Of a stretch of DNA of 64,000 bases, positions 1-64,000 are shown piece after piece (position 1 is the first letter of the stretch; the number at the start of each line of letters is the position of its first letter). Below the pieces are notes generated by a model. That model had not been told where the DNA came from. It did not search any database and worked only from the letters and a program-made list of their open reading frames with translations. The stretch spans positions 1,472,001 through 1,536,000 of the forward strand of contig CAWGHO010000001.1 in the NCBI GenBank assembly GCA_963822445.1. The letters run 5' to 3'. Origin of the DNA: an uncultured Acidobacteriota bacterium (GTDB lineage: Bacteria; Acidobacteriota; Thermoanaerobaculia; Gp7-AA8). A program made the translations under genes and the position numbers.

Positions 1-1778
1 GCAACCGTGAGGCGATCGCGGCGAGCGCGCATGCGGCAGCGGAAGTCGTCCCGCAGCTCAGCGGCGCGTCCTTCGTTCGCGGGCAGGTAGTCGGCGTCGC
101 CGACAACGTTCCGTTTCTGGCCTGGGAGTATCAGGGCGGCCGCTCGCTGCGCTACATCGTCGATCGCGCGCGCGGCGGAAACGGCGTGCAGCCGAATCCC
201 GTCCCGATGGATCAGGCCATCGTCATCGCGGAGAAAGTCGCGCTCTCGCTGGCGACGACCGCGGATCTCCGCGACGGTTCCGGCCAGCGCCTTTCGCATG
301 GCGCCCTGATTCCGCAGTTCGTCTGGATCAGCGATGACGGCGAGATCCGCGTCGCCGGCCAACTTCTGAACGCCGGCATCACCGCTTCCTTCTCCGATCA
401 GAAAGTGGCGGGCGAGATCGCGCGCTACTTCGCGCCCGAATCGCGTACCGCGCAACCGAAGGGCGGCGAGGTCTACTCGCTCGGCGCGCTGCTGTTCCTG
501 CTCGTGACCGGTCAGGAGCCGCCTGATGCCGCGACGGCCAGCGCATTCGGCGCGGCGGTTCGTGCGGCGAAGACCATGAGCGGCGCGCCGATTCCCGACG
601 ATATCCGCATCATTCTCGACAAGTCCTTCAACATCGATCCGTCGATGCGCTACCAGTCCATCGCGGACATGAAGCAGGCCCTGACCGCGCTCGCGAACGG
701 CGGCAAGTACTCGGCGACGACGTTCAATCTCGCCTTCTACCTCAGCAATCTGCTGAAGAAGGAGATGGAGGCGGAGGCGATCGATCGGGAGAAAGAGTCG
801 AAGGTCAACGTCGCTCCGTATCTCGAAGCGCCGAAGGCCGCGCCGGTCGCGCACATGCCGGTGGCCGCGGCCGTTCCCGATTTCGGTGCGGCCGAAGAAA
901 AGCCGAAGAGCAGGATGCCGCTGGCGATCGCCGCGGGTATCGGCGTGGCGGTCCTCGCCGGCGCCGGCTGGATGATGTACAAGAAAGCACCGGCGGCACC
1001 CGCCGCTCCCGCGCAACAGGCCACGGCGCAGATCGTCCCCGCGAAGGCGCCGGTGATCATCTCCGAGCCGATCGTCGCCAGCGGATCCGAAACACCCGCA
1101 CCGGCGGCCACCGATTCCGCTGCGCAGCAGAAGGCATTCGAAGACGCCGTGAAGGCGAAGATGCAGGCCGAGTTGATGAAGCTGCAGGACCAGTTCCTGA
1201 CAGATTTGAAGAAGACGCAGCCGAAGAGCGCTCCGGTGACGCTCGCGCCGCCGGTTTCCGTCGCGGCGAATCCCGAACCGGCGCCCGAGCGCGACGGCCC
1301 GAGCGCGGCGCAACTCGATCTGCAGCGCCGCGAAGCGCTGGCCCAGCGGCAGGAAGCAGCCGCGCAGCCCGCGCCGGTTACGCCTGCTCCGATTCAGACG
1401 CAGACCACCGCGCCGGCTCCGCAGCCGCAGGTCGCCAACACGCAGACGGCCGCTCCCGCCGTCGTCGTTCCGGCCATCCGCGAAGGGGACGTCGTCGGCG
1501 TCGGCGAGTTGAGCTCCGTGCCGAAGCCGCTCCGCCCCATCTCACCGATGTATCCGCCGATGGCCCGGACCCAGCGGATCGCCGCCACGGTCCTCGTCAG
1601 TGCGCTGATCAACGAGAACGGACAGGTCACGGACGTGAAGGTTCTCCGCGGCGAGCCGCGCTTCGGGATCAACGAGGCCGCCATCCGGGCGATGAAAGCC
1701 AGCCGTTTCAGCTCACCGATGAAGGACGGGAAACGGGTCAAGACCTGGTTCCCGCAGCAGATCGACTTCAAGCCGTAA
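1..1778 (+). CDS. Ser/Thr pseudokinase-TM-Pro/Ala linker-TonB C-terminal domain fusion (5' truncated)
   Basis: Frame is open from position 3. Kinase-like segments (WEYQGGRSL, RYFAPE, EVYSLGALLFLLVTG, DPSMRYQS), but HRD region reads HGALIPQF and DFG reads AGQ. One TM helix. C-terminal PMYP..A...V.VSALINENGQVTDVKV TonB_C pattern. Confidence 0.8.
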   Translation, partial: NREAIAASAHAAAEVVPQLSGASFVRGQVVGVADNVPFLAWEYQGGRSLRYIVDRARGGNGVQPNPVPMDQAIVIAEKVALSLATTADLRDGSGQRLSHGALIPQFVWISDDGEIRVAGQLLNAGITASFSDQKVAGEIARYFAPESRTAQPKGGEVYSLGALLFLLVTGQEPPDAATASAFGAAVRAAKTMSGAPIPDDIRIILDKSFNIDPSMRYQSIADMKQALTALANGGKYSATTFNLAFYLSNLLKKEMEAEAIDREKESKVNVAPYLEAPKAAPVAHMPVAAAVPDFGAAEEKPKSRMPLAIAAGIGVAVLAGAGWMMYKKAPAAPAAPAQQATAQIVPAKAPVIISEPIVASGSETPAPAATDSAAQQKAFEDAVKAKMQAELMKLQDQFLTDLKKTQPKSAPVTLAPPVSVAANPEPAPERDGPSAAQLDLQRREALAQRQEAAAQPAPVTPAPIQTQTTAPAPQPQVANTQTAAPAVVVPAIREGDVVGVGELSSVPKPLRPISPMYPPMARTQRIAATVLVSALINENGQVTDVKVLRGEPRFGINEAAIRAMKASRFSSPMKDGKRVKTWFPQQIDFKP

Positions 1779-1781
1779 CGG

Positions 1782-3068
1782 TCATTTGCTGATCGAGACT
1801 TCGAAGTAACGCGGCCGCGCGATTCCGGCCAACCGCCCGCGCGGCCGCGTGAAGTTCGTCTTCCCCGGCCCTTCCTTCAACCGAACCACCTCGGATCCGA
1901 CGTAGCCGGACAGATACACAGCCGCGTGCGCGCCGAGGGACGGATCGACTTCGATGCGCGACACCTGCGGATCGGCGATGGCTTTGACGAACGTGATCGC
2001 CGCGACCGGCGGCGAATCGGTGGTGCGCACCTCCTGCAGCGCCGGCAGAGTCCAGAGCACCATCGTCGCCACGAGAGTCGCCAGCAGCGGCAGCCGTCCG
2101 CGGAAATCCAGCCCTTCCGCGGCGAGGACTGCAAAGAGCGGCATGTACGCGACGGAGAAACGGCTCGCGCTGTGGAAGTCGAGGAACAGCCAGGCGAAGA
2201 ACAGGAACGGCCCGAAGATCGCCAGCGCATGCCGCGCGGGCGGACGGCGGCGAACCAGGCCGATGGCCGCGGCGAGAACGAGCATCACGTTGATGAGCGG
2301 AGCCCGGAACGGACGAAGGAAAAAGTCGTCCGCGACCTGGATCAGGGACGGGCGGATGTCGCTGAGAAATGAGTCCGTGGCGCGGATGTACTGGCCATGC
2401 TCGGCGATGGCGGTTCGATACGCGGCGAAGTCGCCCGTCGCGATTGCGGCACCGGCGTAGCTCGCAATCACGATCATCGCCACGATCACCGCGCCGATGA
2501 TGGCCACACGACGGCGACACAAAAAGGCGATGACGAACGGTGCGAGACCGATGATCAGGTTCTGCGGCCGAATGCCCGCGGCGATCCCGATGACGATGCA
2601 GCCGGCGATCAGCGCGGCATTGCTGCGACAGCCGCGCAGCAACAATCCACTGGCGACGAGCGACAGGACCATCGACGGCACGTCGCTGAACGCGGTCCCG
2701 CCGTAAAACCAGACGTTCGGCAGAAACGCCAGGATCAGGCCCGAACCAAAGCAAACGAAGGTGCTCCCGCGAAGCTCGCGCGCGAGGAAGAACGCGGCGG
2801 GAAAGACGAACAGCGACGAGATCACGACCAGCGTCTGCAGCGCCCGGAACGGCTCCAGCGGCAGGAGCTTCGCCGCGGCGATGAACAGAGGAAAGCCGGG
2901 CGGATGCGGATGAAAGGCGGCGACGTCGTAGTCGCGAAGCGCGAGCACGAAGAGGGCCTCATCCCAGTCCCAAAGCGACTTCGACACGGCGAGCAGCCGC
3001 GTCACCGCGACAAAAATGGCCGCGATCGCGAACGCCATCCATTCGCGCGGCGTCAGCGGCGGAATCAC
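1782..3068 (-). CDS. GT-C membrane glycosyltransferase (DUF2723/TMEM260-like), paralog 4, lacks the C-terminal beta domain
   Basis: WDWDE...HPHPPGFP motif and many TM helices. GTG at 3068 overlaps the upstream stop (GTGA); ATG 3083 is the alternative start. Confidence 0.75.
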   Translation of the reverse strand: MIPPLTPREWMAFAIAAIFVAVTRLLAVSKSLWDWDEALFVLALRDYDVAAFHPHPPGFPLFIAAAKLLPLEPFRALQTLVVISSLFVFPAAFFLARELRGSTFVCFGSGLILAFLPNVWFYGGTAFSDVPSMVLSLVASGLLLRGCRSNAALIAGCIVIGIAAGIRPQNLIIGLAPFVIAFLCRRRVAIIGAVIVAMIVIASYAGAAIATGDFAAYRTAIAEHGQYIRATDSFLSDIRPSLIQVADDFFLRPFRAPLINVMLVLAAAIGLVRRRPPARHALAIFGPFLFFAWLFLDFHSASRFSVAYMPLFAVLAAEGLDFRGRLPLLATLVATMVLWTLPALQEVRTTDSPPVAAITFVKAIADPQVSRIEVDPSLGAHAAVYLSGYVGSEVVRLKEGPGKTNFTRPRGRLAGIARPRYFEVSISK

Positions 3069-4819
3069 TTCGCGGAAGTCCATGACAACGCCTCCACGCG
3101 CAGGCCGAGGTCGCGCGTGTCGCTGGAGTGGCCCATCTTTGCGGGATTGACGACCGCGCTGGTGGTGATCCGCAGATCATTCGGCCGCCCGGCTCGCGAC
3201 GCGACGATCCACGACTTCTCGAATCCGGTATCGGTGGCGGTGAAGCGCTCGATCACGTTCCCGTTCAACGCCACTTCGATGACCGGCGGCGACGGCAGCG
3301 TGTCGACCGGAACGTACAGGCGCACGTAAAGCCTCGCCTTGCCTTCAAGCGGCGGAAGCGTCGCCGTCGCCGTCCTGGGTATCCAGCGCGTCGCCGACAA
3401 CCCGCTCCGCTCTTCGCTGTACCACTCCGGCCCCAGTTTGATCGCCGAAGGAACGCGCGCGAGCGATGCCTCGAAATTGCGGCGGCGGATGATCTTCCAC
3501 AGCGGATTGGTGCGGGGCCAGACGAAGTTCCGGCCGCCCTTCACCGGCTTCAGATCGACCACCCAGGCCTCGCCGCCGAGCGGGGAGATCTGTTCCGGTC
3601 GCTCCCAGATGCTCAGATTTCCACCGTGAAACACGTAGTCGGCCTGCGGCGCGATTCCGAAATGGACGAACAGAGTTTCCTGCGACACATGCTCCTTCGC
3701 CCATCGCAACGCGGCAACGGGCGGCGAGTCGCTGCGCTGCAGAGTCAACGCGGGCCAGGTCCACACCGCGAAGACGATGATGACCATCGTCACGAGGACG
3801 GCCTGCACGCGCACGCGATGCCGGGCCAGGATTTCCAGACCATCAGCGGCGAGCAGCGCGTACACGCTCAGATACGGAATGCTGTACCGGCCGCCGGCCT
3901 CCACGTCGAGCGTGAGCAACGCCAGCAACGCGAAAGGCACGAAGATCGCGGTCATGAAAAGCGGCGGCCCGCGCCGTTTCACGATCGAAGTGATGAACGA
4001 GATCAGGCCCAGCGCGATGAACGAATACATCTGCACCTGCTGCCGCATCGGCCGCAGAAAGAAATCCTCGGCAACCTCATGAAGGGGCTCGCGCTCCGGA
4101 TTGCGCCAGGAGTCGGTATCGCGCACGTAATCGCTCTGCGCGCGGACTGCTTTCCTGTAGCCGCTCAGCGAGCCGGTCGCGTAGGCCGCGCCGATGTAAC
4201 TCGCCGAGACGATCGCTGCGCCGAGGATTGCACCGGCGATCACCGCGCGAAAATCCCGCGCCCGCAGACGCGCGTAGGTCGCGAGGATCGCTGGAATCAC
4301 GCCAATGACGAGACTCGTGGGACGAAAGCCTGCGGCGATGCCGAGCAGGATTGCGCCGAATAGGTAGGCCCTCGACTCCCGTCGTCCTCGCAGCAGCAGC
4401 CAGCAGGCGAACAGCACGAGGGTCATCGACGGAATGTCGCTGAAGGCCGTGCCGCCATGAATCCAGACGTTCGGGAGGAAACAGAACAGCGCCGCACCAC
4501 TCGCTGCGGTTCCGAAACCGAAGCCGACTTCGCGCGCAAAGAGGAACAGCGCCGGGAAGAGCAGCATCGACCCCAGCACCACGATGGTCTGCAGCGAGCG
4601 GAACTCCTCCACGCCGATCGCGTGGACGAGCTTCGCGGCGGCGATGAACAACGGATAGCCGGGCGGGTGGGGATGGTGATTGACGACGTCGTACTCGCGC
4701 ACGGCGAGCGCGAAGAGCGCCTCGTCCCAGTCGAACAGCGATCGCGAAAGGGACAGCAGCCGGGTGATGGCAACGATCACTGCCAGCGCGACGAAGACTT
4801 TCTTTTGCAGCGAAGTCAT
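3065..4819 (-). CDS. GT-C membrane glycosyltransferase (DUF2723/TMEM260-like), paralog 3
   Basis: FDWDE...HPHPPGYP motif, many TM helices, C-terminal domain ending DTRDLGL. ATGA overlap at 4819-4816. Confidence 0.78.
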   Translation of the reverse strand: MTSLQKKVFVALAVIVAITRLLSLSRSLFDWDEALFALAVREYDVVNHHPHPPGYPLFIAAAKLVHAIGVEEFRSLQTIVVLGSMLLFPALFLFAREVGFGFGTAASGAALFCFLPNVWIHGGTAFSDIPSMTLVLFACWLLLRGRRESRAYLFGAILLGIAAGFRPTSLVIGVIPAILATYARLRARDFRAVIAGAILGAAIVSASYIGAAYATGSLSGYRKAVRAQSDYVRDTDSWRNPEREPLHEVAEDFFLRPMRQQVQMYSFIALGLISFITSIVKRRGPPLFMTAIFVPFALLALLTLDVEAGGRYSIPYLSVYALLAADGLEILARHRVRVQAVLVTMVIIVFAVWTWPALTLQRSDSPPVAALRWAKEHVSQETLFVHFGIAPQADYVFHGGNLSIWERPEQISPLGGEAWVVDLKPVKGGRNFVWPRTNPLWKIIRRRNFEASLARVPSAIKLGPEWYSEERSGLSATRWIPRTATATLPPLEGKARLYVRLYVPVDTLPSPPVIEVALNGNVIERFTATDTGFEKSWIVASRAGRPNDLRITTSAVVNPAKMGHSSDTRDLGLRVEALSWTSAK

Positions 4820-6579
4820 CGCACCGGCTGCCATCGGTAGTCGAAGAGCTGCAGGCCGAGGTCTCGCGGGTCATGCCCGATCCCTCGCTTCAATGGATTG
4901 ATGGTCGCGCTCGTGGAGATCTCCAGACGGCTCACCGCATCGGGCAGGCCTTCGACTTGCCACTCCTTCGTGATCGCGGCTGGCGGCATGCGGAAGCGCT
5001 CGAGCAGCCTGCCGTTCAAGCGCACTTCGACGTCCGGCTCGAGAGGGGTCGGCTTCCCCAGTCTGAGCATCAACCGCCCCTTCCCCGGCGGCGCCGGAAT
5101 GAACACGACGCCGCGCGCGGCCATCCAGCGCCAGTTCAGATCGAGATGGCCTTCCGGGTCTCCCCAGCCTTCCGCGAACCGCCAGATGACCGAGACCGGT
5201 GCAACGGACGCCTCGAAGTGTCTCTGCGGATGGATCTCCGCGACCCGCGCCCGCGGCCGCCGGAACACGATCGCTCCCCGCTCCCGCATGACCCCTTCGG
5301 TCAAAAAGTACTCGCCGGCCAGACCGGTGATCTCGGCGGGCGAGCCGACTCTCACGGCATCGCGGTCGGCGAGGTAGTACGCCGACCATGGCGGCATCGA
5401 GTCATCGATCCAGACGCGCTTTCCCTTCGGCACGAGCTTTTGTACGTACGTCGAGGCAGCGTGCGTTGGAGCGATGGTCGAGCGGACCTCGATGAGCGCG
5501 GGCAACGTCCACCAGGCATACCGTCCGACGAACAAGGCGACGGCCAGTATGTGCGCGACCGCCGCGAATCGCTTGAGCGGCGCGGTCGCGCGCTCCAGGG
5601 CAAATGCGGCGAGCAGCGCGTAGACGGCGACGTACGCGACCGAGTAACGGCGAATGCCGACGATGTCGTGCATCATCCAGGCGAAGAGCATGTACGGCGC
5701 AAAGGTGACCAGCGCGATCCAGATCCCCCACTGCCGGCGCACGATCGCGGCGATCAGCGCCACCACGCACAGGGCCGCGAGGAGCATCGAAAGCCGGCCG
5801 GCTCCCATCGGACGGACGAAGAAGTCGTCGGCGAGCGTGCGCAACGGCGGCCGGCTCGGGTTGGCGATGGTGTCGATGTCGTGAACCCACTTCTGAAAGT
5901 GTCGGACCGCGTCGACGTAACTCCGCGGCGATCCGGTCGCGTACGCGGCGCCGGTGTAAGCGGCCGTGGCGATGACGGCGGTGATGACGGCGCCGAGAAC
6001 GATGCGCGTGAAGGCACGGCGCTGGTACCAGGTCGCGATCAGCAGCGGCGGGAGAAGAATGAACCCGCCGTGCGGCCGCACCGCCAGCGCGCAACCGACG
6101 AACGCGCAGCCGATCAGAAACGCGCGGCCGTCGCGTCGTCCGCGCAACAGATACAGAATCGCGGCGAGGTTGAGCGCGGTGCCGGTGATGTCGCTGAAGA
6201 TCGTTCCGCCGAAATACCAGACGTTCGGCAGGAACACGAACAGCAGCGCGGCGAGATACGCGGTGCGCACTTCGAGGCGGAGCTCACGCGCGATGAAAAA
6301 GAGCAGCGGGAAGAGCGAGCAGGCCGCCAGGAACGTCACCACCTGCAGCGAGCGGAAGTCGGAGAGCCCGAAGAGCTGCACGAGGTTCGCGAGAAAGATG
6401 TAGATCGGAAAGCCGGCGGGATGCGGCTGGTGACGCGTGACGTCGAAGTCGCGCACGCCGGCCATGAACTGCACTTCATCCCAGTCCCACGGCGAGCTGG
6501 CCATCGCGAACAGACGCGTCGCGGCGACGACGATGGCCGTGACCCACAGGAGCTTCCGTTGAGGCGCGGTCAGCATCAT
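4816..6579 (-). CDS. GT-C membrane glycosyltransferase (DUF2723/TMEM260-like), paralog 2
   Basis: WDWDE...QPHPAGFP motif, C-terminal DPRDLGL. ATGA overlap at 6579-6576. Confidence 0.78.
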   Translation of the reverse strand: MMLTAPQRKLLWVTAIVVAATRLFAMASSPWDWDEVQFMAGVRDFDVTRHQPHPAGFPIYIFLANLVQLFGLSDFRSLQVVTFLAACSLFPLLFFIARELRLEVRTAYLAALLFVFLPNVWYFGGTIFSDITGTALNLAAILYLLRGRRDGRAFLIGCAFVGCALAVRPHGGFILLPPLLIATWYQRRAFTRIVLGAVITAVIATAAYTGAAYATGSPRSYVDAVRHFQKWVHDIDTIANPSRPPLRTLADDFFVRPMGAGRLSMLLAALCVVALIAAIVRRQWGIWIALVTFAPYMLFAWMMHDIVGIRRYSVAYVAVYALLAAFALERATAPLKRFAAVAHILAVALFVGRYAWWTLPALIEVRSTIAPTHAASTYVQKLVPKGKRVWIDDSMPPWSAYYLADRDAVRVGSPAEITGLAGEYFLTEGVMRERGAIVFRRPRARVAEIHPQRHFEASVAPVSVIWRFAEGWGDPEGHLDLNWRWMAARGVVFIPAPPGKGRLMLRLGKPTPLEPDVEVRLNGRLLERFRMPPAAITKEWQVEGLPDAVSRLEISTSATINPLKRGIGHDPRDLGLQLFDYRWQPVR

Positions 6580-8369
6580 CGCAGCGGCTGCCAACCGTAG
6601 CCCGAGAGCCGCAGACTGAGATCGCGGGTGTCGTCGGAAAGGCCGAGCGCTTTCGGATTCATCGTCGCGCTGCTGCGAAGCACGAGGCGGTTCGGGGCGT
6701 CGGCGCGCGAGTCCACGACCCATTCCTTCGTCGTCTCTCGCGGCGCCAGCCGGAAGCGGTCGATCACGACGCCGTTCAGCTCGACCTCGACGTCAGGCGC
6801 GACGCGATCCTGCGCCGCCAGGGTCAGGCGAAGTCGCGCCTTTCCGGCACCGGGCGGAATGAGGATCTCGCCGCGCGCGGTCATCCAGCGCCACGATTCT
6901 TTTTCGAAGTGCTCCTCGTCGTGCCATCCCGAAACGAACTGCCAGATGTTCGAGATCGGCACGACCGTGACGGCGAAATAGCGGCGGCGGGCCACATCCC
7001 AGATCCTTCCGCGCGGCCGGAAGAAGGTTTGATTGCCCTGTCCGAACAGGCCCCCTTCGAACGCGTAGAACTCGTGCGCGCGGCCTTCGCGGCGGACTTC
7101 GTTTTCATCGACGGTGAGTCGCACATCGCGGTCGCTCAGAAAGTACTCGGCGAACGGCTCGAGCGAGCCGTGAATCCAGACGCGTTCCCCTTTCTTCACG
7201 TGTTCGCGCAGGAACGTCATGGCCGCCTGGGTAGGCGCGGGCTCGTTGCGGACTTCGGTGAGCATCACGCCGGTCCACTGCGCGTACCGGCCGGCCATCA
7301 GAAGAATGACAGCGACCTGTGCCGCCGCCGGCCATCGTCCGATCGGCGCGAGCGCATGCGCGGCGAGGAGCGTCCAGAGAAAAAGGTACGCCGTCGAGTA
7401 ACGCTGGATGGAGTTGTAGTCGAGCGACAGATATGCGAAGACGACGAATGGGAGGAAGGTCAGCATCGCCAGACCGACCCGTGGTCCCTCGGCCCGCAGA
7501 CCGCGCAACGCGCCAAGCAGCGCCAGCGCCGAGACGACGATGCCCAGCCGGCCCGCGCCCATCGGCCGGACGAAGTACTCGTCGAAGAGCGTGCCCAGCG
7601 CCGGCCGGTCCGGATTGGTGATGGCGTCGTGCTCGCGGACCCAGTCCTTCACTCCGCGCAGGGCGCCGAGGTAAGCCTCGATCGATCCCGAGGCCAGGGC
7701 CGTGCCGACGTAGCAGACTACGACGATTGCGGCGACGATCGCGCAGGCGGCGACGACCCGACGCCACGAGCTCTTGAACTGAAACCAGGCCGCGACCGCG
7801 AACGGAGCCGCGCCCAGCATCACCGCCTGCGGTCGCATCCCCGCGGCGAGACCGAGCAGCACTGCGCCGATGAGGTAGTCGCGCGAGTTGCGGCAGCCGC
7901 GTAACAGCATCGCCGCGGCGGCTAGCGTGAAAGCGACGCCGGGGACGTCGCTGAAGCCGGTCCCGCCGTAGAACCAGACGTTCGGCAGGAAGACGAACAG
8001 CACCGCACCGGCGAGCGCGGTCGCGAACGGAAAGCGCAGCTCCCGGGCCAGGAGAAATCCGAGGGGGAACAGCATGCAGGCGCTGAGGAGGTTGATCGTT
8101 TGCAGCGCCGCGAAGTCCGTGGCCGCGACGAGGCGGATCACTTTCGCCAGGGCCATGTAGACCGGAAAACCGGGCGGATGGGGGTGGTGGTAGGGATGGC
8201 CGACGTTGAACTCGCGGACACCTGCCGAGAACTGCACTTCGTCCCAATCCCACATCGACTCCGAGAGGGCGAAGACGCGCGAGGCGGCAATCACGATCGC
8301 CGTGAGCCAGAAGAGCTTGCGCTGGAGCGGTGTCAGCGGGACAGGGTCGGAAAGAAGGGGCTGCGGCAA
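6576..8369 (-). CDS. GT-C membrane glycosyltransferase (DUF2723/TMEM260-like), paralog 1
   Basis: WDWDE...HPHPPGFP motif, C-terminal DTRDLSL. Start is uncertain; TTG 8369 chosen by alignment with the paralog N-termini. Confidence 0.75.
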   Translation of the reverse strand: MPQPLLSDPVPLTPLQRKLFWLTAIVIAASRVFALSESMWDWDEVQFSAGVREFNVGHPYHHPHPPGFPVYMALAKVIRLVAATDFAALQTINLLSACMLFPLGFLLARELRFPFATALAGAVLFVFLPNVWFYGGTGFSDVPGVAFTLAAAAMLLRGCRNSRDYLIGAVLLGLAAGMRPQAVMLGAAPFAVAAWFQFKSSWRRVVAACAIVAAIVVVCYVGTALASGSIEAYLGALRGVKDWVREHDAITNPDRPALGTLFDEYFVRPMGAGRLGIVVSALALLGALRGLRAEGPRVGLAMLTFLPFVVFAYLSLDYNSIQRYSTAYLFLWTLLAAHALAPIGRWPAAAQVAVILLMAGRYAQWTGVMLTEVRNEPAPTQAAMTFLREHVKKGERVWIHGSLEPFAEYFLSDRDVRLTVDENEVRREGRAHEFYAFEGGLFGQGNQTFFRPRGRIWDVARRRYFAVTVVPISNIWQFVSGWHDEEHFEKESWRWMTARGEILIPPGAGKARLRLTLAAQDRVAPDVEVELNGVVIDRFRLAPRETTKEWVVDSRADAPNRLVLRSSATMNPKALGLSDDTRDLSLRLSGYGWQPLR

Positions 8370-8403
8370 AGGGGCACCATTCTCGCAGTTTTGCGCCGCG
8401 ACC

Positions 8404-9480
8404 ATGCCCGGAACGATGGCGGACCAATCCATTCGCAAGGCGGGCGTCCGCCGCCGCTGGTACCTCGATCTCCACGGCATCCGGCGCGAAGGGTCGAAGG
8501 AAACCGGCTTCTCCTTCCGCCTGCCCACGGGCAAGGTCATCGAGGACGAGAAGATCCTGGCCCGCATCCAGAAGCTGCGCATCCCACCCGCCTGGAAGGA
8601 AGTACGCATCGCGCGGGGCGACTCCGCGCCGCTTCAGGCGGTCGGCGTCGACAAGAAAGGGCGCACGCAGTACCTCTACCATCCCCGCTTCCGCGCGCAG
8701 CGCGAGGAGGCGAAGTTCAGGCGGGTCGTCGAGTTCGGCGAGGCGCTGCCCGTCCTCCGCCGCCGCGTCCGCGCCGATCTTTCCGGCGCCGCGCTCGAAC
8801 GGCAACGCGTCCTCGCGGCCATGGTCCGCCTCATCGATCAGGGCTTCTTCCGCATCGGCAATGACAAGAGCGCCGAGGCGGAGTCGACGTTCGGGTTGTC
8901 CACGATTCGCGGATCACACGTGAAAGTGGAGGGAAACGCGGTCCTATTCGATTACGTCGGCAAGTGGAAGAAGAAGCAGAAGCGCGCCATCAGCGACGAA
9001 GACGTGGCGAAAGTCGTATCCGAGCTGAAGAAGCTCAAAGGCGCGGAGCTGTTCCAGTTCGTGCAGAACAACAAGACCATCGACGTGAAAGACCGGCACG
9101 TCAACGACTACATCCAGGCCGTGATCGGCCGGGACTTCACGGCCAAGGACTTCCGCACCTGGGCGGGCACGCTGCTCTGCTCGATCGCCCTGGCCATGCA
9201 GGGTCAGGCCGAGACCAAGACCGAGCGCAAGCGCCGCGTGCGCAAAGCCATCGTCGCGACCGCGGAGCAGCTCGGCAACACCCCCGCGGTCTGCCGCTCT
9301 TCGTACATCTGCCCCCGCCTTCTCGACGAGTACATGGAAGGCGCGCCCTTCGAGCAGCTGCGCAAAACGCGCAAAGGCAGCCCGGTGGTGCGCATCGGAC
9401 TGTCGATGGAGGAGAAGGCGCTGCTCAAGTTTCTGAGAGAGACGATTGCGGACCGGCGGATCAAACCGCGTGCGGCCTAG
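8404..9480 (+). CDS. DNA topoisomerase IB (poxvirus-like bacterial type)
   Basis: GVDKKGRTQYLYH, FFRIGN, FDYVGK, AKDFRTW and LGNTPAVCRSSY (catalytic Tyr) motifs. Start is 8404 or 8416. Confidence 0.9.
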   Translation: MPGTMADQSIRKAGVRRRWYLDLHGIRREGSKETGFSFRLPTGKVIEDEKILARIQKLRIPPAWKEVRIARGDSAPLQAVGVDKKGRTQYLYHPRFRAQREEAKFRRVVEFGEALPVLRRRVRADLSGAALERQRVLAAMVRLIDQGFFRIGNDKSAEAESTFGLSTIRGSHVKVEGNAVLFDYVGKWKKKQKRAISDEDVAKVVSELKKLKGAELFQFVQNNKTIDVKDRHVNDYIQAVIGRDFTAKDFRTWAGTLLCSIALAMQGQAETKTERKRRVRKAIVATAEQLGNTPAVCRSSYICPRLLDEYMEGAPFEQLRKTRKGSPVVRIGLSMEEKALLKFLRETIADRRIKPRAA

Positions 9481-12434
9481 AACGTCTCCCCGATCCAGAA
9501 GCTCGTCCTGAACCCGCCCTCGTCATCCAGCTCCTTCAGGTCGAACCGCTTGGCAAAGTCCCAGTTGAGGGGCATGCCCCAGAAGCGGAACGAGAAGCCC
9601 CAGCCGATCGAGGCCTTGCCGTCTTTGAGCCGGCCGTCGTCGTCGATGAAGTCGAAGTCCTGATCCTTGAACGTGGCCGCGCCGATGTCGAAGAAGAACA
9701 CGCCGCGCACCTGCTGCAGCACGACGATCGGCGTTGCCAGGACGTCGATGAGCGGGAAGCGGAACTCGACGTTCGCGAACGCCGCGTGCTGCCCGAGCAG
9801 CGAGCGGAACTCGTAGCCGCGAAGCGTGTTCAACCCACCGAAGTAATAGAAATTCGAAGCATTCCCCTCGGAGAAAGCCGCGTAGAGCCGCGTCGCCAGC
9901 AGCGTCCGCGAGCTGAGCTGGAAGTACTCGCGCCAGTCGACGTTCACGTCAGCGGTGAGCGTTCCACCTTCGTCCAGATCGGGTGCGTATGACGCGCTGA
10001 GCTGGTACCGCCGTCCGGAAACCGGGCCGAAGAACTTCCAGACCGCGCTGTCGCCGGAGAACGTCGAGCTGACGATCGGATACACATCCTGGCGATGCTG
10101 GTACGCGACGAAGTCCGGTTTCTGCGGTGTGGCCGGGTCGTCGCTGAAAACGGGATGGAAGAAATCGCGGCTGACCGCACCGGCGCCGGTATCCAGGCGG
10201 TGATAGCGCGAGAAGGGATAGCTGAGGAAACCGATCGCGCCGGTCTCGCGGTAGAACTGCTGCCGGTCGATCCCGTTCTGCTCCTCGTTCAGCGTGTAAT
10301 AGAACGAGCGGTCGTCGAACAGGCGCGCGCCCCAGTTCAGGCGGCGGTGCATGTCGAGGTAGATGAAGTCGAAGTTGGAGAAGCTCGACACCGAATCGAG
10401 TGAGGCGATGAAACGGCGGTTGCCGAGCATGTCGCTCATGAAGATCGTCGACCGCGAGACGAAGAGCTGATCCGAGGTCACGCCGGCGCCGACCTGGACG
10501 TCGTCGACGAAGAGCTTGAACCCGCGAGTCGACTCGATCTTGTCCTCATCGATGAAGAACTCCGAGGTCGACCGGAAGACCGATCGCGATTCGGCAGCGA
10601 TCGGCGCGGACGGCAGCGTGGTCTTCTCGGCCGGGTGCAGCGGCTTGTCGGTCGTCGTCGAGTAGAGCTGCCAGGTGCCCTTGTAGTACGCCGCGAACAC
10701 CATCCGCTCTTTGTTGTTCACGCCGGTGAACACGACCGGCGTGAAGGCGCCGCCGACGACATCCGTGTACTGGAGCATGTCGCCGGTGGCGAGATCGAGC
10801 GAGTAGATGTTGAACGCGGCGAAATTCGTTTTGTCCGCGGGCGGCGTGTCACCGGTCGTGCGCGCGGCGTTCTCGGCGGATTCGAGGAGATTCGCGGCCT
10901 GCTCCACATTGCGGCCGGTCTGCTTGTCCGAGGAGAAGAAGAGCCGCTTGCCGTCCGGCGTGAACCAGGCGTCGATGTCGTTCCACTGGCCGCTGGTGAG
11001 CTGGAAGCGCTCCTTCGGATTGTCGAGGTTCAGGCGATAGAGCTTCGCGTGTTCCTCGCCGACGGACGAATACACCAGCCACTTCCCATCCGGCGAGAAG
11101 ACCGGCGCGCCGTCGAAGAACGAATCGCTGGTGACGTTGGTCGTGTTTCCCGAGTCGAGGTCGTAGATGAAGATGTCCGATTGATTGCCCATGAACCCGG
11201 CGAAGGCGATGCGCTTGCCGTCGGGTGAATAGGCCGGGCTGAGCTGCTGCTCAATGGCCATCGGGATCGAGCGCACCAGCGCGCCGGTCAGGGGATTGAT
11301 CAGCAGCAGGTTGCGGCCGCGCTCCTTCTTCACGAACAGCGCGATCTGATCGCCGTTCGGCGCGAACGCGGCGTCGCGTCCCATCACCGGGCCGGTCGTG
11401 AAGGACTGCACGATCGCGTACTCGTACTCGCTCGTGTATCCCGAGGTGAGGTTCTTGAGCATCCGCCGCTCGGGGATGTTGAAGAGAACCAGATCGATGT
11501 CCTGCTTGTACGTCGTGAAGCCTGCCAGCAGATCGCCCGACGGCGAAGGCACGGGCGCGATCTCGCTGCTCTGCTCTTCAGGGCGGATACGGAACACCTC
11601 GCCGTACTCCTGCGGCTCCCCTTTCGCCACGAGCGCGGGCAGGTACTGCTTTCTCAGCCACGTGCGGAAGCGCGTGTCGAATTCTTCAGACGTCAGATTC
11701 AGGGCGCGCTTGAGCGCGCGGTCGACGTTGTTGCCGAGCGTGTTGCGGTATTCGTAAATGAAATCGCGCAGACCATCCCAGCCCCAGCCTTCCTGAATGA
11801 ACTTGAAGACGGCGTGGCCGAAGCGATAGGCGAAGTAACCCTGCGGATTGAGGCTGATGCGCGGAATGCGATCGTTGACCACGGCGTCGCGCAGGACCAT
11901 GCGGTCGCGCGAGTCTTCGTCCTGGGCCATGAACGACGCCAGGCCTTCCATCATCCACTGCGGCGGATTGGCGGTGAGGTTCTTGCCGAATTTGCCCTGG
12001 AAGAGGATCTCGTACTCGAAGATGTGCGTGAGCTCGTGCGTGACCAGCTCCAGCAGCTGGTCGTCGGGCATGTCGATCGGCAGGACCATCCGGTTCCGCA
12101 CCGGCTCCGCGAATGCACCCACGCCTTCGGGGATGAACGTGAGCGTGACGTTGGTCTGCTCGAACGCCGAATGCGTGTGGTAGTAGATCAGCGGGATCTT
12201 TTTGGAGATCTGGAAATTGAATTTCTGGGAGAGGTCGAGATACGCGGTCTCGGCCATGTCCACCACGCGCTGCAAAGAGGCGCGCTCTTCTTCGTAGAAG
12301 TAAATGTCGAAGTGGGTGGAGTGATAGACCTGCCACTTGAAGGTGTCGTAGACGATCTTGTTCTGCCCGAAAGGGTAGGCCGGAACGGCCAGGAGCAACA
12401 CGAATACGAGGAGTGCGACGACTCGCTTCACCAC
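9477..12434 (-). CDS. Omp85-family outer-membrane protein with N-terminal zinc peptidase (MA-like) and PD40/TolB-like propeller
   Basis: Signal peptide; HELTH...EGLA; repeated PxxSPDG; LRGY barrel-loop motif; C-terminal Phe. Confidence 0.85.
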   Translation of the reverse strand: MVKRVVALLVFVLLLAVPAYPFGQNKIVYDTFKWQVYHSTHFDIYFYEEERASLQRVVDMAETAYLDLSQKFNFQISKKIPLIYYHTHSAFEQTNVTLTFIPEGVGAFAEPVRNRMVLPIDMPDDQLLELVTHELTHIFEYEILFQGKFGKNLTANPPQWMMEGLASFMAQDEDSRDRMVLRDAVVNDRIPRISLNPQGYFAYRFGHAVFKFIQEGWGWDGLRDFIYEYRNTLGNNVDRALKRALNLTSEEFDTRFRTWLRKQYLPALVAKGEPQEYGEVFRIRPEEQSSEIAPVPSPSGDLLAGFTTYKQDIDLVLFNIPERRMLKNLTSGYTSEYEYAIVQSFTTGPVMGRDAAFAPNGDQIALFVKKERGRNLLLINPLTGALVRSIPMAIEQQLSPAYSPDGKRIAFAGFMGNQSDIFIYDLDSGNTTNVTSDSFFDGAPVFSPDGKWLVYSSVGEEHAKLYRLNLDNPKERFQLTSGQWNDIDAWFTPDGKRLFFSSDKQTGRNVEQAANLLESAENAARTTGDTPPADKTNFAAFNIYSLDLATGDMLQYTDVVGGAFTPVVFTGVNNKERMVFAAYYKGTWQLYSTTTDKPLHPAEKTTLPSAPIAAESRSVFRSTSEFFIDEDKIESTRGFKLFVDDVQVGAGVTSDQLFVSRSTIFMSDMLGNRRFIASLDSVSSFSNFDFIYLDMHRRLNWGARLFDDRSFYYTLNEEQNGIDRQQFYRETGAIGFLSYPFSRYHRLDTGAGAVSRDFFHPVFSDDPATPQKPDFVAYQHRQDVYPIVSSTFSGDSAVWKFFGPVSGRRYQLSASYAPDLDEGGTLTADVNVDWREYFQLSSRTLLATRLYAAFSEGNASNFYYFGGLNTLRGYEFRSLLGQHAAFANVEFRFPLIDVLATPIVVLQQVRGVFFFDIGAATFKDQDFDFIDDDGRLKDGKASIGWGFSFRFWGMPLNWDFAKRFDLKELDDEGGFRTSFWIGETF

Positions 12435-12461
12435 AAATGGCCTCCTAAGTGACGGGGACGA

Positions 12462-13145
12462 TTACTCAGTGAACACGTAGCGCGTGGCCGAGGTCTCCTG
12501 CGCCACGAAAATGCCTACCAGTTGCGTTTCCAGCGAGCGGAGATTCTCGAAGAGGCCGAGGATCTCGTCGTAGTTGCGCTGGTCGAATTCCTTGAAGTCG
12601 CGGAAGTTCTCTTCCAGCACCATCTCGCCGGTGTCGGCGTTGATCACGGCCAGGTCGATGTCGAAGACGAATCCGGTCGATTCGACGAGCACCTGCCGGT
12701 AGAACGTCCGCCCATCAGCCGGCGACGTGTACTCCTCGGTCTTGTAGCCGGACTTGTCGTTGATGTCGAAGTCGACGATGCCGGTGACGATGAAGTCCGC
12801 ACCCGTGCGCGCGCCGAGCTCCTTCCAGTAATCGACAGACGATTGCAGGGTCTTGATGTCGGTTCCCGGGAGCCGCGTCGGCGGGACGTCGACCAGACGA
12901 AGCTTGGTCGATTTCGCGAGCTGCTTGCGGAGGTAGCGGTTGAACTCCTGCTGCACGTCGACCTTCGCCGCGCGGTCGTTGCGCTTCTCCCCTTTCGAGG
13001 CGATGACGAAAGGAGCGACGGCCACGCGCTCGTCACCGGTGATGGCCAGCTTCGGCTTCACCGGCAGCTTGAGCTTCACTTCGATGACGTCGGCGCCGAG
13101 TGGCAGCGCGAGAGCGAGCAAAACTGCGGATGCTGTCCTGATCAC
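12462..13145 (-). CDS. Exported protein, CsgG/LpoB/TolB-N-like fold suspected
   Basis: GTG overlaps the upstream stop; signal peptide; VAVAPF...ELGARTGADFIVTG...INADTGE pattern. Confidence 0.6.
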   Translation of the reverse strand: MIRTASAVLLALALPLGADVIEVKLKLPVKPKLAITGDERVAVAPFVIASKGEKRNDRAAKVDVQQEFNRYLRKQLAKSTKLRLVDVPPTRLPGTDIKTLQSSVDYWKELGARTGADFIVTGIVDFDINDKSGYKTEEYTSPADGRTFYRQVLVESTGFVFDIDLAVINADTGEMVLEENFRDFKEFDQRNYDEILGLFENLRSLETQLVGIFVAQETSATRYVFTE

Positions 13146-13600
13146 TGCACATCTCCGGGAGGGGTGGTGGTCGTGGTGGCGGTGGCTGGGGGAGCGGCGG
13201 CGGGCGCGGCCGTGGTCGTGGTCGTCGTTGCCGGCGTACCCTGGCGCTTCTTGCTCTTCGTGTTGAACTCGACGAAGCGGCTGTAGTTCTTCTGGATGTA
13301 CTGATTGGAGCGGTCGAGACGCATGGCCTCGCGGTACTCCTTCATGGCGTTGTCGAAGTCGCCGTTGGCCTCGTAGGCGACGGCGAGATTGTTGTGCGCC
13401 ATCGCGTCGTCCGGCTGGATCTCCACGGCCCGGCGGAAACGGAACATCGCTTCGCGCCAAAGGTTCATCTTGGCCATGCGCACGCCGAACTGGCGCTGGG
13501 TCTCGCTCCGATTCGTGTCGGTTCCGGCGCTACGGCAGCCGCCGGTGATGAGCACCAGGGCCAGGATCGCAATGGTTGATGCCGTGAAGGCCCGCTTCAT
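13142..13600 (-). CDS. TPR lipoprotein with Thr-rich tail
   Basis: AGGAGG RBS; lipobox TGGC; TPR helices (AHNNLAVAYEANGDFDNAMKEYREA). Confidence 0.8.
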   Translation of the reverse strand: MKRAFTASTIAILALVLITGGCRSAGTDTNRSETQRQFGVRMAKMNLWREAMFRFRRAVEIQPDDAMAHNNLAVAYEANGDFDNAMKEYREAMRLDRSNQYIQKNYSRFVEFNTKSKKRQGTPATTTTTTAAPAAAPPATATTTTTPPGDVQ

Positions 13601-13629
13601 CTTCCCTCCTCGATCGATCCGCGCAGCCG

Positions 13630-13637
13630 AGTATACT
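13630..13637. promoter_or_regulatory. Palindromic bidirectional -10 element (AGTATACT)
   Basis: TATACT reads on both strands between the divergent TPR operon and dprA. Confidence 0.5.
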
Positions 13638-13703
13638 GCGCGGGTTCCCACCTGCCGCCGGACCGCCGTCCGCGTCGTTTTTCCACCCGCACCAAACGAA
13701 GCA

Positions 13704-14780
13704 ATGAACCATTCCGACGTGCGCGACACGCTGATCGCGCTGTCTTTACTGCCATTTCTCACACCGAACAGGACCCGTCTTCTCCGCGAATACTTCGGCC
13801 ACATCGAGCTGGCCTGCGATGCCTCGTGCGATCTTCTGCAAGGGCTTTTGAGCCTAACCCGCGAGCAGGCGCAGCAGGTAAAGGTTCCGTTAACACGCGA
13901 GGCTCGTGAAGTGGTCGCGTCCGTGCGCGCGCACGTGATCACGCTCGCCGACGACACCTATCCGCCGCTTTTGCGGGAGATCATCGATCCGCCGCTCGTG
14001 CTGCACGTTCGCGGAAATGCGGCGCTGCTCGCGAACCTCTCTGTCGCCGTCGTCGGCTCGCGCCGCGCGACGCCGTACGGCCTCAACGCCGCGCATCATC
14101 TGTCGCGCGATCTCGCGTCCGCCGGCGTCACGATCGTCTCCGGTCTCGCGCGCGGAATCGACGCCGCCGCCCACCAGGCCGCACTCGACGCCGGCGCACC
14201 GACCATCGGCGTCCTCGGCACAGGAATCGACGTCGTGTATCCGCGATCGCACCGAGCTCTGTTCAAGCGCGTTGCGGAGAGCGGCGCGATCGTGAGCGAG
14301 CTCGCGCCGGGGACGCCGCCGAAGCGGGAGAACTTCCCGATCCGCAATCGGATCATCTCCGGCCTGTCGAAAGGAACGGTGATCGTGGAGGCGACCACCC
14401 GAAGCGGATCGCTGATCACGGCACGCATGGCCGCGGAACAGGGTCGTGATGTCTTCTGCGTCCCGGGCTCGATCTTCTCGGACAAGTCCGAGGGAACGCA
14501 TCGGCTGATTCAGTACGGAGCGAAGCTCGTTCACGACGTTGACGACGTGCTCGAGGAGCTCGGTCCAGACTTGCGAGCGCTGAAATCACGCGTCGAGGAA
14601 CCGGAAGGTCCGTTGGCCGAGGTGCTGGCGGTGCTGACGCGCGAGGAAGGTGCGCACGTCGATGCGTTGGCGGCGCGGCTCAGGCAGAGCTCGACCGAAG
14701 TCGCGGAGTCGCTGCTGCAGCTCGAGCTGGGCGGATGGATTCGCGCGTTGCCGGGAGCGAGGTATGTGCGCGTGAAATAG
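13704..14780 (+). CDS. dprA: DNA-processing protein DprA
   Basis: VAVVGSR, VSGLARGID, FPIRNRIISGLS and SGSLITA motifs; C-terminal winged helix. Confidence 0.95.
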   Translation: MNHSDVRDTLIALSLLPFLTPNRTRLLREYFGHIELACDASCDLLQGLLSLTREQAQQVKVPLTREAREVVASVRAHVITLADDTYPPLLREIIDPPLVLHVRGNAALLANLSVAVVGSRRATPYGLNAAHHLSRDLASAGVTIVSGLARGIDAAAHQAALDAGAPTIGVLGTGIDVVYPRSHRALFKRVAESGAIVSELAPGTPPKRENFPIRNRIISGLSKGTVIVEATTRSGSLITARMAAEQGRDVFCVPGSIFSDKSEGTHRLIQYGAKLVHDVDDVLEELGPDLRALKSRVEEPEGPLAEVLAVLTREEGAHVDALAARLRQSSTEVAESLLQLELGGWIRALPGARYVRVK

Positions 14781-14783
14781 GAG

Positions 14784-15086
14784 CTAAGCCAACCCGATGA
14801 GCTCTTTGTCCGCCTCGCGCGCGTTCTTCACCGTCACGGCGAGGATGGCGATCGGCACGCCCCAGGTCACCAGCTTGCGGAAGACTTTCGGCAGGCCGAA
14901 GCCGACCACGAGGCCGAGGACCGCGCCGCCGGCGATGAGGTGCGGGGCGTAGGTGCGGGCGATGGTCTTCGGATCGAGGTTCGTCCGAAGGTGGCGATCG
15001 AGCTCGTCAATGCGGTCGCCGACGCCGTCCCGCGCACGCACGATCTGCGTCTCGATCGATTTCTTCTGGTCGTCCATGTCTGCCAT
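14784..15086 (-). CDS. DUF3618/ElaB-like small membrane-anchored protein
   Basis: IETQIVRARDGVGDRIDEL followed by TM helices; follows the holin-like gene. Confidence 0.65.
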   Translation of the reverse strand: MADMDDQKKSIETQIVRARDGVGDRIDELDRHLRTNLDPKTIARTYAPHLIAGGAVLGLVVGFGLPKVFRKLVTWGVPIAILAVTVKNAREADKELIGLA

Positions 15087-15500
15087 TTACCTGCTCCTCA
15101 CGCGCGCGACGTCCGCTTTGAGCGAGTCGACGTCGCGTTTGATGTGGGCGATCGAGTCGTTGGGGACGAAGTTCACGTCCTGCAGCTTCTTCTTGCCCAT
15201 GATGCCCAGCACGGCCGCGGCCGCGAAGAGGACGAGGGTCACGATCAGCGCGGAAAGCCACGCCGGAACGCCGAGCGCGACGAGGCCGAGGGTGATCGTC
15301 ACGAAGAGAAAGGCCAGGCCGATCAGGGCCAGGAATCCCGCCCCGGCCAGCAGTCCGCCGCCGGTTCCGAGCTTGGCCACGGCCTCCTTGAGCTCGAGCT
15401 TCAGCAGCGCGATCTCGCTGCGGACGAGCATGGAAATGTCGGAGGTCAGGTCCTTGATGATGCTGCCGAGAGAACGCTCGGCTTCGGTGTAGTTGCTCAT
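15087..15500 (-). CDS. Holin-X/YqjE-like membrane protein (chromosomal 'phage holin family')
   Basis: ERSLGSIIKDL...LVRSEIALLKLEL followed by two TM helices; AAGGAG RBS. Confidence 0.75.
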   Translation of the reverse strand: MSNYTEAERSLGSIIKDLTSDISMLVRSEIALLKLELKEAVAKLGTGGGLLAGAGFLALIGLAFLFVTITLGLVALGVPAWLSALIVTLVLFAAAAVLGIMGKKKLQDVNFVPNDSIAHIKRDVDSLKADVARVRSR

Positions 15501-15545
15501 GACGTACTCCTTGAGCAAGAGGCTTTCCAGCTATGCTCTTGCCCA

Positions 15546-15911
15546 ATGTCGGATGTGATCGAGCTGGTGAAGGACTTTCGATTCGAGGCGGCGCACTTTC
15601 TACCCCAGGTGCCCGAAGGCCACAAGTGCCGGCGGATTCACGGCCATTCGTTTCGGGGCGAAGTGGCGGTGCGGGGACCGATCGATCCGAAGATCGGCTG
15701 GGTGATGGATTTCGCCGACCTCAAGCGGGCCATCGACCCTGTTGTCGCCGAGGTCGACCATTACCTGCTCAACGACGTCGCCGGCCTCGACAACCCCACC
15801 TCGGAACTGCTGGCGATCTGGATCTGGAAACGCCTCGCGCCGGTCGTGCCGAATCTCTTCCGGATCACGATCGAGGAGACGTGCACGTCGCGGTGTCATT
15901 ACTACGGCTGA
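15546..15911 (+). CDS. queD: 6-carboxy-5,6,7,8-tetrahydropterin synthase
   Basis: FRFEAAH, HKCRRIHGHSF, LDNPTSE and EET motifs. Confidence 0.95.
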   Translation: MSDVIELVKDFRFEAAHFLPQVPEGHKCRRIHGHSFRGEVAVRGPIDPKIGWVMDFADLKRAIDPVVAEVDHYLLNDVAGLDNPTSELLAIWIWKRLAPVVPNLFRITIEETCTSRCHYYG

Positions 15912-16531
15912 GATCTCAGCGGAACGAATCTGACCGCCTCGAGACGCCGCCGCGTGACGTGGCCGCCCTGTTTCTCGATCAGCCAGAGGTGTTGGTAGTC
16001 GGCGGGTCCGACCGGGATGATGCACCGCCCGCCCTCGGCAAGCTGCTCGATGAGCTCTTCGGGCAATAGCTCCGGCGCGGCCGCGGACAGGATGGCGTCG
16101 AACGGGCCTTCGTGGCGGAAGATCTCGACGCCGTTGCCGACGCCGAGGACGACGTTCGTGATTCCGAGTTGCTCGAGACGTTCCGCGGCGCTCGCGGCGA
16201 GCTCCGGCTCGACCTCGGCGCTGTAAACGATGCGGGCGAGCTTCGCCAGGATCGCGGTCTGGTAGCCGGAGCCGGTGCCAATCTCCAGCACCCTCTCGTC
16301 GCCGCGAAGGCGGAGCATTTCCGTCATGCAGGCGACGATGTACGGCTGGGAAATGGTCTGCCCGCGGGTGAGCGGCAGAGGCGTGTCGTCGTATGCCGAG
16401 GCGCGAAGGTTCTGGGGAACGAACACTTCCCGCGGAATCGAGGCGAGGACGTCCAGAACGCGCGGATCACTGACTCCGCGGCTGCGGATCTGTTCGCGGA
16501 TCATCCGCGCGTTGGCGTCATCGCTTTGCAT
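15902..16531 (-). CDS. pcm: Protein-L-isoaspartate O-methyltransferase
   Basis: GQTISQPYIVA, VLEIGTGSGYQTA and VRFVPL motifs. Confidence 0.95.
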   Translation of the reverse strand: MQSDDANARMIREQIRSRGVSDPRVLDVLASIPREVFVPQNLRASAYDDTPLPLTRGQTISQPYIVACMTEMLRLRGDERVLEIGTGSGYQTAILAKLARIVYSAEVEPELAASAAERLEQLGITNVVLGVGNGVEIFRHEGPFDAILSAAAPELLPEELIEQLAEGGRCIIPVGPADYQHLWLIEKQGGHVTRRRLEAVRFVPLRSQP

Positions 16532-17612
16532 GTTGCTGCTGCGCACCCGGACGCGGACGGCGGCCGGTTATCCGAAGCTTCATGACCCGGTCCTCGTTCC
16601 GCCGAAGCCGCGGGAGACTCACCAGCACCGTACCATCCTCGGGGATCCCCGTCAGCGACGCATCCCGATGCATGACGAAACTGCCGCTGAAGGCGACCTT
16701 CGTGACGCCGGGCGGCACCCACAACTTCACGGTTGGATTGGCGATCGGTATCCCGCCGCGATTGACCATGCGGATGCTGAAGAAGTCGTCCTTGCGCATC
16801 CGGTCCACGCTGAAGCCGAAGCCGTCGCTCCTGGCCTTCCGGCGCGAGGTCGGCGTGAAGGTCTTCGCGTTCTGCGGATCGCCCACCGCTCCGTCGGACA
16901 CCGGCTGCCCTGAGACCCATCGAAAGGCGGTTCGGAGCATGAGGTGCAAGGTGCCGTCGGGTTTGGGCGGCAGCTGGCGCGGATCGAAGCCAAACCAGAG
17001 ATAGCGCGCACCATCGCGCTCGATGTGCATCACCGCCGCGCGCTCGCTGTCCTTCCATCGCGCGTCGACGACCATGCGCGGCGTCTCTTTCAACAACGCC
17101 ACGGTTCCCGGCCGCGTGGGAATCACGTAGCCGGGTCGCAGCCGCGCGAGCACCGGCGATACATGCTCGGAGAGGCGCACGTTGCCCGTGACCTGGCCGA
17201 CTTCATAGAAAAGCCGGAAGCGGCCGATGGGCGTGCGCGGCGGAACGCCGACGAACGAGATCGCGCCGCCGCGGCGAACGAATTCTTCGAGGAGACTGGC
17301 CAGACGCGGAGTGATCTCATCGACGTCGCAGAAGACGACCACGCCTTCGATGGGATCGAATGTCTCCAGCGGGACCAGCGTCGCCTGCAATTCGGCGGCA
17401 TTGAGCAGCCGCACCCAGGCCGCGCCCAGCTGCGATCCGGAGCGCGCCGTGACGACGGTGACCTTCGGCAGCGGCTCCGGCTTGATGACGATCGATTGCT
17501 GTTCAATGAACGACCAGATGGCCACGGCACCCACCGCCACCACCAGAACGAGCATCGCTCCGTAAATGACGAGATGCTTGCTGGCGACGGTAGCTTCGTG
17601 ACGGCGAGCCAT
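16518..17612 (-). CDS. Membrane-anchored periplasmic accessory protein of the EPS operon (alpha/beta domain plus Ig-like C-terminus)
   Basis: N-terminal TM helix; co-oriented with the GT2 operon; no catalytic motif recognised. Confidence 0.65.
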   Translation of the reverse strand: MARRHEATVASKHLVIYGAMLVLVVAVGAVAIWSFIEQQSIVIKPEPLPKVTVVTARSGSQLGAAWVRLLNAAELQATLVPLETFDPIEGVVVFCDVDEITPRLASLLEEFVRRGGAISFVGVPPRTPIGRFRLFYEVGQVTGNVRLSEHVSPVLARLRPGYVIPTRPGTVALLKETPRMVVDARWKDSERAAVMHIERDGARYLWFGFDPRQLPPKPDGTLHLMLRTAFRWVSGQPVSDGAVGDPQNAKTFTPTSRRKARSDGFGFSVDRMRKDDFFSIRMVNRGGIPIANPTVKLWVPPGVTKVAFSGSFVMHRDASLTGIPEDGTVLVSLPRLRRNEDRVMKLRITGRRPRPGAQQQHAKR

Positions 17613-17618
17613 GTTCTT

Positions 17619-17724
17619 AGTAGGCAGTGGGCAGTGGGCAGTAGGCAGTGGACCCGGGGACGGGCGGGGGCCCCCTGCCTACCGCCTACTGCGAACGCGC
17701 CGTACGGCGCGCGTACTGCCTACT
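17619..17724. repeat. Inverted heptamer tandem-repeat hairpin (AGT[A/G]GGC)n
   Basis: AGTAGGC/AGTGGGC about 4.5 times, then GCCTAC(T) copies; inner CGCGCCGTACGGCGCG palindrome. Confidence 0.85.
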
Positions 17725-17911
17725 ATTTCTTCGGCTCGTACTGATTGAAGAACGCCTTCATCTGCCCTTCCTGGCGCAGTTCGCCTGCGGTCTTCGGGCG
17801 GCGAGCTTCACGTACCTTGTAAGCAAAGTAAGAAGCTACGGCGAGAATCAGTGTGACGACGATGGAGACGAAGATGACCGTCGCCAGAATGTTTACCCAG
17901 TCCAGTCTCAT
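17723..17911 (-). CDS. 62-aa single-TM protein, candidate synthase partner (PgaD/IcaD-like role)
   Basis: GGA upstream; hydrophobic N-terminal half and basic tail; lies directly downstream of the GT2 gene. Confidence 0.7.
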   Translation of the reverse strand: MRLDWVNILATVIFVSIVVTLILAVASYFAYKVREARRPKTAGELRQEGQMKAFFNQYEPKK

Positions 17912-17935
17912 GTGCAGGTCCTTCCGGTTCGAGAG

Positions 17936-19267
17936 TTAAATGCGGCCCTTGCGGGCGAGTTTTCCCCACGACATGTCGAGGCCGACCAGCTCCTCGAGCG
18001 TCGCGAATACTTTCGTCACGTCAATGATGAGGATGTAGAAGAAACGGTAGAACACCGCGTAAGCAGCCAGCCTGAGATCCTCTTTCTCCATGAGGATCGC
18101 GTGCACGGCGATGAGCACGTCCAGCAGCGTCAACAATAGCCACCACATCACCAGCAGCTTCTGCATGCCGAACATCAGGGCGATGTAGACGAAGAAGAGG
18201 CTGGAGAAAATGTTCATCGCCGGCCAGACCAGGCCTTCGAAAATCATGTACCAGAGGGACAGCGGCGTGGTGACGACGCCGGACGTCCGCGTGAGCAGAT
18301 GCTTCTGCTTGCGCAGGGCCTGCAGAATCCCGCGGCTCCACCGATACCGCTGCTTGATGATGTCCAGCAGTTCCTCGGGCGCTTCGGTATAAGCGACGGC
18401 CTTCGGCTCATAATTGATCTTCCAGCCGTTCGCGAGGATCTTGACGGTCATGTCGAAATCTTCGGCGTAGGTGTCGCTGTCGTAGCCGCCCGTGCCTTCA
18501 ATGGCGGTGCGGCGGAAGATGCCCATTGGACCGGGAATCACGTTCACCGAGCGGAAGAACGCCTGGGCCTTGCGAACGATGTTGAGCCCCTCGATGTATT
18601 CGAGGGCCTGCAGCTTCGTCCAGATGTTGTGGCGGTTGATGACCTTCACATTGCCGGCAACGGCGCCGACGTTCGGATCGGTGAACTGCCGGATCGCATA
18701 ACGCAGCGCGTCCGGAGTCAGACGCGAGTCCGAGTCCATGCAGATCACGATCGGCGCACGCGAGCGGCGGATGCCGTAATTCAGCGTGTCGGCCTTGCCC
18801 GAATTTTCCTTGCGGAAAACCTGGACTTTCACGCCGTAATGGTTCCCCTCGAACTCACGCATCTTCTCGTACGTGCCGTCCGTGGAACCATCGTCGACGG
18901 CGATGATCTCGTAATACGGATAACGCAGCTCGAGGAGGGACGCGAGCGACGCGTGAATGACCTCGGCCTCATTGAACGCCGGCACGATGATGCTGACGAA
19001 CGGGTAATGCTCGGGCGGCTCGTCATGCGAGAGCTCGCGCTGATGCAGGAAGCTGAACCAGATCAGCACGAAGTGACGGAGGATCAGCAACAGAAGGAAG
19101 CTGGCCAGCGTCACGACGAGGGCCGAGACCGCGATCGGGCCGAGGCGTTCCGGATAGCGGAACATGAAGATCGTCAGGACGACGACTGCGAGAATGATGA
19201 GAATCGAGATGATGGCCTGCTTGCGCGGGCTCATCGGTGTGCGCACGACAGGTTTCCTGGTTTCCAT
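17936..19267 (-). CDS. Processive GT2 polysaccharide synthase, PgaC/IcaA-like
   Basis: DDGSTD, GKADTLN, DSD, AED and QRYRW motifs; TM helices at both ends; no PilZ domain. Confidence 0.9.
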   Translation of the reverse strand: METRKPVVRTPMSPRKQAIISILIILAVVVLTIFMFRYPERLGPIAVSALVVTLASFLLLLILRHFVLIWFSFLHQRELSHDEPPEHYPFVSIIVPAFNEAEVIHASLASLLELRYPYYEIIAVDDGSTDGTYEKMREFEGNHYGVKVQVFRKENSGKADTLNYGIRRSRAPIVICMDSDSRLTPDALRYAIRQFTDPNVGAVAGNVKVINRHNIWTKLQALEYIEGLNIVRKAQAFFRSVNVIPGPMGIFRRTAIEGTGGYDSDTYAEDFDMTVKILANGWKINYEPKAVAYTEAPEELLDIIKQRYRWSRGILQALRKQKHLLTRTSGVVTTPLSLWYMIFEGLVWPAMNIFSSLFFVYIALMFGMQKLLVMWWLLLTLLDVLIAVHAILMEKEDLRLAAYAVFYRFFYILIIDVTKVFATLEELVGLDMSWGKLARKGRI

Positions 19268-19270
19268 GGC

Positions 19271-21811
19271 TTATCGCACCTCCGGCGGCACCGCGTCGGA
19301 GCTCGCCAGCACTCGATTGTCGAAGTAATAGCGGTCGGCGCTGTCGATGTCATGCGTGGCGCGCATCCGCTTCACGCGCACGCCGACGTAGAAGCTCCGC
19401 TGCCAGTAAGTCGCGAACTCCGGATCACCGATGAACGACTCGAAACGTCCGCTGCGTCCGTAGTTGTACGAGCCGATGATGTCGAAGGCATCGCTGATCG
19501 GGACCGTGACTCGCGCGGCCCACGCCCGGAGGTCGGAACTGCGGTCCCCATCCCACGACTTGCCGATCTTCAGCTCGGCGGTCCAGAAGATCCGATCGTT
19601 GATGTCCTGTCCAACCTGCAGCACGCCGGCGAGTGAGCGGTAATCATCCGGCGACCAGTAGCGGTTCGTGCGCTGCTCATACGACAGCACCCGCCCGTCG
19701 GCTTTGATCGCGACGAATGGCTCTTTGAAGAGGCGGAAGCTGAGAAGTCCGTGCGCGGACTGCCGGGAGTTATCGTCGGAAATGCGGCCATACGAGCCGT
19801 CGACCAGGAAGGACCAGAAACCGCCCGAATCCCAGTCGTAATGCGCGCGGAAGTCGTCGACCGACAGCGGATCGTTCAGCCGCACCTCATTGCGAGGCGA
19901 GAGCGTGAACATGTTCGAGACGTCGTAAATCAGGTCGTAATGGTTGTAGTCGAGCGCGGCCCGGCTCTGGATGTTCGGCAGATAAACGGCGCCAAGTCCG
20001 AAGTAAGGGCGGGTGCCGAGGCTGCCGGTTTCCCAGAACGTCGCACCGACGCGGCCGCGGAGGGTCAGGCGGTCGTTCGTACGATACGCGGCGCCGATGT
20101 GGGCGACGTTCGCGTCGGCGGCAAGATCGCGCTGTTCGAAGTGGTGGCGTCCCACACCGCCATTGACGGCGATCCGTGGATTCAGCCAGTGCTCCGCGGT
20201 GAGATCGCCGCGGCGGGTGTGGAAGTCGTTCGAATTGACTTCGTCCGTGTAGCGCGCCTCGATCTGCGATCCCGGCAGTCCGTAACGCGCGCGCTGTAAT
20301 TCGCGATGCGCATCAGTGAGTCCGGAATCGAGCGAAAGCGCGTAATTCTGTTCCTCGGCCGCGGTGTCCCGCCAGCCGAACCAGCGGTAGATCTGTCCGA
20401 GGCGGAAGTGAGCTTGCGGCGGGACGTCCTCGTATAAGTACGCGCGCGGCGAATCGGAGAGATCCGTCAACGTGCGCAGAGTGCGGATGGCCGGAACGTA
20501 TTCGCGGTCATAAGTCAGCGCCTGCGCGTATTCGAGCTTGATGTCGGGACGATTCGGATCCGCCTTGAGAACAATCTCGTACTGGCGCTGCGCTTCGTCA
20601 TAGCGACGGTCCCAGCTCAGCACGCGGGCGTAATTGCGGCGGGCCACGTTGTCATCCGGCGCGGACTTCAAATAGACCTCGTAGAGCTCGATCGCCGGAT
20701 CGTATGCGCCGAGGCCGGTGTAGGCCTTGGCCAGCTCGAGGACCTGTTCGCCGACCGCGCCGGCCGAGCTGTACATGGCCGGATCGCCGAACAACGAGCG
20801 GCGGCGTTCGTCGACGGCCACCAGCTCTTCCTTGCGGCGATCGAGAGCCTGCTGCTCCAGCTCGTCCAGCCCGGCCACCTCGGTCATGGTGTGCTCGCGA
20901 ATGAACTTGATGGCGCGGAGCGTCTCGCCGTAGCGGCCGGCGTCATAAAGCAACCGTGCACGCTGTACGCGAAGGGCGAGGTTGTACGGATCGATGCCGA
21001 TCATCTTGTCGAGGCGCTCGATCCGAAGATCGGGGGAAGTGCGAAGCTCGGCGAGCGTCTTTTCCGCGTCGCGCGATCCACTGTTCGCCGCGGTGAAATC
21101 CTCGAGCAGCCGGATGGCCCCTTCGCGATCGCCGCTCCAGGCCCGTGCGTTCGCCAGTGCGACCGCTGAATCTTCATTGTTGAGCGTGTCATGCGCCCGC
21201 TCGAGGCGCTGAACGGAAAGCTTCTCGGCGCCCATCCAGGAAAGCGTGCGGCCATATTCGAGCTCGAGCTCCGGACTCGGGCTGTCCTTCAGAAGCGCGG
21301 CATAACGCTCTTCCGCGGCGGAGTGCTGACCGGACCAGGTGAGCGCGCGTGCGTGATGCGTGCGCGACTCGACGGTCATCACGCCGTCCGGCAGCTTCGC
21401 GAACAAGTCCGCCGCTTCGCGATAGCGGCCGGCGGAGAAATAGGCGTTCGCGAGCTCGAGCCGATCGGCATCGGTCGCCCCATCCCGTTTCGCAGCGGCC
21501 TCGGCATCCTCGAGACGCTGCACGGCGATGAGGCGCATCTGCTCGGTCGCACGATCGCGTACGCCCGCCGCTTCGGTGTCGTTCGCATCGGCGTCGGCGA
21601 TCGCCCCGGCGAGCTTCTTGGCCTCGTAGTAACGGCCGACTTCAATGTAGGCGCGGGCAAGATCGAGTTGCTCGGCGCGCGTGGCCGTGCCGGCTTCTTG
21701 CGCTTTCTCCAGCCGCGAGATCGTCTTGCGCACATCCTCATCGGCCGCGGCGGCGGTGAAGGCGCACAACACCACTACGCAACAGATGAACAGCAACTTG
21801 CTGGGCTTCAT
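19271..21811 (-). CDS. TPR plus outer-membrane beta-barrel polysaccharide exporter (PgaA/BcsC-like)
   Basis: Signal peptide; repeated ARALTWSG/ARVLSWDR TPR units; aromatic beta-rich C-terminal part with a YWSP motif. Confidence 0.8.
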   Translation of the reverse strand: MKPSKLLFICCVVVLCAFTAAAADEDVRKTISRLEKAQEAGTATRAEQLDLARAYIEVGRYYEAKKLAGAIADADANDTEAAGVRDRATEQMRLIAVQRLEDAEAAAKRDGATDADRLELANAYFSAGRYREAADLFAKLPDGVMTVESRTHHARALTWSGQHSAAEERYAALLKDSPSPELELEYGRTLSWMGAEKLSVQRLERAHDTLNNEDSAVALANARAWSGDREGAIRLLEDFTAANSGSRDAEKTLAELRTSPDLRIERLDKMIGIDPYNLALRVQRARLLYDAGRYGETLRAIKFIREHTMTEVAGLDELEQQALDRRKEELVAVDERRRSLFGDPAMYSSAGAVGEQVLELAKAYTGLGAYDPAIELYEVYLKSAPDDNVARRNYARVLSWDRRYDEAQRQYEIVLKADPNRPDIKLEYAQALTYDREYVPAIRTLRTLTDLSDSPRAYLYEDVPPQAHFRLGQIYRWFGWRDTAAEEQNYALSLDSGLTDAHRELQRARYGLPGSQIEARYTDEVNSNDFHTRRGDLTAEHWLNPRIAVNGGVGRHHFEQRDLAADANVAHIGAAYRTNDRLTLRGRVGATFWETGSLGTRPYFGLGAVYLPNIQSRAALDYNHYDLIYDVSNMFTLSPRNEVRLNDPLSVDDFRAHYDWDSGGFWSFLVDGSYGRISDDNSRQSAHGLLSFRLFKEPFVAIKADGRVLSYEQRTNRYWSPDDYRSLAGVLQVGQDINDRIFWTAELKIGKSWDGDRSSDLRAWAARVTVPISDAFDIIGSYNYGRSGRFESFIGDPEFATYWQRSFYVGVRVKRMRATHDIDSADRYYFDNRVLASSDAVPPEVR

Positions 21812-21875
21812 GGGACTCTCCGCTGTTTCTTTGGAACCGGGCCGCTACCTCAACCGGTCCGAGATGGCGACTTGT

Positions 21876-21890
21876 GCAATGGCGATTCCA
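21876..21890 (-). promoter_or_regulatory. sigma54 -24/-12 promoter TGGAATCGCCATTGC
   Basis: Exact GG-N10-GC spacing with TTGC, 65 nt upstream of the exporter ATG. IHF-like TCTCAATCGGTTA (1 mismatch to WATCAANNNNTTR) at 21901-21913. Confidence 0.65.
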
Positions 21891-21932
21891 ATGTTGGGAA
21901 TAACCGATTGAGAGCTATCAGTTGAGCGGCGC

Positions 21933-22781
21933 TCATTTCTTCGTCGTGGTCGTGGCAGTGGTGTCCGTCGCGGTCGGAGGCGGGGTCGCTTCGACATCAC
22001 AACCGGTGTAATCGGTGGCAAGAACTACCGCCAGATGATCGGCAACGCGGCGCTCCGATTTGTCGCTGGGCTGATTGACGATTGCGTCGCTCACCCACAT
22101 CGCGCTCGATCCGCCGCCATCGAGATTGATGGCCGAGCAGGTACCGAGCTCTTCGGCCATGAATCGCGCCAGCTTGGCCAGCGTCATCCCGGGAATGCCT
22201 TCGCGCCGCCCATCCGCGACGACCATATAAAGCGTCGTTCCATCCTCGGAAACACCGACCGCAGTTCGGGGATGCGGCGAGCGGGTGAAGCCGTCGCTGC
22301 CTGGTAATTCCGTAGCGGACAGGGCCGTGCAATTCTTCACGAGCATCGGCCAACCGGAGACCGCCACGTCCATCCATTCCTCCGGTTCGGCAAGAACTTC
22401 CTTGGGCGGGTAGATCGCGACGCGGCCTTCGCCAATGGCAACGACGCCTTCGCGCTCTGTGTCTTTCGTTCCTTCCCACACACCGCACGGCCCGATCGTC
22501 AGGCCAACCGGCTTCATCTGTTTATCGAAATAGTCGGCATTGATCGCGACCACTGCTTTGGTTTTCTTCGCGTAATCGCTGACCTTGAGTCCGCGCTCCG
22601 ATTCACGTGTCGCCGTGACGATTACATCGGGATTCGTGAGATCGACGCGCGTTACATGCACGTCCATCGCATCGCGATTGAAGCGCTGATATTCGACGCC
22701 GGACGCCACGACGTTCCAATCAGCAAGCGCGGCTGTAGCGACGAGCCACACCAGTGCGGACAGCATTACGGCACGTTTCAT
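21933..22781 (-). CDS. Exported phosphodiester glycosidase (NAGPA family)
   Basis: Signal peptide; AINADYF, HPRTAVG, VADGR and NLDGGGSS motifs. Confidence 0.9.
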   Translation of the reverse strand: MKRAVMLSALVWLVATAALADWNVVASGVEYQRFNRDAMDVHVTRVDLTNPDVIVTATRESERGLKVSDYAKKTKAVVAINADYFDKQMKPVGLTIGPCGVWEGTKDTEREGVVAIGEGRVAIYPPKEVLAEPEEWMDVAVSGWPMLVKNCTALSATELPGSDGFTRSPHPRTAVGVSEDGTTLYMVVADGRREGIPGMTLAKLARFMAEELGTCSAINLDGGGSSAMWVSDAIVNQPSDKSERRVADHLAVVLATDYTGCDVEATPPPTATDTTATTTTKK

Positions 22782-22854
22782 AGATACCTCTCTGGAAGGG
22801 ATGAACTACCCGGGCGAGGGCCCTTTTCAAACGCCGTACCCAACTACTAATAAT

Positions 22855-22869
22855 TGGCATTCCGAATGC
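22855..22869 (+). promoter_or_regulatory. sigma54 -24/-12 promoter TGGCATTCCGAATGC
   Basis: GG-N10-GC spacing in the AT-richer intergenic region upstream of the LCP pair; contains the inverted repeat GCATTC-C-GAATGC. Confidence 0.55.
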
Positions 22870-22956
22870 AGTTGGCGGCATCACGTAGCAGTAAGCAATT
22901 TCGCAAGAAGGCCGGTGAAGCAGAACACCGGCTGAACGCTCACCAGGGGTCTACCA

Positions 22957-24000
22957 ATGAGTTTTGACGCTGATTCGTCGTACAGCCGCCTCCCGGCTGG
23001 AGTGGCCGCACGGATGCCGAAGGCCTCCTCCCGCACCAAAGCCACGGCGACCAGAGGACAGAAGGCGATCGAGCTCACGCTCTTCGCCGTTTTCGGATTC
23101 ACGATCGCCCTGGCCGGCTTCGCGCTCTACGCGACGAACCGTCCCGAGCATCAGCTCGTGCCGAATCGCGTGGCCGCCGGACTGAAAGCCGATCGGGTGA
23201 ACGTCCTCCTCATCAGCGCCTCGCTCCGGCCGAACGGGTCGGAGACCAGCGACGTCCGCACCGAGTCGCTGATGCTGCTATCCGTGCAGCCGTCGACGGG
23301 TCGAACGGCCCTGACTTCGATCCCGGTCGATCTCTGGGTGAAAGTCGGCCGCTACGGACAGCGCCCGCTGCACTCGGCTTACACCGTCGGCAACGCCAGC
23401 GGCTATCCGGGAGCGGGAACGGGCCTGACGGTCGACACGATCGAGACGATCATCGATGAGCCGATCCATGGCTACGCCCGCCTGAGCATCGGCGACGTCT
23501 CCCGCATCGTCGATCGCGTCGGCGGCGTCGAGGTCGACGTGAAGCGCGGGGTGTACGAGATTCGCGGCGACCGGCATCGCTTCCGCCGCGGCGTGCAGCG
23601 TTTCAAAGGGACCGACGCGATGCACTACGCGTACGCCGGCCGCGTCGCCGGTTTCGCCGCCGACCGCTTCGAGCGCGAGCAGCGCCAGCGCGAAGTGGCC
23701 ATCGCCACCATCACCAGGATCCTCGGCTCGAAGATGGAGAACCTGAACCGGTTCGAGTCCGCCTTCGGCAGCGTCGCGGCCACGAACCTCACCGGCGACC
23801 AGATCCGCACGCTCGCCCTCGCCGCCCGCCGGGGCGGCGACATCCGCGTCGTCAGCTGGAAGCCCTATCTCGATGTCGTCGACGTCAGCAGCGTTGCGTA
23901 TCGCGGCGAGGCCGTGAAGCCGCGCAGCGGCGACTTCGCCGCCGTCCGCCAGCTCACCGACGCGGCCTTCGAGGCCGGCGTCGTCGCCAAGATTCACTGA
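22957..24000 (+). CDS. LCP (LytR-CpsA-Psr) family protein with degenerate active site
   Basis: TM anchor; VNVLLI, RTESLML, SIPVDLWV, VDRVGGVEV and ERE.RQ motifs. Start is 22957 or 23014. Confidence 0.8.
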   Translation: MSFDADSSYSRLPAGVAARMPKASSRTKATATRGQKAIELTLFAVFGFTIALAGFALYATNRPEHQLVPNRVAAGLKADRVNVLLISASLRPNGSETSDVRTESLMLLSVQPSTGRTALTSIPVDLWVKVGRYGQRPLHSAYTVGNASGYPGAGTGLTVDTIETIIDEPIHGYARLSIGDVSRIVDRVGGVEVDVKRGVYEIRGDRHRFRRGVQRFKGTDAMHYAYAGRVAGFAADRFEREQRQREVAIATITRILGSKMENLNRFESAFGSVAATNLTGDQIRTLALAARRGGDIRVVSWKPYLDVVDVSSVAYRGEAVKPRSGDFAAVRQLTDAAFEAGVVAKIH

Positions 24001-24014
24001 TTGAGGAGCCTCGC

Positions 24015-25136
24015 ATGTCTTACACGCGCAACAATCCGCCCCTTGCTCCGCGGTACGACAAGCCCAAAGACAAGAAGAAAAAAGGCCTGGCCGAATATCT
24101 GATGTACGGCTTCGTGATCGTGCTCGTGGCCATCGTGACGATCGCCTCGTACGCCCATTTCGCCCCAGGCATGAAAGAAGTGCCGAACCGGGTCGCCGAG
24201 GGGTTCGATCAGGACCGGATCAATCTCCTCCTGATCGGCATCGGCGGCGACGCCCATCCCGGTGAAGGAAAGGACCTGGCCGACTCGATCATCCTGGTCA
24301 GCCTCAAACCCTCCACCCGCCAGGCCGCGCTCGTTTCCCTTCCCCGCGACCTCTACGTCCCGATGGACAGCGGCATCGGCATGCAGCGGCTGAACGCCGC
24401 CCACGCGCTGGGTGACCGCATGGGCTTCAAAGGAAAGGGCCCCGGCTTCCTCGTCCACACCGTCCAGAACCTCCTCGGCGAACCGGTCCACGCCTACGCC
24501 CGCATCGACTTCAAGGCCTTCGAGAAAGTGATCGACGCCATGGGCGGCATCGACGTCTACGTCTACCGCCCCTTCTACGACTACCTGTTCAAGGATGGAT
24601 TCGAGAAGGGATGGCACCACCTCGACGGCAAGCGCGCTCTGCGTTACGCGCGCTACCGGCACATCCGCGCGTCGTACGAGGGCAACAACTTCGGCCGGGA
24701 ACTGCGCCAGCAGCAGGTCGTGGACGCCATCCGCGACAAGATGAAAACCCTCGACGCGTCGCAGATCCTGCGCCTGTCCAAGCTGGCCATGAATTCGTCG
24801 GACTTCACCTCGACGAACCTCACCACGCCGCAGATGGTCGAGCTGTACACGACCTTCCGCAACACGAAGCGCGCGGACGTCCGCCACGTCTCGCTCAAGA
24901 AATTCACGAAGATCATCAAGCTCACCGAGCCTCACCTCTACGGGGAGGCCGTGGCCCCGCCGAAAAACGACTACACGAAGATTCGCGAGGTCGTGCGCAC
25001 GGTCTTCAACGGACGGGAGCCGATCGTGGCCCCGAGCGAGATCCAGCTGACCGAGGTTGGCGAGCCGCCGGCGGCCGCGAAGGACGAAAAAGTCGAAGCG
25101 AATCGTCAAGCCGTTGCGGCCGCGGTAGGACGTTGA
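24015..25136 (+). CDS. LCP family glycopolymer transferase
   Basis: GAGGAG RBS; INLLLIG, ADSIIL, SLPRDL, YARYRH and FGRELRQQ motifs. Confidence 0.9.
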   Translation: MSYTRNNPPLAPRYDKPKDKKKKGLAEYLMYGFVIVLVAIVTIASYAHFAPGMKEVPNRVAEGFDQDRINLLLIGIGGDAHPGEGKDLADSIILVSLKPSTRQAALVSLPRDLYVPMDSGIGMQRLNAAHALGDRMGFKGKGPGFLVHTVQNLLGEPVHAYARIDFKAFEKVIDAMGGIDVYVYRPFYDYLFKDGFEKGWHHLDGKRALRYARYRHIRASYEGNNFGRELRQQQVVDAIRDKMKTLDASQILRLSKLAMNSSDFTSTNLTTPQMVELYTTFRNTKRADVRHVSLKKFTKIIKLTEPHLYGEAVAPPKNDYTKIREVVRTVFNGREPIVAPSEIQLTEVGEPPAAAKDEKVEANRQAVAAAVGR

Positions 25137-25159
25137 AACGGTGATCGGCTGCGCCCGGC

Positions 25160-25174
25160 TGGCCCGGCTGTTGC
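25160..25174 (+). promoter_or_regulatory. sigma54 -24/-12 promoter TGGCCCGGCTGTTGC
   Basis: Near-consensus TGGC-N7-TTGC(T), 68 nt upstream of ATG 25242. Confidence 0.65.
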
Positions 25175-25241
25175 TTTTTACTTCCGCTCGGCACGCCAGC
25201 AACGAGCCGCAGTTGCAGCCAGAAACCTTCCGGAGAAAACC

Positions 25242-26930
25242 ATGAATGGATCAACGGACGTGCGGTCGATGAGCTCCTCGGGCTCCACCCCTCGCAGCGC
25301 CACGGGCGCGAAAACGGATAAACAGATTCCCATCACCTCCCCTGTCCCCGATTCGGCGGGAAAGCCGCGCTCCTCGCGAGGCGGCGCGGGCGACCGGATC
25401 ATCAGCGGAATCGATCTGATCGACTTCGGCGCCGGCGGACTGATGCCGAACCACGTCTACCTGGTCAAAGGCGCCGGTGGACTCGGCAAGTCGATTCTCG
25501 GGCTGCAGTTCCTTACCCGCGGCCTCGAGCATCAGGAGCCGGGGATCCTGATCACCGACCAGAAGCCTGAAAAGGTCATCACCCAGGCCACGGCCATCGG
25601 CTTCACGATCGAGGACGCCGTCCGGCGGAACCAGCTCTCGATCCTCAACCCCAGCGGCCGTTACTTCGACCTCGTCGAGAGCCCGGCCGACGTCATGGCC
25701 ATCGTCGAAGAGCTCGGCGACTACATCAAGAAAATCGGCGCGAAGCGCGTGGTCATCGATCCGATCTACACGCTCATCAACACCCAGTACTCGAGTCACT
25801 TCGCCCTGACCCTCACCCAGTCGATGATGAACGCGCTGGAAGACCTTCCGGCGACCGTGATTCTCATCGCCGGCGATGAGGACAGCGCCGAGCTGAATCC
25901 GATCATCCGGATGCTCGAGGGGAACGCGTTCGGCGTCGTGCAGCTGAAGCAGGACACTGCCACCGGCGGCCGCGTGATGAGCATCCCCAAACTGCGCTAC
26001 GCGTCGAGCGAGGATCTTTCCTCGCACTACCGCATCCTCAACGGCCGCGGCCTGATCAACTATCGCGGCGAAGGCGAGAAGGTCACCGACGTCACCAAGC
26101 CTTGGGAAGAGGCGACCGAGGCGAATCGGAATGTGCTCGTGATCGGCGCGCAGTCCGACACCATCCGCAAAGTCAAAGAAGCCCTCGGCGACAAGTACAA
26201 AGTCGACGCGGAATCCGATCTCAAGACCGCCGTCGATCGCGTCAAGCGCGAGAAGCCCGGCCTGGTCATGGTCACGCCGCAGCGCAGCGCGGGTGCGATC
26301 AGCGCCATCCTGGACATCACCCAGCATTCCTCATCGTCGGTGGCGTTCCTCTCCCCGGCCGGAAATCGCCAGGCCGATCGCGTGCTGTACCTGCGCGCCG
26401 GTGCGGACGATTACTTCAGCGAGCCGTTCACGCCGGCCGAGCTTCGCGCTCGCGTCGACGCGCTCATCCGCCGCAGCGGCCGCCGCCTCAACATCCGCGA
26501 CTCCGGCGCCAACTCCATCACCGCGGACGAGATGAGCGCGCTGATGAACGCCGGCGAGACCACCTCGCAGAGCCGCAGCGGACCGGTGCTCACCGCCAGC
26601 GAAAACGACAACGTGCAGTACGACCCCGAGTTCAACGATCGCCTGCAGCGCAACATCGACACCGTGTCGAAGCTCGACACTCCGTTCGCCGTGTACTGGA
26701 TCAAGGGCGACGGCGACGATCGCGAGCTGAACACCTCCCTGGCGAAACTCTGCCGGCAGGAAGACATCCTCTGCCACAACCGCAACGGCGAGTTCGTGGC
26801 CATCCTCACCGGCACGGATGCAAACGGCATCAAAGGCTTCGAGAACCGCCTCGAGGAGAAGCTCGGCGACCGCATCGCCCGTAGCAAGCGCGGACACCAG
26901 CTTTATCAGCCCGGTGAGACCAGCGCCTAA
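25242..26930 (+). CDS. KaiC/RecA-like ATPase plus pseudo-receiver plus degenerate GGDEF (BcsE-like architecture)
   Basis: Walker A GAGGLGKS and Walker B RVVIDP; REC-like region lacking the Asp and Lys; RQED-x5-RNGEF. Confidence 0.8.
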   Translation: MNGSTDVRSMSSSGSTPRSATGAKTDKQIPITSPVPDSAGKPRSSRGGAGDRIISGIDLIDFGAGGLMPNHVYLVKGAGGLGKSILGLQFLTRGLEHQEPGILITDQKPEKVITQATAIGFTIEDAVRRNQLSILNPSGRYFDLVESPADVMAIVEELGDYIKKIGAKRVVIDPIYTLINTQYSSHFALTLTQSMMNALEDLPATVILIAGDEDSAELNPIIRMLEGNAFGVVQLKQDTATGGRVMSIPKLRYASSEDLSSHYRILNGRGLINYRGEGEKVTDVTKPWEEATEANRNVLVIGAQSDTIRKVKEALGDKYKVDAESDLKTAVDRVKREKPGLVMVTPQRSAGAISAILDITQHSSSSVAFLSPAGNRQADRVLYLRAGADDYFSEPFTPAELRARVDALIRRSGRRLNIRDSGANSITADEMSALMNAGETTSQSRSGPVLTASENDNVQYDPEFNDRLQRNIDTVSKLDTPFAVYWIKGDGDDRELNTSLAKLCRQEDILCHNRNGEFVAILTGTDANGIKGFENRLEEKLGDRIARSKRGHQLYQPGETSA

Positions 26931-26950
26931 ACCATCCTCCTCTCTCCTGA

Positions 26951-26985
26951 GAAACGCCGGCCTGGGGCCGGCGTTTTCGTTTTCT
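26951..26985 (+). terminator. Rho-independent terminator
   Basis: AAACGCCGGCC stem, short loop, GGCCGGCGTTT, then a T-rich tract. Confidence 0.8.
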
Positions 26986-27003
26986 CTATAATCCGCCGCC
27001 TGC

Positions 27004-28446
27004 ATGAAGCCGGAGCGCGCGCAGCTCGAATCCGTTCTCGCCTCGCTTCGCTCCCCCTCCCTTCGTTACGCCGACGTCCGTTTCACCGAGACCCATCAGC
27101 AGCACGTCAAAGTCCGCAATGGTGAGGTCGATCATCTTTCCTCGACCGTCGATCGCGCCGTCGGCGTCCGCGTGCTGGTCGGCAACGGCTGGGGATTCGC
27201 GGCGTCGAGCGACGTGAGCGACGCGTCGATCAAGCGAACCGCATTGCGCGCGCTCGAAGTCGCCGCAGCCAGCAATCTCGCCTCGACCCAGCAAGTGCGG
27301 CTCAGCGACGTCGATGCATACGTCGCGAGGGTCGAGACGCCGTTCCAGATCGATCCCTGGTCGGTGCCGATCGCGAAGAAAATCGAGCATCTAATGCAGG
27401 CCACCGAGCCGATGCGCGGCGATCCGCGCATCCATCAGGTCTCCGGCGAGATCTCCTGCTACCGCCAGGCGAAGATCTTCGCCTCAACGGAAGGCAGTTC
27501 CATCGAGCAGACCTCGACCCAGATGGGCGGCGGCATCGAGGCCGTGGCCATCGATGCCGGCGAGTTTCAGCGCCGCACGTATCCCAATCCGTTCGGCGGC
27601 GATTTTCAGGCCGAGGGATGGGAATTCATCGAGCGTCTGGACATGCCCGGCAAGGCCCTGCAGATCCGCGACGAGGCGCTGGCGCTCCTCGCCGCACCGA
27701 AGGCACCGGCCGGCCGCTTCGATCTGATCGTCGGATCGGCGCAGCTCGCCCTGCAGGTCCACGAATCCTGCGGTCATCCAACGGAGCTCGACCGCGCCCT
27801 CGGCCTGGAGATCTCCCTCGCCGGCGGTTCGTTCCTGCAGTTGCCGATGCTCGACAACTTCCGCTACGGCTCGGACCTGGTGAACATCGTCGCCGACGCG
27901 ACGATCCCCGGCTCGATCGGCAGCTTTGCCTTCGACGACGACGGCGTTCCCGGGCAACGCTTCCATCTCGTCGAGAACGGCATGTTCGTTGGCTATCTCA
28001 CCGGCCGCGACACCGCGCCGGACATCGGCCGCGCGTCGAACGGCACCGTCCGCGCGGAGAGCGCGTCGCGAATCCCCATCATCCGCATGACCAACATCAA
28101 CCTCGAGCCGGGCGACGTACCGCTCGACCAGATCATCGCCGACACAAAGCGCGGGATTTTCGTGGAGACGAACAAGTCCTGGTCGATCGACGACCTCCGC
28201 CTGAACTTCCAGTTCGGCTGCGAGGTCGCTTGGGAGATCGAGAACGGCCGCCTCGGCCGCATGCTCCGCAACCCGCTCTACACCGGCAACACGCCCGGCT
28301 TCTGGCGATCGTGCGACGCCATTGCCGACCGCTCCTCCTGGCAGATCTGGGGACTGCCGAATTGCGGCAAAGGCGATCCGATGCAGACCATGCGGGTTGC
28401 CCACGGTGCGCCGGCGGCGAGGTTCAGGAACGTGGAGATGGGATGA
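27004..28446 (+). CDS. tldD: TldD metalloprotease
   Basis: GVRVLVGNGWGFA, HESCGHPTE, FDDDG, RMTN and CGKG motifs; TATAAT at 26987-26992. Confidence 0.92.
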   Translation: MKPERAQLESVLASLRSPSLRYADVRFTETHQQHVKVRNGEVDHLSSTVDRAVGVRVLVGNGWGFAASSDVSDASIKRTALRALEVAAASNLASTQQVRLSDVDAYVARVETPFQIDPWSVPIAKKIEHLMQATEPMRGDPRIHQVSGEISCYRQAKIFASTEGSSIEQTSTQMGGGIEAVAIDAGEFQRRTYPNPFGGDFQAEGWEFIERLDMPGKALQIRDEALALLAAPKAPAGRFDLIVGSAQLALQVHESCGHPTELDRALGLEISLAGGSFLQLPMLDNFRYGSDLVNIVADATIPGSIGSFAFDDDGVPGQRFHLVENGMFVGYLTGRDTAPDIGRASNGTVRAESASRIPIIRMTNINLEPGDVPLDQIIADTKRGIFVETNKSWSIDDLRLNFQFGCEVAWEIENGRLGRMLRNPLYTGNTPGFWRSCDAIADRSSWQIWGLPNCGKGDPMQTMRVAHGAPAARFRNVEMG

Positions 28447-29798
28447 AGAGCGAAAGCGATTCGTTCGCCATCCTCGACGCGATTCTCAACGCCGCAAACG
28501 CGGATGAAGCCGACGCGGCGTTCATCTCCGTCGATCAGAACATCTCCCGCTTCGCCAATTCGCAACTGCACCAGAACATGTCCGAAGAGAGCGCGTGGCT
28601 CACCCTGCGCGTGATCGTGGATGGGGCGATGGGCGTGGCCACGACGACGAGCTTCGAGGCCGAGGACATCGCCGAGACCGCGGAGATCGCGCGTGAAGCG
28701 GCGCGGCACTCAAATCCCGTGCAGGGTTTCAAAGGTTTGTATCGCGACAACGAGCCCGTTCCCGACCTGGACACTTTCGACGAAGCCACCGCCAACATCA
28801 GCCCGGCGACGAAGGCACGCGCGTTGCGGACGATGTTCGACGCGCACGGCTCGCTGCAGTTCGCCGGCGCGTACGCAACCGGCGCCGTCTCGGTCGCCTG
28901 CGGCAACACGCACGCCATCCGCCGCTTCGCCCGCACGACCTACTCCGACGCCACCGTGATCGCCCTCGGCCAGGACGTTTCCGGCTACGCCACCCAGCGC
29001 GAACAGCGTGCGAACCGCCTGGATCTCGCCGCGCTCGGCAACGAGGCGGCGCTCAAGGCATCGCTCGCCGCGGGCAAAGTCGAAGATCTGCACCCCGGCG
29101 CGTACGACGTGATCCTCGAGCCGCCCGCGCTCGCCGAGGTCTTCGACTGGATGAACATGATCGCGTTCACCGGCCAGTCCTTCGAGGACGGCTCCTCCTT
29201 CTTCGTCGGCAACCTCGGCAAGCGCATCCTCGGCGAGCAATGCACGCTGATCGACGACGCGACCGATCCTGACTTCCTGCCGTTTCCGTTCGATCTCGAA
29301 GGCATGCCCAAGCGGCCCGTGGCGATGATCGACGCAGGAACGATCCGCACGCCCGTGCTCGACAAAGCATGGGCCGATCGCCTCGGTCTGCCCGCGACGG
29401 CGAACGCCTGGTCGCTTGGGTCCTCCGAGCACGGAGCGGCCTTTCACGTATCGATGGCCGGCGGCAATACCACTCGCGAAGAGATGATCGCCTCCACGAA
29501 GCTCGGCATCTGGGTCACGCGCTTCAACTACGTCAACGGCCTGCTCGAGCCGAAAACCGCGCTGATGACCGGGACCACCCGCGACGGGACGTTCCTCATC
29601 CGCGACGGCGAAGTAGTGGCCCGCCTGCCGAACCTCCGCTGGACGCAATCGATGGTCGAAGCCTTCAGCAACATCGAGTCGCTTTCGCGGGAGCGGCGCA
29701 ACGTCGGCACCTGGTACAACACCTTCGGCGGGACGCGGGCTCCGGTGGTGAAGATCAGAGGTTGGCAGATTACGGGCAAACAGGAGAGCGCTGGATAG
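28443..29798 (+). CDS. tldE: TldE/PmbA family protein
   Basis: ATGA overlap with tldD; PGAYDVILEP, PFDLEG and TGTTRDG motifs; no HExxxH. Confidence 0.85.
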   Translation: MKSESDSFAILDAILNAANADEADAAFISVDQNISRFANSQLHQNMSEESAWLTLRVIVDGAMGVATTTSFEAEDIAETAEIAREAARHSNPVQGFKGLYRDNEPVPDLDTFDEATANISPATKARALRTMFDAHGSLQFAGAYATGAVSVACGNTHAIRRFARTTYSDATVIALGQDVSGYATQREQRANRLDLAALGNEAALKASLAAGKVEDLHPGAYDVILEPPALAEVFDWMNMIAFTGQSFEDGSSFFVGNLGKRILGEQCTLIDDATDPDFLPFPFDLEGMPKRPVAMIDAGTIRTPVLDKAWADRLGLPATANAWSLGSSEHGAAFHVSMAGGNTTREEMIASTKLGIWVTRFNYVNGLLEPKTALMTGTTRDGTFLIRDGEVVARLPNLRWTQSMVEAFSNIESLSRERRNVGTWYNTFGGTRAPVVKIRGWQITGKQESAG

Positions 29799-29827
29799 CA
29801 GTTTGCAGTCCGAACCGCACTGAACCG

Positions 29828-30751
29828 ATGACGCAGTACATCATCCGGAGATTCCTGCAGATGATCCCGATAACTCTGGGGATCATCACGCTCATCTTCT
29901 CGCTGATCCACCTGATTCCGGGCGACCCGGCGGTGCAGATCGCGGGCGAGGGCGCTCGGCCGGAAGACGTCGCCCAGGTCCGGAAGGATCTTGGGCTCGA
30001 CCTGCCGCTCTGGCAGCAGTACGTGACCTATCTCGGCAATCTGGCGAAGGGCGACCTCGGGATCTCGTTCCGGACGCGGGAAAGCGTGGCCAAGGAGATC
30101 GCCGTCCGCTATCCGGCCACGATGCAGCTCGCGGCCGGGGCGATGTTCGTGGCCCTGCTCGTGGCCTTTCCGCTGGGGATCATTTCCGCGATCTACAGAA
30201 ACTCCTGGATCGACAACGTGGCGCGGTTCTTCGCTCTGATCGGCGTGTCCATGCCCAGCTTCTGGTTCGGTCCGCTGCTGATCATCGCCTTCGCCATCAA
30301 TCACCCCTGGTTCCCCGTCTCCGGCCGGGAGGAAGGCTGGAAGTCGCTGGTGCTCCCCTCGCTGACGATGGGCCTCGCGCTCGCGGCAATCCTCACCCGC
30401 ATGATCCGCGTCAGCCTCGCGGAAGAGCTCAACCAGCTTTACGTAACCACGGCCATCGCCAAGGGCGTGACGCGGCAGAAAGCGATCTTCCGCCACGCGC
30501 TGAAGAACGCGCTCATTCCGGTCATCACCATCCTCGCGCTGCAATTCGGCTCGCTGCTGACCGGCGCGATCATCACCGAGCAGATCTTCTCGTGGCCCGG
30601 CCTGGGACGCCTGCTCATTCAATCGATCAACACCCGCGACTACCCGCAGGTTCAGGCTTCGATTCTGATCATTGCGCTGACGTACATCATGGTGAATTTC
30701 ATTTCGGACCTCCTCTATGGAGTGGTCGATCCGCGGATCAAGCTCGAATGA
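29828..30751 (+). CDS. Peptide/nickel ABC permease (DppB-like)
   Basis: IPGDPA, LGLDLP, ATMQLA, AKG...HALKNA and FSWPGLG motifs. Confidence 0.92.
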   Translation: MTQYIIRRFLQMIPITLGIITLIFSLIHLIPGDPAVQIAGEGARPEDVAQVRKDLGLDLPLWQQYVTYLGNLAKGDLGISFRTRESVAKEIAVRYPATMQLAAGAMFVALLVAFPLGIISAIYRNSWIDNVARFFALIGVSMPSFWFGPLLIIAFAINHPWFPVSGREEGWKSLVLPSLTMGLALAAILTRMIRVSLAEELNQLYVTTAIAKGVTRQKAIFRHALKNALIPVITILALQFGSLLTGAIITEQIFSWPGLGRLLIQSINTRDYPQVQASILIIALTYIMVNFISDLLYGVVDPRIKLE

Positions 30752-30825
30752 GTCGCAGAGTCTCAAAGTCGCAGAGTCTCAGAGAGAAATTCTTTGAGAC
30801 TTTGCGACTCTGAGACTTTGAGACT
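30751..30825. repeat. Inverted octamer tandem-repeat hairpin (AGTC[G/T]CA[A/G])x4 with reverse complement x4
   Basis: AGTCGCAG AGTCTCAA AGTCGCAG AGTCTCAG ... TTGAGACT TTGCGACT CTGAGACT TTGAGACT. Confidence 0.9.
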
Positions 30826-30831
30826 GCGAAC

Positions 30832-31668
30832 ATGAAGACCCTCAAACGCCTGCTGAAGAATTTCGCGTTCACGTCAGGTCTGATCCTGACGCTGCTGCTC
30901 GTCCTCGCGGCGCTGGCGGCACCGCTGCTCGCGACACACGATCCGAATCTGCAGGACACGTCGCGGCGTCTCGAGGCACCGTCGAACGATCATCTTCTCG
31001 GCCTCGACGATCTCGGCCGCGACGTTTACTCGAGAATCATCTACGGCGCGCGGGTCTCGCTCCGCGTCGGCTTCAGCGTGGTCATCGCCGCGTCGCTCAT
31101 CGGCGTCACGCTCGGCGCGATCTCCGGTTACTTCGGCGGCATTGCCGACGTGATCGTGATGCGCCTCTGCGACATCCTCCTCGCCTTCCCGGGAATCCTT
31201 CTCGCCATCGCCCTGGTGGCCGTCCTCGGCCCGAACCTCATCAACGTCATCCTCGCGCTGTCGATCATCGGCTGGGTCGGTTACGCGCGGCTCGTGCGCG
31301 GGCAGGTTCTGAAGGTACGGGAGATGGAGTACGTCGTGGCCGCGAAAGCGCTCGGCGCGAAGTCGCCGCGCGTGATCGTGAAACACGTCCTGCCGAATGT
31401 CATCAATCCGGTGATCGTCATGGCCACCCTCGGCCTGGCCGGCGCGATCCTCGCCGAGGCGGCGCTTTCGTTTCTTGGGCTGGGGGTGCAGCCGCCGACG
31501 CCGTCGTGGGGCGCGATGCTGACGTCCGGCCGCCGCTACCTCGGCCTCGCCAACCATCTGGCGATCTTCCCCGGCGCCGCGATCATGCTCGCCGTGATGG
31601 GCTTGAACTTCCTCGGCGACGGCCTGATCGACGCGCTCGATCCGAAGTACCGCAAAGAAATCCGCTAG
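30832..31668 (+). CDS. Peptide/nickel ABC permease (DppC-like)
   Basis: HLLGLDDLGRDVYSR, HVLPN and LSFLGLGVQPPTPSWG motifs. Confidence 0.92.
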   Translation: MKTLKRLLKNFAFTSGLILTLLLVLAALAAPLLATHDPNLQDTSRRLEAPSNDHLLGLDDLGRDVYSRIIYGARVSLRVGFSVVIAASLIGVTLGAISGYFGGIADVIVMRLCDILLAFPGILLAIALVAVLGPNLINVILALSIIGWVGYARLVRGQVLKVREMEYVVAAKALGAKSPRVIVKHVLPNVINPVIVMATLGLAGAILAEAALSFLGLGVQPPTPSWGAMLTSGRRYLGLANHLAIFPGAAIMLAVMGLNFLGDGLIDALDPKYRKEIR

Positions 31669-31743
31669 GCCGGGCCGGCACGGCCGGCAGCGCTGGTTGC
31701 TGCGCTCGTGCACGTGCGGCTGCCCTGAGGCACACTCTCCGCG

Positions 31744-32454
31744 ATGGCCAATCCCGTCCGCGTTGTCTCCCTGGTTCCCTCACTGACTGAAACCCTCTTC
31801 GACCTCGGCGCCGGCGACGCGGTCGTCGGGATCACCGACTTCTGCATCTTTCCGCCGGATCTCGATCTGCCGCGCGTCGGCGGAACGAAGAATCCGCGCA
31901 TCGACGAGATTCGCGCGCTCGCGCCGGACCTCGTGCACATGAACTTCGAGGAGAACCTCCGGCGTCACGCCGAGGCGATCAGGGAGTTCGCTACGGTCCA
32001 CGTGACTGAGCCGAAGAGGGTCGAGGATGTGATCGGGCTGATCGAGGCGCTCGGCGAGCTGCACGATCGCCGGGAACGGGCCGCGAAACTGGCGAATGAG
32101 TTGCGCGATGCGCTTCGGTCGATGCCGCGGCGCGCGTTCACGTTCGCCTGTCCGATCTGGAAAGACCCCTGGATGTGGTGCGGCGGCGACACGTATGTCT
32201 CGCGGCTCGTCGAAAGCGCGGGTGGGCGGAACGTGCTCGCGGATCGCGAGCGCTATCCGCAGGTGGCGCTGGAAGAGGTGATCGCGTTGCGGCCGGATGT
32301 CGTTTTTCTGCCGGATGAGCCGTACGTGTTCACGGAGGCGGATGCGAAAGCGTTTGAGGGCCCGCGGGTCATCGGCCCCTTCCCTGGCCATCTCTTCACC
32401 TGGCACGGCTCGCGGACGATTCAGGGCCTGCGGTTTCTGAGAGAAGTGGTCTGA
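31744..32454 (+). CDS. Helical-backbone metal/cobalamin-binding protein (BtuF-like) without signal peptide
   Basis: RVVSLVPSLTE, VGGTKNP and EEN motifs. Confidence 0.8.
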   Translation: MANPVRVVSLVPSLTETLFDLGAGDAVVGITDFCIFPPDLDLPRVGGTKNPRIDEIRALAPDLVHMNFEENLRRHAEAIREFATVHVTEPKRVEDVIGLIEALGELHDRRERAAKLANELRDALRSMPRRAFTFACPIWKDPWMWCGGDTYVSRLVESAGGRNVLADRERYPQVALEEVIALRPDVVFLPDEPYVFTEADAKAFEGPRVIGPFPGHLFTWHGSRTIQGLRFLREVV

Positions 32455-32555
32455 ATCGCCCCGGCAGTTAGGAGAAGCGCCAACAGAAAGGGTCACGCAA
32501 GGAGGCGCCGGGGCGATTCAGAACGAAGACAGACTATGCGATAACAGCATAAATG

Positions 32556-33191
32556 TCAACGTTCCAGAAGCTCCTCGGCCCAGCCCCGGATCGTCTCCTC
32601 CACCGCCTCGAGCTGTTTGGTGAAGAAATGGTCCGCGCCGGTCACGGTCACGCTCTCGGCGTTGCGGATCCCCTGGACGAGTTTCTCGAGCTTGGCCGCG
32701 TCGCCATGCTCGTCCTGCGTGCCGTGGATGAAGAGCATCGGCCGCTCGCAGGACCGGAGGTAGCTGAAGTCGTATTTGTTGACCGGGGTGCCGAGGAGGA
32801 ACATCGCATCGACGTCGGTGCGCTCGCAGGCCACGCGGGTCGCGACCCAGGCGCCGAATGAGAATCCGCCGACGATCAGTTTCTTGTCGGGATGCTTGAG
32901 CCTGGCCCACTTGATGGCCGCGGTGACGTCGTCCTGCTCGCCGTCGCCGTTGTCGAACTTGCCGCCGCTCGTGCCGACGCCGCGGAAGTTGAAGCGCAGC
33001 GTGGCCACGTTCGCGTTCTCCAGTCCGCGCGCCGCGCGAAACACGACCTTGTTGTGCAGCGTGCCGCCGCCCGTCGGCAGCGGATGGCAGATCACGGCGA
33101 CGGCCGCGGGATCCTGGAGCTCGCGATAAAGCGCTTCGAGACGGCCGGCCGGGCCGTAGAGATCGACATGACGCAGAGGTTTCGGATTCAC
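32556..33191 (-). CDS. Alpha/beta hydrolase
   Basis: HP..GGTLHNKVV, RFNFRGVG, GFSFG and GADHFF motifs. Confidence 0.88.
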   Translation of the reverse strand: MNPKPLRHVDLYGPAGRLEALYRELQDPAAVAVICHPLPTGGGTLHNKVVFRAARGLENANVATLRFNFRGVGTSGGKFDNGDGEQDDVTAAIKWARLKHPDKKLIVGGFSFGAWVATRVACERTDVDAMFLLGTPVNKYDFSYLRSCERPMLFIHGTQDEHGDAAKLEKLVQGIRNAESVTVTGADHFFTKQLEAVEETIRGWAEELLER

Positions 33192-33496
33192 GACAGCTTC
33201 ACCATCACTCGATCACCTTCCACTCGAACTTCATGCGTCGCGACGGAGATCTCCGGGTTTCCCGGACAGGCACCGGTCGCCAGGTCGAAGCCCCACAGGT
33301 GCCAGGGGCAGGTGATCTCGTCGCCGATCAGGTCTCCTTCAGCAAGCGGGCCACCACGATGGGGGCAGGTGTTGTCGGTCGCGTAAAAGCCTGAGCTCGT
33401 GTGGGAGATGGCGATGGTCCGGCCATCGACGACGCACGCTTTGATCCGGCCCACCGGCAGCTCGCTCACTGCCATGACTTCGATGAACTCGGGCAT
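33188..33496 (-). CDS. Rieske 2Fe-2S ferredoxin
   Basis: CPHRGG...CPWH motifs. Confidence 0.92.
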   Translation of the reverse strand: MPEFIEVMAVSELPVGRIKACVVDGRTIAISHTSSGFYATDNTCPHRGGPLAEGDLIGDEITCPWHLWGFDLATGACPGNPEISVATHEVRVEGDRVMVKLS

Positions 33497-33499
33497 GCG

Positions 33500-33982
33500 T
33501 CAGCTGATCTTGCGCTGCTCGAGATCGTGTCTCGCCGCCGTGGTGTTCTGGTCTTTGTAGTGGTACTGCACGATCCCGTAATCGAGCGAGATGTTCTCGA
33601 CCGGCACGTCGCCGGGGCCGCCGGAGACGGAGTAGTTCGAAATGATGACGTGCTCCATCACCACCTCCAGATATTGGACCGGCCGGTTGCCGGAAGTGCC
33701 GTCCGAACGGAAGCAGGTCAGCGTCGCTTTACCGAACTGCTTTCCGCTCCAGCACGCCTTGAGCAGCTCGTTCGTGGTCCGGTCGAGGTACTTGGTGAAG
33801 CTGAGGTTCGCGTGGGATGCCTGCTCGACCGTCCCGCCGGCCGCGGAGCCGCGCGTCGGGCTGGTGGGCTGCGCGAATCCGTGGCTCCACGAGAGGACCT
33901 CGATCTCGCCCTGATGACCGGCAGCAGTGCTCGCCCCCGAGACCTCGGGATTCTCGAACCTGAGGTACATGTTCGTCGACAT
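33500..33982 (-). CDS. hcp: Type VI secretion tube protein Hcp (orphan)
   Basis: GHQGEIEVLSWSHG, LSFTKYLD, CWSGK and PVENISLDYG; 160 aa from ATG 33982. Confidence 0.9.
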   Translation of the reverse strand: MSTNMYLRFENPEVSGASTAAGHQGEIEVLSWSHGFAQPTSPTRGSAAGGTVEQASHANLSFTKYLDRTTNELLKACWSGKQFGKATLTCFRSDGTSGNRPVQYLEVVMEHVIISNYSVSGGPGDVPVENISLDYGIVQYHYKDQNTTAARHDLEQRKIS

Positions 33983-33990
33983 GCGCCGGA

Positions 33991-35103
33991 TTAGATACGC
34001 ACCGGCCGCGGAATGCCACTCCTGCCAACCGCCGCGGTGCCATCCCAAACGCCGGGAATCGCAGTCGCGCATTCGGGGCACTTGCCGTCGACGAGCCTGT
34101 ACGACGTGACGCGGAAGCCAATCCGTCCGATGACCAGCGCATTGCACGACGGGCAGTGCGTTCCCTCCTTGTCGCCGAATCCGCCCGGAATGTTGCCCGG
34201 GTAGATGTAACGCAGGCCGGCGCGCTTGCCGATGTCGTACGCGCGCAGCAGATGCGACGCCGTCGTCGCGGGATTGGTCATCTTGTAATCCTCGTGGTAC
34301 GCGGTGATGTGCCAGGGGATGTCCGGATCGACGCCGGCCAGGAACTCGGCGATCTTCGTCAACTCTTCATCGGAGTCGTTGAATCCGGGGATGACCAGCG
34401 TGACGATCTCCACCCAGATCCCGCGCTGCTTGAGGCCGATGATCGTGTCGAGGACGGGCTGCAGGACGCCGCCGAGGTCGCGGTAGTGGCGATCGTCGAA
34501 TCCTTTGAGGTCGACCTTGTACATGGTGATGAAGGGCGCGATGTAGTCGAGAACTTCCGGCGTGCCGTTGCCGTTCGAGACGTACGAGCAGATCAGCCCT
34601 TCCTTTTTCGCCTCGCGGAAAACTTCCACTGCCCATTCCGAGGTGATGAGCGGCTCGTTGTAGGTCGAGGTGATGACCGTCGCGCCATGCTTTTTGGCGA
34701 TGCGCACCAGTTCCGCGGGCTCGACATCCTGCGGCGGCGCGATCGCGGCCGGATCGCGCAACGCCTGCGAGGTCACCCAGTTCTGGCAGTAGCCGCAGTG
34801 GTAATCGCAGCCGAGCATGCCGAACGACAACGCCAGCGCGCCGGGGTAAGCGTGAAAGAACGGCTTTTTCTCGATGGGATCGACCTGCAGCGCCGCGACG
34901 TAGCCGCGCGGCACGAGCAGCGTTCCGCCCTCGTTGTAGCGGACCTTGCAGATGCCTTTCAGACCGTCGGGGATTTTGCAGCGGTGTCCGCACGCGAAAC
35001 AGCGGACGGCGTTCTTCTCCAGCTTTTCGTAGAGCTCGCCTTCCACCGTCCGTTTCGAAAGGATCTCGCCCAGCGTCACCTGAGCCTGAGAGGTCGTGGC
35101 CAT
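33991..35103 (-). CDS. amrS: AmmeMemoRadiSam radical SAM enzyme
   Basis: N-terminal CFAC.HRC...GIC, DPIEKKPFFH, CDYHCGYC and YNEP motifs; C-terminal CPSC/CPEC. Confidence 0.9.
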   Translation of the reverse strand: MATTSQAQVTLGEILSKRTVEGELYEKLEKNAVRCFACGHRCKIPDGLKGICKVRYNEGGTLLVPRGYVAALQVDPIEKKPFFHAYPGALALSFGMLGCDYHCGYCQNWVTSQALRDPAAIAPPQDVEPAELVRIAKKHGATVITSTYNEPLITSEWAVEVFREAKKEGLICSYVSNGNGTPEVLDYIAPFITMYKVDLKGFDDRHYRDLGGVLQPVLDTIIGLKQRGIWVEIVTLVIPGFNDSDEELTKIAEFLAGVDPDIPWHITAYHEDYKMTNPATTASHLLRAYDIGKRAGLRYIYPGNIPGGFGDKEGTHCPSCNALVIGRIGFRVTSYRLVDGKCPECATAIPGVWDGTAAVGRSGIPRPVRI

Positions 35104-35109
35104 GGCTGC

Positions 35110-36081
35110 TTAAAACAGCCGCAGGAACCGCGCCATTCGCGCCCGCCGCCAGGAAATCCACCAGCAACCGAGCGCGAGAACGAAGCCGGCCAGGCCATCG
35201 ACGAGGTAGTGCCAGCCGGTGATCATCGACCCGAGAAAAATGGTCGCCGCGAAAATGCCGAAGAGGACTTCGCCCGACGTCCAGAGCCGCCGCATCCACA
35301 AAAACACATACGTTTGAAAGGCGACGTGCAGGCTCGGAAACGCGGCGATCCCGAGCATCAGATGAATCGGGCCATGCTGCTCGCCGCGCGCGGCGCGGAT
35401 CACGTCCTGGTAGTTGCGCATCAGCACGGCCTGCAGGTACTGCGTGCGGGCGAGCACGTGGTCATACGCCAGCCAGACGTCGGGAAACCGATACGCGGGA
35501 CCGAGTGACGGAAAGGCCATGTACAACCAGACCCCCGCGATCCACAGCACGGCGTTGCCGTTCGCGAACGCAACGCGCACGCGGCGGCCGGGATCGGAGA
35601 AGAAGTAGCCCGAAGCGACGATCGTGCTGGCGTAGAAGACGTACGAATACGACCAGTCGATCGTCTTCAGAAAGGCCTCGTTGCCGAGGACGTCGAGAAA
35701 GAAAACGGTTGGCGCGAGGCCGAAGAAAACGAGCTGGTCGAGATCCCACAGTTGCTGATCGAAGAGCACGGGATGGACGACGGGCATGGCCAGCTTGATC
35801 CAGCCGTACGCGAAGAACGTGAGGCCGCCGGCGAAATTGAGGCGCAGCGTCTCCAGCAGCCACGGAAATCTCCGGAAACGCCGCAGATACTGTTTGCGGC
35901 CGGTCGCGAAGGCGACGATGACCCGGACGATGATGCCGATCACCGTGTAGATGAGCAGAGTCAGCGTGAGGGTGAGCGTCCACAACCAGGACGGCCGGAT
36001 TCCGGGGGCGTCACGGGTCAGGATGGCGATCGCGAGGATGTTCGCGATCGCCAGAATCTCCACAAAGTACAAACGCCTCAC
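35110..36081 (-). CDS. PAP2_3/AUR1-like membrane phosphotransferase or phosphatase
   Basis: PSLGP, AFPSLH and GWHYLVD motifs; several TM helices. Confidence 0.8.
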   Translation of the reverse strand: MRRLYFVEILAIANILAIAILTRDAPGIRPSWLWTLTLTLTLLIYTVIGIIVRVIVAFATGRKQYLRRFRRFPWLLETLRLNFAGGLTFFAYGWIKLAMPVVHPVLFDQQLWDLDQLVFFGLAPTVFFLDVLGNEAFLKTIDWSYSYVFYASTIVASGYFFSDPGRRVRVAFANGNAVLWIAGVWLYMAFPSLGPAYRFPDVWLAYDHVLARTQYLQAVLMRNYQDVIRAARGEQHGPIHLMLGIAAFPSLHVAFQTYVFLWMRRLWTSGEVLFGIFAATIFLGSMITGWHYLVDGLAGFVLALGCWWISWRRARMARFLRLF

Positions 36082-36105
36082 GCGGCGAAGATTACACTCC
36101 GCCGC
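36082..36105. promoter_or_regulatory. Overlapping divergent -10 hexamers serving two leaderless genes
   Basis: Plus strand TACACT 36093-36098, 7 nt, ATG 36106. Minus strand TAATCT 36094-36089, 7 nt, GTG 36081. Confidence 0.65.
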
Positions 36106-36882
36106 ATGTTCATCGAGACAACCATTCGGGATGGCGTGGCCACGATCACGCTGAATCGTCCCGAGAAACTGAACGCTTTCACCGGGACCATGCGCGAGGA
36201 TCTGCTGGAAGCCCTGCGCGCATGCGAGCGCGACGAAGCGGTACGCGTCGTGGTCCTCACCGGTGCAGGCCGCGCGTTCTGCGCGGGGGGCGACGTCGAG
36301 TACATGTCCGGCCTGCAGAAGAGCGGGGACGTGACCGCGTTCCGGAAGCTGCTCGACGCGGGTCGCGACGTCATTCTGCAGATCGCCACGATGCCCAAGC
36401 CCGTCATAGCCTCGATCAACGGCGTCGCCGCGGGAGCCGGCTGCAATCTCGCCCTGGCCTGCGATTACCGCATCGCTTCAGAGACGGCGAAGCTCAGCGA
36501 GAGCTTCGTGAAAATCGGCCTGCATCCCGACTGGGGCGGGACCTGGCTCCTTCCCCGACTGATCGGTCGCAGCCGCGCCGCGGAGATGCTGATGACCGGG
36601 CGGATGGTCGAGGCCGCGGAAGCGCTGGCCATGGGCATGATCGATCGTGTGGCGATGAATCTCACCGCGGAAACGGGAAGGCTCGCGGCGACGATCGCCG
36701 CGGCGCCGCCGATCGCGATCGCCGGCATCAAGCGCGCACTCGACGCCGCGGATCGCAACGACCTGCGCGCCCAGATCGAGCTCGAGAGCGAGCATCAACT
36801 GCGCTGCTTTCAATCGAGCGACGCCGCGGAAGGGATGGCCGCGTTCTTCCAGAAGCGCGCGGCCACCTTCAGCGGGCGCTAG
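36106..36882 (+). CDS. Enoyl-CoA hydratase/isomerase family protein (PaaG-like)
   Basis: LNRPEKLNA, AFCAGGD, NGVAAGAG and GLHPDWGG motifs. Confidence 0.9.
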   Translation: MFIETTIRDGVATITLNRPEKLNAFTGTMREDLLEALRACERDEAVRVVVLTGAGRAFCAGGDVEYMSGLQKSGDVTAFRKLLDAGRDVILQIATMPKPVIASINGVAAGAGCNLALACDYRIASETAKLSESFVKIGLHPDWGGTWLLPRLIGRSRAAEMLMTGRMVEAAEALAMGMIDRVAMNLTAETGRLAATIAAAPPIAIAGIKRALDAADRNDLRAQIELESEHQLRCFQSSDAAEGMAAFFQKRAATFSGR

Positions 36883-37367
36883 TTCAACAGGAAGTACGGC
36901 GAAGTCCGTCCGGCGCTCGGCCGCATGGGCGTGCCGTCGACCGGACATTTGAATTCGCCGTCGTGATCGGTGTGCGGCACGCGCAGCATGGTCTGGTCTT
37001 TCGGACAGATGTAGTACGTGGCCTTCCGTCGAAGATCGGGGGAGGGCACCGGCAACGAGCCGTCGAGAGTCACTCCGTCGACGAGGATGCGATGCGGGCT
37101 GAGCGCCAGGCCCTGGGCGACGTCCTTCCACGTCAACTCCAGCACGCCATTCACCGGCTCGAGCTTGTACTCGTTCCTGACTCCCAGACGCTCCACGGTG
37201 ACGTGACGGATCTCGCCCTCGCGCCGGATGGTCACCTTCACGGACTCGTCGACGGTGAATACGTGCGCGATGCCCGGCGTGAGCTTGGACGTGTCGAAGC
37301 CGTACATACTCGCCGCGGCCTGAACGGTCGCCGCCGCAAGAAAGAGCACAAAAGCAAAAGCCTTCAT
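36879..37367 (-). CDS. Exported protein with C-terminal CPxD...CPxD metal-binding-like motif
   Basis: GGAGG RBS; signal peptide ending ATVQA; YICPKD...FKCPVDGTPM. Confidence 0.75.
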   Translation of the reverse strand: MKAFAFVLFLAAATVQAAASMYGFDTSKLTPGIAHVFTVDESVKVTIRREGEIRHVTVERLGVRNEYKLEPVNGVLELTWKDVAQGLALSPHRILVDGVTLDGSLPVPSPDLRRKATYYICPKDQTMLRVPHTDHDGEFKCPVDGTPMRPSAGRTSPYFLLN

Positions 37368-37390
37368 ACATCCTCCGTTTTGGAAGAATT

Positions 37391-39010
37391 CTACGCGCGG
37401 CGGACGATGACCAGGGTCTCGTCGTCCTTCTGCGGCGCTTCGCCGACGAAGTTCACGACCGCCGCGGCAATCTGATCGCGGATGAGCGCGGCACCGCCGT
37501 CGATGTGCTGCTCGAGCAGCGCCTCGAGCCGCTCGTTCCCGAACTCGTCCCCAGCCACATCCTCCGCCTCGGTGATCCCGTCGCTGTACAGCACGACGCA
37601 CGTGCCGGCCGGGAACGGGCGGGTCTGGGTCACGTAGTGAGTGCCGGGGAGGATTCCGATCGGCAGTCCGTGCGACTTGATCTGGTCGATCTTTCCGTTG
37701 CCGATCAGGTAGCAGGGATTGTGGCCGGCGTTCACGTACTGGATGGTCTCGTTCTCCGGATCGATGGCCACCATGATCATGGTGATGAACTTGTTCTCGG
37801 CCGACCAGTTGTGAATGTGGCGATTGAGCTCCGTGGCGATCTCGCCCAGGCCGCGGCCTTCGGCGAACAGCAGCTGAATGACGGCGTGCAGCGCGGACAC
37901 GAGCAGCGCCGCCGGCATCGACTTCCCGGCCACGTCGGCCACGAGCGTGGTGACCACGCCCTCGCGAACGAAGAACGCGTGATAGTCGCCGCCGACCTGC
38001 CGCGCCGGATTCGACAGCGCGGCGATCTCGATTCCTTCGACCTGGGGAATGGCCTTCGGAAGAATGTCGCGCTGGATCGTCGCGGCCAGCTCGAGGTCGC
38101 GCTCCATGGCCTGCTTCTCGAGGGCCTCGCGGTGCAGGCGCGCATTCTCCAGCGCGATCGCGACCTGATTGGCGAACAGTGAAAGCAGACGAAGCTCGTT
38201 CGCTTCGAACGCGCCGATGCCTCCCTCCCGCGTTTCCCGATCGGCCGCGGCCAGCACGCCGATCACGTTGTCGTTGCTGCCCTTGATCGGGACGCTGACG
38301 AAGGTCGTGCAATCGGGAAAGATGCAGTCGCTGCCGCCTTCGTACGTCAGCGGCTTGCCTTCGCGGATCAACTGCTCGGTCAGATCGGCATCGAGAAAGC
38401 TCTCCCTCACGTCGCCGAAGGACCGGTACAACTTGAAGCCGCCGGCTTCCTTCAGATAGAGCGAAGCCCGGCGCGCGTTGGTGAGCGAGATCATCCGGAA
38501 GAGGATCTCGTCGGCCAGCTCGTCGACGTTGAGGGTCGAGGCGATGGAGAGGCCGATGTCGTACAGCGACTCGAGCTCCCACAGCCGGTACTTGAGTTGA
38601 AAGTCCCCTTCCCGCGTTTCCTGCAGCAACCGCTGGTTGGTGATCAGCGTCGAGAGAAATGTTCCGGCCGCGCGCGCGAAGGCAATGTCTTCATCAGACG
38701 CGGCATCGCAATACAGCGCCAGCAACCCGACCGCTTCGCGTTGCGATTGCAGCGGCACCACGACCGACGGCACGGGCGACACGGAATCCTCGGCACGTCC
38801 ATCGAGGATCTCCGGCGCCACACACTGCTGTGATTTCGCGGCGAGTCTGAGCGGCGTGCCGCGCGACTCGCGCAGGTACAACGCACCGTCGCCGAAGGGA
38901 GTGTGCCGCGCGAACGCGTCGAGGATGGTCGGCCCCTGCGCCGTGATCGAGCCTCTCTCCAGTTGCTGAAGCTCGTGGACGAAATCTGCAAACCGTCGAA
39001 CCGGCGGCAT
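37391..39010 (-). CDS. GAF-containing PP2C/SpoIIE phosphatase (RsbU-like)
   Basis: IQRDILP, VGGDY, VADVAGK, NAGHNP, YSDGITE and DDET motifs; GAF domain upstream. Confidence 0.92.
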   Translation of the reverse strand: MPPVRRFADFVHELQQLERGSITAQGPTILDAFARHTPFGDGALYLRESRGTPLRLAAKSQQCVAPEILDGRAEDSVSPVPSVVVPLQSQREAVGLLALYCDAASDEDIAFARAAGTFLSTLITNQRLLQETREGDFQLKYRLWELESLYDIGLSIASTLNVDELADEILFRMISLTNARRASLYLKEAGGFKLYRSFGDVRESFLDADLTEQLIREGKPLTYEGGSDCIFPDCTTFVSVPIKGSNDNVIGVLAAADRETREGGIGAFEANELRLLSLFANQVAIALENARLHREALEKQAMERDLELAATIQRDILPKAIPQVEGIEIAALSNPARQVGGDYHAFFVREGVVTTLVADVAGKSMPAALLVSALHAVIQLLFAEGRGLGEIATELNRHIHNWSAENKFITMIMVAIDPENETIQYVNAGHNPCYLIGNGKIDQIKSHGLPIGILPGTHYVTQTRPFPAGTCVVLYSDGITEAEDVAGDEFGNERLEALLEQHIDGGAALIRDQIAAAVVNFVGEAPQKDDETLVIVRRA

Positions 39011-39037
39011 CGGAAAGGCAGGATATACCGGGGAGAA

Positions 39038-39391
39038 CTACAGGGCGAGTTGCTGCACGGCGGCTTCTTCCGTATCGAAGATGGCCGCGTAATTCGCCAG
39101 ACCCATGATGTGAAAGGTCTTGTGGATGACCGGGGTCAGGCAGCAGAAGGAGATCTTCCCTCCCCGCTCGATCATCTTCTCGATGATCTCGATGAGGATG
39201 GAGATGCCGATGGAGTTGACGATCTTGGTGTCGCCGAGGTTGAGGAGGAGGTTGTTGACACCCTGGTCCATCAGCTCGTAGGCGATGCGGGCGATCTCCT
39301 CGCCGCCGACGTTGTTGATGTAGCCCTTCGTGTACAGGATTGCGCCTGTGTCCCCCCGGCGCTCGACCCTGAGTCTCAATTCGTCCGTCAT
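39038..39391 (-). CDS. STAS anti-anti-sigma factor (RsbV-like)
   Basis: LLNLGDTKIVNSIGIS phospho-Ser motif; ATGA overlap with the upstream gene. Confidence 0.88.
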   Translation of the reverse strand: MTDELRLRVERRGDTGAILYTKGYINNVGGEEIARIAYELMDQGVNNLLLNLGDTKIVNSIGISILIEIIEKMIERGGKISFCCLTPVIHKTFHIMGLANYAAIFDTEEAAVQQLAL

Positions 39392-39828
39392 TGCGTCTTC
39401 CCGTATTTCACCATGTGAATGGTCGTGCCGCCGTCGGGACTGGTCTCGATACCGACCTCGTCCATGTGTGCTTCGATGATTTGCAGACCCCAACCTCGCT
39501 TGTGAGCAACGCCGAGTTTCTGGCGGCGGGAACGGGCCTCGGTCACGTCGAACCCTTTGCCGCGATCGCTGATCCAGATGTCGATGCGCGGGTTGCCCTC
39601 GCCCAGAGAGGTGCCGACGATTCTTACATAGATACGTTTGTCTTCGCTACCGGAGTGCTCGCGCGCGTTGATGCATGCCTCGATCATCGCGTGGGCCATC
39701 TCGTCGATGGCTTCCGTGGGCATGCCCAGCTCCCTGGCGAGGTTGCCTGCCGCTCGCGCGGCGGCGATCTCGATATCCGGGACCATCGGGAGCGTCAGCT
39801 CCATCTGCCGCTCTGCGGTAGCAGTCAT
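39388..39828 (-). CDS. Anti-sigma Ser kinase (RsbW-like)
   Basis: EACINAREH, ISDRGKGFD and RGWGLQII..MD motifs. Confidence 0.9.
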   Translation of the reverse strand: MTATAERQMELTLPMVPDIEIAAARAAGNLARELGMPTEAIDEMAHAMIEACINAREHSGSEDKRIYVRIVGTSLGEGNPRIDIWISDRGKGFDVTEARSRRQKLGVAHKRGWGLQIIEAHMDEVGIETSPDGGTTIHMVKYGKTQ

Positions 39829-39856
39829 TAGCAGGATTTCCTCGGCGACTGGACGA

Positions 39857-40027
39857 TTAGAAAGCGAGGAAGAGCGCGGCGGCGGTCTTGATCCACCGAG
39901 GGATCCCGCCGAGTTGATCGAGCGCGAGCAGAGCGACGGTGTTGACGGCCAACACGCCGGGGAGGATGTAGCTGGCCGAAAGCGCTGATTCGAGCCGGGT
40001 GGTGCGTGTCTGCATGATGTTGTTCAT
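39857..40027 (-). CDS. 56-aa hydrophobic small protein (absent from the ORF track)
   Basis: AGAGGGGG RBS; [56 protein letters not shown]; first gene after a sigma54 promoter. Confidence 0.7.
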
Positions 40028-40061
40028 GGTGAGCCCCCTCTGTTGTCGGGACCACCCTTTC

Positions 40062-40076
40062 GCAACGCGGCTGCCA
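40062..40076 (-). promoter_or_regulatory. sigma54 -24/-12 promoter TGGCAGCCGCGTTGC
   Basis: Near-consensus TGGCA-N6-TTGC, immediately downstream of a sigma54 activator gene. Confidence 0.75.
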
Positions 40077-40163
40077 CGCGTGCCGAACCAGCTCGATGCC
40101 TCCTAACCTTCTGACGCGTGCGCAGTTTACACGAGTTGACCGTTTTGTGAAGGCGGACTGGCT

Positions 40164-40281
40164 TGTGTTGCATTTTGGGACAGAGTCGCAAAGTCTCAAA
40201 GTCGCAGAGTCGCAAAGTGCTTTGACTCAAGTACTTACTAGTGTATGTCCCAATTGTCAGCAATTGGCGCATTTTGGGACA
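40164..40281. promoter_or_regulatory. Candidate enhancer (UAS) sites: three TGTCCCAA copies plus an IHF-like site
   Basis: GCATTTTGGGACAG twice and an inverted TGTCCCAA; ACTCAAGTACTTA at 40225-40237. Confidence 0.5.
40184..40215 (+). repeat. Octamer tandem repeat (AGTC[G/T]CA[A/G])x4, single arm
   Basis: Same unit as the element at 30751-30825. Confidence 0.85.
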
Positions 40282-41772
40282 GCTCGTCACGCTTGCGATA
40301 GAGCGTCTTGCGATCCACGCCCAGGATTTTGGCCGCCTTCGACATGATTGCCCTTGGTGAAGGCCAGCACTCGCATGATGTAGCGCGCTTCCAGCTCGTC
40401 GAGCGTCGGAAGGTCGCCGGAGAGCTCGCGCTCGTCCGCGCCGGCCGCCGATTCGGGAAGGAGGAGGTCGCCAGGATCGATGACCGGGTCGGTCGTCAGA
40501 GCCAGGGCGCCTTCGATCTGGTTCTCCAGCTCGCGGACGTTGCCGGGGAAGGCGTAGCGCATCAGCTTCTGCAGCGCCTCCTGCGTGATCCGCACGTCGC
40601 TGCAGCCCCTCGCGCTTGCCGTACTTGTCGAGGAAGTAGCGGACCAGCTTGGGGATGTCTTCCTTCCGCTCGCGAAGCGGTGGCAGCACGATCTCGACGA
40701 CTTTGAGACGGTAGTAGAGGTCCTGGCGGAACTCGCCGCGCTCGTTCATCTCCTCGAGATTGCGGTGCGTCGCGGAGAGGATGCGCACGTCGACGGGGAT
40801 CCGGCGCCGGCCGCCGAGCTTCTCGATCTCCCGCTCCTGCAGAACGCGCAGGAGCTTGGCCTGCAGGGTGAGAGGGATGTCGCCGATCTCGTCGAGGAAG
40901 ATCGTCCCGCCCTTGGCCAGCTCGAACTTGCCGGGCCGGGCTTCGACGCCCGTGGCGACGCCGCGCTCGATACCGAACAGCTCGGACTCGAGCAGCGTCT
41001 CCGGAAGTGCCGCGCAGTTGATGGCCACGAACGGACCGTCTTTCCGCGGCGAGTTGCCGTGAATGAGGCGCGCCACCATTTCCTTGCCCGTCCCCGACTC
41101 GCCACGAATGAGCACGCTGGCCTGGGAGTCGGCGACGCGGGCAACGAGGTCGATCACCCGCTGCATCTTCGGCGAGTCGCCGACCATCAGCCGGTCGGAG
41201 TACTCGCGCAGCATCCGCTGCTTCAGAGCGCGGTTCTCGTCCTCGAGCGTCTCGCGCACGAGATCGAGCTTGTGGAAGCGGCGGGTGTTGTCGATCGCCG
41301 CACCGCCGATGGAGGCGATGGATTCGAGAAAGCGAAGATCGTCGTCGACGAAGCTGCCGCCTTTCGTCGCGCCGCGCACTTCCTTGCCGCCGACGCCGAT
41401 CACGCCCGACGATGGCATCGCCGGCGATCATCGGCGCGATCAGGAGATCGCCACCCGGCCCGCCGAGGAACTTGGAGACGGTGACCATCATCGGCTCGCG
41501 CGAGGCGATGACCTGCTTGATCGGCGGCTCGGATGAGAAACGACTCCGCCGACCGCCGTCTCCAGACCGAACGTGAACAAGGTCTGCACGTGAAGCTTGT
41601 CGTCGACGGAGAAGACGAACCCGCTCATGGCATCGAGCACTGCCACCGCCCGGTGCATCAGCTCCTCGAGCAGATCATCCTCGGGGCGAAGCGTGTTCAG
41701 CGCGCGGCCGACGTCGTAGAGCGCCTCGAGCTGGAGGAGCTTGCTTCGTAATTCGAACTGGCTTTGTGCCAT
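40238..41772 (-). CDS. GAF-AAA+-Fis sigma54-dependent activator (five apparent +1 frameshifts, probably artefacts)
   Basis: [39 protein letters not shown] and PGNVREL motifs; [18 protein letters not shown] after frame repair. Confidence 0.88.
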
Positions 41773-41781
41773 GGTCTTCGA

Positions 41782-41854
41782 AGTCGCAGAGTCGTCGAAA
41801 GTCTGCAGAGTCTCAGACGAGGGCGTCTTTGCAGACTTTGACGACTCTGCGACT
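41782..41854. repeat. Inverted octamer tandem-repeat hairpin (AGTC[G/T]CAG family)
   Basis: AGTCGCAG...AGTCTCAG arm and a reverse-complement arm ending CTGCGACT; some units carry extra bases. Confidence 0.85.
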
Positions 41855-41860
41855 ATGCGG

Positions 41861-42205
41861 CTATTTCCCGAGCGCCTTCCTGACACTCCCCGAGCAGAAA
41901 ATCCCCGTTCCAGGCCTGGTAAAACGCCTGATCGAGCGCGTAGATTCTGATCAGGAGGGCTGAGGCTTCGTCGTAACGGCCTGTTTTCATCAGCGTGCGG
42001 GCCAGGAAGTAGAGCGAGCGGATCGTTTGCGCGTCCTGCTCCTCGCGCTCGGCGATCCGGCGGAAGCCGGTCTCGGCCTCGCCGAAGTTGCGGCGCTGGT
42101 ACGCGCAGAGAGCCGCTCGTAGTCGCCTTCGAGGTTGCAGGTCGTCGGCGGTGGGCCGCGAGCGCAGTTGTCGGCGAGGAGTGCGAGAATGAGCGCCAGT
42201 CGCAT
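41861..42205 (-). CDS. Small TPR (lipo)protein, frameshifted in this assembly
   Basis: Signal-like N-terminus; other frames give YQRRNFGEAETGFRRIA...SLYFLARTLMKTGRYDEA. Confidence 0.55.
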
Positions 42206-42217
42206 GCGACGTTCATT

Positions 42218-42970
42218 ATGCGCTTAGGTATCGTCGGGGGCGGCAGGGCCGCGTGGGCGTTCGGCTCGGCGTGGAAGCGCATCGGCTGGCCGCTGTCGGG
42301 CCTCTGGCTGCGCGATGAGTCCCGCAGCCGCATCACCGAGCTGCTCGAAACGCCGCGCCTCGACATCGATGATCTGGCTCGCGACTCCGAGCTGCTCCTG
42401 GTTGCGGTCAGCGATCGCGCCATCCCCGAGGTTGCGGCTTCGATTCCGGAGAGCGAGGCGCTGATCTTCCACGCCAGCGGGGCCATGCTCAGCGTCCGCG
42501 GCGGATTTGCCCTTCATCCACTGAAATCACTGCCGCCGGTCGGCGAGCCTTCCGATCTCGAGGACACGCTGCTCGTCTTCGAAGGCGAGCATCGCCGCAC
42601 GGCGAAGCTTATTGCCGCCGCGGTCGGCGCCCGATTCGCCGAGGTTTCCGCGGAACAGAAAGCGCTGTACCACGCCGCGGCGGTGTTCGGATCGAACTAC
42701 GTCGCGGCGATGCTCGACATCAGCGAGCGTCTGCTGCGCCGCGCCGGCATCGAGGACGCGCGGGAGACGCTGGTCGCCCTCGCGCATTCGGCGATCGCGA
42801 ACTGGCGCCATCACACCGACGAGAAGCGCTTCACCGGTCCGGCGGCGCGAGGCGATGCCGAAGTCATGCAGCGCCACATCGCCGCTTTGCGCGATGATCC
42901 GCGGCTGCGAGAGGTCTACGAACTGCTCGCCGCCGAGATCGCCGGTTCAAAGCTTGCTAACCCAAAGTAA
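42218..42970 (+). CDS. Rossmann-like plus DUF2520 oxidoreductase (PanG-like)
   Basis: GIVGGGR, HASGA, HPL, YHAAAVFGSN and TGPAARGD motifs. Confidence 0.85.
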   Translation: MRLGIVGGGRAAWAFGSAWKRIGWPLSGLWLRDESRSRITELLETPRLDIDDLARDSELLLVAVSDRAIPEVAASIPESEALIFHASGAMLSVRGGFALHPLKSLPPVGEPSDLEDTLLVFEGEHRRTAKLIAAAVGARFAEVSAEQKALYHAAAVFGSNYVAAMLDISERLLRRAGIEDARETLVALAHSAIANWRHHTDEKRFTGPAARGDAEVMQRHIAALRDDPRLREVYELLAAEIAGSKLANPK

Positions 42971-43016
42971 AGGCCGGTGGTGCTAGCATCACAAGCCCGT
43001 TCGAGAGCCTAAGTCG

Positions 43017-44390
43017 ATGGTCTTCTTCAATTACGCAACGATGCAGATGGCCGCGAAGATCGTTTACTACGGTCCGGGCCTGTGCGGGAAGACGACCAAT
43101 CTCCACCACATCTACACGAAGACCTCGCCGCAGAGCCGCGGGGAGATGGTCAGCCTGGAGACCGAAACCGACCGCACTCTCTTCTTCGATCTTCTCCCAA
43201 TCGACGTCGGCGTGATCGGCGGCTTCAAGACCCGCCTGCAGCTCTACACCGTCCCCGGCCAGGTCTTCTACAACACCACCCGCAAGCTGGTGCTCAAGGG
43301 CGTCGACGGGATCGTGTTCGTGGCCGATTCCCAGGCGGCGATGCTCGACGCCAACGTCGACAGCCTCAAAAATCTGCGCGAGAACCTGGCCGAGATCGGC
43401 CTCGATCTCGACGACATCCCGGTCGTGCTGCAGTTCAACAAGCGCGATCTGCCGAACGTCGCCGACCCCCAGACCATGCTCAATGCTCTCGATCCCGACC
43501 GCCGCTTCGAGCATGTCGAGGCGGTGGCGTACACCGGCATCGGAGTCTTCGAGACCCTCAAGCTGATCTCGAAACTCACCCTCCGCCAGCTTCGCCGGCG
43601 GATGACCGGCGACGACGCGGTGAAGTCAGCCTCGCCGCAGCAACGCGGCTTGGGGGCGCACTTCCGCGTGCGCGATGAGCCCGAGGTTTCCTCGCGGACG
43701 ATCGCGGCGGACACGCCTGTACCCGCGGTCAGGGCGAAGACGAGCACGAACCCGATTCCGGCGTACGGCGGCACCGCCACCGCTTCCACGGTCACGACGC
43801 CCGAGGCGCAGCCGATCGAGAGCCTCCCGCCGGCGGACATCATCGAGGAAGCCACGGAGGTCGTCCCCGACCTCGATCGGCACATCATTGCCGACGCGCC
43901 GGTACCCGAAGCACCGCCCGAAATCGAAGAACCGGAGCCGGAGATCGCGCCGGAACCGATCGAAGAGCCGCCAACAATCGAGGACGTTCCGCCGCCCCCG
44001 CCCGCCGAGCCGGAAATCGACTTCGGCCAGACCGCGCAGCCCCAGAAAGCCCAGCCCGAGGTAAAGACAGTCAAAGTCCGCTCCTCCGTCGACGTCATGG
44101 CCGAGTTGGAAGCTCTGCGCAAACGGGCTACGAACGTCACGCCCAAGGCAGCCCGGCGCGACATCATGGCTGACCTCGAAAGCCTCCGCCCCAAACGCGA
44201 CATCCAGCGCACCCTCCACCTGTCGGTCCCCTCCGACGTGCTCCCTCGCACGAAGAGCGTTCGGGTTACACTTTCCTTCGAAGATGGTGACCAGGGGGTC
44301 ATTCAGAGCCAGGACCAGACGGTGGACCTGGCCGACACCTCCGACGTCCAGAGTCTTTCGGTCAACCTGAAAATCGACTTAGCCCAATAG
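43017..44390 (+). CDS. MglA-family GTPase with long Pro/Glu-rich C-terminal extension
   Basis: KIVYYGPGLCGKTTNL, RTLFFD, TVPGQ and NKRD motifs; roughly 260 extra residues. Confidence 0.9.
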   Translation: MVFFNYATMQMAAKIVYYGPGLCGKTTNLHHIYTKTSPQSRGEMVSLETETDRTLFFDLLPIDVGVIGGFKTRLQLYTVPGQVFYNTTRKLVLKGVDGIVFVADSQAAMLDANVDSLKNLRENLAEIGLDLDDIPVVLQFNKRDLPNVADPQTMLNALDPDRRFEHVEAVAYTGIGVFETLKLISKLTLRQLRRRMTGDDAVKSASPQQRGLGAHFRVRDEPEVSSRTIAADTPVPAVRAKTSTNPIPAYGGTATASTVTTPEAQPIESLPPADIIEEATEVVPDLDRHIIADAPVPEAPPEIEEPEPEIAPEPIEEPPTIEDVPPPPPAEPEIDFGQTAQPQKAQPEVKTVKVRSSVDVMAELEALRKRATNVTPKAARRDIMADLESLRPKRDIQRTLHLSVPSDVLPRTKSVRVTLSFEDGDQGVIQSQDQTVDLADTSDVQSLSVNLKIDLAQ

Positions 44391-44421
44391 CTGTCGCGGC
44401 TGGGAAGCGAGGGGGTGCGCG

Positions 44422-45798
44422 ATGCGCAACACATTTCTGTTGATGACGACGGCGTTGTTCGCGGTTGCCTGTGCGAGCTCGTCCGTTGCGCCACAACCCG
44501 TCCCCGCGGCATCGGCCGTCGCCGCCGCGGAGGATGTCCATGCCGCCGAGTTCCGCAAGGAGCTCGAAGAGGCCTACACCCACATCCTGGCCCGCGTCGA
44601 CACGAAGGCCGTTCCCGTCGATGCCCCGGTCGTCGACATCGAGGCCGCCGCGTCGATCCCGATCCCCCAGCACCGGACCATTGATTCCGCAGTCCGTCTG
44701 TTCAGCGGCGACATGAAGGACAGCATCCAGACCTCGCTGATCCGTTCCGGCCGCTACAAAGAGCTGATCGACAAGGCCCTCGCCGAGCACCAGCTGCCGA
44801 AAGGGCTGGCCTATCTGCCGGTCATCGAGAGCGCGTATCTCCCCAATCTCACCTCGCGCGTCGGCGCGCACGGCATCTGGCAGTTCATGCCCGACACCGC
44901 CCGCGAGTACGGCCTGCGCGTCGACTGGTGGGTCGATGAGCGCGCGGATCCGGAGCGCTCCACCCGGGCCGCGGCGCAGTACCTCAAGGACCTCCACCGG
45001 ATGTTCGACGACTGGGCGCTGGCTCTCGCGGCGTACAACTGCGGTCCCGGCCGCGTGCGCCGCAAGCTCGCCGAGACCGGCGCGTCGACGTTCTGGGAGC
45101 TGCTCGAACAGAGCGCACTGCCGAAGGAAACCCGCGGTTACGTCCCGACGTTTTTCGCGACGCTGCTCATCGCCAGCGATCCGGCCACGTACGGCTTCGA
45201 GCTCGGCGAGGCGGTCGAGTTCGATCACAAGCGCGTCGAAGTTCGCGGCCCCGTCTCCCTGGCCTACATCGCCGAGACCACCGGTGTCGACGAGGACGTA
45301 CTCCGCGAGCTGAACCCCGCGTTCCGCCGCGCCGTCGTCCCGCCTGGCCGGGCTACGGTTCGCGTACCCGCGAAAGCAGCGGAAACGCTCGCCGCCGTCG
45401 CCGACTCGATCCGCGACGAAGACGCGCGGATGAAGGTCTGCACGTTCAAGCTGCGCAGCGGCGACAACCTCAAGAGCCTTGCCCGCGCCATCGGCACCAA
45501 GCCGGAAACAATCCTGGCCATGAACAACCTCGACGCGAATGACACCGTTCGCGCCGGCGAGACGATCTACCTCCCCGTCCGCGCCCGCGAGCTCGGCGCC
45601 CTCCTCGCCCACAGCAACGACAGCGATTACTTCTACGCCGTCCGCAAAGGCGACACGCTCTACTCGATCGCCAAGAAAAACGGGCTGACTGTCAGCGAGC
45701 TCCGCGAACTGAATGAACTGGGTGCCGGCGTGAAATTGCGGACCGGGATGAGGTTGCGGGTTGCCGCGCCGCGCACTGCTGCTGCCGGCGGCATGTAG
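44422..45798 (+). CDS. mltD: LysM lytic transglycosylase lipoprotein
   Basis: Lipobox AVAC; IES, GIWQFM, AAYNCG and ETRGYVP motifs; LysM repeats. Confidence 0.9.
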   Translation: MRNTFLLMTTALFAVACASSSVAPQPVPAASAVAAAEDVHAAEFRKELEEAYTHILARVDTKAVPVDAPVVDIEAAASIPIPQHRTIDSAVRLFSGDMKDSIQTSLIRSGRYKELIDKALAEHQLPKGLAYLPVIESAYLPNLTSRVGAHGIWQFMPDTAREYGLRVDWWVDERADPERSTRAAAQYLKDLHRMFDDWALALAAYNCGPGRVRRKLAETGASTFWELLEQSALPKETRGYVPTFFATLLIASDPATYGFELGEAVEFDHKRVEVRGPVSLAYIAETTGVDEDVLRELNPAFRRAVVPPGRATVRVPAKAAETLAAVADSIRDEDARMKVCTFKLRSGDNLKSLARAIGTKPETILAMNNLDANDTVRAGETIYLPVRARELGALLAHSNDSDYFYAVRKGDTLYSIAKKNGLTVSELRELNELGAGVKLRTGMRLRVAAPRTAAAGGM

Positions 45799-45800
45799 TC

Positions 45801-45883
45801 GTTACGGGGTTCCGAGGTTACGGGGTTACGAGGGAGTTCCCCACCCGTAACCCCGCAACCCCGTAACCTCGTAACCCCGCAAC
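45801..45883. repeat. Inverted octamer tandem-repeat hairpin (GTTACG[G/A]G)n
   Basis: GTTACGGG GTTCCGAG GTTACGGG GTTACGAG, then five CCGTAACC-type copies. Confidence 0.9.
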
Positions 45884-45907
45884 TACCTGTGCTAGTTTCC
45901 CCCTCCC

Positions 45908-48668
45908 ATGCCCGAAAGCAGCTCCGACTACAAAAAAACCCTCAACCTCCCGCAAACGACGTTTGCGATGAAGGCCAACCTGCCGCAGAACGAGCCCAAG
46001 CGGCTCGAGCAGTGGCGGGCGATGAATCTCTACGAGCGCATCCGGGAAAAGTCCGCCGGGCGGCCGAAGTTCATCCTGCATGACGGACCGCCGTATGCGA
46101 ACGGGCGGATTCACATCGGCCACGCCCTGAACAAGACCCTCAAGGACATCGTCGTGAAGTCGCGGACGATGCTCGGCTTCGACTCCCCCTACATCCCGGG
46201 CTGGGATTGCCATGGCCTGCCCATCGAGCACGCCGTCAACAAGGAGCTCGGCTCGAAGCGCAACGAAATGTCCTCTGCCGACATCCGCCGCGCCTGCCGT
46301 CAATTCGCTGCGAAATACATCGACGTCCAGCGCGAGGACTTCATCCGCCTCGGCGTCTTCGGCGACTGGGACCATCCCTACACCACGATGTCCTTCGATT
46401 ACGAAGCCGACATCGCCGATGCGCTGGGGCGGTTCTTCGAGACCGGCGCGGTTTACAAAGGCCTCAAACCGGTGCACTGGTGCACGTACGACCAGAGCGC
46501 GCTCGCCGAAGCGGAGGTCGAGTATCGCGATCACACCTCGCCGTCGATCTACGTCCGCTTCCGCATGCAGGAAGAAGCGATCAAAGAGCTCGACCTGCCG
46601 ATCGAGAAGCCGCTTTACGCCGTCATCTGGACGACGACGCCCTGGACATTGCCCGCGAACCTGGCCATCGCCGTCAAACCGGAGTTCGAATACGCGATCG
46701 TCGAGCACGACGGTGAGAACTACATCCTGGCCAGTGAGCTCGTCGCGCAGGTCGCGCCGAAGTTCGGCTGGACCGATTACAAAGTCGGGAAGCTTTACAA
46801 AGGCGCGGCGCTCGAGCATCTCCGCTACACGCATCCCTTCATCGAGCGCGAAGGCTTCATCGTTACCGGCGACTACGTGACCCTCGACGCCGGCACGGGC
46901 CTCGTCCACACCGCACCGGGCCACGGCGCGGACGACTTCGCGACCGGCCGCCGCTACGAGCTCGAGATCTACACGCCCGTCAATCACCGCGGCGAGTTCA
47001 CCCAGGACGTTCCGTTCTGGGCGGGCACGCACGTGTTCAAAGCGAATCCGAAAATCGTCGAGCACCTGCAGCGAGACCGGCGCGCTCGTACACAGCGAGC
47101 AGATCACCCACTCCTATCCGCATTGCTGGCGGTGCAAGAACCCGATCATCTTCCGCGGCACGGAGCAGTGGTTCATCTCCATGGACCAGAACGATCTGCG
47201 CCGGCACGCCCTCGAAGAGATCGACAAAGTGCAGTGGGTGCCGGCCTGGGGCCGCGACCGCATCTACGGCATGATCGAGAACCGCCCCGACTGGGTCATC
47301 TCCCGGCAGCGTTTGTGGGGCGTGCCGATCACCGTTCTGTATTGCGAGCAGTGCACCGAGCCGGTGACGTCGCCGGAGCTCTTCGCCAACGTCAGCAAGT
47401 ATTTTCGTGAAGAAGGCGCCGACGCCTGGTACGAGCGGCCGACGACCGACTTTCACAACGAGCCTTGCACCAAGTGCGGCGCCACGGCGTATCGCAAGGA
47501 AACGGACATCCTCGACGTCTGGTTCGACTCCGGTTGCTCGCACCTCGCCGTCCTCAAACGCCGCGAAGAGCTGGAATGGCCGACCGACGTCTACCTCGAA
47601 GGCCACGATCAACACCGCGGCTGGTTCCACTCGTCACTGCTCGTTGGAACCGGCATCGAGAAGGGTGCGCCGTATCGCGCGGTCGTGACCTGCGGCTTCA
47701 TCCTCAACGAGTCGGGCGACAAGATGTCGAAGTCGAAAGGCGATGCCCTCTCGCCGCAGGACGTGATCAAGCAGAGCGGCGCGGACATCCTCCGGCTCTG
47801 GGTCTCAGTCAGCGACTACACCGACGACATCCCCTTCGGGCCGCAAATCCTCACCCGAGCCAGCGATGGCTACCGCAAGATCCGCAACACCGCGCGCTAC
47901 CTGCTCGCCAATCTCAGCGATTTCGATCCGGCGAAGGACGCGCTTCCAAACGAGGAGCTGCTTCCCATCGATCGCTGGATCCTCGACCGCGCCACCCGTG
48001 CCGTCGATCGCTGCCGGCAGGCCTACGAGGAGTACGAATTTCACGTCGTCTACCACCGAATTCTCGAGCTCTGCACGGTCGATCTGTCGTCGATCTACCT
48101 CGATGCCTCGAAGGACACGATGTATTGCGACGCACCGGCCTCGCGCGAGCGCCGTAGCGCGCAGACGGCGATGTATCACGTGCTCCGCGGCATCACCGCG
48201 GCCATCGCGCCCATCCTCACCTTCACCGCCGACGAGATCTACGAGGCGATGCCCGGCGAGAAGGAAGCGTCGGTGCATCTGACGGAGATCCCGAAGCTGA
48301 ACGCGACGATCTCCGCGGAAGACGCAGGTGCCTGGACCCGGCTCCTTGCGTTGCGCGACTCGGTCATGGCCGTGCTCGAGCCGGCGCGCGCGGCGAAGGA
48401 GATCGGTCAGTCGCTCGAAGCGGACGTCACGCTGAATGAAGACGTGGACTGGGTTCCGAAAGGCGTCGACCTGGCCAAGCTCTTCATCGTGTCGCACGTC
48501 GATGTGGTGAACGACGCCGCAACGGCTGTTTCGTGGACGAAAGCGCGCGGACGGAAATGCGGCCGCTGCTGGCAATACCGCGAAGAAGTCGCGGTCGAAG
48601 GCGATCTTTGCGCGCGCTGCCAGAAAGTCGTCGACGAGCTCGCGCCCGCCGAAATGCCGACCGCGTAG
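45908..48668 (+). CDS. ileS: Isoleucine-tRNA ligase (one +1 frameshift near 47070, probably an artefact)
   Basis: [27 protein letters not shown] and KMSKS motifs; C-terminal CGRC...CARC. Confidence 0.95.
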
Positions 48669-48712
48669 CAATCGCGTCTGTTACATTAGCCATTCAAGAA
48701 GGAGAAACGAAA

Positions 48713-48916
48713 ATGGCTATCAAAACCAAAGCGATCAAGAAGGCTGCGGGCAAAGCGTACGACGACGCAAAGGAAGCTGCAGGATCCGCGGTGAAGTCGG
48801 TGAAGAAAGCAGCCAAACCGAAAGTGAAAGCGGTCAAGAAAGCGGTGAAGAGCGCCACCAAGGACGCTTTGAAGGCGACCGCGAAAACCCTGAAGAAGGC
48901 AGCAAAGAAACTCTAG
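48713..48916 (+). CDS. 67-aa Lys/Ala-rich histone-H1-like protein
   Basis: AAGGAG RBS; extended -10 TGTTACATT; KKAAK repeats. Confidence 0.75.
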   Translation: MAIKTKAIKKAAGKAYDDAKEAAGSAVKSVKKAAKPKVKAVKKAVKSATKDALKATAKTLKKAAKKL

Positions 48917-48917
48917 T

Positions 48918-49733
48918 TTGCGCTTCGCCGACCTCCATACCCATACCTACCATTCGGACGGAACGCGCGCACCGAAAGAGGTCGTCGACGTCGCGCGCGC
49001 TCACGGCATCACCATCCTCTGTATCAGCGACCACGACAACCTCGCCGCGTACTTCGAGATCAAGAAGTACGCGGACGAGGTTGGGGTGTTGCTCGTCCCC
49101 GGCATGGAGCTCTCCTGCGAATACGAGGGCATCGACATCCATGTCCTCGCCTACGCCTTCGACGCGAATGACGAGCGCATCGCCGATCGCCTGCGCGGGT
49201 TTCGCGAGACCCGCCAGCACCGCGGCGCGATCATCGTCGACCGCCTCCGAGCCCTCGGCTACAACATCTCCCTGACGCGCGTCGAAGAGCTCGCGGCCGG
49301 TGGCTCGCTCGGTCGCCCTCACGTCGCCCGCGCGCTGGTCGAGGCGCGCTACGTGAAGTCGGTGTCCGAGGCGTTCGATAAATTGCTCGGAACCGGGAAG
49401 CCCGGATATGTCGAAAAAGAGCGCTTCCGCATCGCTGAGGCGGTCACGCTGATTCGCGCGGCCGGCGGAGTCACGTCGATCGCCCATCCGACGTTGTATC
49501 CGAATCACGAGACGATCGTCCCGCTGCTGCTCGATGCCGGAATCGACGCCGTCGAAACGATCCATCCCGACGTCGATCCGCTCAATCGCGAGAAGTACAC
49601 GAACCTCGTCCGCTTCCGCGGCAAATTCGCCACCGGCGGCTCCGACGACCACGGCGCGGTGAAGAAGGTCGAGACCCTCGGCACGATTCGTGTTCCAGAG
49701 ACGATGATCCAGCCCTTGTTGGACCGTCTCTAA
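48918..49733 (+). CDS. PHP-domain phosphoesterase (YciV/TrpH-like)
   Basis: DLHTHT..SDG, SDHD, GRPH, AHP and GGSDDHG motifs. Confidence 0.9.
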   Translation: MRFADLHTHTYHSDGTRAPKEVVDVARAHGITILCISDHDNLAAYFEIKKYADEVGVLLVPGMELSCEYEGIDIHVLAYAFDANDERIADRLRGFRETRQHRGAIIVDRLRALGYNISLTRVEELAAGGSLGRPHVARALVEARYVKSVSEAFDKLLGTGKPGYVEKERFRIAEAVTLIRAAGGVTSIAHPTLYPNHETIVPLLLDAGIDAVETIHPDVDPLNREKYTNLVRFRGKFATGGSDDHGAVKKVETLGTIRVPETMIQPLLDRL

Positions 49734-49749
49734 CGTCGGATCGTCTCTG

Positions 49750-51009
49750 ATGCTTCGTCCTCTCTTCTTTTCTCTGCTCTTCCTCGCCCTGGTCGGTGAC
49801 GCGCGGATCTTTCTGTTCGTGCTGAACCGCCTCGTCTTCGGCGCCCATCGCGAAGAGAAAGCGAAGCTGCACTGGCTGATGTACGCCGTTCCGCCGCTGC
49901 TGCTCTTTCTCACGCTGCTTTTCCTGCCGCTGCACGAATGGATTGCCGATCTGTCCGACAACCGTCTGGTCGATCGCATCACCCCCGAGCCGATCGAGCG
50001 GGTGTGGCAGGCGTTCTGGACCTACGTCGGCCCGGCCTGGCTGTTCATCGCCGCGGGCGTCGGCCTTTATTGGCTGATCGATCGCGTTCGCGTGCTGGTG
50101 TTCCCGGCTTCTGCCGTCGCCGGAACGAAGACATTCGTGCCGACGGTGATCCGCGCGCGGATCCGCGCGGAAGAACGCGAGCCGCAGGTATCGACGCTGA
50201 AGCGCATCGCCCGCGCGGTCGGCGCTCACAACGACGTTTACGATTTCGAGATCACGCAACACGAAGTTGCGATTGCGAGTCTGCCCGCATCCTTCGATGG
50301 CTATCGCATCGCGTTCCTCACCGACACTCACGTCGCATCCTTCATGCGGCGCGATTTCTACCGCGCCGTCGTCGCCCAGGCGAGCGCCTTCGATCCCGAT
50401 CTCGTCCTCCTCGGCGGCGACTTCGTGACGTGGGAGCGGCACATCCCGCTGATGGCCGAGGTGCTGCTGACCGATCTTCAGGCCCGCGATGGCATTTACG
50501 CGGTCCTCGGCAATCACGATTACTGGGCGAATCCGAAGGCGGTCATGGAAGCGATGACGGCGCGCGGCGTTCAGTTCATCGTCAATCGCTCCGTCGCCAT
50601 CCGCCGCGGCGACGAGATGATCTCGCTCCTCGGGATCGACGAGGTCTATCGCGGCCATCCGGACCTCGACGCCGCCTTCGCCGGCACCGATCCGAACCTC
50701 CCCTGCCTCGGCCTCAGCCACCATCCCGACATCATCGACAGGCTCGACGGATGGAAGCTCGATCTGCTCGTGTGCGGCCACACCCACGGCGGACAGATCC
50801 GCTTTCCGTTCTTCGGCTCGGTGATCGTCCCGTCGAAACACGAGAGCCGTTACGCGAGCGGATTTCAGCGGGTGGGGGACGTGTTGCTGTACGTCAGCCG
50901 CGGAATCGGGGCCATCCCGCCGGTGCGCATTCTTTGCAGACCGGAACTGGCCACCTTCACCCTGCGGCGGTCTCTCAATGACGACAAAACTCTCGGAGGT
51001 CTGGCCTGA
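49750..51009 (+). CDS. Membrane-anchored metallophosphoesterase (YkuE/YaeI-like)
   Basis: TDTH, GGDF, GNHD, GHTHGGQ and VSRGIG motifs. Confidence 0.9.
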   Translation: MLRPLFFSLLFLALVGDARIFLFVLNRLVFGAHREEKAKLHWLMYAVPPLLLFLTLLFLPLHEWIADLSDNRLVDRITPEPIERVWQAFWTYVGPAWLFIAAGVGLYWLIDRVRVLVFPASAVAGTKTFVPTVIRARIRAEEREPQVSTLKRIARAVGAHNDVYDFEITQHEVAIASLPASFDGYRIAFLTDTHVASFMRRDFYRAVVAQASAFDPDLVLLGGDFVTWERHIPLMAEVLLTDLQARDGIYAVLGNHDYWANPKAVMEAMTARGVQFIVNRSVAIRRGDEMISLLGIDEVYRGHPDLDAAFAGTDPNLPCLGLSHHPDIIDRLDGWKLDLLVCGHTHGGQIRFPFFGSVIVPSKHESRYASGFQRVGDVLLYVSRGIGAIPPVRILCRPELATFTLRRSLNDDKTLGGLA

Positions 51010-51899
51010 TCTCGAGCGCGTTGCTCGCGCCGAGGGAGTGCTGCATCTGGGAGCGAGTGACGTCGAGGATGCGCATGCGGCGATGTTCGCGGAGTGGATC
51101 GAGCGCGGACATCACGCGTCGATGTCCTACCTCGCCAGGAACGCGGCCATTCGCGCGAATCCCATCGAGCGGTATCCATGGGCGAAGTCGGTAATCTCCA
51201 TCCTCGTACCCTACGCGAGCGAGCGGCCGCACGCGCCAGAAGACGCGCTCAGTCATCACATCGCCCGCTACGCCCTCGGTGACGATTACCACGACGTCCT
51301 CGATCGCATCCTGCGCAAGGTTGAAGAGGCATTGCCGGGCGTGAAGACCTGGCGGTACGTCGATACGGGTCCGCTCTCCGATCGTGCCTACGCCGCGCAG
51401 GCCGGCCTGGGATGGATCGGCAAGAACGGCATGCTCATTCACGAAGAGCATGGCTCGTACTTTTTCATCGGAACGTTGCTGACCGCGCTGGAGAACGACA
51501 TCAGCGCGGTGACCGTCGCCGATCGCTGCGGCGCCTGCACGCGCTGCCTCGACGCCTGTCCCACGAACGCCATCCTGCCCGATCGCACGATCGACGTCGC
51601 ACCAATGCATCAGCTACGCGACCATCGAGCATCGCGGCGAGCTCGATGAGCGGATCGCAGACAGGCTCGAGTCGAATGCCTTCGGCTGCGACATCTGCCA
51701 GGAAGTCTGCCCCTGGAACCACGCGCCCGCTGCCGCACACCCCGCCTTCGCGGCTCGCGAGGAATACCGCGCGACGCCGGTCAGCGACCTGCTCCGCTTC
51801 GGCCAGGCCGAGTTTTCGACGCTCTTCCGCAAGAGCGCGGTGAAGCGGGCCAGGCTCGCGGGGATGCAGCGGAATGTGCGACTCTTGTCGCGTCGATGA
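50978..51899 (+). CDS. queG: Epoxyqueuosine reductase (one +1 frameshift near 51596, probably an artefact)
   Basis: DYH, VDTGP, GWIGKN and CGACTRCLDACPT; after the shift CISY...GCDICQEVCPWN; stop overlaps the next ATG. Confidence 0.9.
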
Positions 51900-52672
51900 G
51901 CCACGACGCTCCGCCGCCCGACTGCCTGAACTGCAACGCCGCACTGCAAGGACCTTTCTGTCACGCCTGTGGGCAGAAAGCAGTCGCGCCGCTGGTCAGC
52001 GTCCATGACTTCGTTCATGAGGCGACGCATGAGTTCCTGCACCTCGACGGGAAGATTCTCAACACGATCAAGCTGCTCGTCCTGAAGCCGGGGCAGCTGA
52101 CGCGGGAGTTCATCGAAGGACGCCGGGCGCGGTACATCGGGCCGATTCGCGTCTATCTCACGTTCAGCGTGATTTTCTTCGCGCTGGCCGCCATCGTCCC
52201 GGGCGCGCGCGAGTCATTCATCAAAGTCGGGCCGACGAACAGCCTGCCCGCGACGGTTGCCGAAGAGGAACGCCAGGCCGACAAGATCCGCGAGACGCTG
52301 ATGCACAACATGCCTCGCGCCGCGTTTCTGCTGATGCCCGCGTTCGCGTTTCTGACCTGGCTCTTCTACCGCCGCGCGCAGCCGTACTACGTTCCTCATC
52401 TCTACTACTCGATCCACTTCCACGCCTTCGCCTTTCTGATGCTTTCCATCGCCATGCTCCTCGGCCTCCTCGGCCGCAGCGGGAAACTGTTCGGCAGCAT
52501 CGCCTTCCTCACCGTCTTCCCCTACCACTACATCGGCCTGCGGCGGATGTTCGGCGACTCGCGATGGAAGACGTTCGGGAAAGGCACGGCCATCGGCGTT
52601 CTGTACTGGATCGTGCTCGCGCTCACGATGGCGGCGCTGACCTGGGGGACGATGCGAGCGATCCCGAAATGA
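51896..52672 (+). CDS. DUF3667 membrane protein
   Basis: CLNC...FCHACGQ, PGQLTREFIEGRR and TM helices. Confidence 0.85.
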   Translation: MSHDAPPPDCLNCNAALQGPFCHACGQKAVAPLVSVHDFVHEATHEFLHLDGKILNTIKLLVLKPGQLTREFIEGRRARYIGPIRVYLTFSVIFFALAAIVPGARESFIKVGPTNSLPATVAEEERQADKIRETLMHNMPRAAFLLMPAFAFLTWLFYRRAQPYYVPHLYYSIHFHAFAFLMLSIAMLLGLLGRSGKLFGSIAFLTVFPYHYIGLRRMFGDSRWKTFGKGTAIGVLYWIVLALTMAALTWGTMRAIPK

Positions 52673-52673
52673 G

Positions 52674-53096
52674 CTACTTCTTCGCCCGCGGTTCCGAATG
52701 GAACGCCTTGCTCACGACCTGCCACTTGCCGTCGATCTTCAGCAGCAGCATGTAGTCGGTGAACACCGCCGCCGGGTAATCGAGCTTCAGCTTGGCCACG
52801 GCGGCGTTGCCGGTGATGTCCACCATCTCGATCGTGCGTTTGCGCTGGGCCTCGTCCGCCGGCGCGTTGCCTTTCAATGCGGAAACGTACTCGTCGCGAG
52901 TGCGGGTCATGAACGCGCCGTCCTTCACCCACAACATCTTCCACTCCGGATGAAACGCCTCGAGCAGCGGCGAGCCCTGACCGGTGGCGTGGGCCTCGAA
53001 ATACTTCTCCACGGCGGCGCGCACGAGGGCCTGATCGTTGTCCTGCGCGAAGAGCGGCGTGGTCAGAAGGAGGGCGACGAGGATGGCGGTCTTCAT
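52674..53096 (-). CDS. Exported NTF2-like (lumazine-binding family) protein
   Basis: Signal peptide; AFHP...FTDYMLLLKIDGKWQVVSK. Confidence 0.85.
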   Translation of the reverse strand: MKTAILVALLLTTPLFAQDNDQALVRAAVEKYFEAHATGQGSPLLEAFHPEWKMLWVKDGAFMTRTRDEYVSALKGNAPADEAQRKRTIEMVDITGNAAVAKLKLDYPAAVFTDYMLLLKIDGKWQVVSKAFHSEPRAKK

Positions 53097-53112
53097 GACC
53101 GCAGAGACTAAC

Positions 53113-54114
53113 TCAACGCAGCGGCAGCTCGAACGCGCGTCCGACGATGGTCGGGTCGACCGAGCGGTCGAGGTACTCCCACACGGCCAGCGCGTCGGGA
53201 TGATGCGCGATCGGCGGAGCGATCTCGCGGGTCTGGGGATCGTTGATGATCAGACGCGCGCGGCGGTAGTAGTGCATCGCTTCTTCGGGATTCAGGCGGA
53301 GCTCTTCGCGCACGCCCTGAATGAGCAGGTATTGCTCGGCGGGGACACCCGAGGCTTCTAGCGCGGCGTATTGCGGGGCGAGCTGGCGCGCGCGGGCGCG
53401 GATGATCTTCAGCTTGAGCCGGAGCGATTGCGTGTCCAGCGCCGCGCGAACGAGCTCGCAGAGCCGGCCGATCGCCAGCCGCAACTGCTCGGGCTTCTCG
53501 TTGACGTACAGGCCCGCGCGATAGCTTCGGGTGGTGCTGCCGGTGATCGCCTTCACCGTCGTCCACATCACTTCACCGGCGACGGCGAGTGAGATTTCGG
53601 ACTGGGGAACGCTGAACGACAGGATGGCCGTGGATCCGCGCAAAGGCTCCGCTGGCAGCTCGATGCGCGCGCCGCGCGCGGAGAGATTTTCGATGTGAAC
53701 GGGCTGGCCGTCGAACGTCGCGGGCAGCGACGGGGACACGAAGAAACGATCGGTCGAGCGGAGCTCTTCGATCCGGTTGGAGCGGTTCGACGTCTGCAGC
53801 TGCGCGATCAGCGAGCTGAGCACTTCCGGAGATCCATATGTCCGTGCTCCGGACACGAAACGCCCTGCCGAGCCATGTTCCGGCTGGCTCCAGACCACCA
53901 CCGCCTCGATGCTCACCGGCGAGGGACGGCCGTCCACGGACAGCTTGAGCAGGGACTTCATCCCCGTTTCGAGCGGCTTGTCGTGACGGAACCGCGCTCC
54001 CTTCGCCGAGATGTCGCAGATGGCGACGGGGGAAGTGCCGAACGTCGCCGCCAGCGGCGGGGCGAGCAGAAATCGCTCCGCCGTTCGGAGATTGCGAGCC
54101 GTGGCTTCGTGCAT
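53113..54114 (-). CDS. Tandem PilZ-domain protein
   Basis: RTAER...DISAKG and RSTDR...NLSARG; start is uncertain. Confidence 0.8.
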   Translation of the reverse strand: MHEATARNLRTAERFLLAPPLAATFGTSPVAICDISAKGARFRHDKPLETGMKSLLKLSVDGRPSPVSIEAVVVWSQPEHGSAGRFVSGARTYGSPEVLSSLIAQLQTSNRSNRIEELRSTDRFFVSPSLPATFDGQPVHIENLSARGARIELPAEPLRGSTAILSFSVPQSEISLAVAGEVMWTTVKAITGSTTRSYRAGLYVNEKPEQLRLAIGRLCELVRAALDTQSLRLKLKIIRARARQLAPQYAALEASGVPAEQYLLIQGVREELRLNPEEAMHYYRRARLIINDPQTREIAPPIAHHPDALAVWEYLDRSVDPTIVGRAFELPLR

Positions 54115-54214
54115 TGTCGGAGTTGAGGACAGCTTACGCTCGATTTGGACCTGTTGAAAGCGTGTCGCTTGGTGTAACACCAGCGCCATCGGCCTTTTGT
54201 GATATCGCTCACTT

Positions 54215-54859
54215 ATGGATCGCCATTTCGACGTCATCACCTTCGACTGTTACGGTACGCTCATCGACTGGGAGTCCGGGATCGCCGACGCCTTCCGCGC
54301 GGCTGGTCTCGAACGCCCGCGCCACGACATCCTTCGCGCGTACGAGGAGATCGAGCCGGTCGTCGAGAGCGAGCGCTATCAGCTTTATCGCGACGTCCTC
54401 ACCGAGACCGCGGTCCGCGTCGGCTCGGCCCTCGGATGGCAAACGGACGGCGCCTTCCTGCCGGACTCTCTTCCCGACTGGAAACCGTTCCCCGACACGA
54501 ACGCGGCCCTGGAGCAACTCGTGGCCGGCGGTTACCGCCTGGGCATTCTCTCGAATGTCGACGACGTGCTGATCGCCGCGACGCGCCGCCACTTCACCGT
54601 CGACTTCGATCTGATCATCACCGCGCAGCAGGTCCGTTCCTACAAACCGGCGCCGGCGCACTTCCTCGCCGCGCGCGAGGCGATCGGCAACGCCCGCTGG
54701 CTGCACGCCGCCCAAAGCAACTTCCACGACATCGTCCCCGCCAACAACCTGGGAATCCCCACGGCGTGGGTGAACCGCCGCGGCGATACCGCCCTGCCGG
54801 GCGGGACGCCGACGTATGAGGTCAAGAATCTAACCGCGCTTGCGGAGCTATTGGCTTAA
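54215..54859 (+). CDS. HAD hydrolase (haloacid dehalogenase type II-like)
   Basis: FDCYGTLIDWE, LSN and YKP motifs. Confidence 0.9.
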   Translation: MDRHFDVITFDCYGTLIDWESGIADAFRAAGLERPRHDILRAYEEIEPVVESERYQLYRDVLTETAVRVGSALGWQTDGAFLPDSLPDWKPFPDTNAALEQLVAGGYRLGILSNVDDVLIAATRRHFTVDFDLIITAQQVRSYKPAPAHFLAAREAIGNARWLHAAQSNFHDIVPANNLGIPTAWVNRRGDTALPGGTPTYEVKNLTALAELLA

Positions 54860-56034
54860 ACCACTTCGACGATCATCGCTGCCGCTTCGCCGCCGCCGAT
54901 GCAGATCGCGGCGAGGCCGCGCTTCGCGCCGCGCTCGTGTAATGCGTGAATCAGCGTGACGAGAATGCGCGCGCCGCTCGCGCCGATCGGGTGGCCGAGG
55001 GCGACTGCGCCGCCGTAGACGTTCAGCTTGTCGTGGGGGATGTTCGCGTCCTTCATCGCCGCGAGGGCCACGGCGGCAAAGGCTTCGTTGATCTCGAAGA
55101 GATCGATGTCGTCGACGGTCATCTTCGCGCGCTGCAGCACGAGATCGATGGCCTTCGCGGGGGCGGTGGTGAACCACTCCGGCTCGTGCGCCGCCGTCGA
55201 CTGGGCGATGATCCGGGCGATCGGCTTGAGGTTGTGCTGCGAGGCGTAATCGGCTGACGTCACGACCAGCGCGGCCGCGCCGTCGTTGATCTTCGACGCG
55301 TTCGCCGCGGTCACCGTGCCGCCTTCCTTGGCGAAGGCCGGCTTGAGCTTGCCCATCTTGTCGAGCGGCGCGGAGAACGGCTCCTCGTCGTCGACGACGA
55401 CGGATTTGCCCTTCTTCCCCTCGATCTCGACGACGGCGATCTCCTTCTTGAACTTGCCCGTCTTGATCGCGTCCTGGGCGCGGCGGTAGGACTCGAGCGA
55501 GAACTCGTCCTGCTGCTCGCGGGTGAATTCGTACTTCGACACGCAGGTCTCGGCGCAATTGCCCATGTGCTTGTCGCCGTACGGGTCCCAGAGTCCGTCG
55601 TGAATCATCACGTCGATCATCTTGCCGTTGCCCATACGGTAGCCGGTGCGGGCCTGCGGCAGGACGTACGGCGCGTTGGACATCGACTCCATGCCCCCGG
55701 CGACGGCGAGGTCGTATTCGCCGCAGCGGATGTCGTTCGCGGCGTACATCAGCGCCTTCATCCCCGAGCCGCAGACTTTGTTCACCGTGACCGCGCCGGC
55801 GTTGACGGGAATGCCCGCGTAAATCCCGGCCTGACGGGCCGGCGCCTGGCCGATGCCGGCCTGGAGGACGTTGCCCATGATCACCTGCTGAACCTGGTCG
55901 GGCTGCACGCCCGAATTTTCGAGGGCGCATTTGATGGCCACGGCGCCGAGGCGGGGCGCGGGAAGGGCGGAAAGGGTGCCGAGAAACGAGCCGATCGGCG
56001 TGCGGGCGCCGCCGAGAATGACGATGTCTTTCAT
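54856..56034 (-). CDS. atoB: Acetyl-CoA C-acetyltransferase (thiolase)
   Basis: NKVCGSG, NEAF, GHPIGASG and CIGGG motifs. Confidence 0.92.
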   Translation of the reverse strand: MKDIVILGGARTPIGSFLGTLSALPAPRLGAVAIKCALENSGVQPDQVQQVIMGNVLQAGIGQAPARQAGIYAGIPVNAGAVTVNKVCGSGMKALMYAANDIRCGEYDLAVAGGMESMSNAPYVLPQARTGYRMGNGKMIDVMIHDGLWDPYGDKHMGNCAETCVSKYEFTREQQDEFSLESYRRAQDAIKTGKFKKEIAVVEIEGKKGKSVVVDDEEPFSAPLDKMGKLKPAFAKEGGTVTAANASKINDGAAALVVTSADYASQHNLKPIARIIAQSTAAHEPEWFTTAPAKAIDLVLQRAKMTVDDIDLFEINEAFAAVALAAMKDANIPHDKLNVYGGAVALGHPIGASGARILVTLIHALHERGAKRGLAAICIGGGEAAAMIVEVV

Positions 56035-56050
56035 GAGCGTGTTTCTATCA

Positions 56051-56178
56051 CAAGGGGACGACGAGGGGCCTCCGGCGGCCGGGGCCACGGGCCCCGGACC
56101 CCGCTGTTTGGCTAGGCCAAACCAAACGGGTCCAGGGCCCGTGGCCCTGGCCGCCGGAGGCCCCCCGTCGTCCTCTTG
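56051..56178. repeat. Roughly 50-bp GC-rich inverted repeat with inner hairpin (MITE/REP-like)
   Basis: CAAGGGGACGACG... pairs with ...CGTCGTCCTCTTG with about 4 mismatches; inner GTTTGGC-TAG-GCCAAAC. Confidence 0.85.
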
Positions 56179-56223
56179 AGCTAGAATGCGCCTCCCTCAA
56201 CGTCGCACACAGGAGTCGTCCGA

Positions 56224-57579
56224 ATGTCTCTCCCTTCAATCACCGATCGCCGGATCCATGTCCAGCCCGCCGAAGTCCATAACGTGCTGTCGCGGCACAT
56301 GCTCGCCGACGGCTACGACATCGTCATGGACCTCAGGAAGTCGCGCGGCTCGTGGGTCTTCGACTCCCGCCGCGGCCGCAAGGTGCTCGACTTCTTCACC
56401 AACTTCGCATCCGTGCCCATCGGCTACAACCATCCCAAGATGGACACGCCGGAGTTCCGCGAGCGGATCGCCGACGCGGCCATCAACAAGCCGGCGAATT
56501 CGGACATCTACACGACCTACATGGCGGAGTTCGTCGAGACCTTCGCGCGCCTGGCCGTGCCGCCGTCGCTCAACAAGCATCTCTTCTTCATCGAAGGCGG
56601 ATCTCTGGGCATCGAGAACGCCGTGAAGACCGCGTTCGACTGGAAGATCCGCAAGAACTTCAAGCGGGGATCGCAGAGCGAGAAGGGCACGCAGATCATG
56701 CATCTGCGCGAGGCCTTCCACGGCCGCACCGGCTACACGCTTTCGCTGACGAACACCGCCGATCCGCGCAAGACGCAGTACTTCCCGAAATTCGACTGGC
56801 CGCGCGTCGACAACCCGAAGATTGAGTTCCCGCTGACCGAAGAGTCGATGGCCGATGTCATCCGCCGAGAGAAGGCCGCCCTCGAGCAGGCGAAGCAGTT
56901 CCTGCATGACCGCAAGGACGACGTCGCGGCATTCATCATGGAGCCCATCCAGGGCGAGGGCGGCGACAACCATTTCCGCCCAGAGTTCTTCCGGGCCATC
57001 CGCCAGCTCTGCGACGAGAACGAGATGCTGCTGATCTTCGACGAAGTGCAGTCGGGCGTCGGCCTCACCGGCAAGATGTGGTCGTTCCAGCACTACGGCG
57101 TCGAGCCCGATCTGTTCTGCTTCGGCAAGAAGACCCAGGTCTGCGGCTTCGCGTCGAACGATCGCATCTTCGATCTCGCCGAGAACGTCTTCACGGTCTC
57201 GTCGCGCATCAACTCGACCTGGGGCGGAAACCTGACGGACATGGTCCGCTCGCAGCGCTACTTCGAGATCATCGACGAGGAGAACCTCGTGGAGAACGCC
57301 GCGAAAGTCGGCGCGTACTTCATCGGAGAGCTGGAGCGCTTCCAGAGCGAGTTCCCGAACCTCGTCTCCAACGTGCGCGGCCGCGGCCTCATGGCCGCGT
57401 TCGACCTGCCGTCCGGCGAAATTCGCGACGCCGCACTCAAAGCGTTCATGGCCCAGGACGTCATGGTGCTGTCGTCCGGACACCGCTCCGCGCGATTCCG
57501 CCCGCCGCTCAATCTCTCGATGGATGAAGCGGCGGAGGGATTGCGGCGGATGGAGAAGGCGCTGAAGGAACTGGCGTAG
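56224..57579 (+). CDS. lat: L-lysine 6-transaminase
   Basis: HMLADG, NKPANSD, AFHGRTGY, EPIQGEGGD, DEVQ, FGKK and SSRINSTWGG motifs. Confidence 0.92.
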   Translation: MSLPSITDRRIHVQPAEVHNVLSRHMLADGYDIVMDLRKSRGSWVFDSRRGRKVLDFFTNFASVPIGYNHPKMDTPEFRERIADAAINKPANSDIYTTYMAEFVETFARLAVPPSLNKHLFFIEGGSLGIENAVKTAFDWKIRKNFKRGSQSEKGTQIMHLREAFHGRTGYTLSLTNTADPRKTQYFPKFDWPRVDNPKIEFPLTEESMADVIRREKAALEQAKQFLHDRKDDVAAFIMEPIQGEGGDNHFRPEFFRAIRQLCDENEMLLIFDEVQSGVGLTGKMWSFQHYGVEPDLFCFGKKTQVCGFASNDRIFDLAENVFTVSSRINSTWGGNLTDMVRSQRYFEIIDEENLVENAAKVGAYFIGELERFQSEFPNLVSNVRGRGLMAAFDLPSGEIRDAALKAFMAQDVMVLSSGHRSARFRPPLNLSMDEAAEGLRRMEKALKELA

Positions 57580-57600
57580 CCGAGGCGTACAATTTCGCGT

Positions 57601-57828
57601 ATGAACGCGCGAATTGAGATCGACCCGGCCATTCAGCATGGAAGACCGGTGATCAAAGGGACGCGGGTACCCGTGGTGCGGATCCTGGGCTGTATCCAGG
57701 AAGGGATGACGGTCGAGCAGGCCGCCGCCGAATACGGCGTGAGCGTGGAGGATGCCCGCGCTGCGGTCGACTACGCCGCGGAGCTGGTGGAACAGGCGCA
57801 GCAGCGGCCCGTCGCGACGCACGGCTGA
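57601..57828 (+). CDS. DUF433 antitoxin
   Basis: DPAIQHGRPVIKGTRVPV; TACAAT 7 nt upstream of the ATG. Confidence 0.9.
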   Translation: MNARIEIDPAIQHGRPVIKGTRVPVVRILGCIQEGMTVEQAAAEYGVSVEDARAAVDYAAELVEQAQQRPVATHG

Positions 57829-57830
57829 TC

Positions 57831-58190
57831 GTGCAGTTTCTGATCGACGCCGACCTGTCGCCTCGTCTGGCAGCGATCTTCGCGGAACACGGCCATGACG
57901 CGATCCATGTCGAAACGGTCTTTCCTCCGCGGACACCTGACGCGGCGATCGGGACCTATGCACGCGATCACGGTTACTGCCTCGTAACCGGCGACTACGA
58001 CTTCTCGGACGTCCGCGAGTTCGCACCGCAGCGATTCCCTGGCATTGTCGTGCTTACGCTCCCGCGGAATGCCGGTCCCGAATTCATCGCAAGTCTCGTT
58101 CGCGAATTTCTCACGCGCCTTCCAGATCTTGGCCCCCTCCGTGGCAAACTGCTGATCGTCGAGCGCGGCCGCATCCGCATCCGGGAGTGA
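57831..58190 (+). CDS. DUF5615 PIN-like toxin (VapC45-type)
   Basis: FLIDADL...GHDAIHV...D...LVTGDYDF; adjacent to the DUF433 gene. Confidence 0.85.
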   Translation: MQFLIDADLSPRLAAIFAEHGHDAIHVETVFPPRTPDAAIGTYARDHGYCLVTGDYDFSDVREFAPQRFPGIVVLTLPRNAGPEFIASLVREFLTRLPDLGPLRGKLLIVERGRIRIRE

Positions 58191-58194
58191 CCTT

Positions 58195-58722
58195 GTGATT
58201 GCCACCCTCCTCGTCATCCTCTCCATCACCTCCACCCCACCACCCGAAGACGTGGTGAGGCGCTTCAGCGAGGTGTACGTCAGGCAAACCGAGCACGTAG
58301 GTCTGCTGCAGAGCCGCGGGTCGCGCGTCCTCGAATGCTACCTCAGCAAGCGCTTGCGGCGGGCGATCGCCGATCTGCGGGCATGCCAGAAGGACTGGCA
58401 TCGGCAGCAGCCGAAGGGATCGACCGACAAGCCGCCGTACGTTGATTGCTGTCTGTTCTCAGGTCTCCCTGACGGTCCGCCCGACGGCTTCACTCTCGGT
58501 CCGAGCGAGACGCTTCCGGACGGACGGGTCAAGGTCTTCGTCGATTTCACACTGAAGGATCGAGACACCGTCCTTCGCTGGCGCGACGCCTACATCGTTG
58601 CCAGAGCGGGGAATCGTTGGGTGATCGACGATTTCATAGGTGTCGTCGATGGCGACCGCCCGAACCACATTCCGCTCACCGCCGCTTACACGAACTGCCG
58701 CGGCGGCAAATGGGTCGAGTGA
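58195..58722 (+). CDS. Exported hypothetical protein (YbjP/DUF3828-like)
   Basis: Hydrophobic N-terminus; PEDVVRRF...DKPP...LFSG...WVIDDF. Confidence 0.55.
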   Translation: MIATLLVILSITSTPPPEDVVRRFSEVYVRQTEHVGLLQSRGSRVLECYLSKRLRRAIADLRACQKDWHRQQPKGSTDKPPYVDCCLFSGLPDGPPDGFTLGPSETLPDGRVKVFVDFTLKDRDTVLRWRDAYIVARAGNRWVIDDFIGVVDGDRPNHIPLTAAYTNCRGGKWVE

Positions 58723-58732
58723 GACGGCACGT

Positions 58733-59716
58733 TCACTCGGCGGCCGGAAGAGCCGCGGCGGCCGGCGCGCCTTCCCAATCGGAATGCGGCTTCCGATTCA
58801 GCACCAGCCAGCCCCACAACAGCTCGCCGTATCCGCGCGCCACGATGCCGCGTTTTTCGTAAAACGGCAGCAGCAGTTTCTGCAGGCGCGGCAGGTTGTA
58901 GAACGGGACGCTCGGGAAGTAGTGATGCTCGAGGTGAAAGTTCGAGAAGAGGAACGTCGCATTCCAGAACCAGGAGCTCTTCACCAGCGTCGACCACTCC
59001 GCGGGATCGTTCGGGTTGATGTCGTAGTGCTGGCCGAGGCGGTTGAGGGCGAAGGCGATGGGGAAGATGAAGAAGACCGGAACGATGTAGAGCTTCCAGG
59101 CAATCGCCCACCCGCCAAGCCACGCCGCGAGTGCGAGGAGCGACAGGTGAAACACGATCGAGCCGAGGCGCTCGCGCGTGATCCGCGAGCGAAGCTCCGG
59201 TTCATACGTCGCTGTCTCTTTCGCCGCGGCGCGGAAGTAGATCGCGAACAGGGCCGGGGTGAAGTACAGCAGTTTGAGCCAGCGCGCGTTCCGCTTCGGC
59301 GAGAGCCAGTGGCGCTTCGGATCATCGTCGTAAGAGCCGAGGTTCGCGTGATGGTCGAGGTGCCAGCGCGTGAATTGCGAGGAGGAGATGCCGCTGGGAA
59401 CGGCGTACAGCAATCCGAGAAGCCGATAGACGCGCTCGCTCGATCCGTTGATCACCGCGCGATGCACGACTTCGTGCAGGAGGACCGTTCCGTTGAAGAC
59501 CGAGAAGCCGGCGATGACCGCGAACGGCAGCCAGAGGTACCAGACCTCGAAGCGGATGATGGCGATCGCGCTCAGCACCAGCGCCGCGAAATTCGCCAGC
59601 GCGACCAACCCATGCAGCACAGGCCGCTTCTGATGCAGCTCCCGCAACGCCTCGGCCGGAATCTCGCGGGCGAGGTCACGTTTCAGCTGCTGCGCGTGGT
59701 CGGAGTAGTAGGCCAT
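58733..59716 (-). CDS. Membrane fatty-acid desaturase family protein
   Basis: His boxes HEVVH, HLDHH and HLEHH. Confidence 0.88.
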   Translation of the reverse strand: MAYYSDHAQQLKRDLAREIPAEALRELHQKRPVLHGLVALANFAALVLSAIAIIRFEVWYLWLPFAVIAGFSVFNGTVLLHEVVHRAVINGSSERVYRLLGLLYAVPSGISSSQFTRWHLDHHANLGSYDDDPKRHWLSPKRNARWLKLLYFTPALFAIYFRAAAKETATYEPELRSRITRERLGSIVFHLSLLALAAWLGGWAIAWKLYIVPVFFIFPIAFALNRLGQHYDINPNDPAEWSTLVKSSWFWNATFLFSNFHLEHHYFPSVPFYNLPRLQKLLLPFYEKRGIVARGYGELLWGWLVLNRKPHSDWEGAPAAAALPAAE

Positions 59717-59727
59717 CGGGCGTGTGT

Positions 59728-60258
59728 ATGTTGAATCGAATCTACACGATCGGCCATTCCACGCGGAGCCTGGCAGAGCTCGCCGGATTGCTGCAGGAGC
59801 ACGGCGTGACCCGTCTCGCGGACATCCGCCGCTTCCCTGGCTCGCGACGCCATCCGCACTTTTCAAAAGAGTCGCTCGAGCAGAACCTCCCTCGCGCCGG
59901 CGTCGAATACATCCATTTCGAGGCCCTCGGCGGAAGGCGCCGGCCGCTCGCGAGATCGCGGAACATGGGCTGGGAGAGCGAGCAGTTCCGCGGCTACGCC
60001 GATCACATGCTCTCCGGCGACGTTCGCGAAGCGATCGGACGCTTGCTCGACAGCGAAAAGCCGACCGCGGTCATGTGCGCCGAGGCCGTTCCGTGGAATT
60101 GCCATCGGAACCTGCTGTCGGATGACCTGGTGCGGCGCGGAATCGAAGTCATTCACATCACCGCGCCGGGGAAATCGCATGCGCACAAGATGAATGAGAT
60201 GGCGCGGATCGAGGGCGATTGCGTCGTTTACCCGCCCGAACAGGGCAAGATGTTCTAA
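59728..60258 (+). CDS. DUF488 protein
   Basis: IYTIGHS, DIRRFP, LGGRR and MCAE...CHR motifs. Confidence 0.88.
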   Translation: MLNRIYTIGHSTRSLAELAGLLQEHGVTRLADIRRFPGSRRHPHFSKESLEQNLPRAGVEYIHFEALGGRRRPLARSRNMGWESEQFRGYADHMLSGDVREAIGRLLDSEKPTAVMCAEAVPWNCHRNLLSDDLVRRGIEVIHITAPGKSHAHKMNEMARIEGDCVVYPPEQGKMF

Positions 60259-60293
60259 GCGGCTATAATCGGCGGCTCAGCGAACATCCCAAT

Positions 60294-62303
60294 ATGTCAA
60301 TCGCGGCCGAACAGCCGAGCGCCGGTGAACGGGACCTCGTCCTCGCCGTCGACGACAACGAGCAGAACCTGCAGTTGCTCGAAGAGTATCTGTGGAGCTG
60401 GGGCTACGACGTCGTGCTCGCGCGCGACGGCCGCGAAGCCGTGGAGCTCTACCCGCGCCACAACCCCTCGATCATCGTCCTCGACGTGATGATGCCGAAC
60501 ATGGACGGCTACGAGGCCTGCGGTCTGATCAAAGCCTCGCCGGGCGGCCGGACCATCCCCGTGCTCATGCTCACCGCGCTGACCGGGACCGACGACAAGA
60601 TCCGCGCCCTCGAATCCGGCGCCGACGACTTTCTCAACAAGCCCATCAATCGCGAAGAGTTGCGCACGCGCATTCGCTCGCTGATCAAGATCCGCAACCT
60701 ACGCAAAGAGCTCGACTCGAGCGAGAACATCATCATGACGCTCACCAGCGCGCTGGAGAGCAAGGACCCGCGCACCATCGGTCACGTGCAGCGCGTCGCC
60801 TCCTACGCGGCGCGGCTCTGCGACAAGCTGGGCATGAACCGCGACGAGCGGGAGACGATCATCAAAGGCGCGCTGCTGCACGACGTCGGCATGATCGGCG
60901 TGCCTGACGAGCTGCTCACGGCGACGTCGCTCGACGATGAAGAGCGCGGCCGCGTCGCCGAGCACGCGGTGATGGGAGCAGCGATCGTCGAGCCGATGAT
61001 CACCTTCCGCCAGTTCGTGCCTATCGTCCGCTGGCATCACGAGCGCTGGGACGGCAAGGGCTACCCCGACGGCCTGCGCGGCGACGCCATTCCGCTCGAG
61101 GCCCAGGTGGTCGGCATCGCCAACCGCTTCGACGAGATCCATCACGAGAAGTCGCTCACGGAAACGGATGCGATGAAAGAGTTGATGGCTGAGGCTGAGG
61201 GCGGCGCGTTCAACGAACAGCTGGCGAAGGTGTTCGCCGCGTCGCTCGACGAAGAAACGCCGACGGCGGTGACGTCGATGCACATCCGCCCGCGGGCCGA
61301 ACGCCGCGCGTGGGTGCTGTGCGTCGACGACAACCGGATGAACCGCGAGCTCGTCGCGGCGACTCTGGCCGAGGCGGGGATGCATACGGTTCTTGCTTCG
61401 AATGGACAGGAGGCGATGGACCTGCTCGAGCGCGAGCCGATCGACGTCGTGCTCCTCGACCTGCTCATGCCCGTGCAGGATGGAAACTCCACGCTCGTGG
61501 CGTTGCGCGCGGACTCGCGGTACGAGTTCCTGCCGGCGATCGTGCTGACGTCACACCGCGACAGCCGCCTGCGTCAGGAGGCGATCGTGGCCGGGGCGGA
61601 CGACTTCATCAACTATCCGCTGAACCGTCTGGAGCTGGTGACGCGCATTCATTCGCTGCTGCGGATCAAGGAGTACCACGCCGATCTCGAGCAAACGCAG
61701 AACGTGATCTGCGCGCTGGCGCTGGCGCTGGAAGCGAAGGACCGGTACACCCGCGGTCACTCCCAGCGCGTGGGCGATCTCGCCCGCAACTTCGCCCTGC
61801 ACCTGGGCATGCCCGCGGCCATCGCCGAGCGGATCCGCACCGCGGGACTGCTTCACGACATCGGCAAGATTGCCGTGCCGGAGAAGCTGCTGAACAAGAA
61901 CGGCCCGCTGACACGCGACGAGTTCATGCGCGTGATCGATCACCCGGTCATCGGCGAGGAAATGGTCCGCCCGCTGGCGACGCTGAGCGAAGTGCTGCAG
62001 CTGATCCGCCACCATCACGAGCGCTACGACGGCCGCGGGTATCCCGATGGATTGAAGGGCGACAAGATTCCGTACGAGGTGCGCGTGCTGTCGATCGTCG
62101 ACGCCTACGACGCGCTGACCTCGCACCGCTCCTACCGCCCCGCCCCCCTCACCCACGACGCCGCGATCGCCACTCTTCGCCGCGAAGCGACGGGCGGAAA
62201 GTGGGACCCGGAGATGGTGGAACGCTTCGCGGCGATGCTCGGCGCAACGCCACCGGTGTGGGAGCAGATTTTGAGGCCGGCGCCGGTGCTCAAGCTCGCG
62301 TAG
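60294..62303 (+). CDS. Tandem (REC-HD-GYP)x2 cyclic-dinucleotide phosphodiesterase
   Basis: Two REC domains; HDVGM...HHERWDGKGYP and HDIGK...HHERYDGRGYP...VDAYD. Confidence 0.92.
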   Translation: MSIAAEQPSAGERDLVLAVDDNEQNLQLLEEYLWSWGYDVVLARDGREAVELYPRHNPSIIVLDVMMPNMDGYEACGLIKASPGGRTIPVLMLTALTGTDDKIRALESGADDFLNKPINREELRTRIRSLIKIRNLRKELDSSENIIMTLTSALESKDPRTIGHVQRVASYAARLCDKLGMNRDERETIIKGALLHDVGMIGVPDELLTATSLDDEERGRVAEHAVMGAAIVEPMITFRQFVPIVRWHHERWDGKGYPDGLRGDAIPLEAQVVGIANRFDEIHHEKSLTETDAMKELMAEAEGGAFNEQLAKVFAASLDEETPTAVTSMHIRPRAERRAWVLCVDDNRMNRELVAATLAEAGMHTVLASNGQEAMDLLEREPIDVVLLDLLMPVQDGNSTLVALRADSRYEFLPAIVLTSHRDSRLRQEAIVAGADDFINYPLNRLELVTRIHSLLRIKEYHADLEQTQNVICALALALEAKDRYTRGHSQRVGDLARNFALHLGMPAAIAERIRTAGLLHDIGKIAVPEKLLNKNGPLTRDEFMRVIDHPVIGEEMVRPLATLSEVLQLIRHHHERYDGRGYPDGLKGDKIPYEVRVLSIVDAYDALTSHRSYRPAPLTHDAAIATLRREATGGKWDPEMVERFAAMLGATPPVWEQILRPAPVLKLA

Positions 62304-62313
62304 CGAGCTTCTC

Positions 62314-62385
62314 AGGGACGAGGTACGAGGTACGAGTGGGTCTTGCGCTGATTTACTCGTCCCTCGTACCTCGTTGCTCGTCCCT
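62314..62385. repeat. Inverted heptamer tandem-repeat hairpin (AGG[G/T]ACG)n
   Basis: AGGGACG AGGTACG AGGTACG ... CGTCCCT CGTACCT CGTTGCT CGTCCCT; the right arm lies inside the last codons of the peptidase gene. Confidence 0.85.
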
Positions 62386-63399
62386 GCGCGCGATGGCGCG
62401 AATCACATCAGCGATGGGAATCGCTTTTACACGGCCCACGTCGGTGGCGCGTAGCAACGAGTTGTAGATCGCTTCTTCCGTGGCTTCGATGACCGCCAGG
62501 AACAACGGTGACATGTCGTCGTTCTTCACCAGGCTCGTCGCGTTGCGGGCGGTGGAGAAGGCGATGGCGTAGTCGCCGCTGCCGTTCGAGCCGGCAGCGC
62601 CGGTGCGGGCCAGGCCAAGCATCGCTCGCGCGCCCATCCGCTTCAGGTTGCGGGCGTCGACCGGCGCGTCGGTGGCGATGACGATCATGATCGAGCCGTC
62701 GCCTTTATCCGGTGCGCGGCCCATCGGCGCGCCGGCGATGGTGAGTGAGCCGCCGAAGTTCGACTGCACCAGCACGCCCACCGTCCACCCGCCCGCCACC
62801 CTGCGCGAAGACGTGCCGATGCCGCCTTTCCAGCCGAAGGCGATGGTTCCCGTGCCTGCGCCGACACTTCCCTCGTCGACCGGGCCGTCCTTGGCGTTTC
62901 TGATCGCGGCGAAGACTTCCTCGCGGCCGACGTGGCGTCCGCGGATGTCGTTCAGCTGTCCGTCATTCGTCTCACCGACGACGACGTTGATCGAGCGCAC
63001 CTGTTCGTTCCCGGGCAGAGCGAGCATGTGATCGATCAGCGCATCGGCGACGCGGGGGACGTTCAGCGTCGAGGTCAGCGCGATCGGCGACTCGATCTCC
63101 CCCAGCTCCTCGATCTGCGTCGATCCCATCAGCTTCCCGAAGCCATTGCCGACGAACACTGCACCGGGGACCTTCTCGCGGAACAGATTCCCGCCGTGCG
63201 GAAGGATCACCGTCACGCCGGTGCGCACGGTCTCGCCGCGAATCACCGTGGTCTGGCCCACGCGAACGCCCGCGACGTCGGTGATCGCGTTCAGCGGTCC
63301 GGGCGGCAGGTTTCCGGGGGTGATGCCCAGGTCGCGGGCGCGCGGGCGGCCGGGGGCGACCGTGGCCAGGATGGTCAGCAGCAGAACCAGAGCGTGCAT
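62353..63399 (-). CDS. dmpA: DmpA/P1 (S58) aminopeptidase, exported
   Basis: NAITDVAGVRVG, TGVT, GNGFGK, GS cleavage site (GDGSIMIV) and GSGD motifs. Confidence 0.88.
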   Translation of the reverse strand: MHALVLLLTILATVAPGRPRARDLGITPGNLPPGPLNAITDVAGVRVGQTTVIRGETVRTGVTVILPHGGNLFREKVPGAVFVGNGFGKLMGSTQIEELGEIESPIALTSTLNVPRVADALIDHMLALPGNEQVRSINVVVGETNDGQLNDIRGRHVGREEVFAAIRNAKDGPVDEGSVGAGTGTIAFGWKGGIGTSSRRVAGGWTVGVLVQSNFGGSLTIAGAPMGRAPDKGDGSIMIVIATDAPVDARNLKRMGARAMLGLARTGAAGSNGSGDYAIAFSTARNATSLVKNDDMSPLFLAVIEATEEAIYNSLLRATDVGRVKAIPIADVIRAIARRDEQRGTRDE

Positions 63400-63436
63400 G
63401 GACGCAATGCTATATTCGCGGCCCCAAACGCCCTCC

Positions 63437-64000
63437 ATGCTCGTCTTCACCGATCCTCTCCGGCAGACCGATCTCCCCCGCGGCTGCGTGGCGACGATCG
63501 GAAACTTCGACGGCATGCATGTCGGCCATCAGCAGATCGTCCGCGGCGTCGTGCAGCAGGCCCAGGACACCGGCCGCCCCTCCGCGGTGATCACTTTTCA
63601 CCCGCATCCGCTCTCGGTCGTCGCACCGGATCGCGTTCCGAAGCAAATCCTCACGCTCGCCCAGAAGGAAGAGCTGCTGCGCGAGATGGGCGTGGACGCG
63701 CTGCTGGTCGTCCCCTTCTCCCACGAGTTCTCGCGCTGGACGGCCGACCGTTTCATCGATGAGTTCCTCGTCGAAGCGCTGAACGTGAAGGAAGTGCGCA
63801 TCGGCCGCGATTTCTGCTTCGGCGCGGGCCGCGAAGGGAACCTCGAGCTCCTCACTGCAGCCGGGAAGCGCCACGGCTTCGAAGTCCTCGGCCACGGCGA
63901 CGTGAAAATCCGCGGCATCCGCGTGTCCAGCTCGATCGTCCGCGACGCCATCGCCAAAGGCGCCATGCACATCGTCAATCTCGCCCTCGGCCGCACCTAC
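63437..64000 (+). CDS. ribF: Bifunctional riboflavin kinase/FAD synthetase (3' truncated; absent from the ORF track)
   Basis: Translation from ATG 63437 gives TIGNFDGMHVGHQ, TFHPHP, IGRDFCFG and VSSSIVR. Confidence 0.92.
   Translation, partial: MLVFTDPLRQTDLPRGCVATIGNFDGMHVGHQQIVRGVVQQAQDTGRPSAVITFHPHPLSVVAPDRVPKQILTLAQKEELLREMGVDALLVVPFSHEFSRWTADRFIDEFLVEALNVKEVRIGRDFCFGAGREGNLELLTAAGKRHGFEVLGHGDVKIRGIRVSSSIVRDAIAKGAMHIVNLALGRTY

Follow-up and report, generated by a model that had tools for sequence, protein, structure and literature searches.

The locus at 16518..26930 of the window (the whole 64,000-nt stretch of DNA that was analysed) is probably a synthase-dependent secretion system for an N-acetylglucosamine (GlcNAc)-based homopolymer, PNAG- or chitin-like. 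Its core is five genes, encoding a GT2 synthase, a 62-aa membrane protein proposed to be the partner subunit of the synthase (TM62), an outer-membrane exporter with TPR repeats and a BcsC-type β-barrel, an anchored periplasmic protein (U364) and a BcsE-like regulator. The locus is real, and the eight genes, three -24/-12 motifs and terminator described in an earlier sequence-only reading are all confirmed in placement (Table 1). Six of the eight open reading frames pass a crude GC3 filter (GC3 0.80-0.87); the NAGPA and 62-aa ORFs fail it, and both have orthologues in related loci. The earlier proposal of a synthase-dependent exopolysaccharide (EPS) locus on the Pga/Bcs plan is upheld, as is the absence of a deacetylase from the window. 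That reading did not know the gene combination from described systems, and our literature searches found no paper describing it, nor any linkage of LCP genes to a synthase-dependent operon.

Table 1. Features of the locus, with window coordinates.
Feature	Coordinates	Strand	Basis
U364, 364-aa N-terminally membrane-anchored periplasmic protein	16518..17612	-	AF2, Foldseek, hhalign
TM62, 62-aa single-pass inner-membrane peptide	17723..17911	-	One TM segment, orthologues after GT2
GT2 processive synthase, PgaC-like, no PilZ domain	17936..19267	-	Pfam GT2 families, PF00535 3.9e-33
Outer-membrane exporter, 846 aa: signal peptide, TPR region, BcsC-type β-barrel	19271..21811	-	Pfam and profile alignment
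Sigma-54 type -24/-12 promoter, exporter-synthase operon, TGGAAT-N5-ATTGCA	21875..21890	-	
NAGPA/DUF2233-family phosphodiester glycosidase, secreted	21933..22781	-	PF09992 1.9e-36
Sigma-54 type -24/-12 promoter, LCP unit, TGGCAT-N5-AATGCA	22855..22870	+	
LCP1, degenerate LytR-CpsA-Psr paralogue	22957..24000	+	PF03816 6.6e-21
LCP2, LytR-CpsA-Psr glycopolymer phosphotransferase	24015..25136	+	PF03816 2.7e-35
Sigma-54 type -24/-12 promoter, regulator gene, TGGCCC-N5-GTTGCT	25160..25175	+	
BcsE-like regulator, 562 aa: KaiC-type P-loop ATPase, degenerate receiver, degenerate GGDEF with RxxD I-site	25242..26930	+	
Intrinsic-terminator-like hairpin closing the regulator unit	26951..26977	+	12-pair stem, 8 G-C pairs, then T-rich tail

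Synthase, exporter and periplasmic protein

The locus was compared with 80 fetched loci, the nearest 14 of which (L001-L014) comprise four from Thermoanaerobaculia (L001-L004, the only close loci available) and ten cross-phylum loci (L005-L014) from seven named lineages with GT2 proteins 45-57% identical to that of the window. The GT2 synthase carries the motifs DDG, DSD, ED and QRYRW (in the context KQRYRWSRG) and shares 32% identity with E. coli PgaC across 255 aa. Its best NCBIfam model is TIGR03937 PgaC_IcaA at 219 bits, ahead of NodC (114.6) and CelA (78.5), and since this is far under the equivalog cut-off of 422.3 bits the polymer could differ. In a FastTree phylogeny the window protein and those of L001-L014 form a clade of 15 with support of 99; E. 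coli PgaC lies outside, as does NfrB, on a very long branch that makes its placement unsure. A neighbouring clade is composed of GH18-CE4-GT2 fusions (6 of 6 proteins scanned), a CE4 domain is present in the protein downstream of GT2 in L009, L012 and L014, and L014 and L002 have GH18 genes; together with the best-scoring model, these point to a GlcNAc-type sugar.

Of the 14 nearest loci, 10 have TM62 directly 3′ of GT2 (tblastn E<=1e-3), namely L001, L003 and L004 (88-92% identity) and seven of the ten cross-phylum loci; L002 ends ahead of this position, and L014 has a 59-aa ORF there. Residues T20, Y28 and R34 are invariant in the alignment (A6), and the TM62 profile has no similarity to BcsF or PgaD.

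The exporter matches TPR_19 (4.3e-19) and TPR_14 (1.7e-14), and its family profile (A5) aligns with E. coli BcsC at 98.5% (E 2.3e-15; window residues 647-766 with BcsC 940-1069). A PgaA-type porin was rejected, as only the TPR stretch aligns with PgaA (86.7%) and the barrel matches BcsC; the family does not match NfrA (17.9%). U364 has no match in Pfam or NCBIfam. Its AF2 model (mean pLDDT 84.8) has a TM helix at 11-39, an α/β domain and a β-sandwich, and on this model the α/β domain is class-I-glutamine-amidotransferase-like and the protein lacks a catalytic barrel or domain. Foldseek relates it to non-catalytic domains of GH42 enzymes and to OST chain G of 6ezn (E 1e-8 to 7e-10), and hhalign links it (94.5%, E 7.7e-8) to the N-terminal part of 570-770-aa proteins that follow GT2 in other phyla. 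Orthologues in L001, L003 and L004 are 51-62% identical.

A remote relative of BcsE

The regulator matches the Pfam KaiC ATPase (4.1e-30) and KaiC in the PDB (2e-20), with a receiver (REC) match of 23.4 bits, under the cut-off of 30.2. A degenerate ATPase domain was considered and rejected, because the Walker A motif GAGGLGKS is intact; it is likewise intact across the window clade, L008 and L013, and its lysine is replaced by arginine in L009-L011. Orthologues carry the JGI name KaiC/GvpD/RAD55 ATPase plus response regulator, nothing further, and there is an Atlas lead for one orthologue.

We assign the C-terminal part as a degenerate GGDEF domain from several lines of evidence: weak Pfam GGDEF-clan matches, a PleD model that aligns in register from REC through GGDEF, an AlphaFold2 model with three domains, and conserved RxxD and RNGEF motifs. 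The Pfam matches are all under cut-offs, are found in three of five C-terminal fragments tried, and include weak PelD_GGDEF matches (0.22 for the window regulator, 0.032 for L009); among 56 library representatives scanned of the best 150, four have GGDEF and one GGDEF_2, and representative P0380, at 26.6 bits, exceeds the cut-off of 23.8. RQED, five residues and RNGEF are near-invariant among 28 orthologues, which is the canonical I-site spacing (for the role of RxxD as an I-site, see the excerpted text of PMC7439463). The D of RxxD is present in at least 90% of 35 alignment rows and the motif in four of six distant homologues that reach the region; it is absent from L010, where the Arg is missing, and unclear in L008. 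A Foldseek search with the whole model gives KaiC alone among its top matches, so the C-terminal fold is not matched independently.

The suggestion that the regulator is BcsE-like is borne out by hhalign of its family with the Pfam-recognised BcsE of L014 (94.1% probability, E 1.2e-7, 417 collinear columns, residues 67-538 with 76-513), and by profile similarity it is a remote full-length relative of BcsE. Pfam BcsE (PF10995) matches neither the window regulator nor any of the 56 representatives, and BLASTP and hhalign find nothing against E. coli BcsE itself. The genome also has components of c-di-GMP signalling and an enhancer-binding protein (PilZ, REC-REC-HD_5, Sigma54_activat).

Promoters

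The -24/-12 motifs are the sole invariant blocks in otherwise 44-45% identical spacers (L001-L004). That of the exporter-synthase operon is present in 5/5 orthologous spacers (44% identical, with TGGAAT and TTGCA invariant) and that of the regulator in all five loci (45% identical, with TGGC.C and TTGCT invariant); the LCP-unit element is the same in L001, L002 and L004, with a CGGAAT..TTGCA variant in L003. No such motif precedes NAGPA in any of the five loci, and no upstream activator motif common to the units was found. Across the window -24/-12 motifs are not enriched (13 found, 19.2 expected), three of the six strict matches lie beside unrelated genes, and sigma-54-type promoters look common in this genome.

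Distribution of the core, LCP and NAGPA genes

Beside the GT2 proteins most closely related to that of the window, the core is found again in Myxococcota, Gemmatimonadota, Rhodothermota, Bacteroidota, KSB1 and Pseudomonadota. Within L005-L014 a large TPR protein is encoded directly upstream of GT2 in nine of the ten, and seven carry a gene with a KaiC domain on the same strand as GT2, 2.7-5.1 kb upstream; L014 (Burkholderiales) has a Pfam BcsE (5.2e-45) in the regulator's place, L012 a gene with no Pfam match, and L007 has lost this side to a contig end. The regulator is thus linked with GT2 across phyla, and the objection that the ATPase gene might be unlinked to the synthase operon in related genomes fails for this gene.

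The NAGPA protein aligns with PDB 3ohg (1e-13) and vertebrate NAGPA (about 1e-6) across HPRT, DGRR and NLDGGGS, and is 56-61% identical to its orthologues in L001-L004. LCP2 (TIGR00350 113.6 bits, cut-off 62.3; PDB TagV 3e-24) retains SLPRD, YARYR and GRELRQ and is the copy common to all five loci, with orthologues 46-51% identical in L001-L004. LCP1 has SIPVD where TagU has SIPRD and YAYAGR where TagV has YARMR and LCP2 YARYR; apart from the window, only L004 has a second LCP gene. The sequence-only reading counted LCP and NAGPA as part of the system. They do adjoin GT2 in the four Thermoanaerobaculia loci, but in none of the other 76, including all ten cross-phylum core relatives. As the left flank (PCMT, holin-X-like, DprA, Omp85-like) is also syntenic in those four loci, membership is unproven, and we regard it as doubtful.

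One account of these genes, which we consider unlikely, is that LCP links the polymer made by the synthase to an acceptor such as peptidoglycan via a sugar-1-phosphate diester and NAGPA cleaves the GlcNAc-1-phosphate link, releasing or trimming the polymer; such anchoring would take the place of retention by charge, which deacetylation provides in other lineages, and this lineage lacks the CE4 domain of L009, L012 and L014. The genes flank the synthase operon in all five Thermoanaerobaculia loci despite ~50% identity elsewhere, the regulator (a GT2-system gene in other phyla) lies directly downstream of the LCP genes on the same strand, and the right flank changes immediately past it (TldD in the window and L001 alone, GH18 in L002, REC-PP2C in L003). 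The LCP unit also has a conserved sigma-54 promoter, as the synthase operon and regulator do, and NAGPA retains the DGGGS sugar-phosphate motif, described as invariant in the excerpted text of PMC13474241. Against this stand the distribution above, left-flank synteny that may make the conservation simply inherited, and a NAGPA gene without the -24/-12 motif; strict motifs beside unrelated genes and the missing common activator site also weaken the promoter argument. Known LCP enzymes use polyprenyl-diphosphate-linked donors, no processive synthase is known to make these, and Pfam and NCBIfam reveal no gene for a carrier step among the eight. The same restricted distribution, extended synteny, separate and different NAGPA promoter region, frequent sigma-54-type promoters and lack of a shared activator site agree with LCP and NAGPA being ordinary envelope genes for another lipid-linked wall glycopolymer, merely neighbouring the EPS core, an arrangement we hold as quite possible, if short of an even chance. 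That account has to accommodate a core regulator embedded in the LCP-side transcription block in 5/5 loci, a block boundary directly after it, and a neighbourhood in which no further glycopolymer synthesis genes were found.

The regulator itself could instead work as a GvpD- or KaiC-like switch driven by ATP, with assembly or gene expression as its target, a structural RxxD and no c-di-GMP binding. Intact Walker A motifs in the window clade, L008 and L013, the limited JGI names, sub-threshold GGDEF matches and the missing Arg in L010 are consistent with this, as is the lysine-to-arginine change in L009-L011, by which ATP use itself varies in the family. We think it improbable given the collinear match to a BcsE-family protein, the PleD alignment in register across both domains, and an RxxD exactly five residues ahead of the GGDEF-equivalent motif, as in I-sites (whose role is given in the excerpted PMC7439463).

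Relationship to known systems

Like E. coli PgaABCD, the locus has a GT2 of PgaC/IcaA type, a small membrane protein gene right after it, an exporter with TPR repeats and a β-barrel, and expected c-di-GMP control. It differs in a GT2 below the PgaC equivalog level, the lack of PgaB (neither CE4 nor hydrolase domain), a barrel that matches BcsC rather than PgaA, a TM62 with a single TM segment whose profile shows no similarity to that of PgaD, and a presumed c-di-GMP sensor that is a separate BcsE-like protein. With E. coli-like (type II) cellulose systems it shares the BcsC-type barrel, a TM62 of BcsF size (~60 aa, one TM segment) and the three-part BcsE plan of a RecA/KaiC-like domain, REC* and GGDEF* (asterisks denote degenerate domains) with RxxD, as set out in excerpts of PMC7439463 and PMC8892547. 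However, the synthase has no PilZ domain, BcsB, BcsG, BcsQ and BcsR are absent, TM62 is not similar to BcsF, PF10995 does not match the regulator, and a GlcNAc polymer rather than a glucan is the probable product. Walker A is intact here, whereas the excerpted PMC8892547 describes the N-terminal domain of BcsE as catalytically incompetent.

E. coli NfrB-NfrA-YbcH resembles the locus in its GT2 synthase, TPR-rich outer-membrane protein, periplasmic auxiliary protein and c-di-GMP activation (from record product names), but its NfrA is not matched by the window exporter family. NfrB carries its own c-di-GMP domain, whereas the sensor here would be a separate protein. PelD is membrane-bound and carries a GAF domain. 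It is like the regulator in having a degenerate GGDEF with I-site c-di-GMP sensing for a synthase-dependent polymer (PMC7439463, in excerpt), but the glycosyltransferase of the Pel system does not belong to the GT2 type of the window and no other Pel part is in the locus. Monoderm LCP ligases of wall teichoic acid and capsule (TagT/U/V, Cps2A) share an LCP domain above cut-offs and the PRD, YARxR and GRxxRQ motifs kept in LCP2; in contrast, LCP1 is degenerate, the locus has no lipid-linked polymer pathway, and the host has outer-membrane machinery (Omp85-family protein, TonB, BcsC-type barrel).

Proposed mechanism

In the secretion system that we favour, the sigma-54 promoters would start transcription of the synthase operon, regulator and LCP unit. 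GT2 would polymerise UDP-GlcNAc in the inner membrane and thread the chain, with TM62, through its own channel. The membrane-anchored U364, with no catalytic domain, may receive or guide the chain in the periplasm. Its module in other phyla either is fused to a CE4 deacetylase or has one after it, a domain missing here. Export would then proceed through the TPR and BcsC-type barrel protein. The cytoplasmic regulator would switch the synthase on by sensing c-di-GMP, putatively bound at the RxxD I-site. LCP and NAGPA might, hypothetically, anchor and release the polymer. The likeliest role of the cluster in this soil-type bacterium is to produce and export a slime polymer of N-acetylglucosamine type, with a BcsE-related signal-sensing protein in control.

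Organization of the locus

All of the open reading frames described in the sequence-only reading were recovered, as was the terminator that it placed behind the regulator gene, where a strong terminator-like hairpin is present (see table). On the minus strand the genes are transcribed in the order NAGPA (a member of the phosphodiester glycosidase family), exporter (TPR repeats and a barrel), GT2 (the synthase), TM62 (a small transmembrane peptide) and U364 (an anchored protein); on the plus strand are two LytR-CpsA-Psr genes, LCP1 and LCP2, and the regulator gene. The names on close homologues place the source organism in Thermoanaerobaculia, phylum Acidobacteriota. A protein-L-isoaspartate O-methyltransferase gene (window 15902-16546, minus strand; PF01135, 3.8e-57) shares 29 bases with the end of U364 and may belong to the synthase operon transcript; it also follows U364 in two other Thermoanaerobaculia loci (L001 and L003), and not in a third (L004).

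Features of the exopolysaccharide locus, with positions in the window
Feature	Coordinates	Strand	Basis
U364, 364 aa	16518-17612	-	ORF, without family match (Pfam, NCBIfam)
TM62, 62-aa peptide	17723-17911	-	ORF
GT2, 443 aa	17936-19267	-	Pfam/NCBIfam
Exporter, 846-aa TPR protein	19271-21811	-	Pfam/NCBIfam
NAGPA	21933-22781	-	PF09992, 1.9e-36
LCP1	22957-24000	+	Pfam/NCBIfam LCP
LCP2	24015-25136	+	Pfam/NCBIfam LCP
Regulator, 562 aa	25242-26930	+	KaiC-type ATPase domain, 4.1e-30, plus sub-threshold receiver
Terminator-like hairpin, after regulator	26951-26977	+	

A core conserved across phyla

A scan of species-representative genomes with a GT2 profile (A1) yielded 80 loci. Four are from Thermoanaerobaculia (L001-L004), and in three of them (L001, L003 and L004) tblastn with the window proteins finds the regulator, LCP, NAGPA, exporter, GT2, TM62 and U364 all present; L002, whose contig stops at GT2, has the same gene order up to that point. 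Immediately beyond the regulator gene, L002 encodes a GH18 protein (L002:254-1597, minus strand; 3.7e-26) and L003 a REC-SpoIIE phosphatase (REC-PP2C; L003:2550-3734, minus strand), either of which may be an addition to the system specific to its lineage.

Ten further loci (L005-L014), from Myxococcota, Gemmatimonadota, Rhodothermota, Bacteroidota, KSB1, a Pontibacterium, a Burkholderiales and one further bacterium, encode GT2 proteins 45-57% identical to that of the window. Here a recurring operon can be recognized with Pfam, composed of a KaiC-like ATPase gene (often with a receiver domain, REC), a large TPR protein, the GT2, a small transmembrane protein and a protein of 570-770 residues. 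The KaiC-domain gene is found in seven of the ten by Pfam; L014 has a Pfam BcsE gene (5.2e-45) instead, L012 has a gene without a Pfam match at the regulator position, and in L007 that position lies beyond the end of the contig. The TPR protein is present in nine of the ten and TM62 in seven by tblastn, to which a 59-aa ORF in the corresponding position of L014 can be added. In the Myxococcota locus (L006) a hybrid histidine kinase-REC-GGDEF diguanylate cyclase (13677-17300, plus strand; GGDEF 1.9e-37) is encoded downstream on the operon strand, and could be a local source of c-di-GMP for the system.

The other 66 loci (L015-L080) were rejected as examples of the same system. All six of the proteins scanned are GH18-CE4-GT2 fusions of ~1130 aa (e.g. 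L025:7835-11215 and L080:7799-11197), they lack the partner genes, and their hosts are Bacteroidota, other Acidobacteriota and Gemmatimonadota.

The synthase, the exporter and the polymer

The model closest to the window GT2 is TIGR03937 (PgaC_IcaA), which scores 219 bits (cut-off 422.3), and the protein shares 32% identity with E. coli PgaC. In the phylogeny that had been proposed as a check, the window GT2 and those of L001-L014 form one clade with a support of 99, to be read as the result of a quick FastTree analysis that has long outgroup branches and leaves out three short rows (L050, L060 and L065). E. coli PgaC is not part of this clade and, together with the sub-threshold TIGR03937 score, this led us to reject the assignment of GT2 as a plain PgaC orthologue. 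No PilZ domain was found in the 443-aa protein with Pfam or NCBIfam.

The exporter barrel is of the BcsC kind: its profile (A5) matches E. coli BcsC at 98.5% (E 2.3e-15) over barrel residues 940-1069 by hhalign, and the L007 fragment matches BCSC_C at 8.9e-5. With PgaA, hhalign aligns a TPR stretch only (86.7%), and BLASTP finds no similarity. An NfrA-type exporter was also considered and discarded, hhalign showing no similarity.

Several features point indirectly to a GlcNAc-based polymer, with beta-1,6 or beta-1,4 linkages. These are the PgaC/IcaA identity of the nearest synthase model, the CE4 domains in partner proteins of the relatives (L009, L012 and L014), GH18 genes in L014 and L002 (in the latter immediately behind the regulator), and the fusion of GH18 and CE4 to GT2 in the sister clade.

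U364 and TM62

The AlphaFold2 model of U364 (pLDDT 84.8) has a transmembrane helix, an alpha/beta domain and a beta-sandwich, which Foldseek matches to GH42 domains without catalytic function and to chain G of the OST complex of yeast (6ezn). By profile, U364 aligns with the N-terminal portion of the 570-770-aa proteins encoded downstream in other phyla (94.5%), and three of those proteins (L009, L012 and L014) have a CE4 deacetylase domain by Pfam; U364 is thus seen as a truncated form lacking the enzyme. Consistent with the earlier remark that a PgaB deacetylase is missing, neither a CE4 nor a GH domain was found by Pfam or NCBIfam in any of the eight locus proteins.

TM62 constitutes a conserved family of its own (alignment A6). 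Pfam gives chance-level matches only, and profile comparison of A6 by hhalign gives 0.8% with PgaD and no detectable relation to BcsF, such that identification of TM62 as either BcsF or PgaD was rejected.

A BcsE-like regulator

BcsE has been described as a RecA/KaiC-like N-terminal domain followed by a degenerate REC and a degenerate GGDEF domain with an RxxD I-site, and the 63-aa BcsF as the protein that brings it to the membrane (PMC7439463, PMC8892547). The window regulator, which had been read as a BcsE-like ATPase with degenerate REC and GGDEF domains, has a similar plan: an AF2 model (pLDDT 75) shows three domains, and the PleD model aligns through the REC and GGDEF portions. The Walker A motif is intact (GAGGLGKS), and the receiver lacks the acceptor Asp, which is T or S in 28 Thermoanaerobaculia orthologues and N in L005 (L008 is ambiguous). 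Near the C-terminus RQED is followed after 5 residues by RNGEF, an arrangement that corresponds to the I-site-to-GGDEF spacing and is near-invariant in the 28 orthologues. Of the six distant homologues long enough to include this region, four also have the RxxD (L005, L009, L011 and L012), L010 lacks it and L008 is ambiguous; L013 ends earlier. The weak Pfam matches of the C-terminal fragment all belong to the GGDEF clan (GGDEF_2 0.0022, GGDEF 0.062, PelD_GGDEF 0.22), with similar matches in the corresponding fragments of L009 and L011 and none in L005 and L012. Foldseek with the whole model returned KaiC chains only, and hence is no test of the C-terminal domain.

The relationship to BcsE is a remote one. 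The regulator family profile matches the Pfam-positive BcsE of L014 at 94.1% (E 1.2e-7) over 417 collinear columns by hhalign, a match obtained by profile comparison only, as BLASTP of the same pair finds nothing. E. coli BcsE was matched neither by BLASTP nor by hhalign, and the BcsE model PF10995 has no match to the window regulator at E<=0.01, nor to any of 56 relatives. The latter are 46 full-length and 10 two-stretch matches drawn from the best 150, in a family with 386 library representatives at E<=1e-30; a KaiC domain is found in 55 of them, REC in 28 and a GGDEF-clan match in 5. A Protein Atlas search with a stored orthologue gave scores of 0.80, which we take as a lead only. The regulator is therefore BcsE-like in architecture and by remote homology and probably works like BcsE, as a predicted c-di-GMP receptor; it lies outside PF10995.

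The regulator alignment (A2) shows variation at the ATPase site. The Walker A lysine is replaced by arginine (GRG) in the Rhodothermota and Bacteroidota members (L009-L011) and the glycine before it by leucine in L005, while the window clade, L008 and L013 keep GK[ST]. As in BcsE, the ATPase site seems to be degenerating in part of the family. Elsewhere in the window are a PilZ-domain protein (53113-54240, minus strand) and a REC-REC-HD_5 protein (60219-62303, plus strand), so this genome has c-di-GMP signalling parts.

The LCP and NAGPA proteins

Judged by their sequences, the LCP and NAGPA proteins are bona fide members of their families. LCP1 and LCP2 score 75.5 and 122.2 bits with Pfam LytR_cpsA_psr (cut-off 24.6) and 65.2 and 113.6 bits with TIGR00350 (cut-off 62.3). 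Conserved Arg and Asp motifs form the LCP active site; LCP2 keeps PRD, YARYR and GRELRQ, with LADS where TagV has RSDS, and LCP1 is degenerate (PVD, YAYAGR). NAGPA scores 126.3 bits with PF09992 (cut-off 25) and its NLDGGGS aligns to 3ohg and 6ozd; PMC13474241 describes the DGGGS motif as invariant in the NAGPA/DUF2233 family and deals with its role.

Whether these proteins belong to the exopolysaccharide system is a separate matter, and on balance we think it rather unlikely. The sequence-only reading had proposed a hybrid locus, with possible LCP anchoring and NAGPA release of the polymer; the core does extend across phyla (L005-L014), but LCP and NAGPA lie beside GT2 in only 4/80 loci, all of them Thermoanaerobaculia. 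Within these, the left flank is syntenic over >7 kb and therefore descent alone can explain the conservation of LCP and NAGPA. In favor of membership, the right flank differs directly after the regulator (TldD follows in the window and in L001, GH18 in L002, REC-PP2C in L003 and unknown genes in L004), and the regulator, a part of the core in other phyla, is located behind the LCP genes; loss of the CE4 domain in the Thermoanaerobaculia lineage points the same way. On the other side, LCP enzymes are known for using lipid-linked donors, and no gene of a polyprenyl-diphosphate-linked donor pathway is present among the eight or in the scanned flanks; the NAGPA promoter region also differs from those of the other units.

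If they do take part, LCP would tether the synthase-made GlcNAc polymer to the wall of these diderm bacteria through a sugar-1-phosphate diester and the NAGPA-family protein would cut it loose, replacing the deacetylase-based retention of other phyla, with the whole driven by an ATP-competent, c-di-GMP-sensing, ancestor-like BcsE. We regard this full scheme as improbable, distinctly more so than membership itself.

Predicted sigma-54 promoters

The -24/-12 motifs previously noted on three units stand up to comparison. GG-N10-GC elements precede the exporter gene, LCP1 and the regulator gene, each is present in 5/5 orthologous spacers (allowing a CGG variant in L003), and they are the sole invariant blocks of spacers otherwise 44-45% identical. 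None was found before NAGPA or U364. When relaxed to 2 mismatches, the motif shows no enrichment across the window (13 versus 19.2 expected). The promoter case rests on position and conservation; of the six strict matches in the window, three are elsewhere, at promoter-like positions of unrelated genes. When 15 upstream regions were searched by k-mers for an activator site common to the three promoters, only G+C-rich words came up, each in <=6/15. The exporter, LCP1 and regulator units are each placed under a predicted sigma-54 promoter, which does not imply a common regulon.

A further strict match, TGGAAA..CTTGCT (15514-15529, minus strand), is at the start of a holin-X-like gene (PF07332) just to the left of the locus, with similar elements upstream in L001 and L004 and none found in L003; the annotated start of this gene may be too far upstream. 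A sigma-54 enhancer-binding protein (40024-41418, minus strand; PF00158, 3.4e-68) is a candidate activator of the locus promoters. Together with an adjoining partner-switching set, made up of an HATPase_c_2 kinase, a STAS protein and a GAF-SpoIIE phosphatase, it occupies 37391-41418 on the minus strand.

Other features of the window

Isoleucyl-tRNA synthetase is encoded by two overlapping ORFs in different frames (45908-47410 and 47181-48668, plus strand), with the N-terminal and C-terminal halves of tRNA-synt_1 in separate ORFs; the split reflects either a frameshift or an error in the sequence. Four consecutive large ORFs (433, 589, 635 and 677 aa; 1782-8609, minus strand) have high GC3 and no Pfam match at 1e-5. 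A lone Hcp (type VI secretion) gene (33500-34147, minus strand) is flanked by genes for a Rieske and a radical SAM protein.

Relationship to known systems

The Pga and Bcs plan suggested earlier for this locus is borne out in a mixed form: the synthase is Pga-like, export and regulation resemble those of Bcs, and two partner families are unnamed. Unlike Pga, the system has a synthase below the PgaC/IcaA equivalog score, an exporter barrel matching BcsC rather than PgaA, and a different small transmembrane protein in the place of PgaD; the PgaB-type CE4 deacetylase/hydrolase is absent, and U364 is predicted to fold as non-catalytic GH42-like domains. Compared with type II Bcs systems, the BcsC-type outer-membrane channel is present, whereas a BcsA with PilZ is absent and no BcsB-like gene is found by Pfam or NCBIfam. 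The combination had been put forward as a candidate undescribed system, and no description of it was found in the literature searched; PMC7112194 mentions pga-like operons without pgaB and pgaD in environmental bacteria.

The core of the system, in which a PgaC-like synthase is mixed with BcsC-like and BcsE-like parts, is present in at least six phyla, mostly in uncultured bacteria. The synthase-dependent exopolysaccharide systems form a small group (cellulose, PNAG, alginate, Pel, Nfr), each regarded as a kit of its own. The regulator family includes both intact and degenerate Walker A motifs, which makes the descent of the inactive N-terminal domain of BcsE from a working ATPase testable. 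We know of no earlier case in which phosphodiester anchoring is tied to a processive synthase; should LCP and NAGPA take part, this would be the first known, in a bacterium with an outer membrane. GT2 relatives with 83-99% identity account for all 120 matches listed in a metagenome protein search, and for this reason the polymer may matter in soil aggregation.
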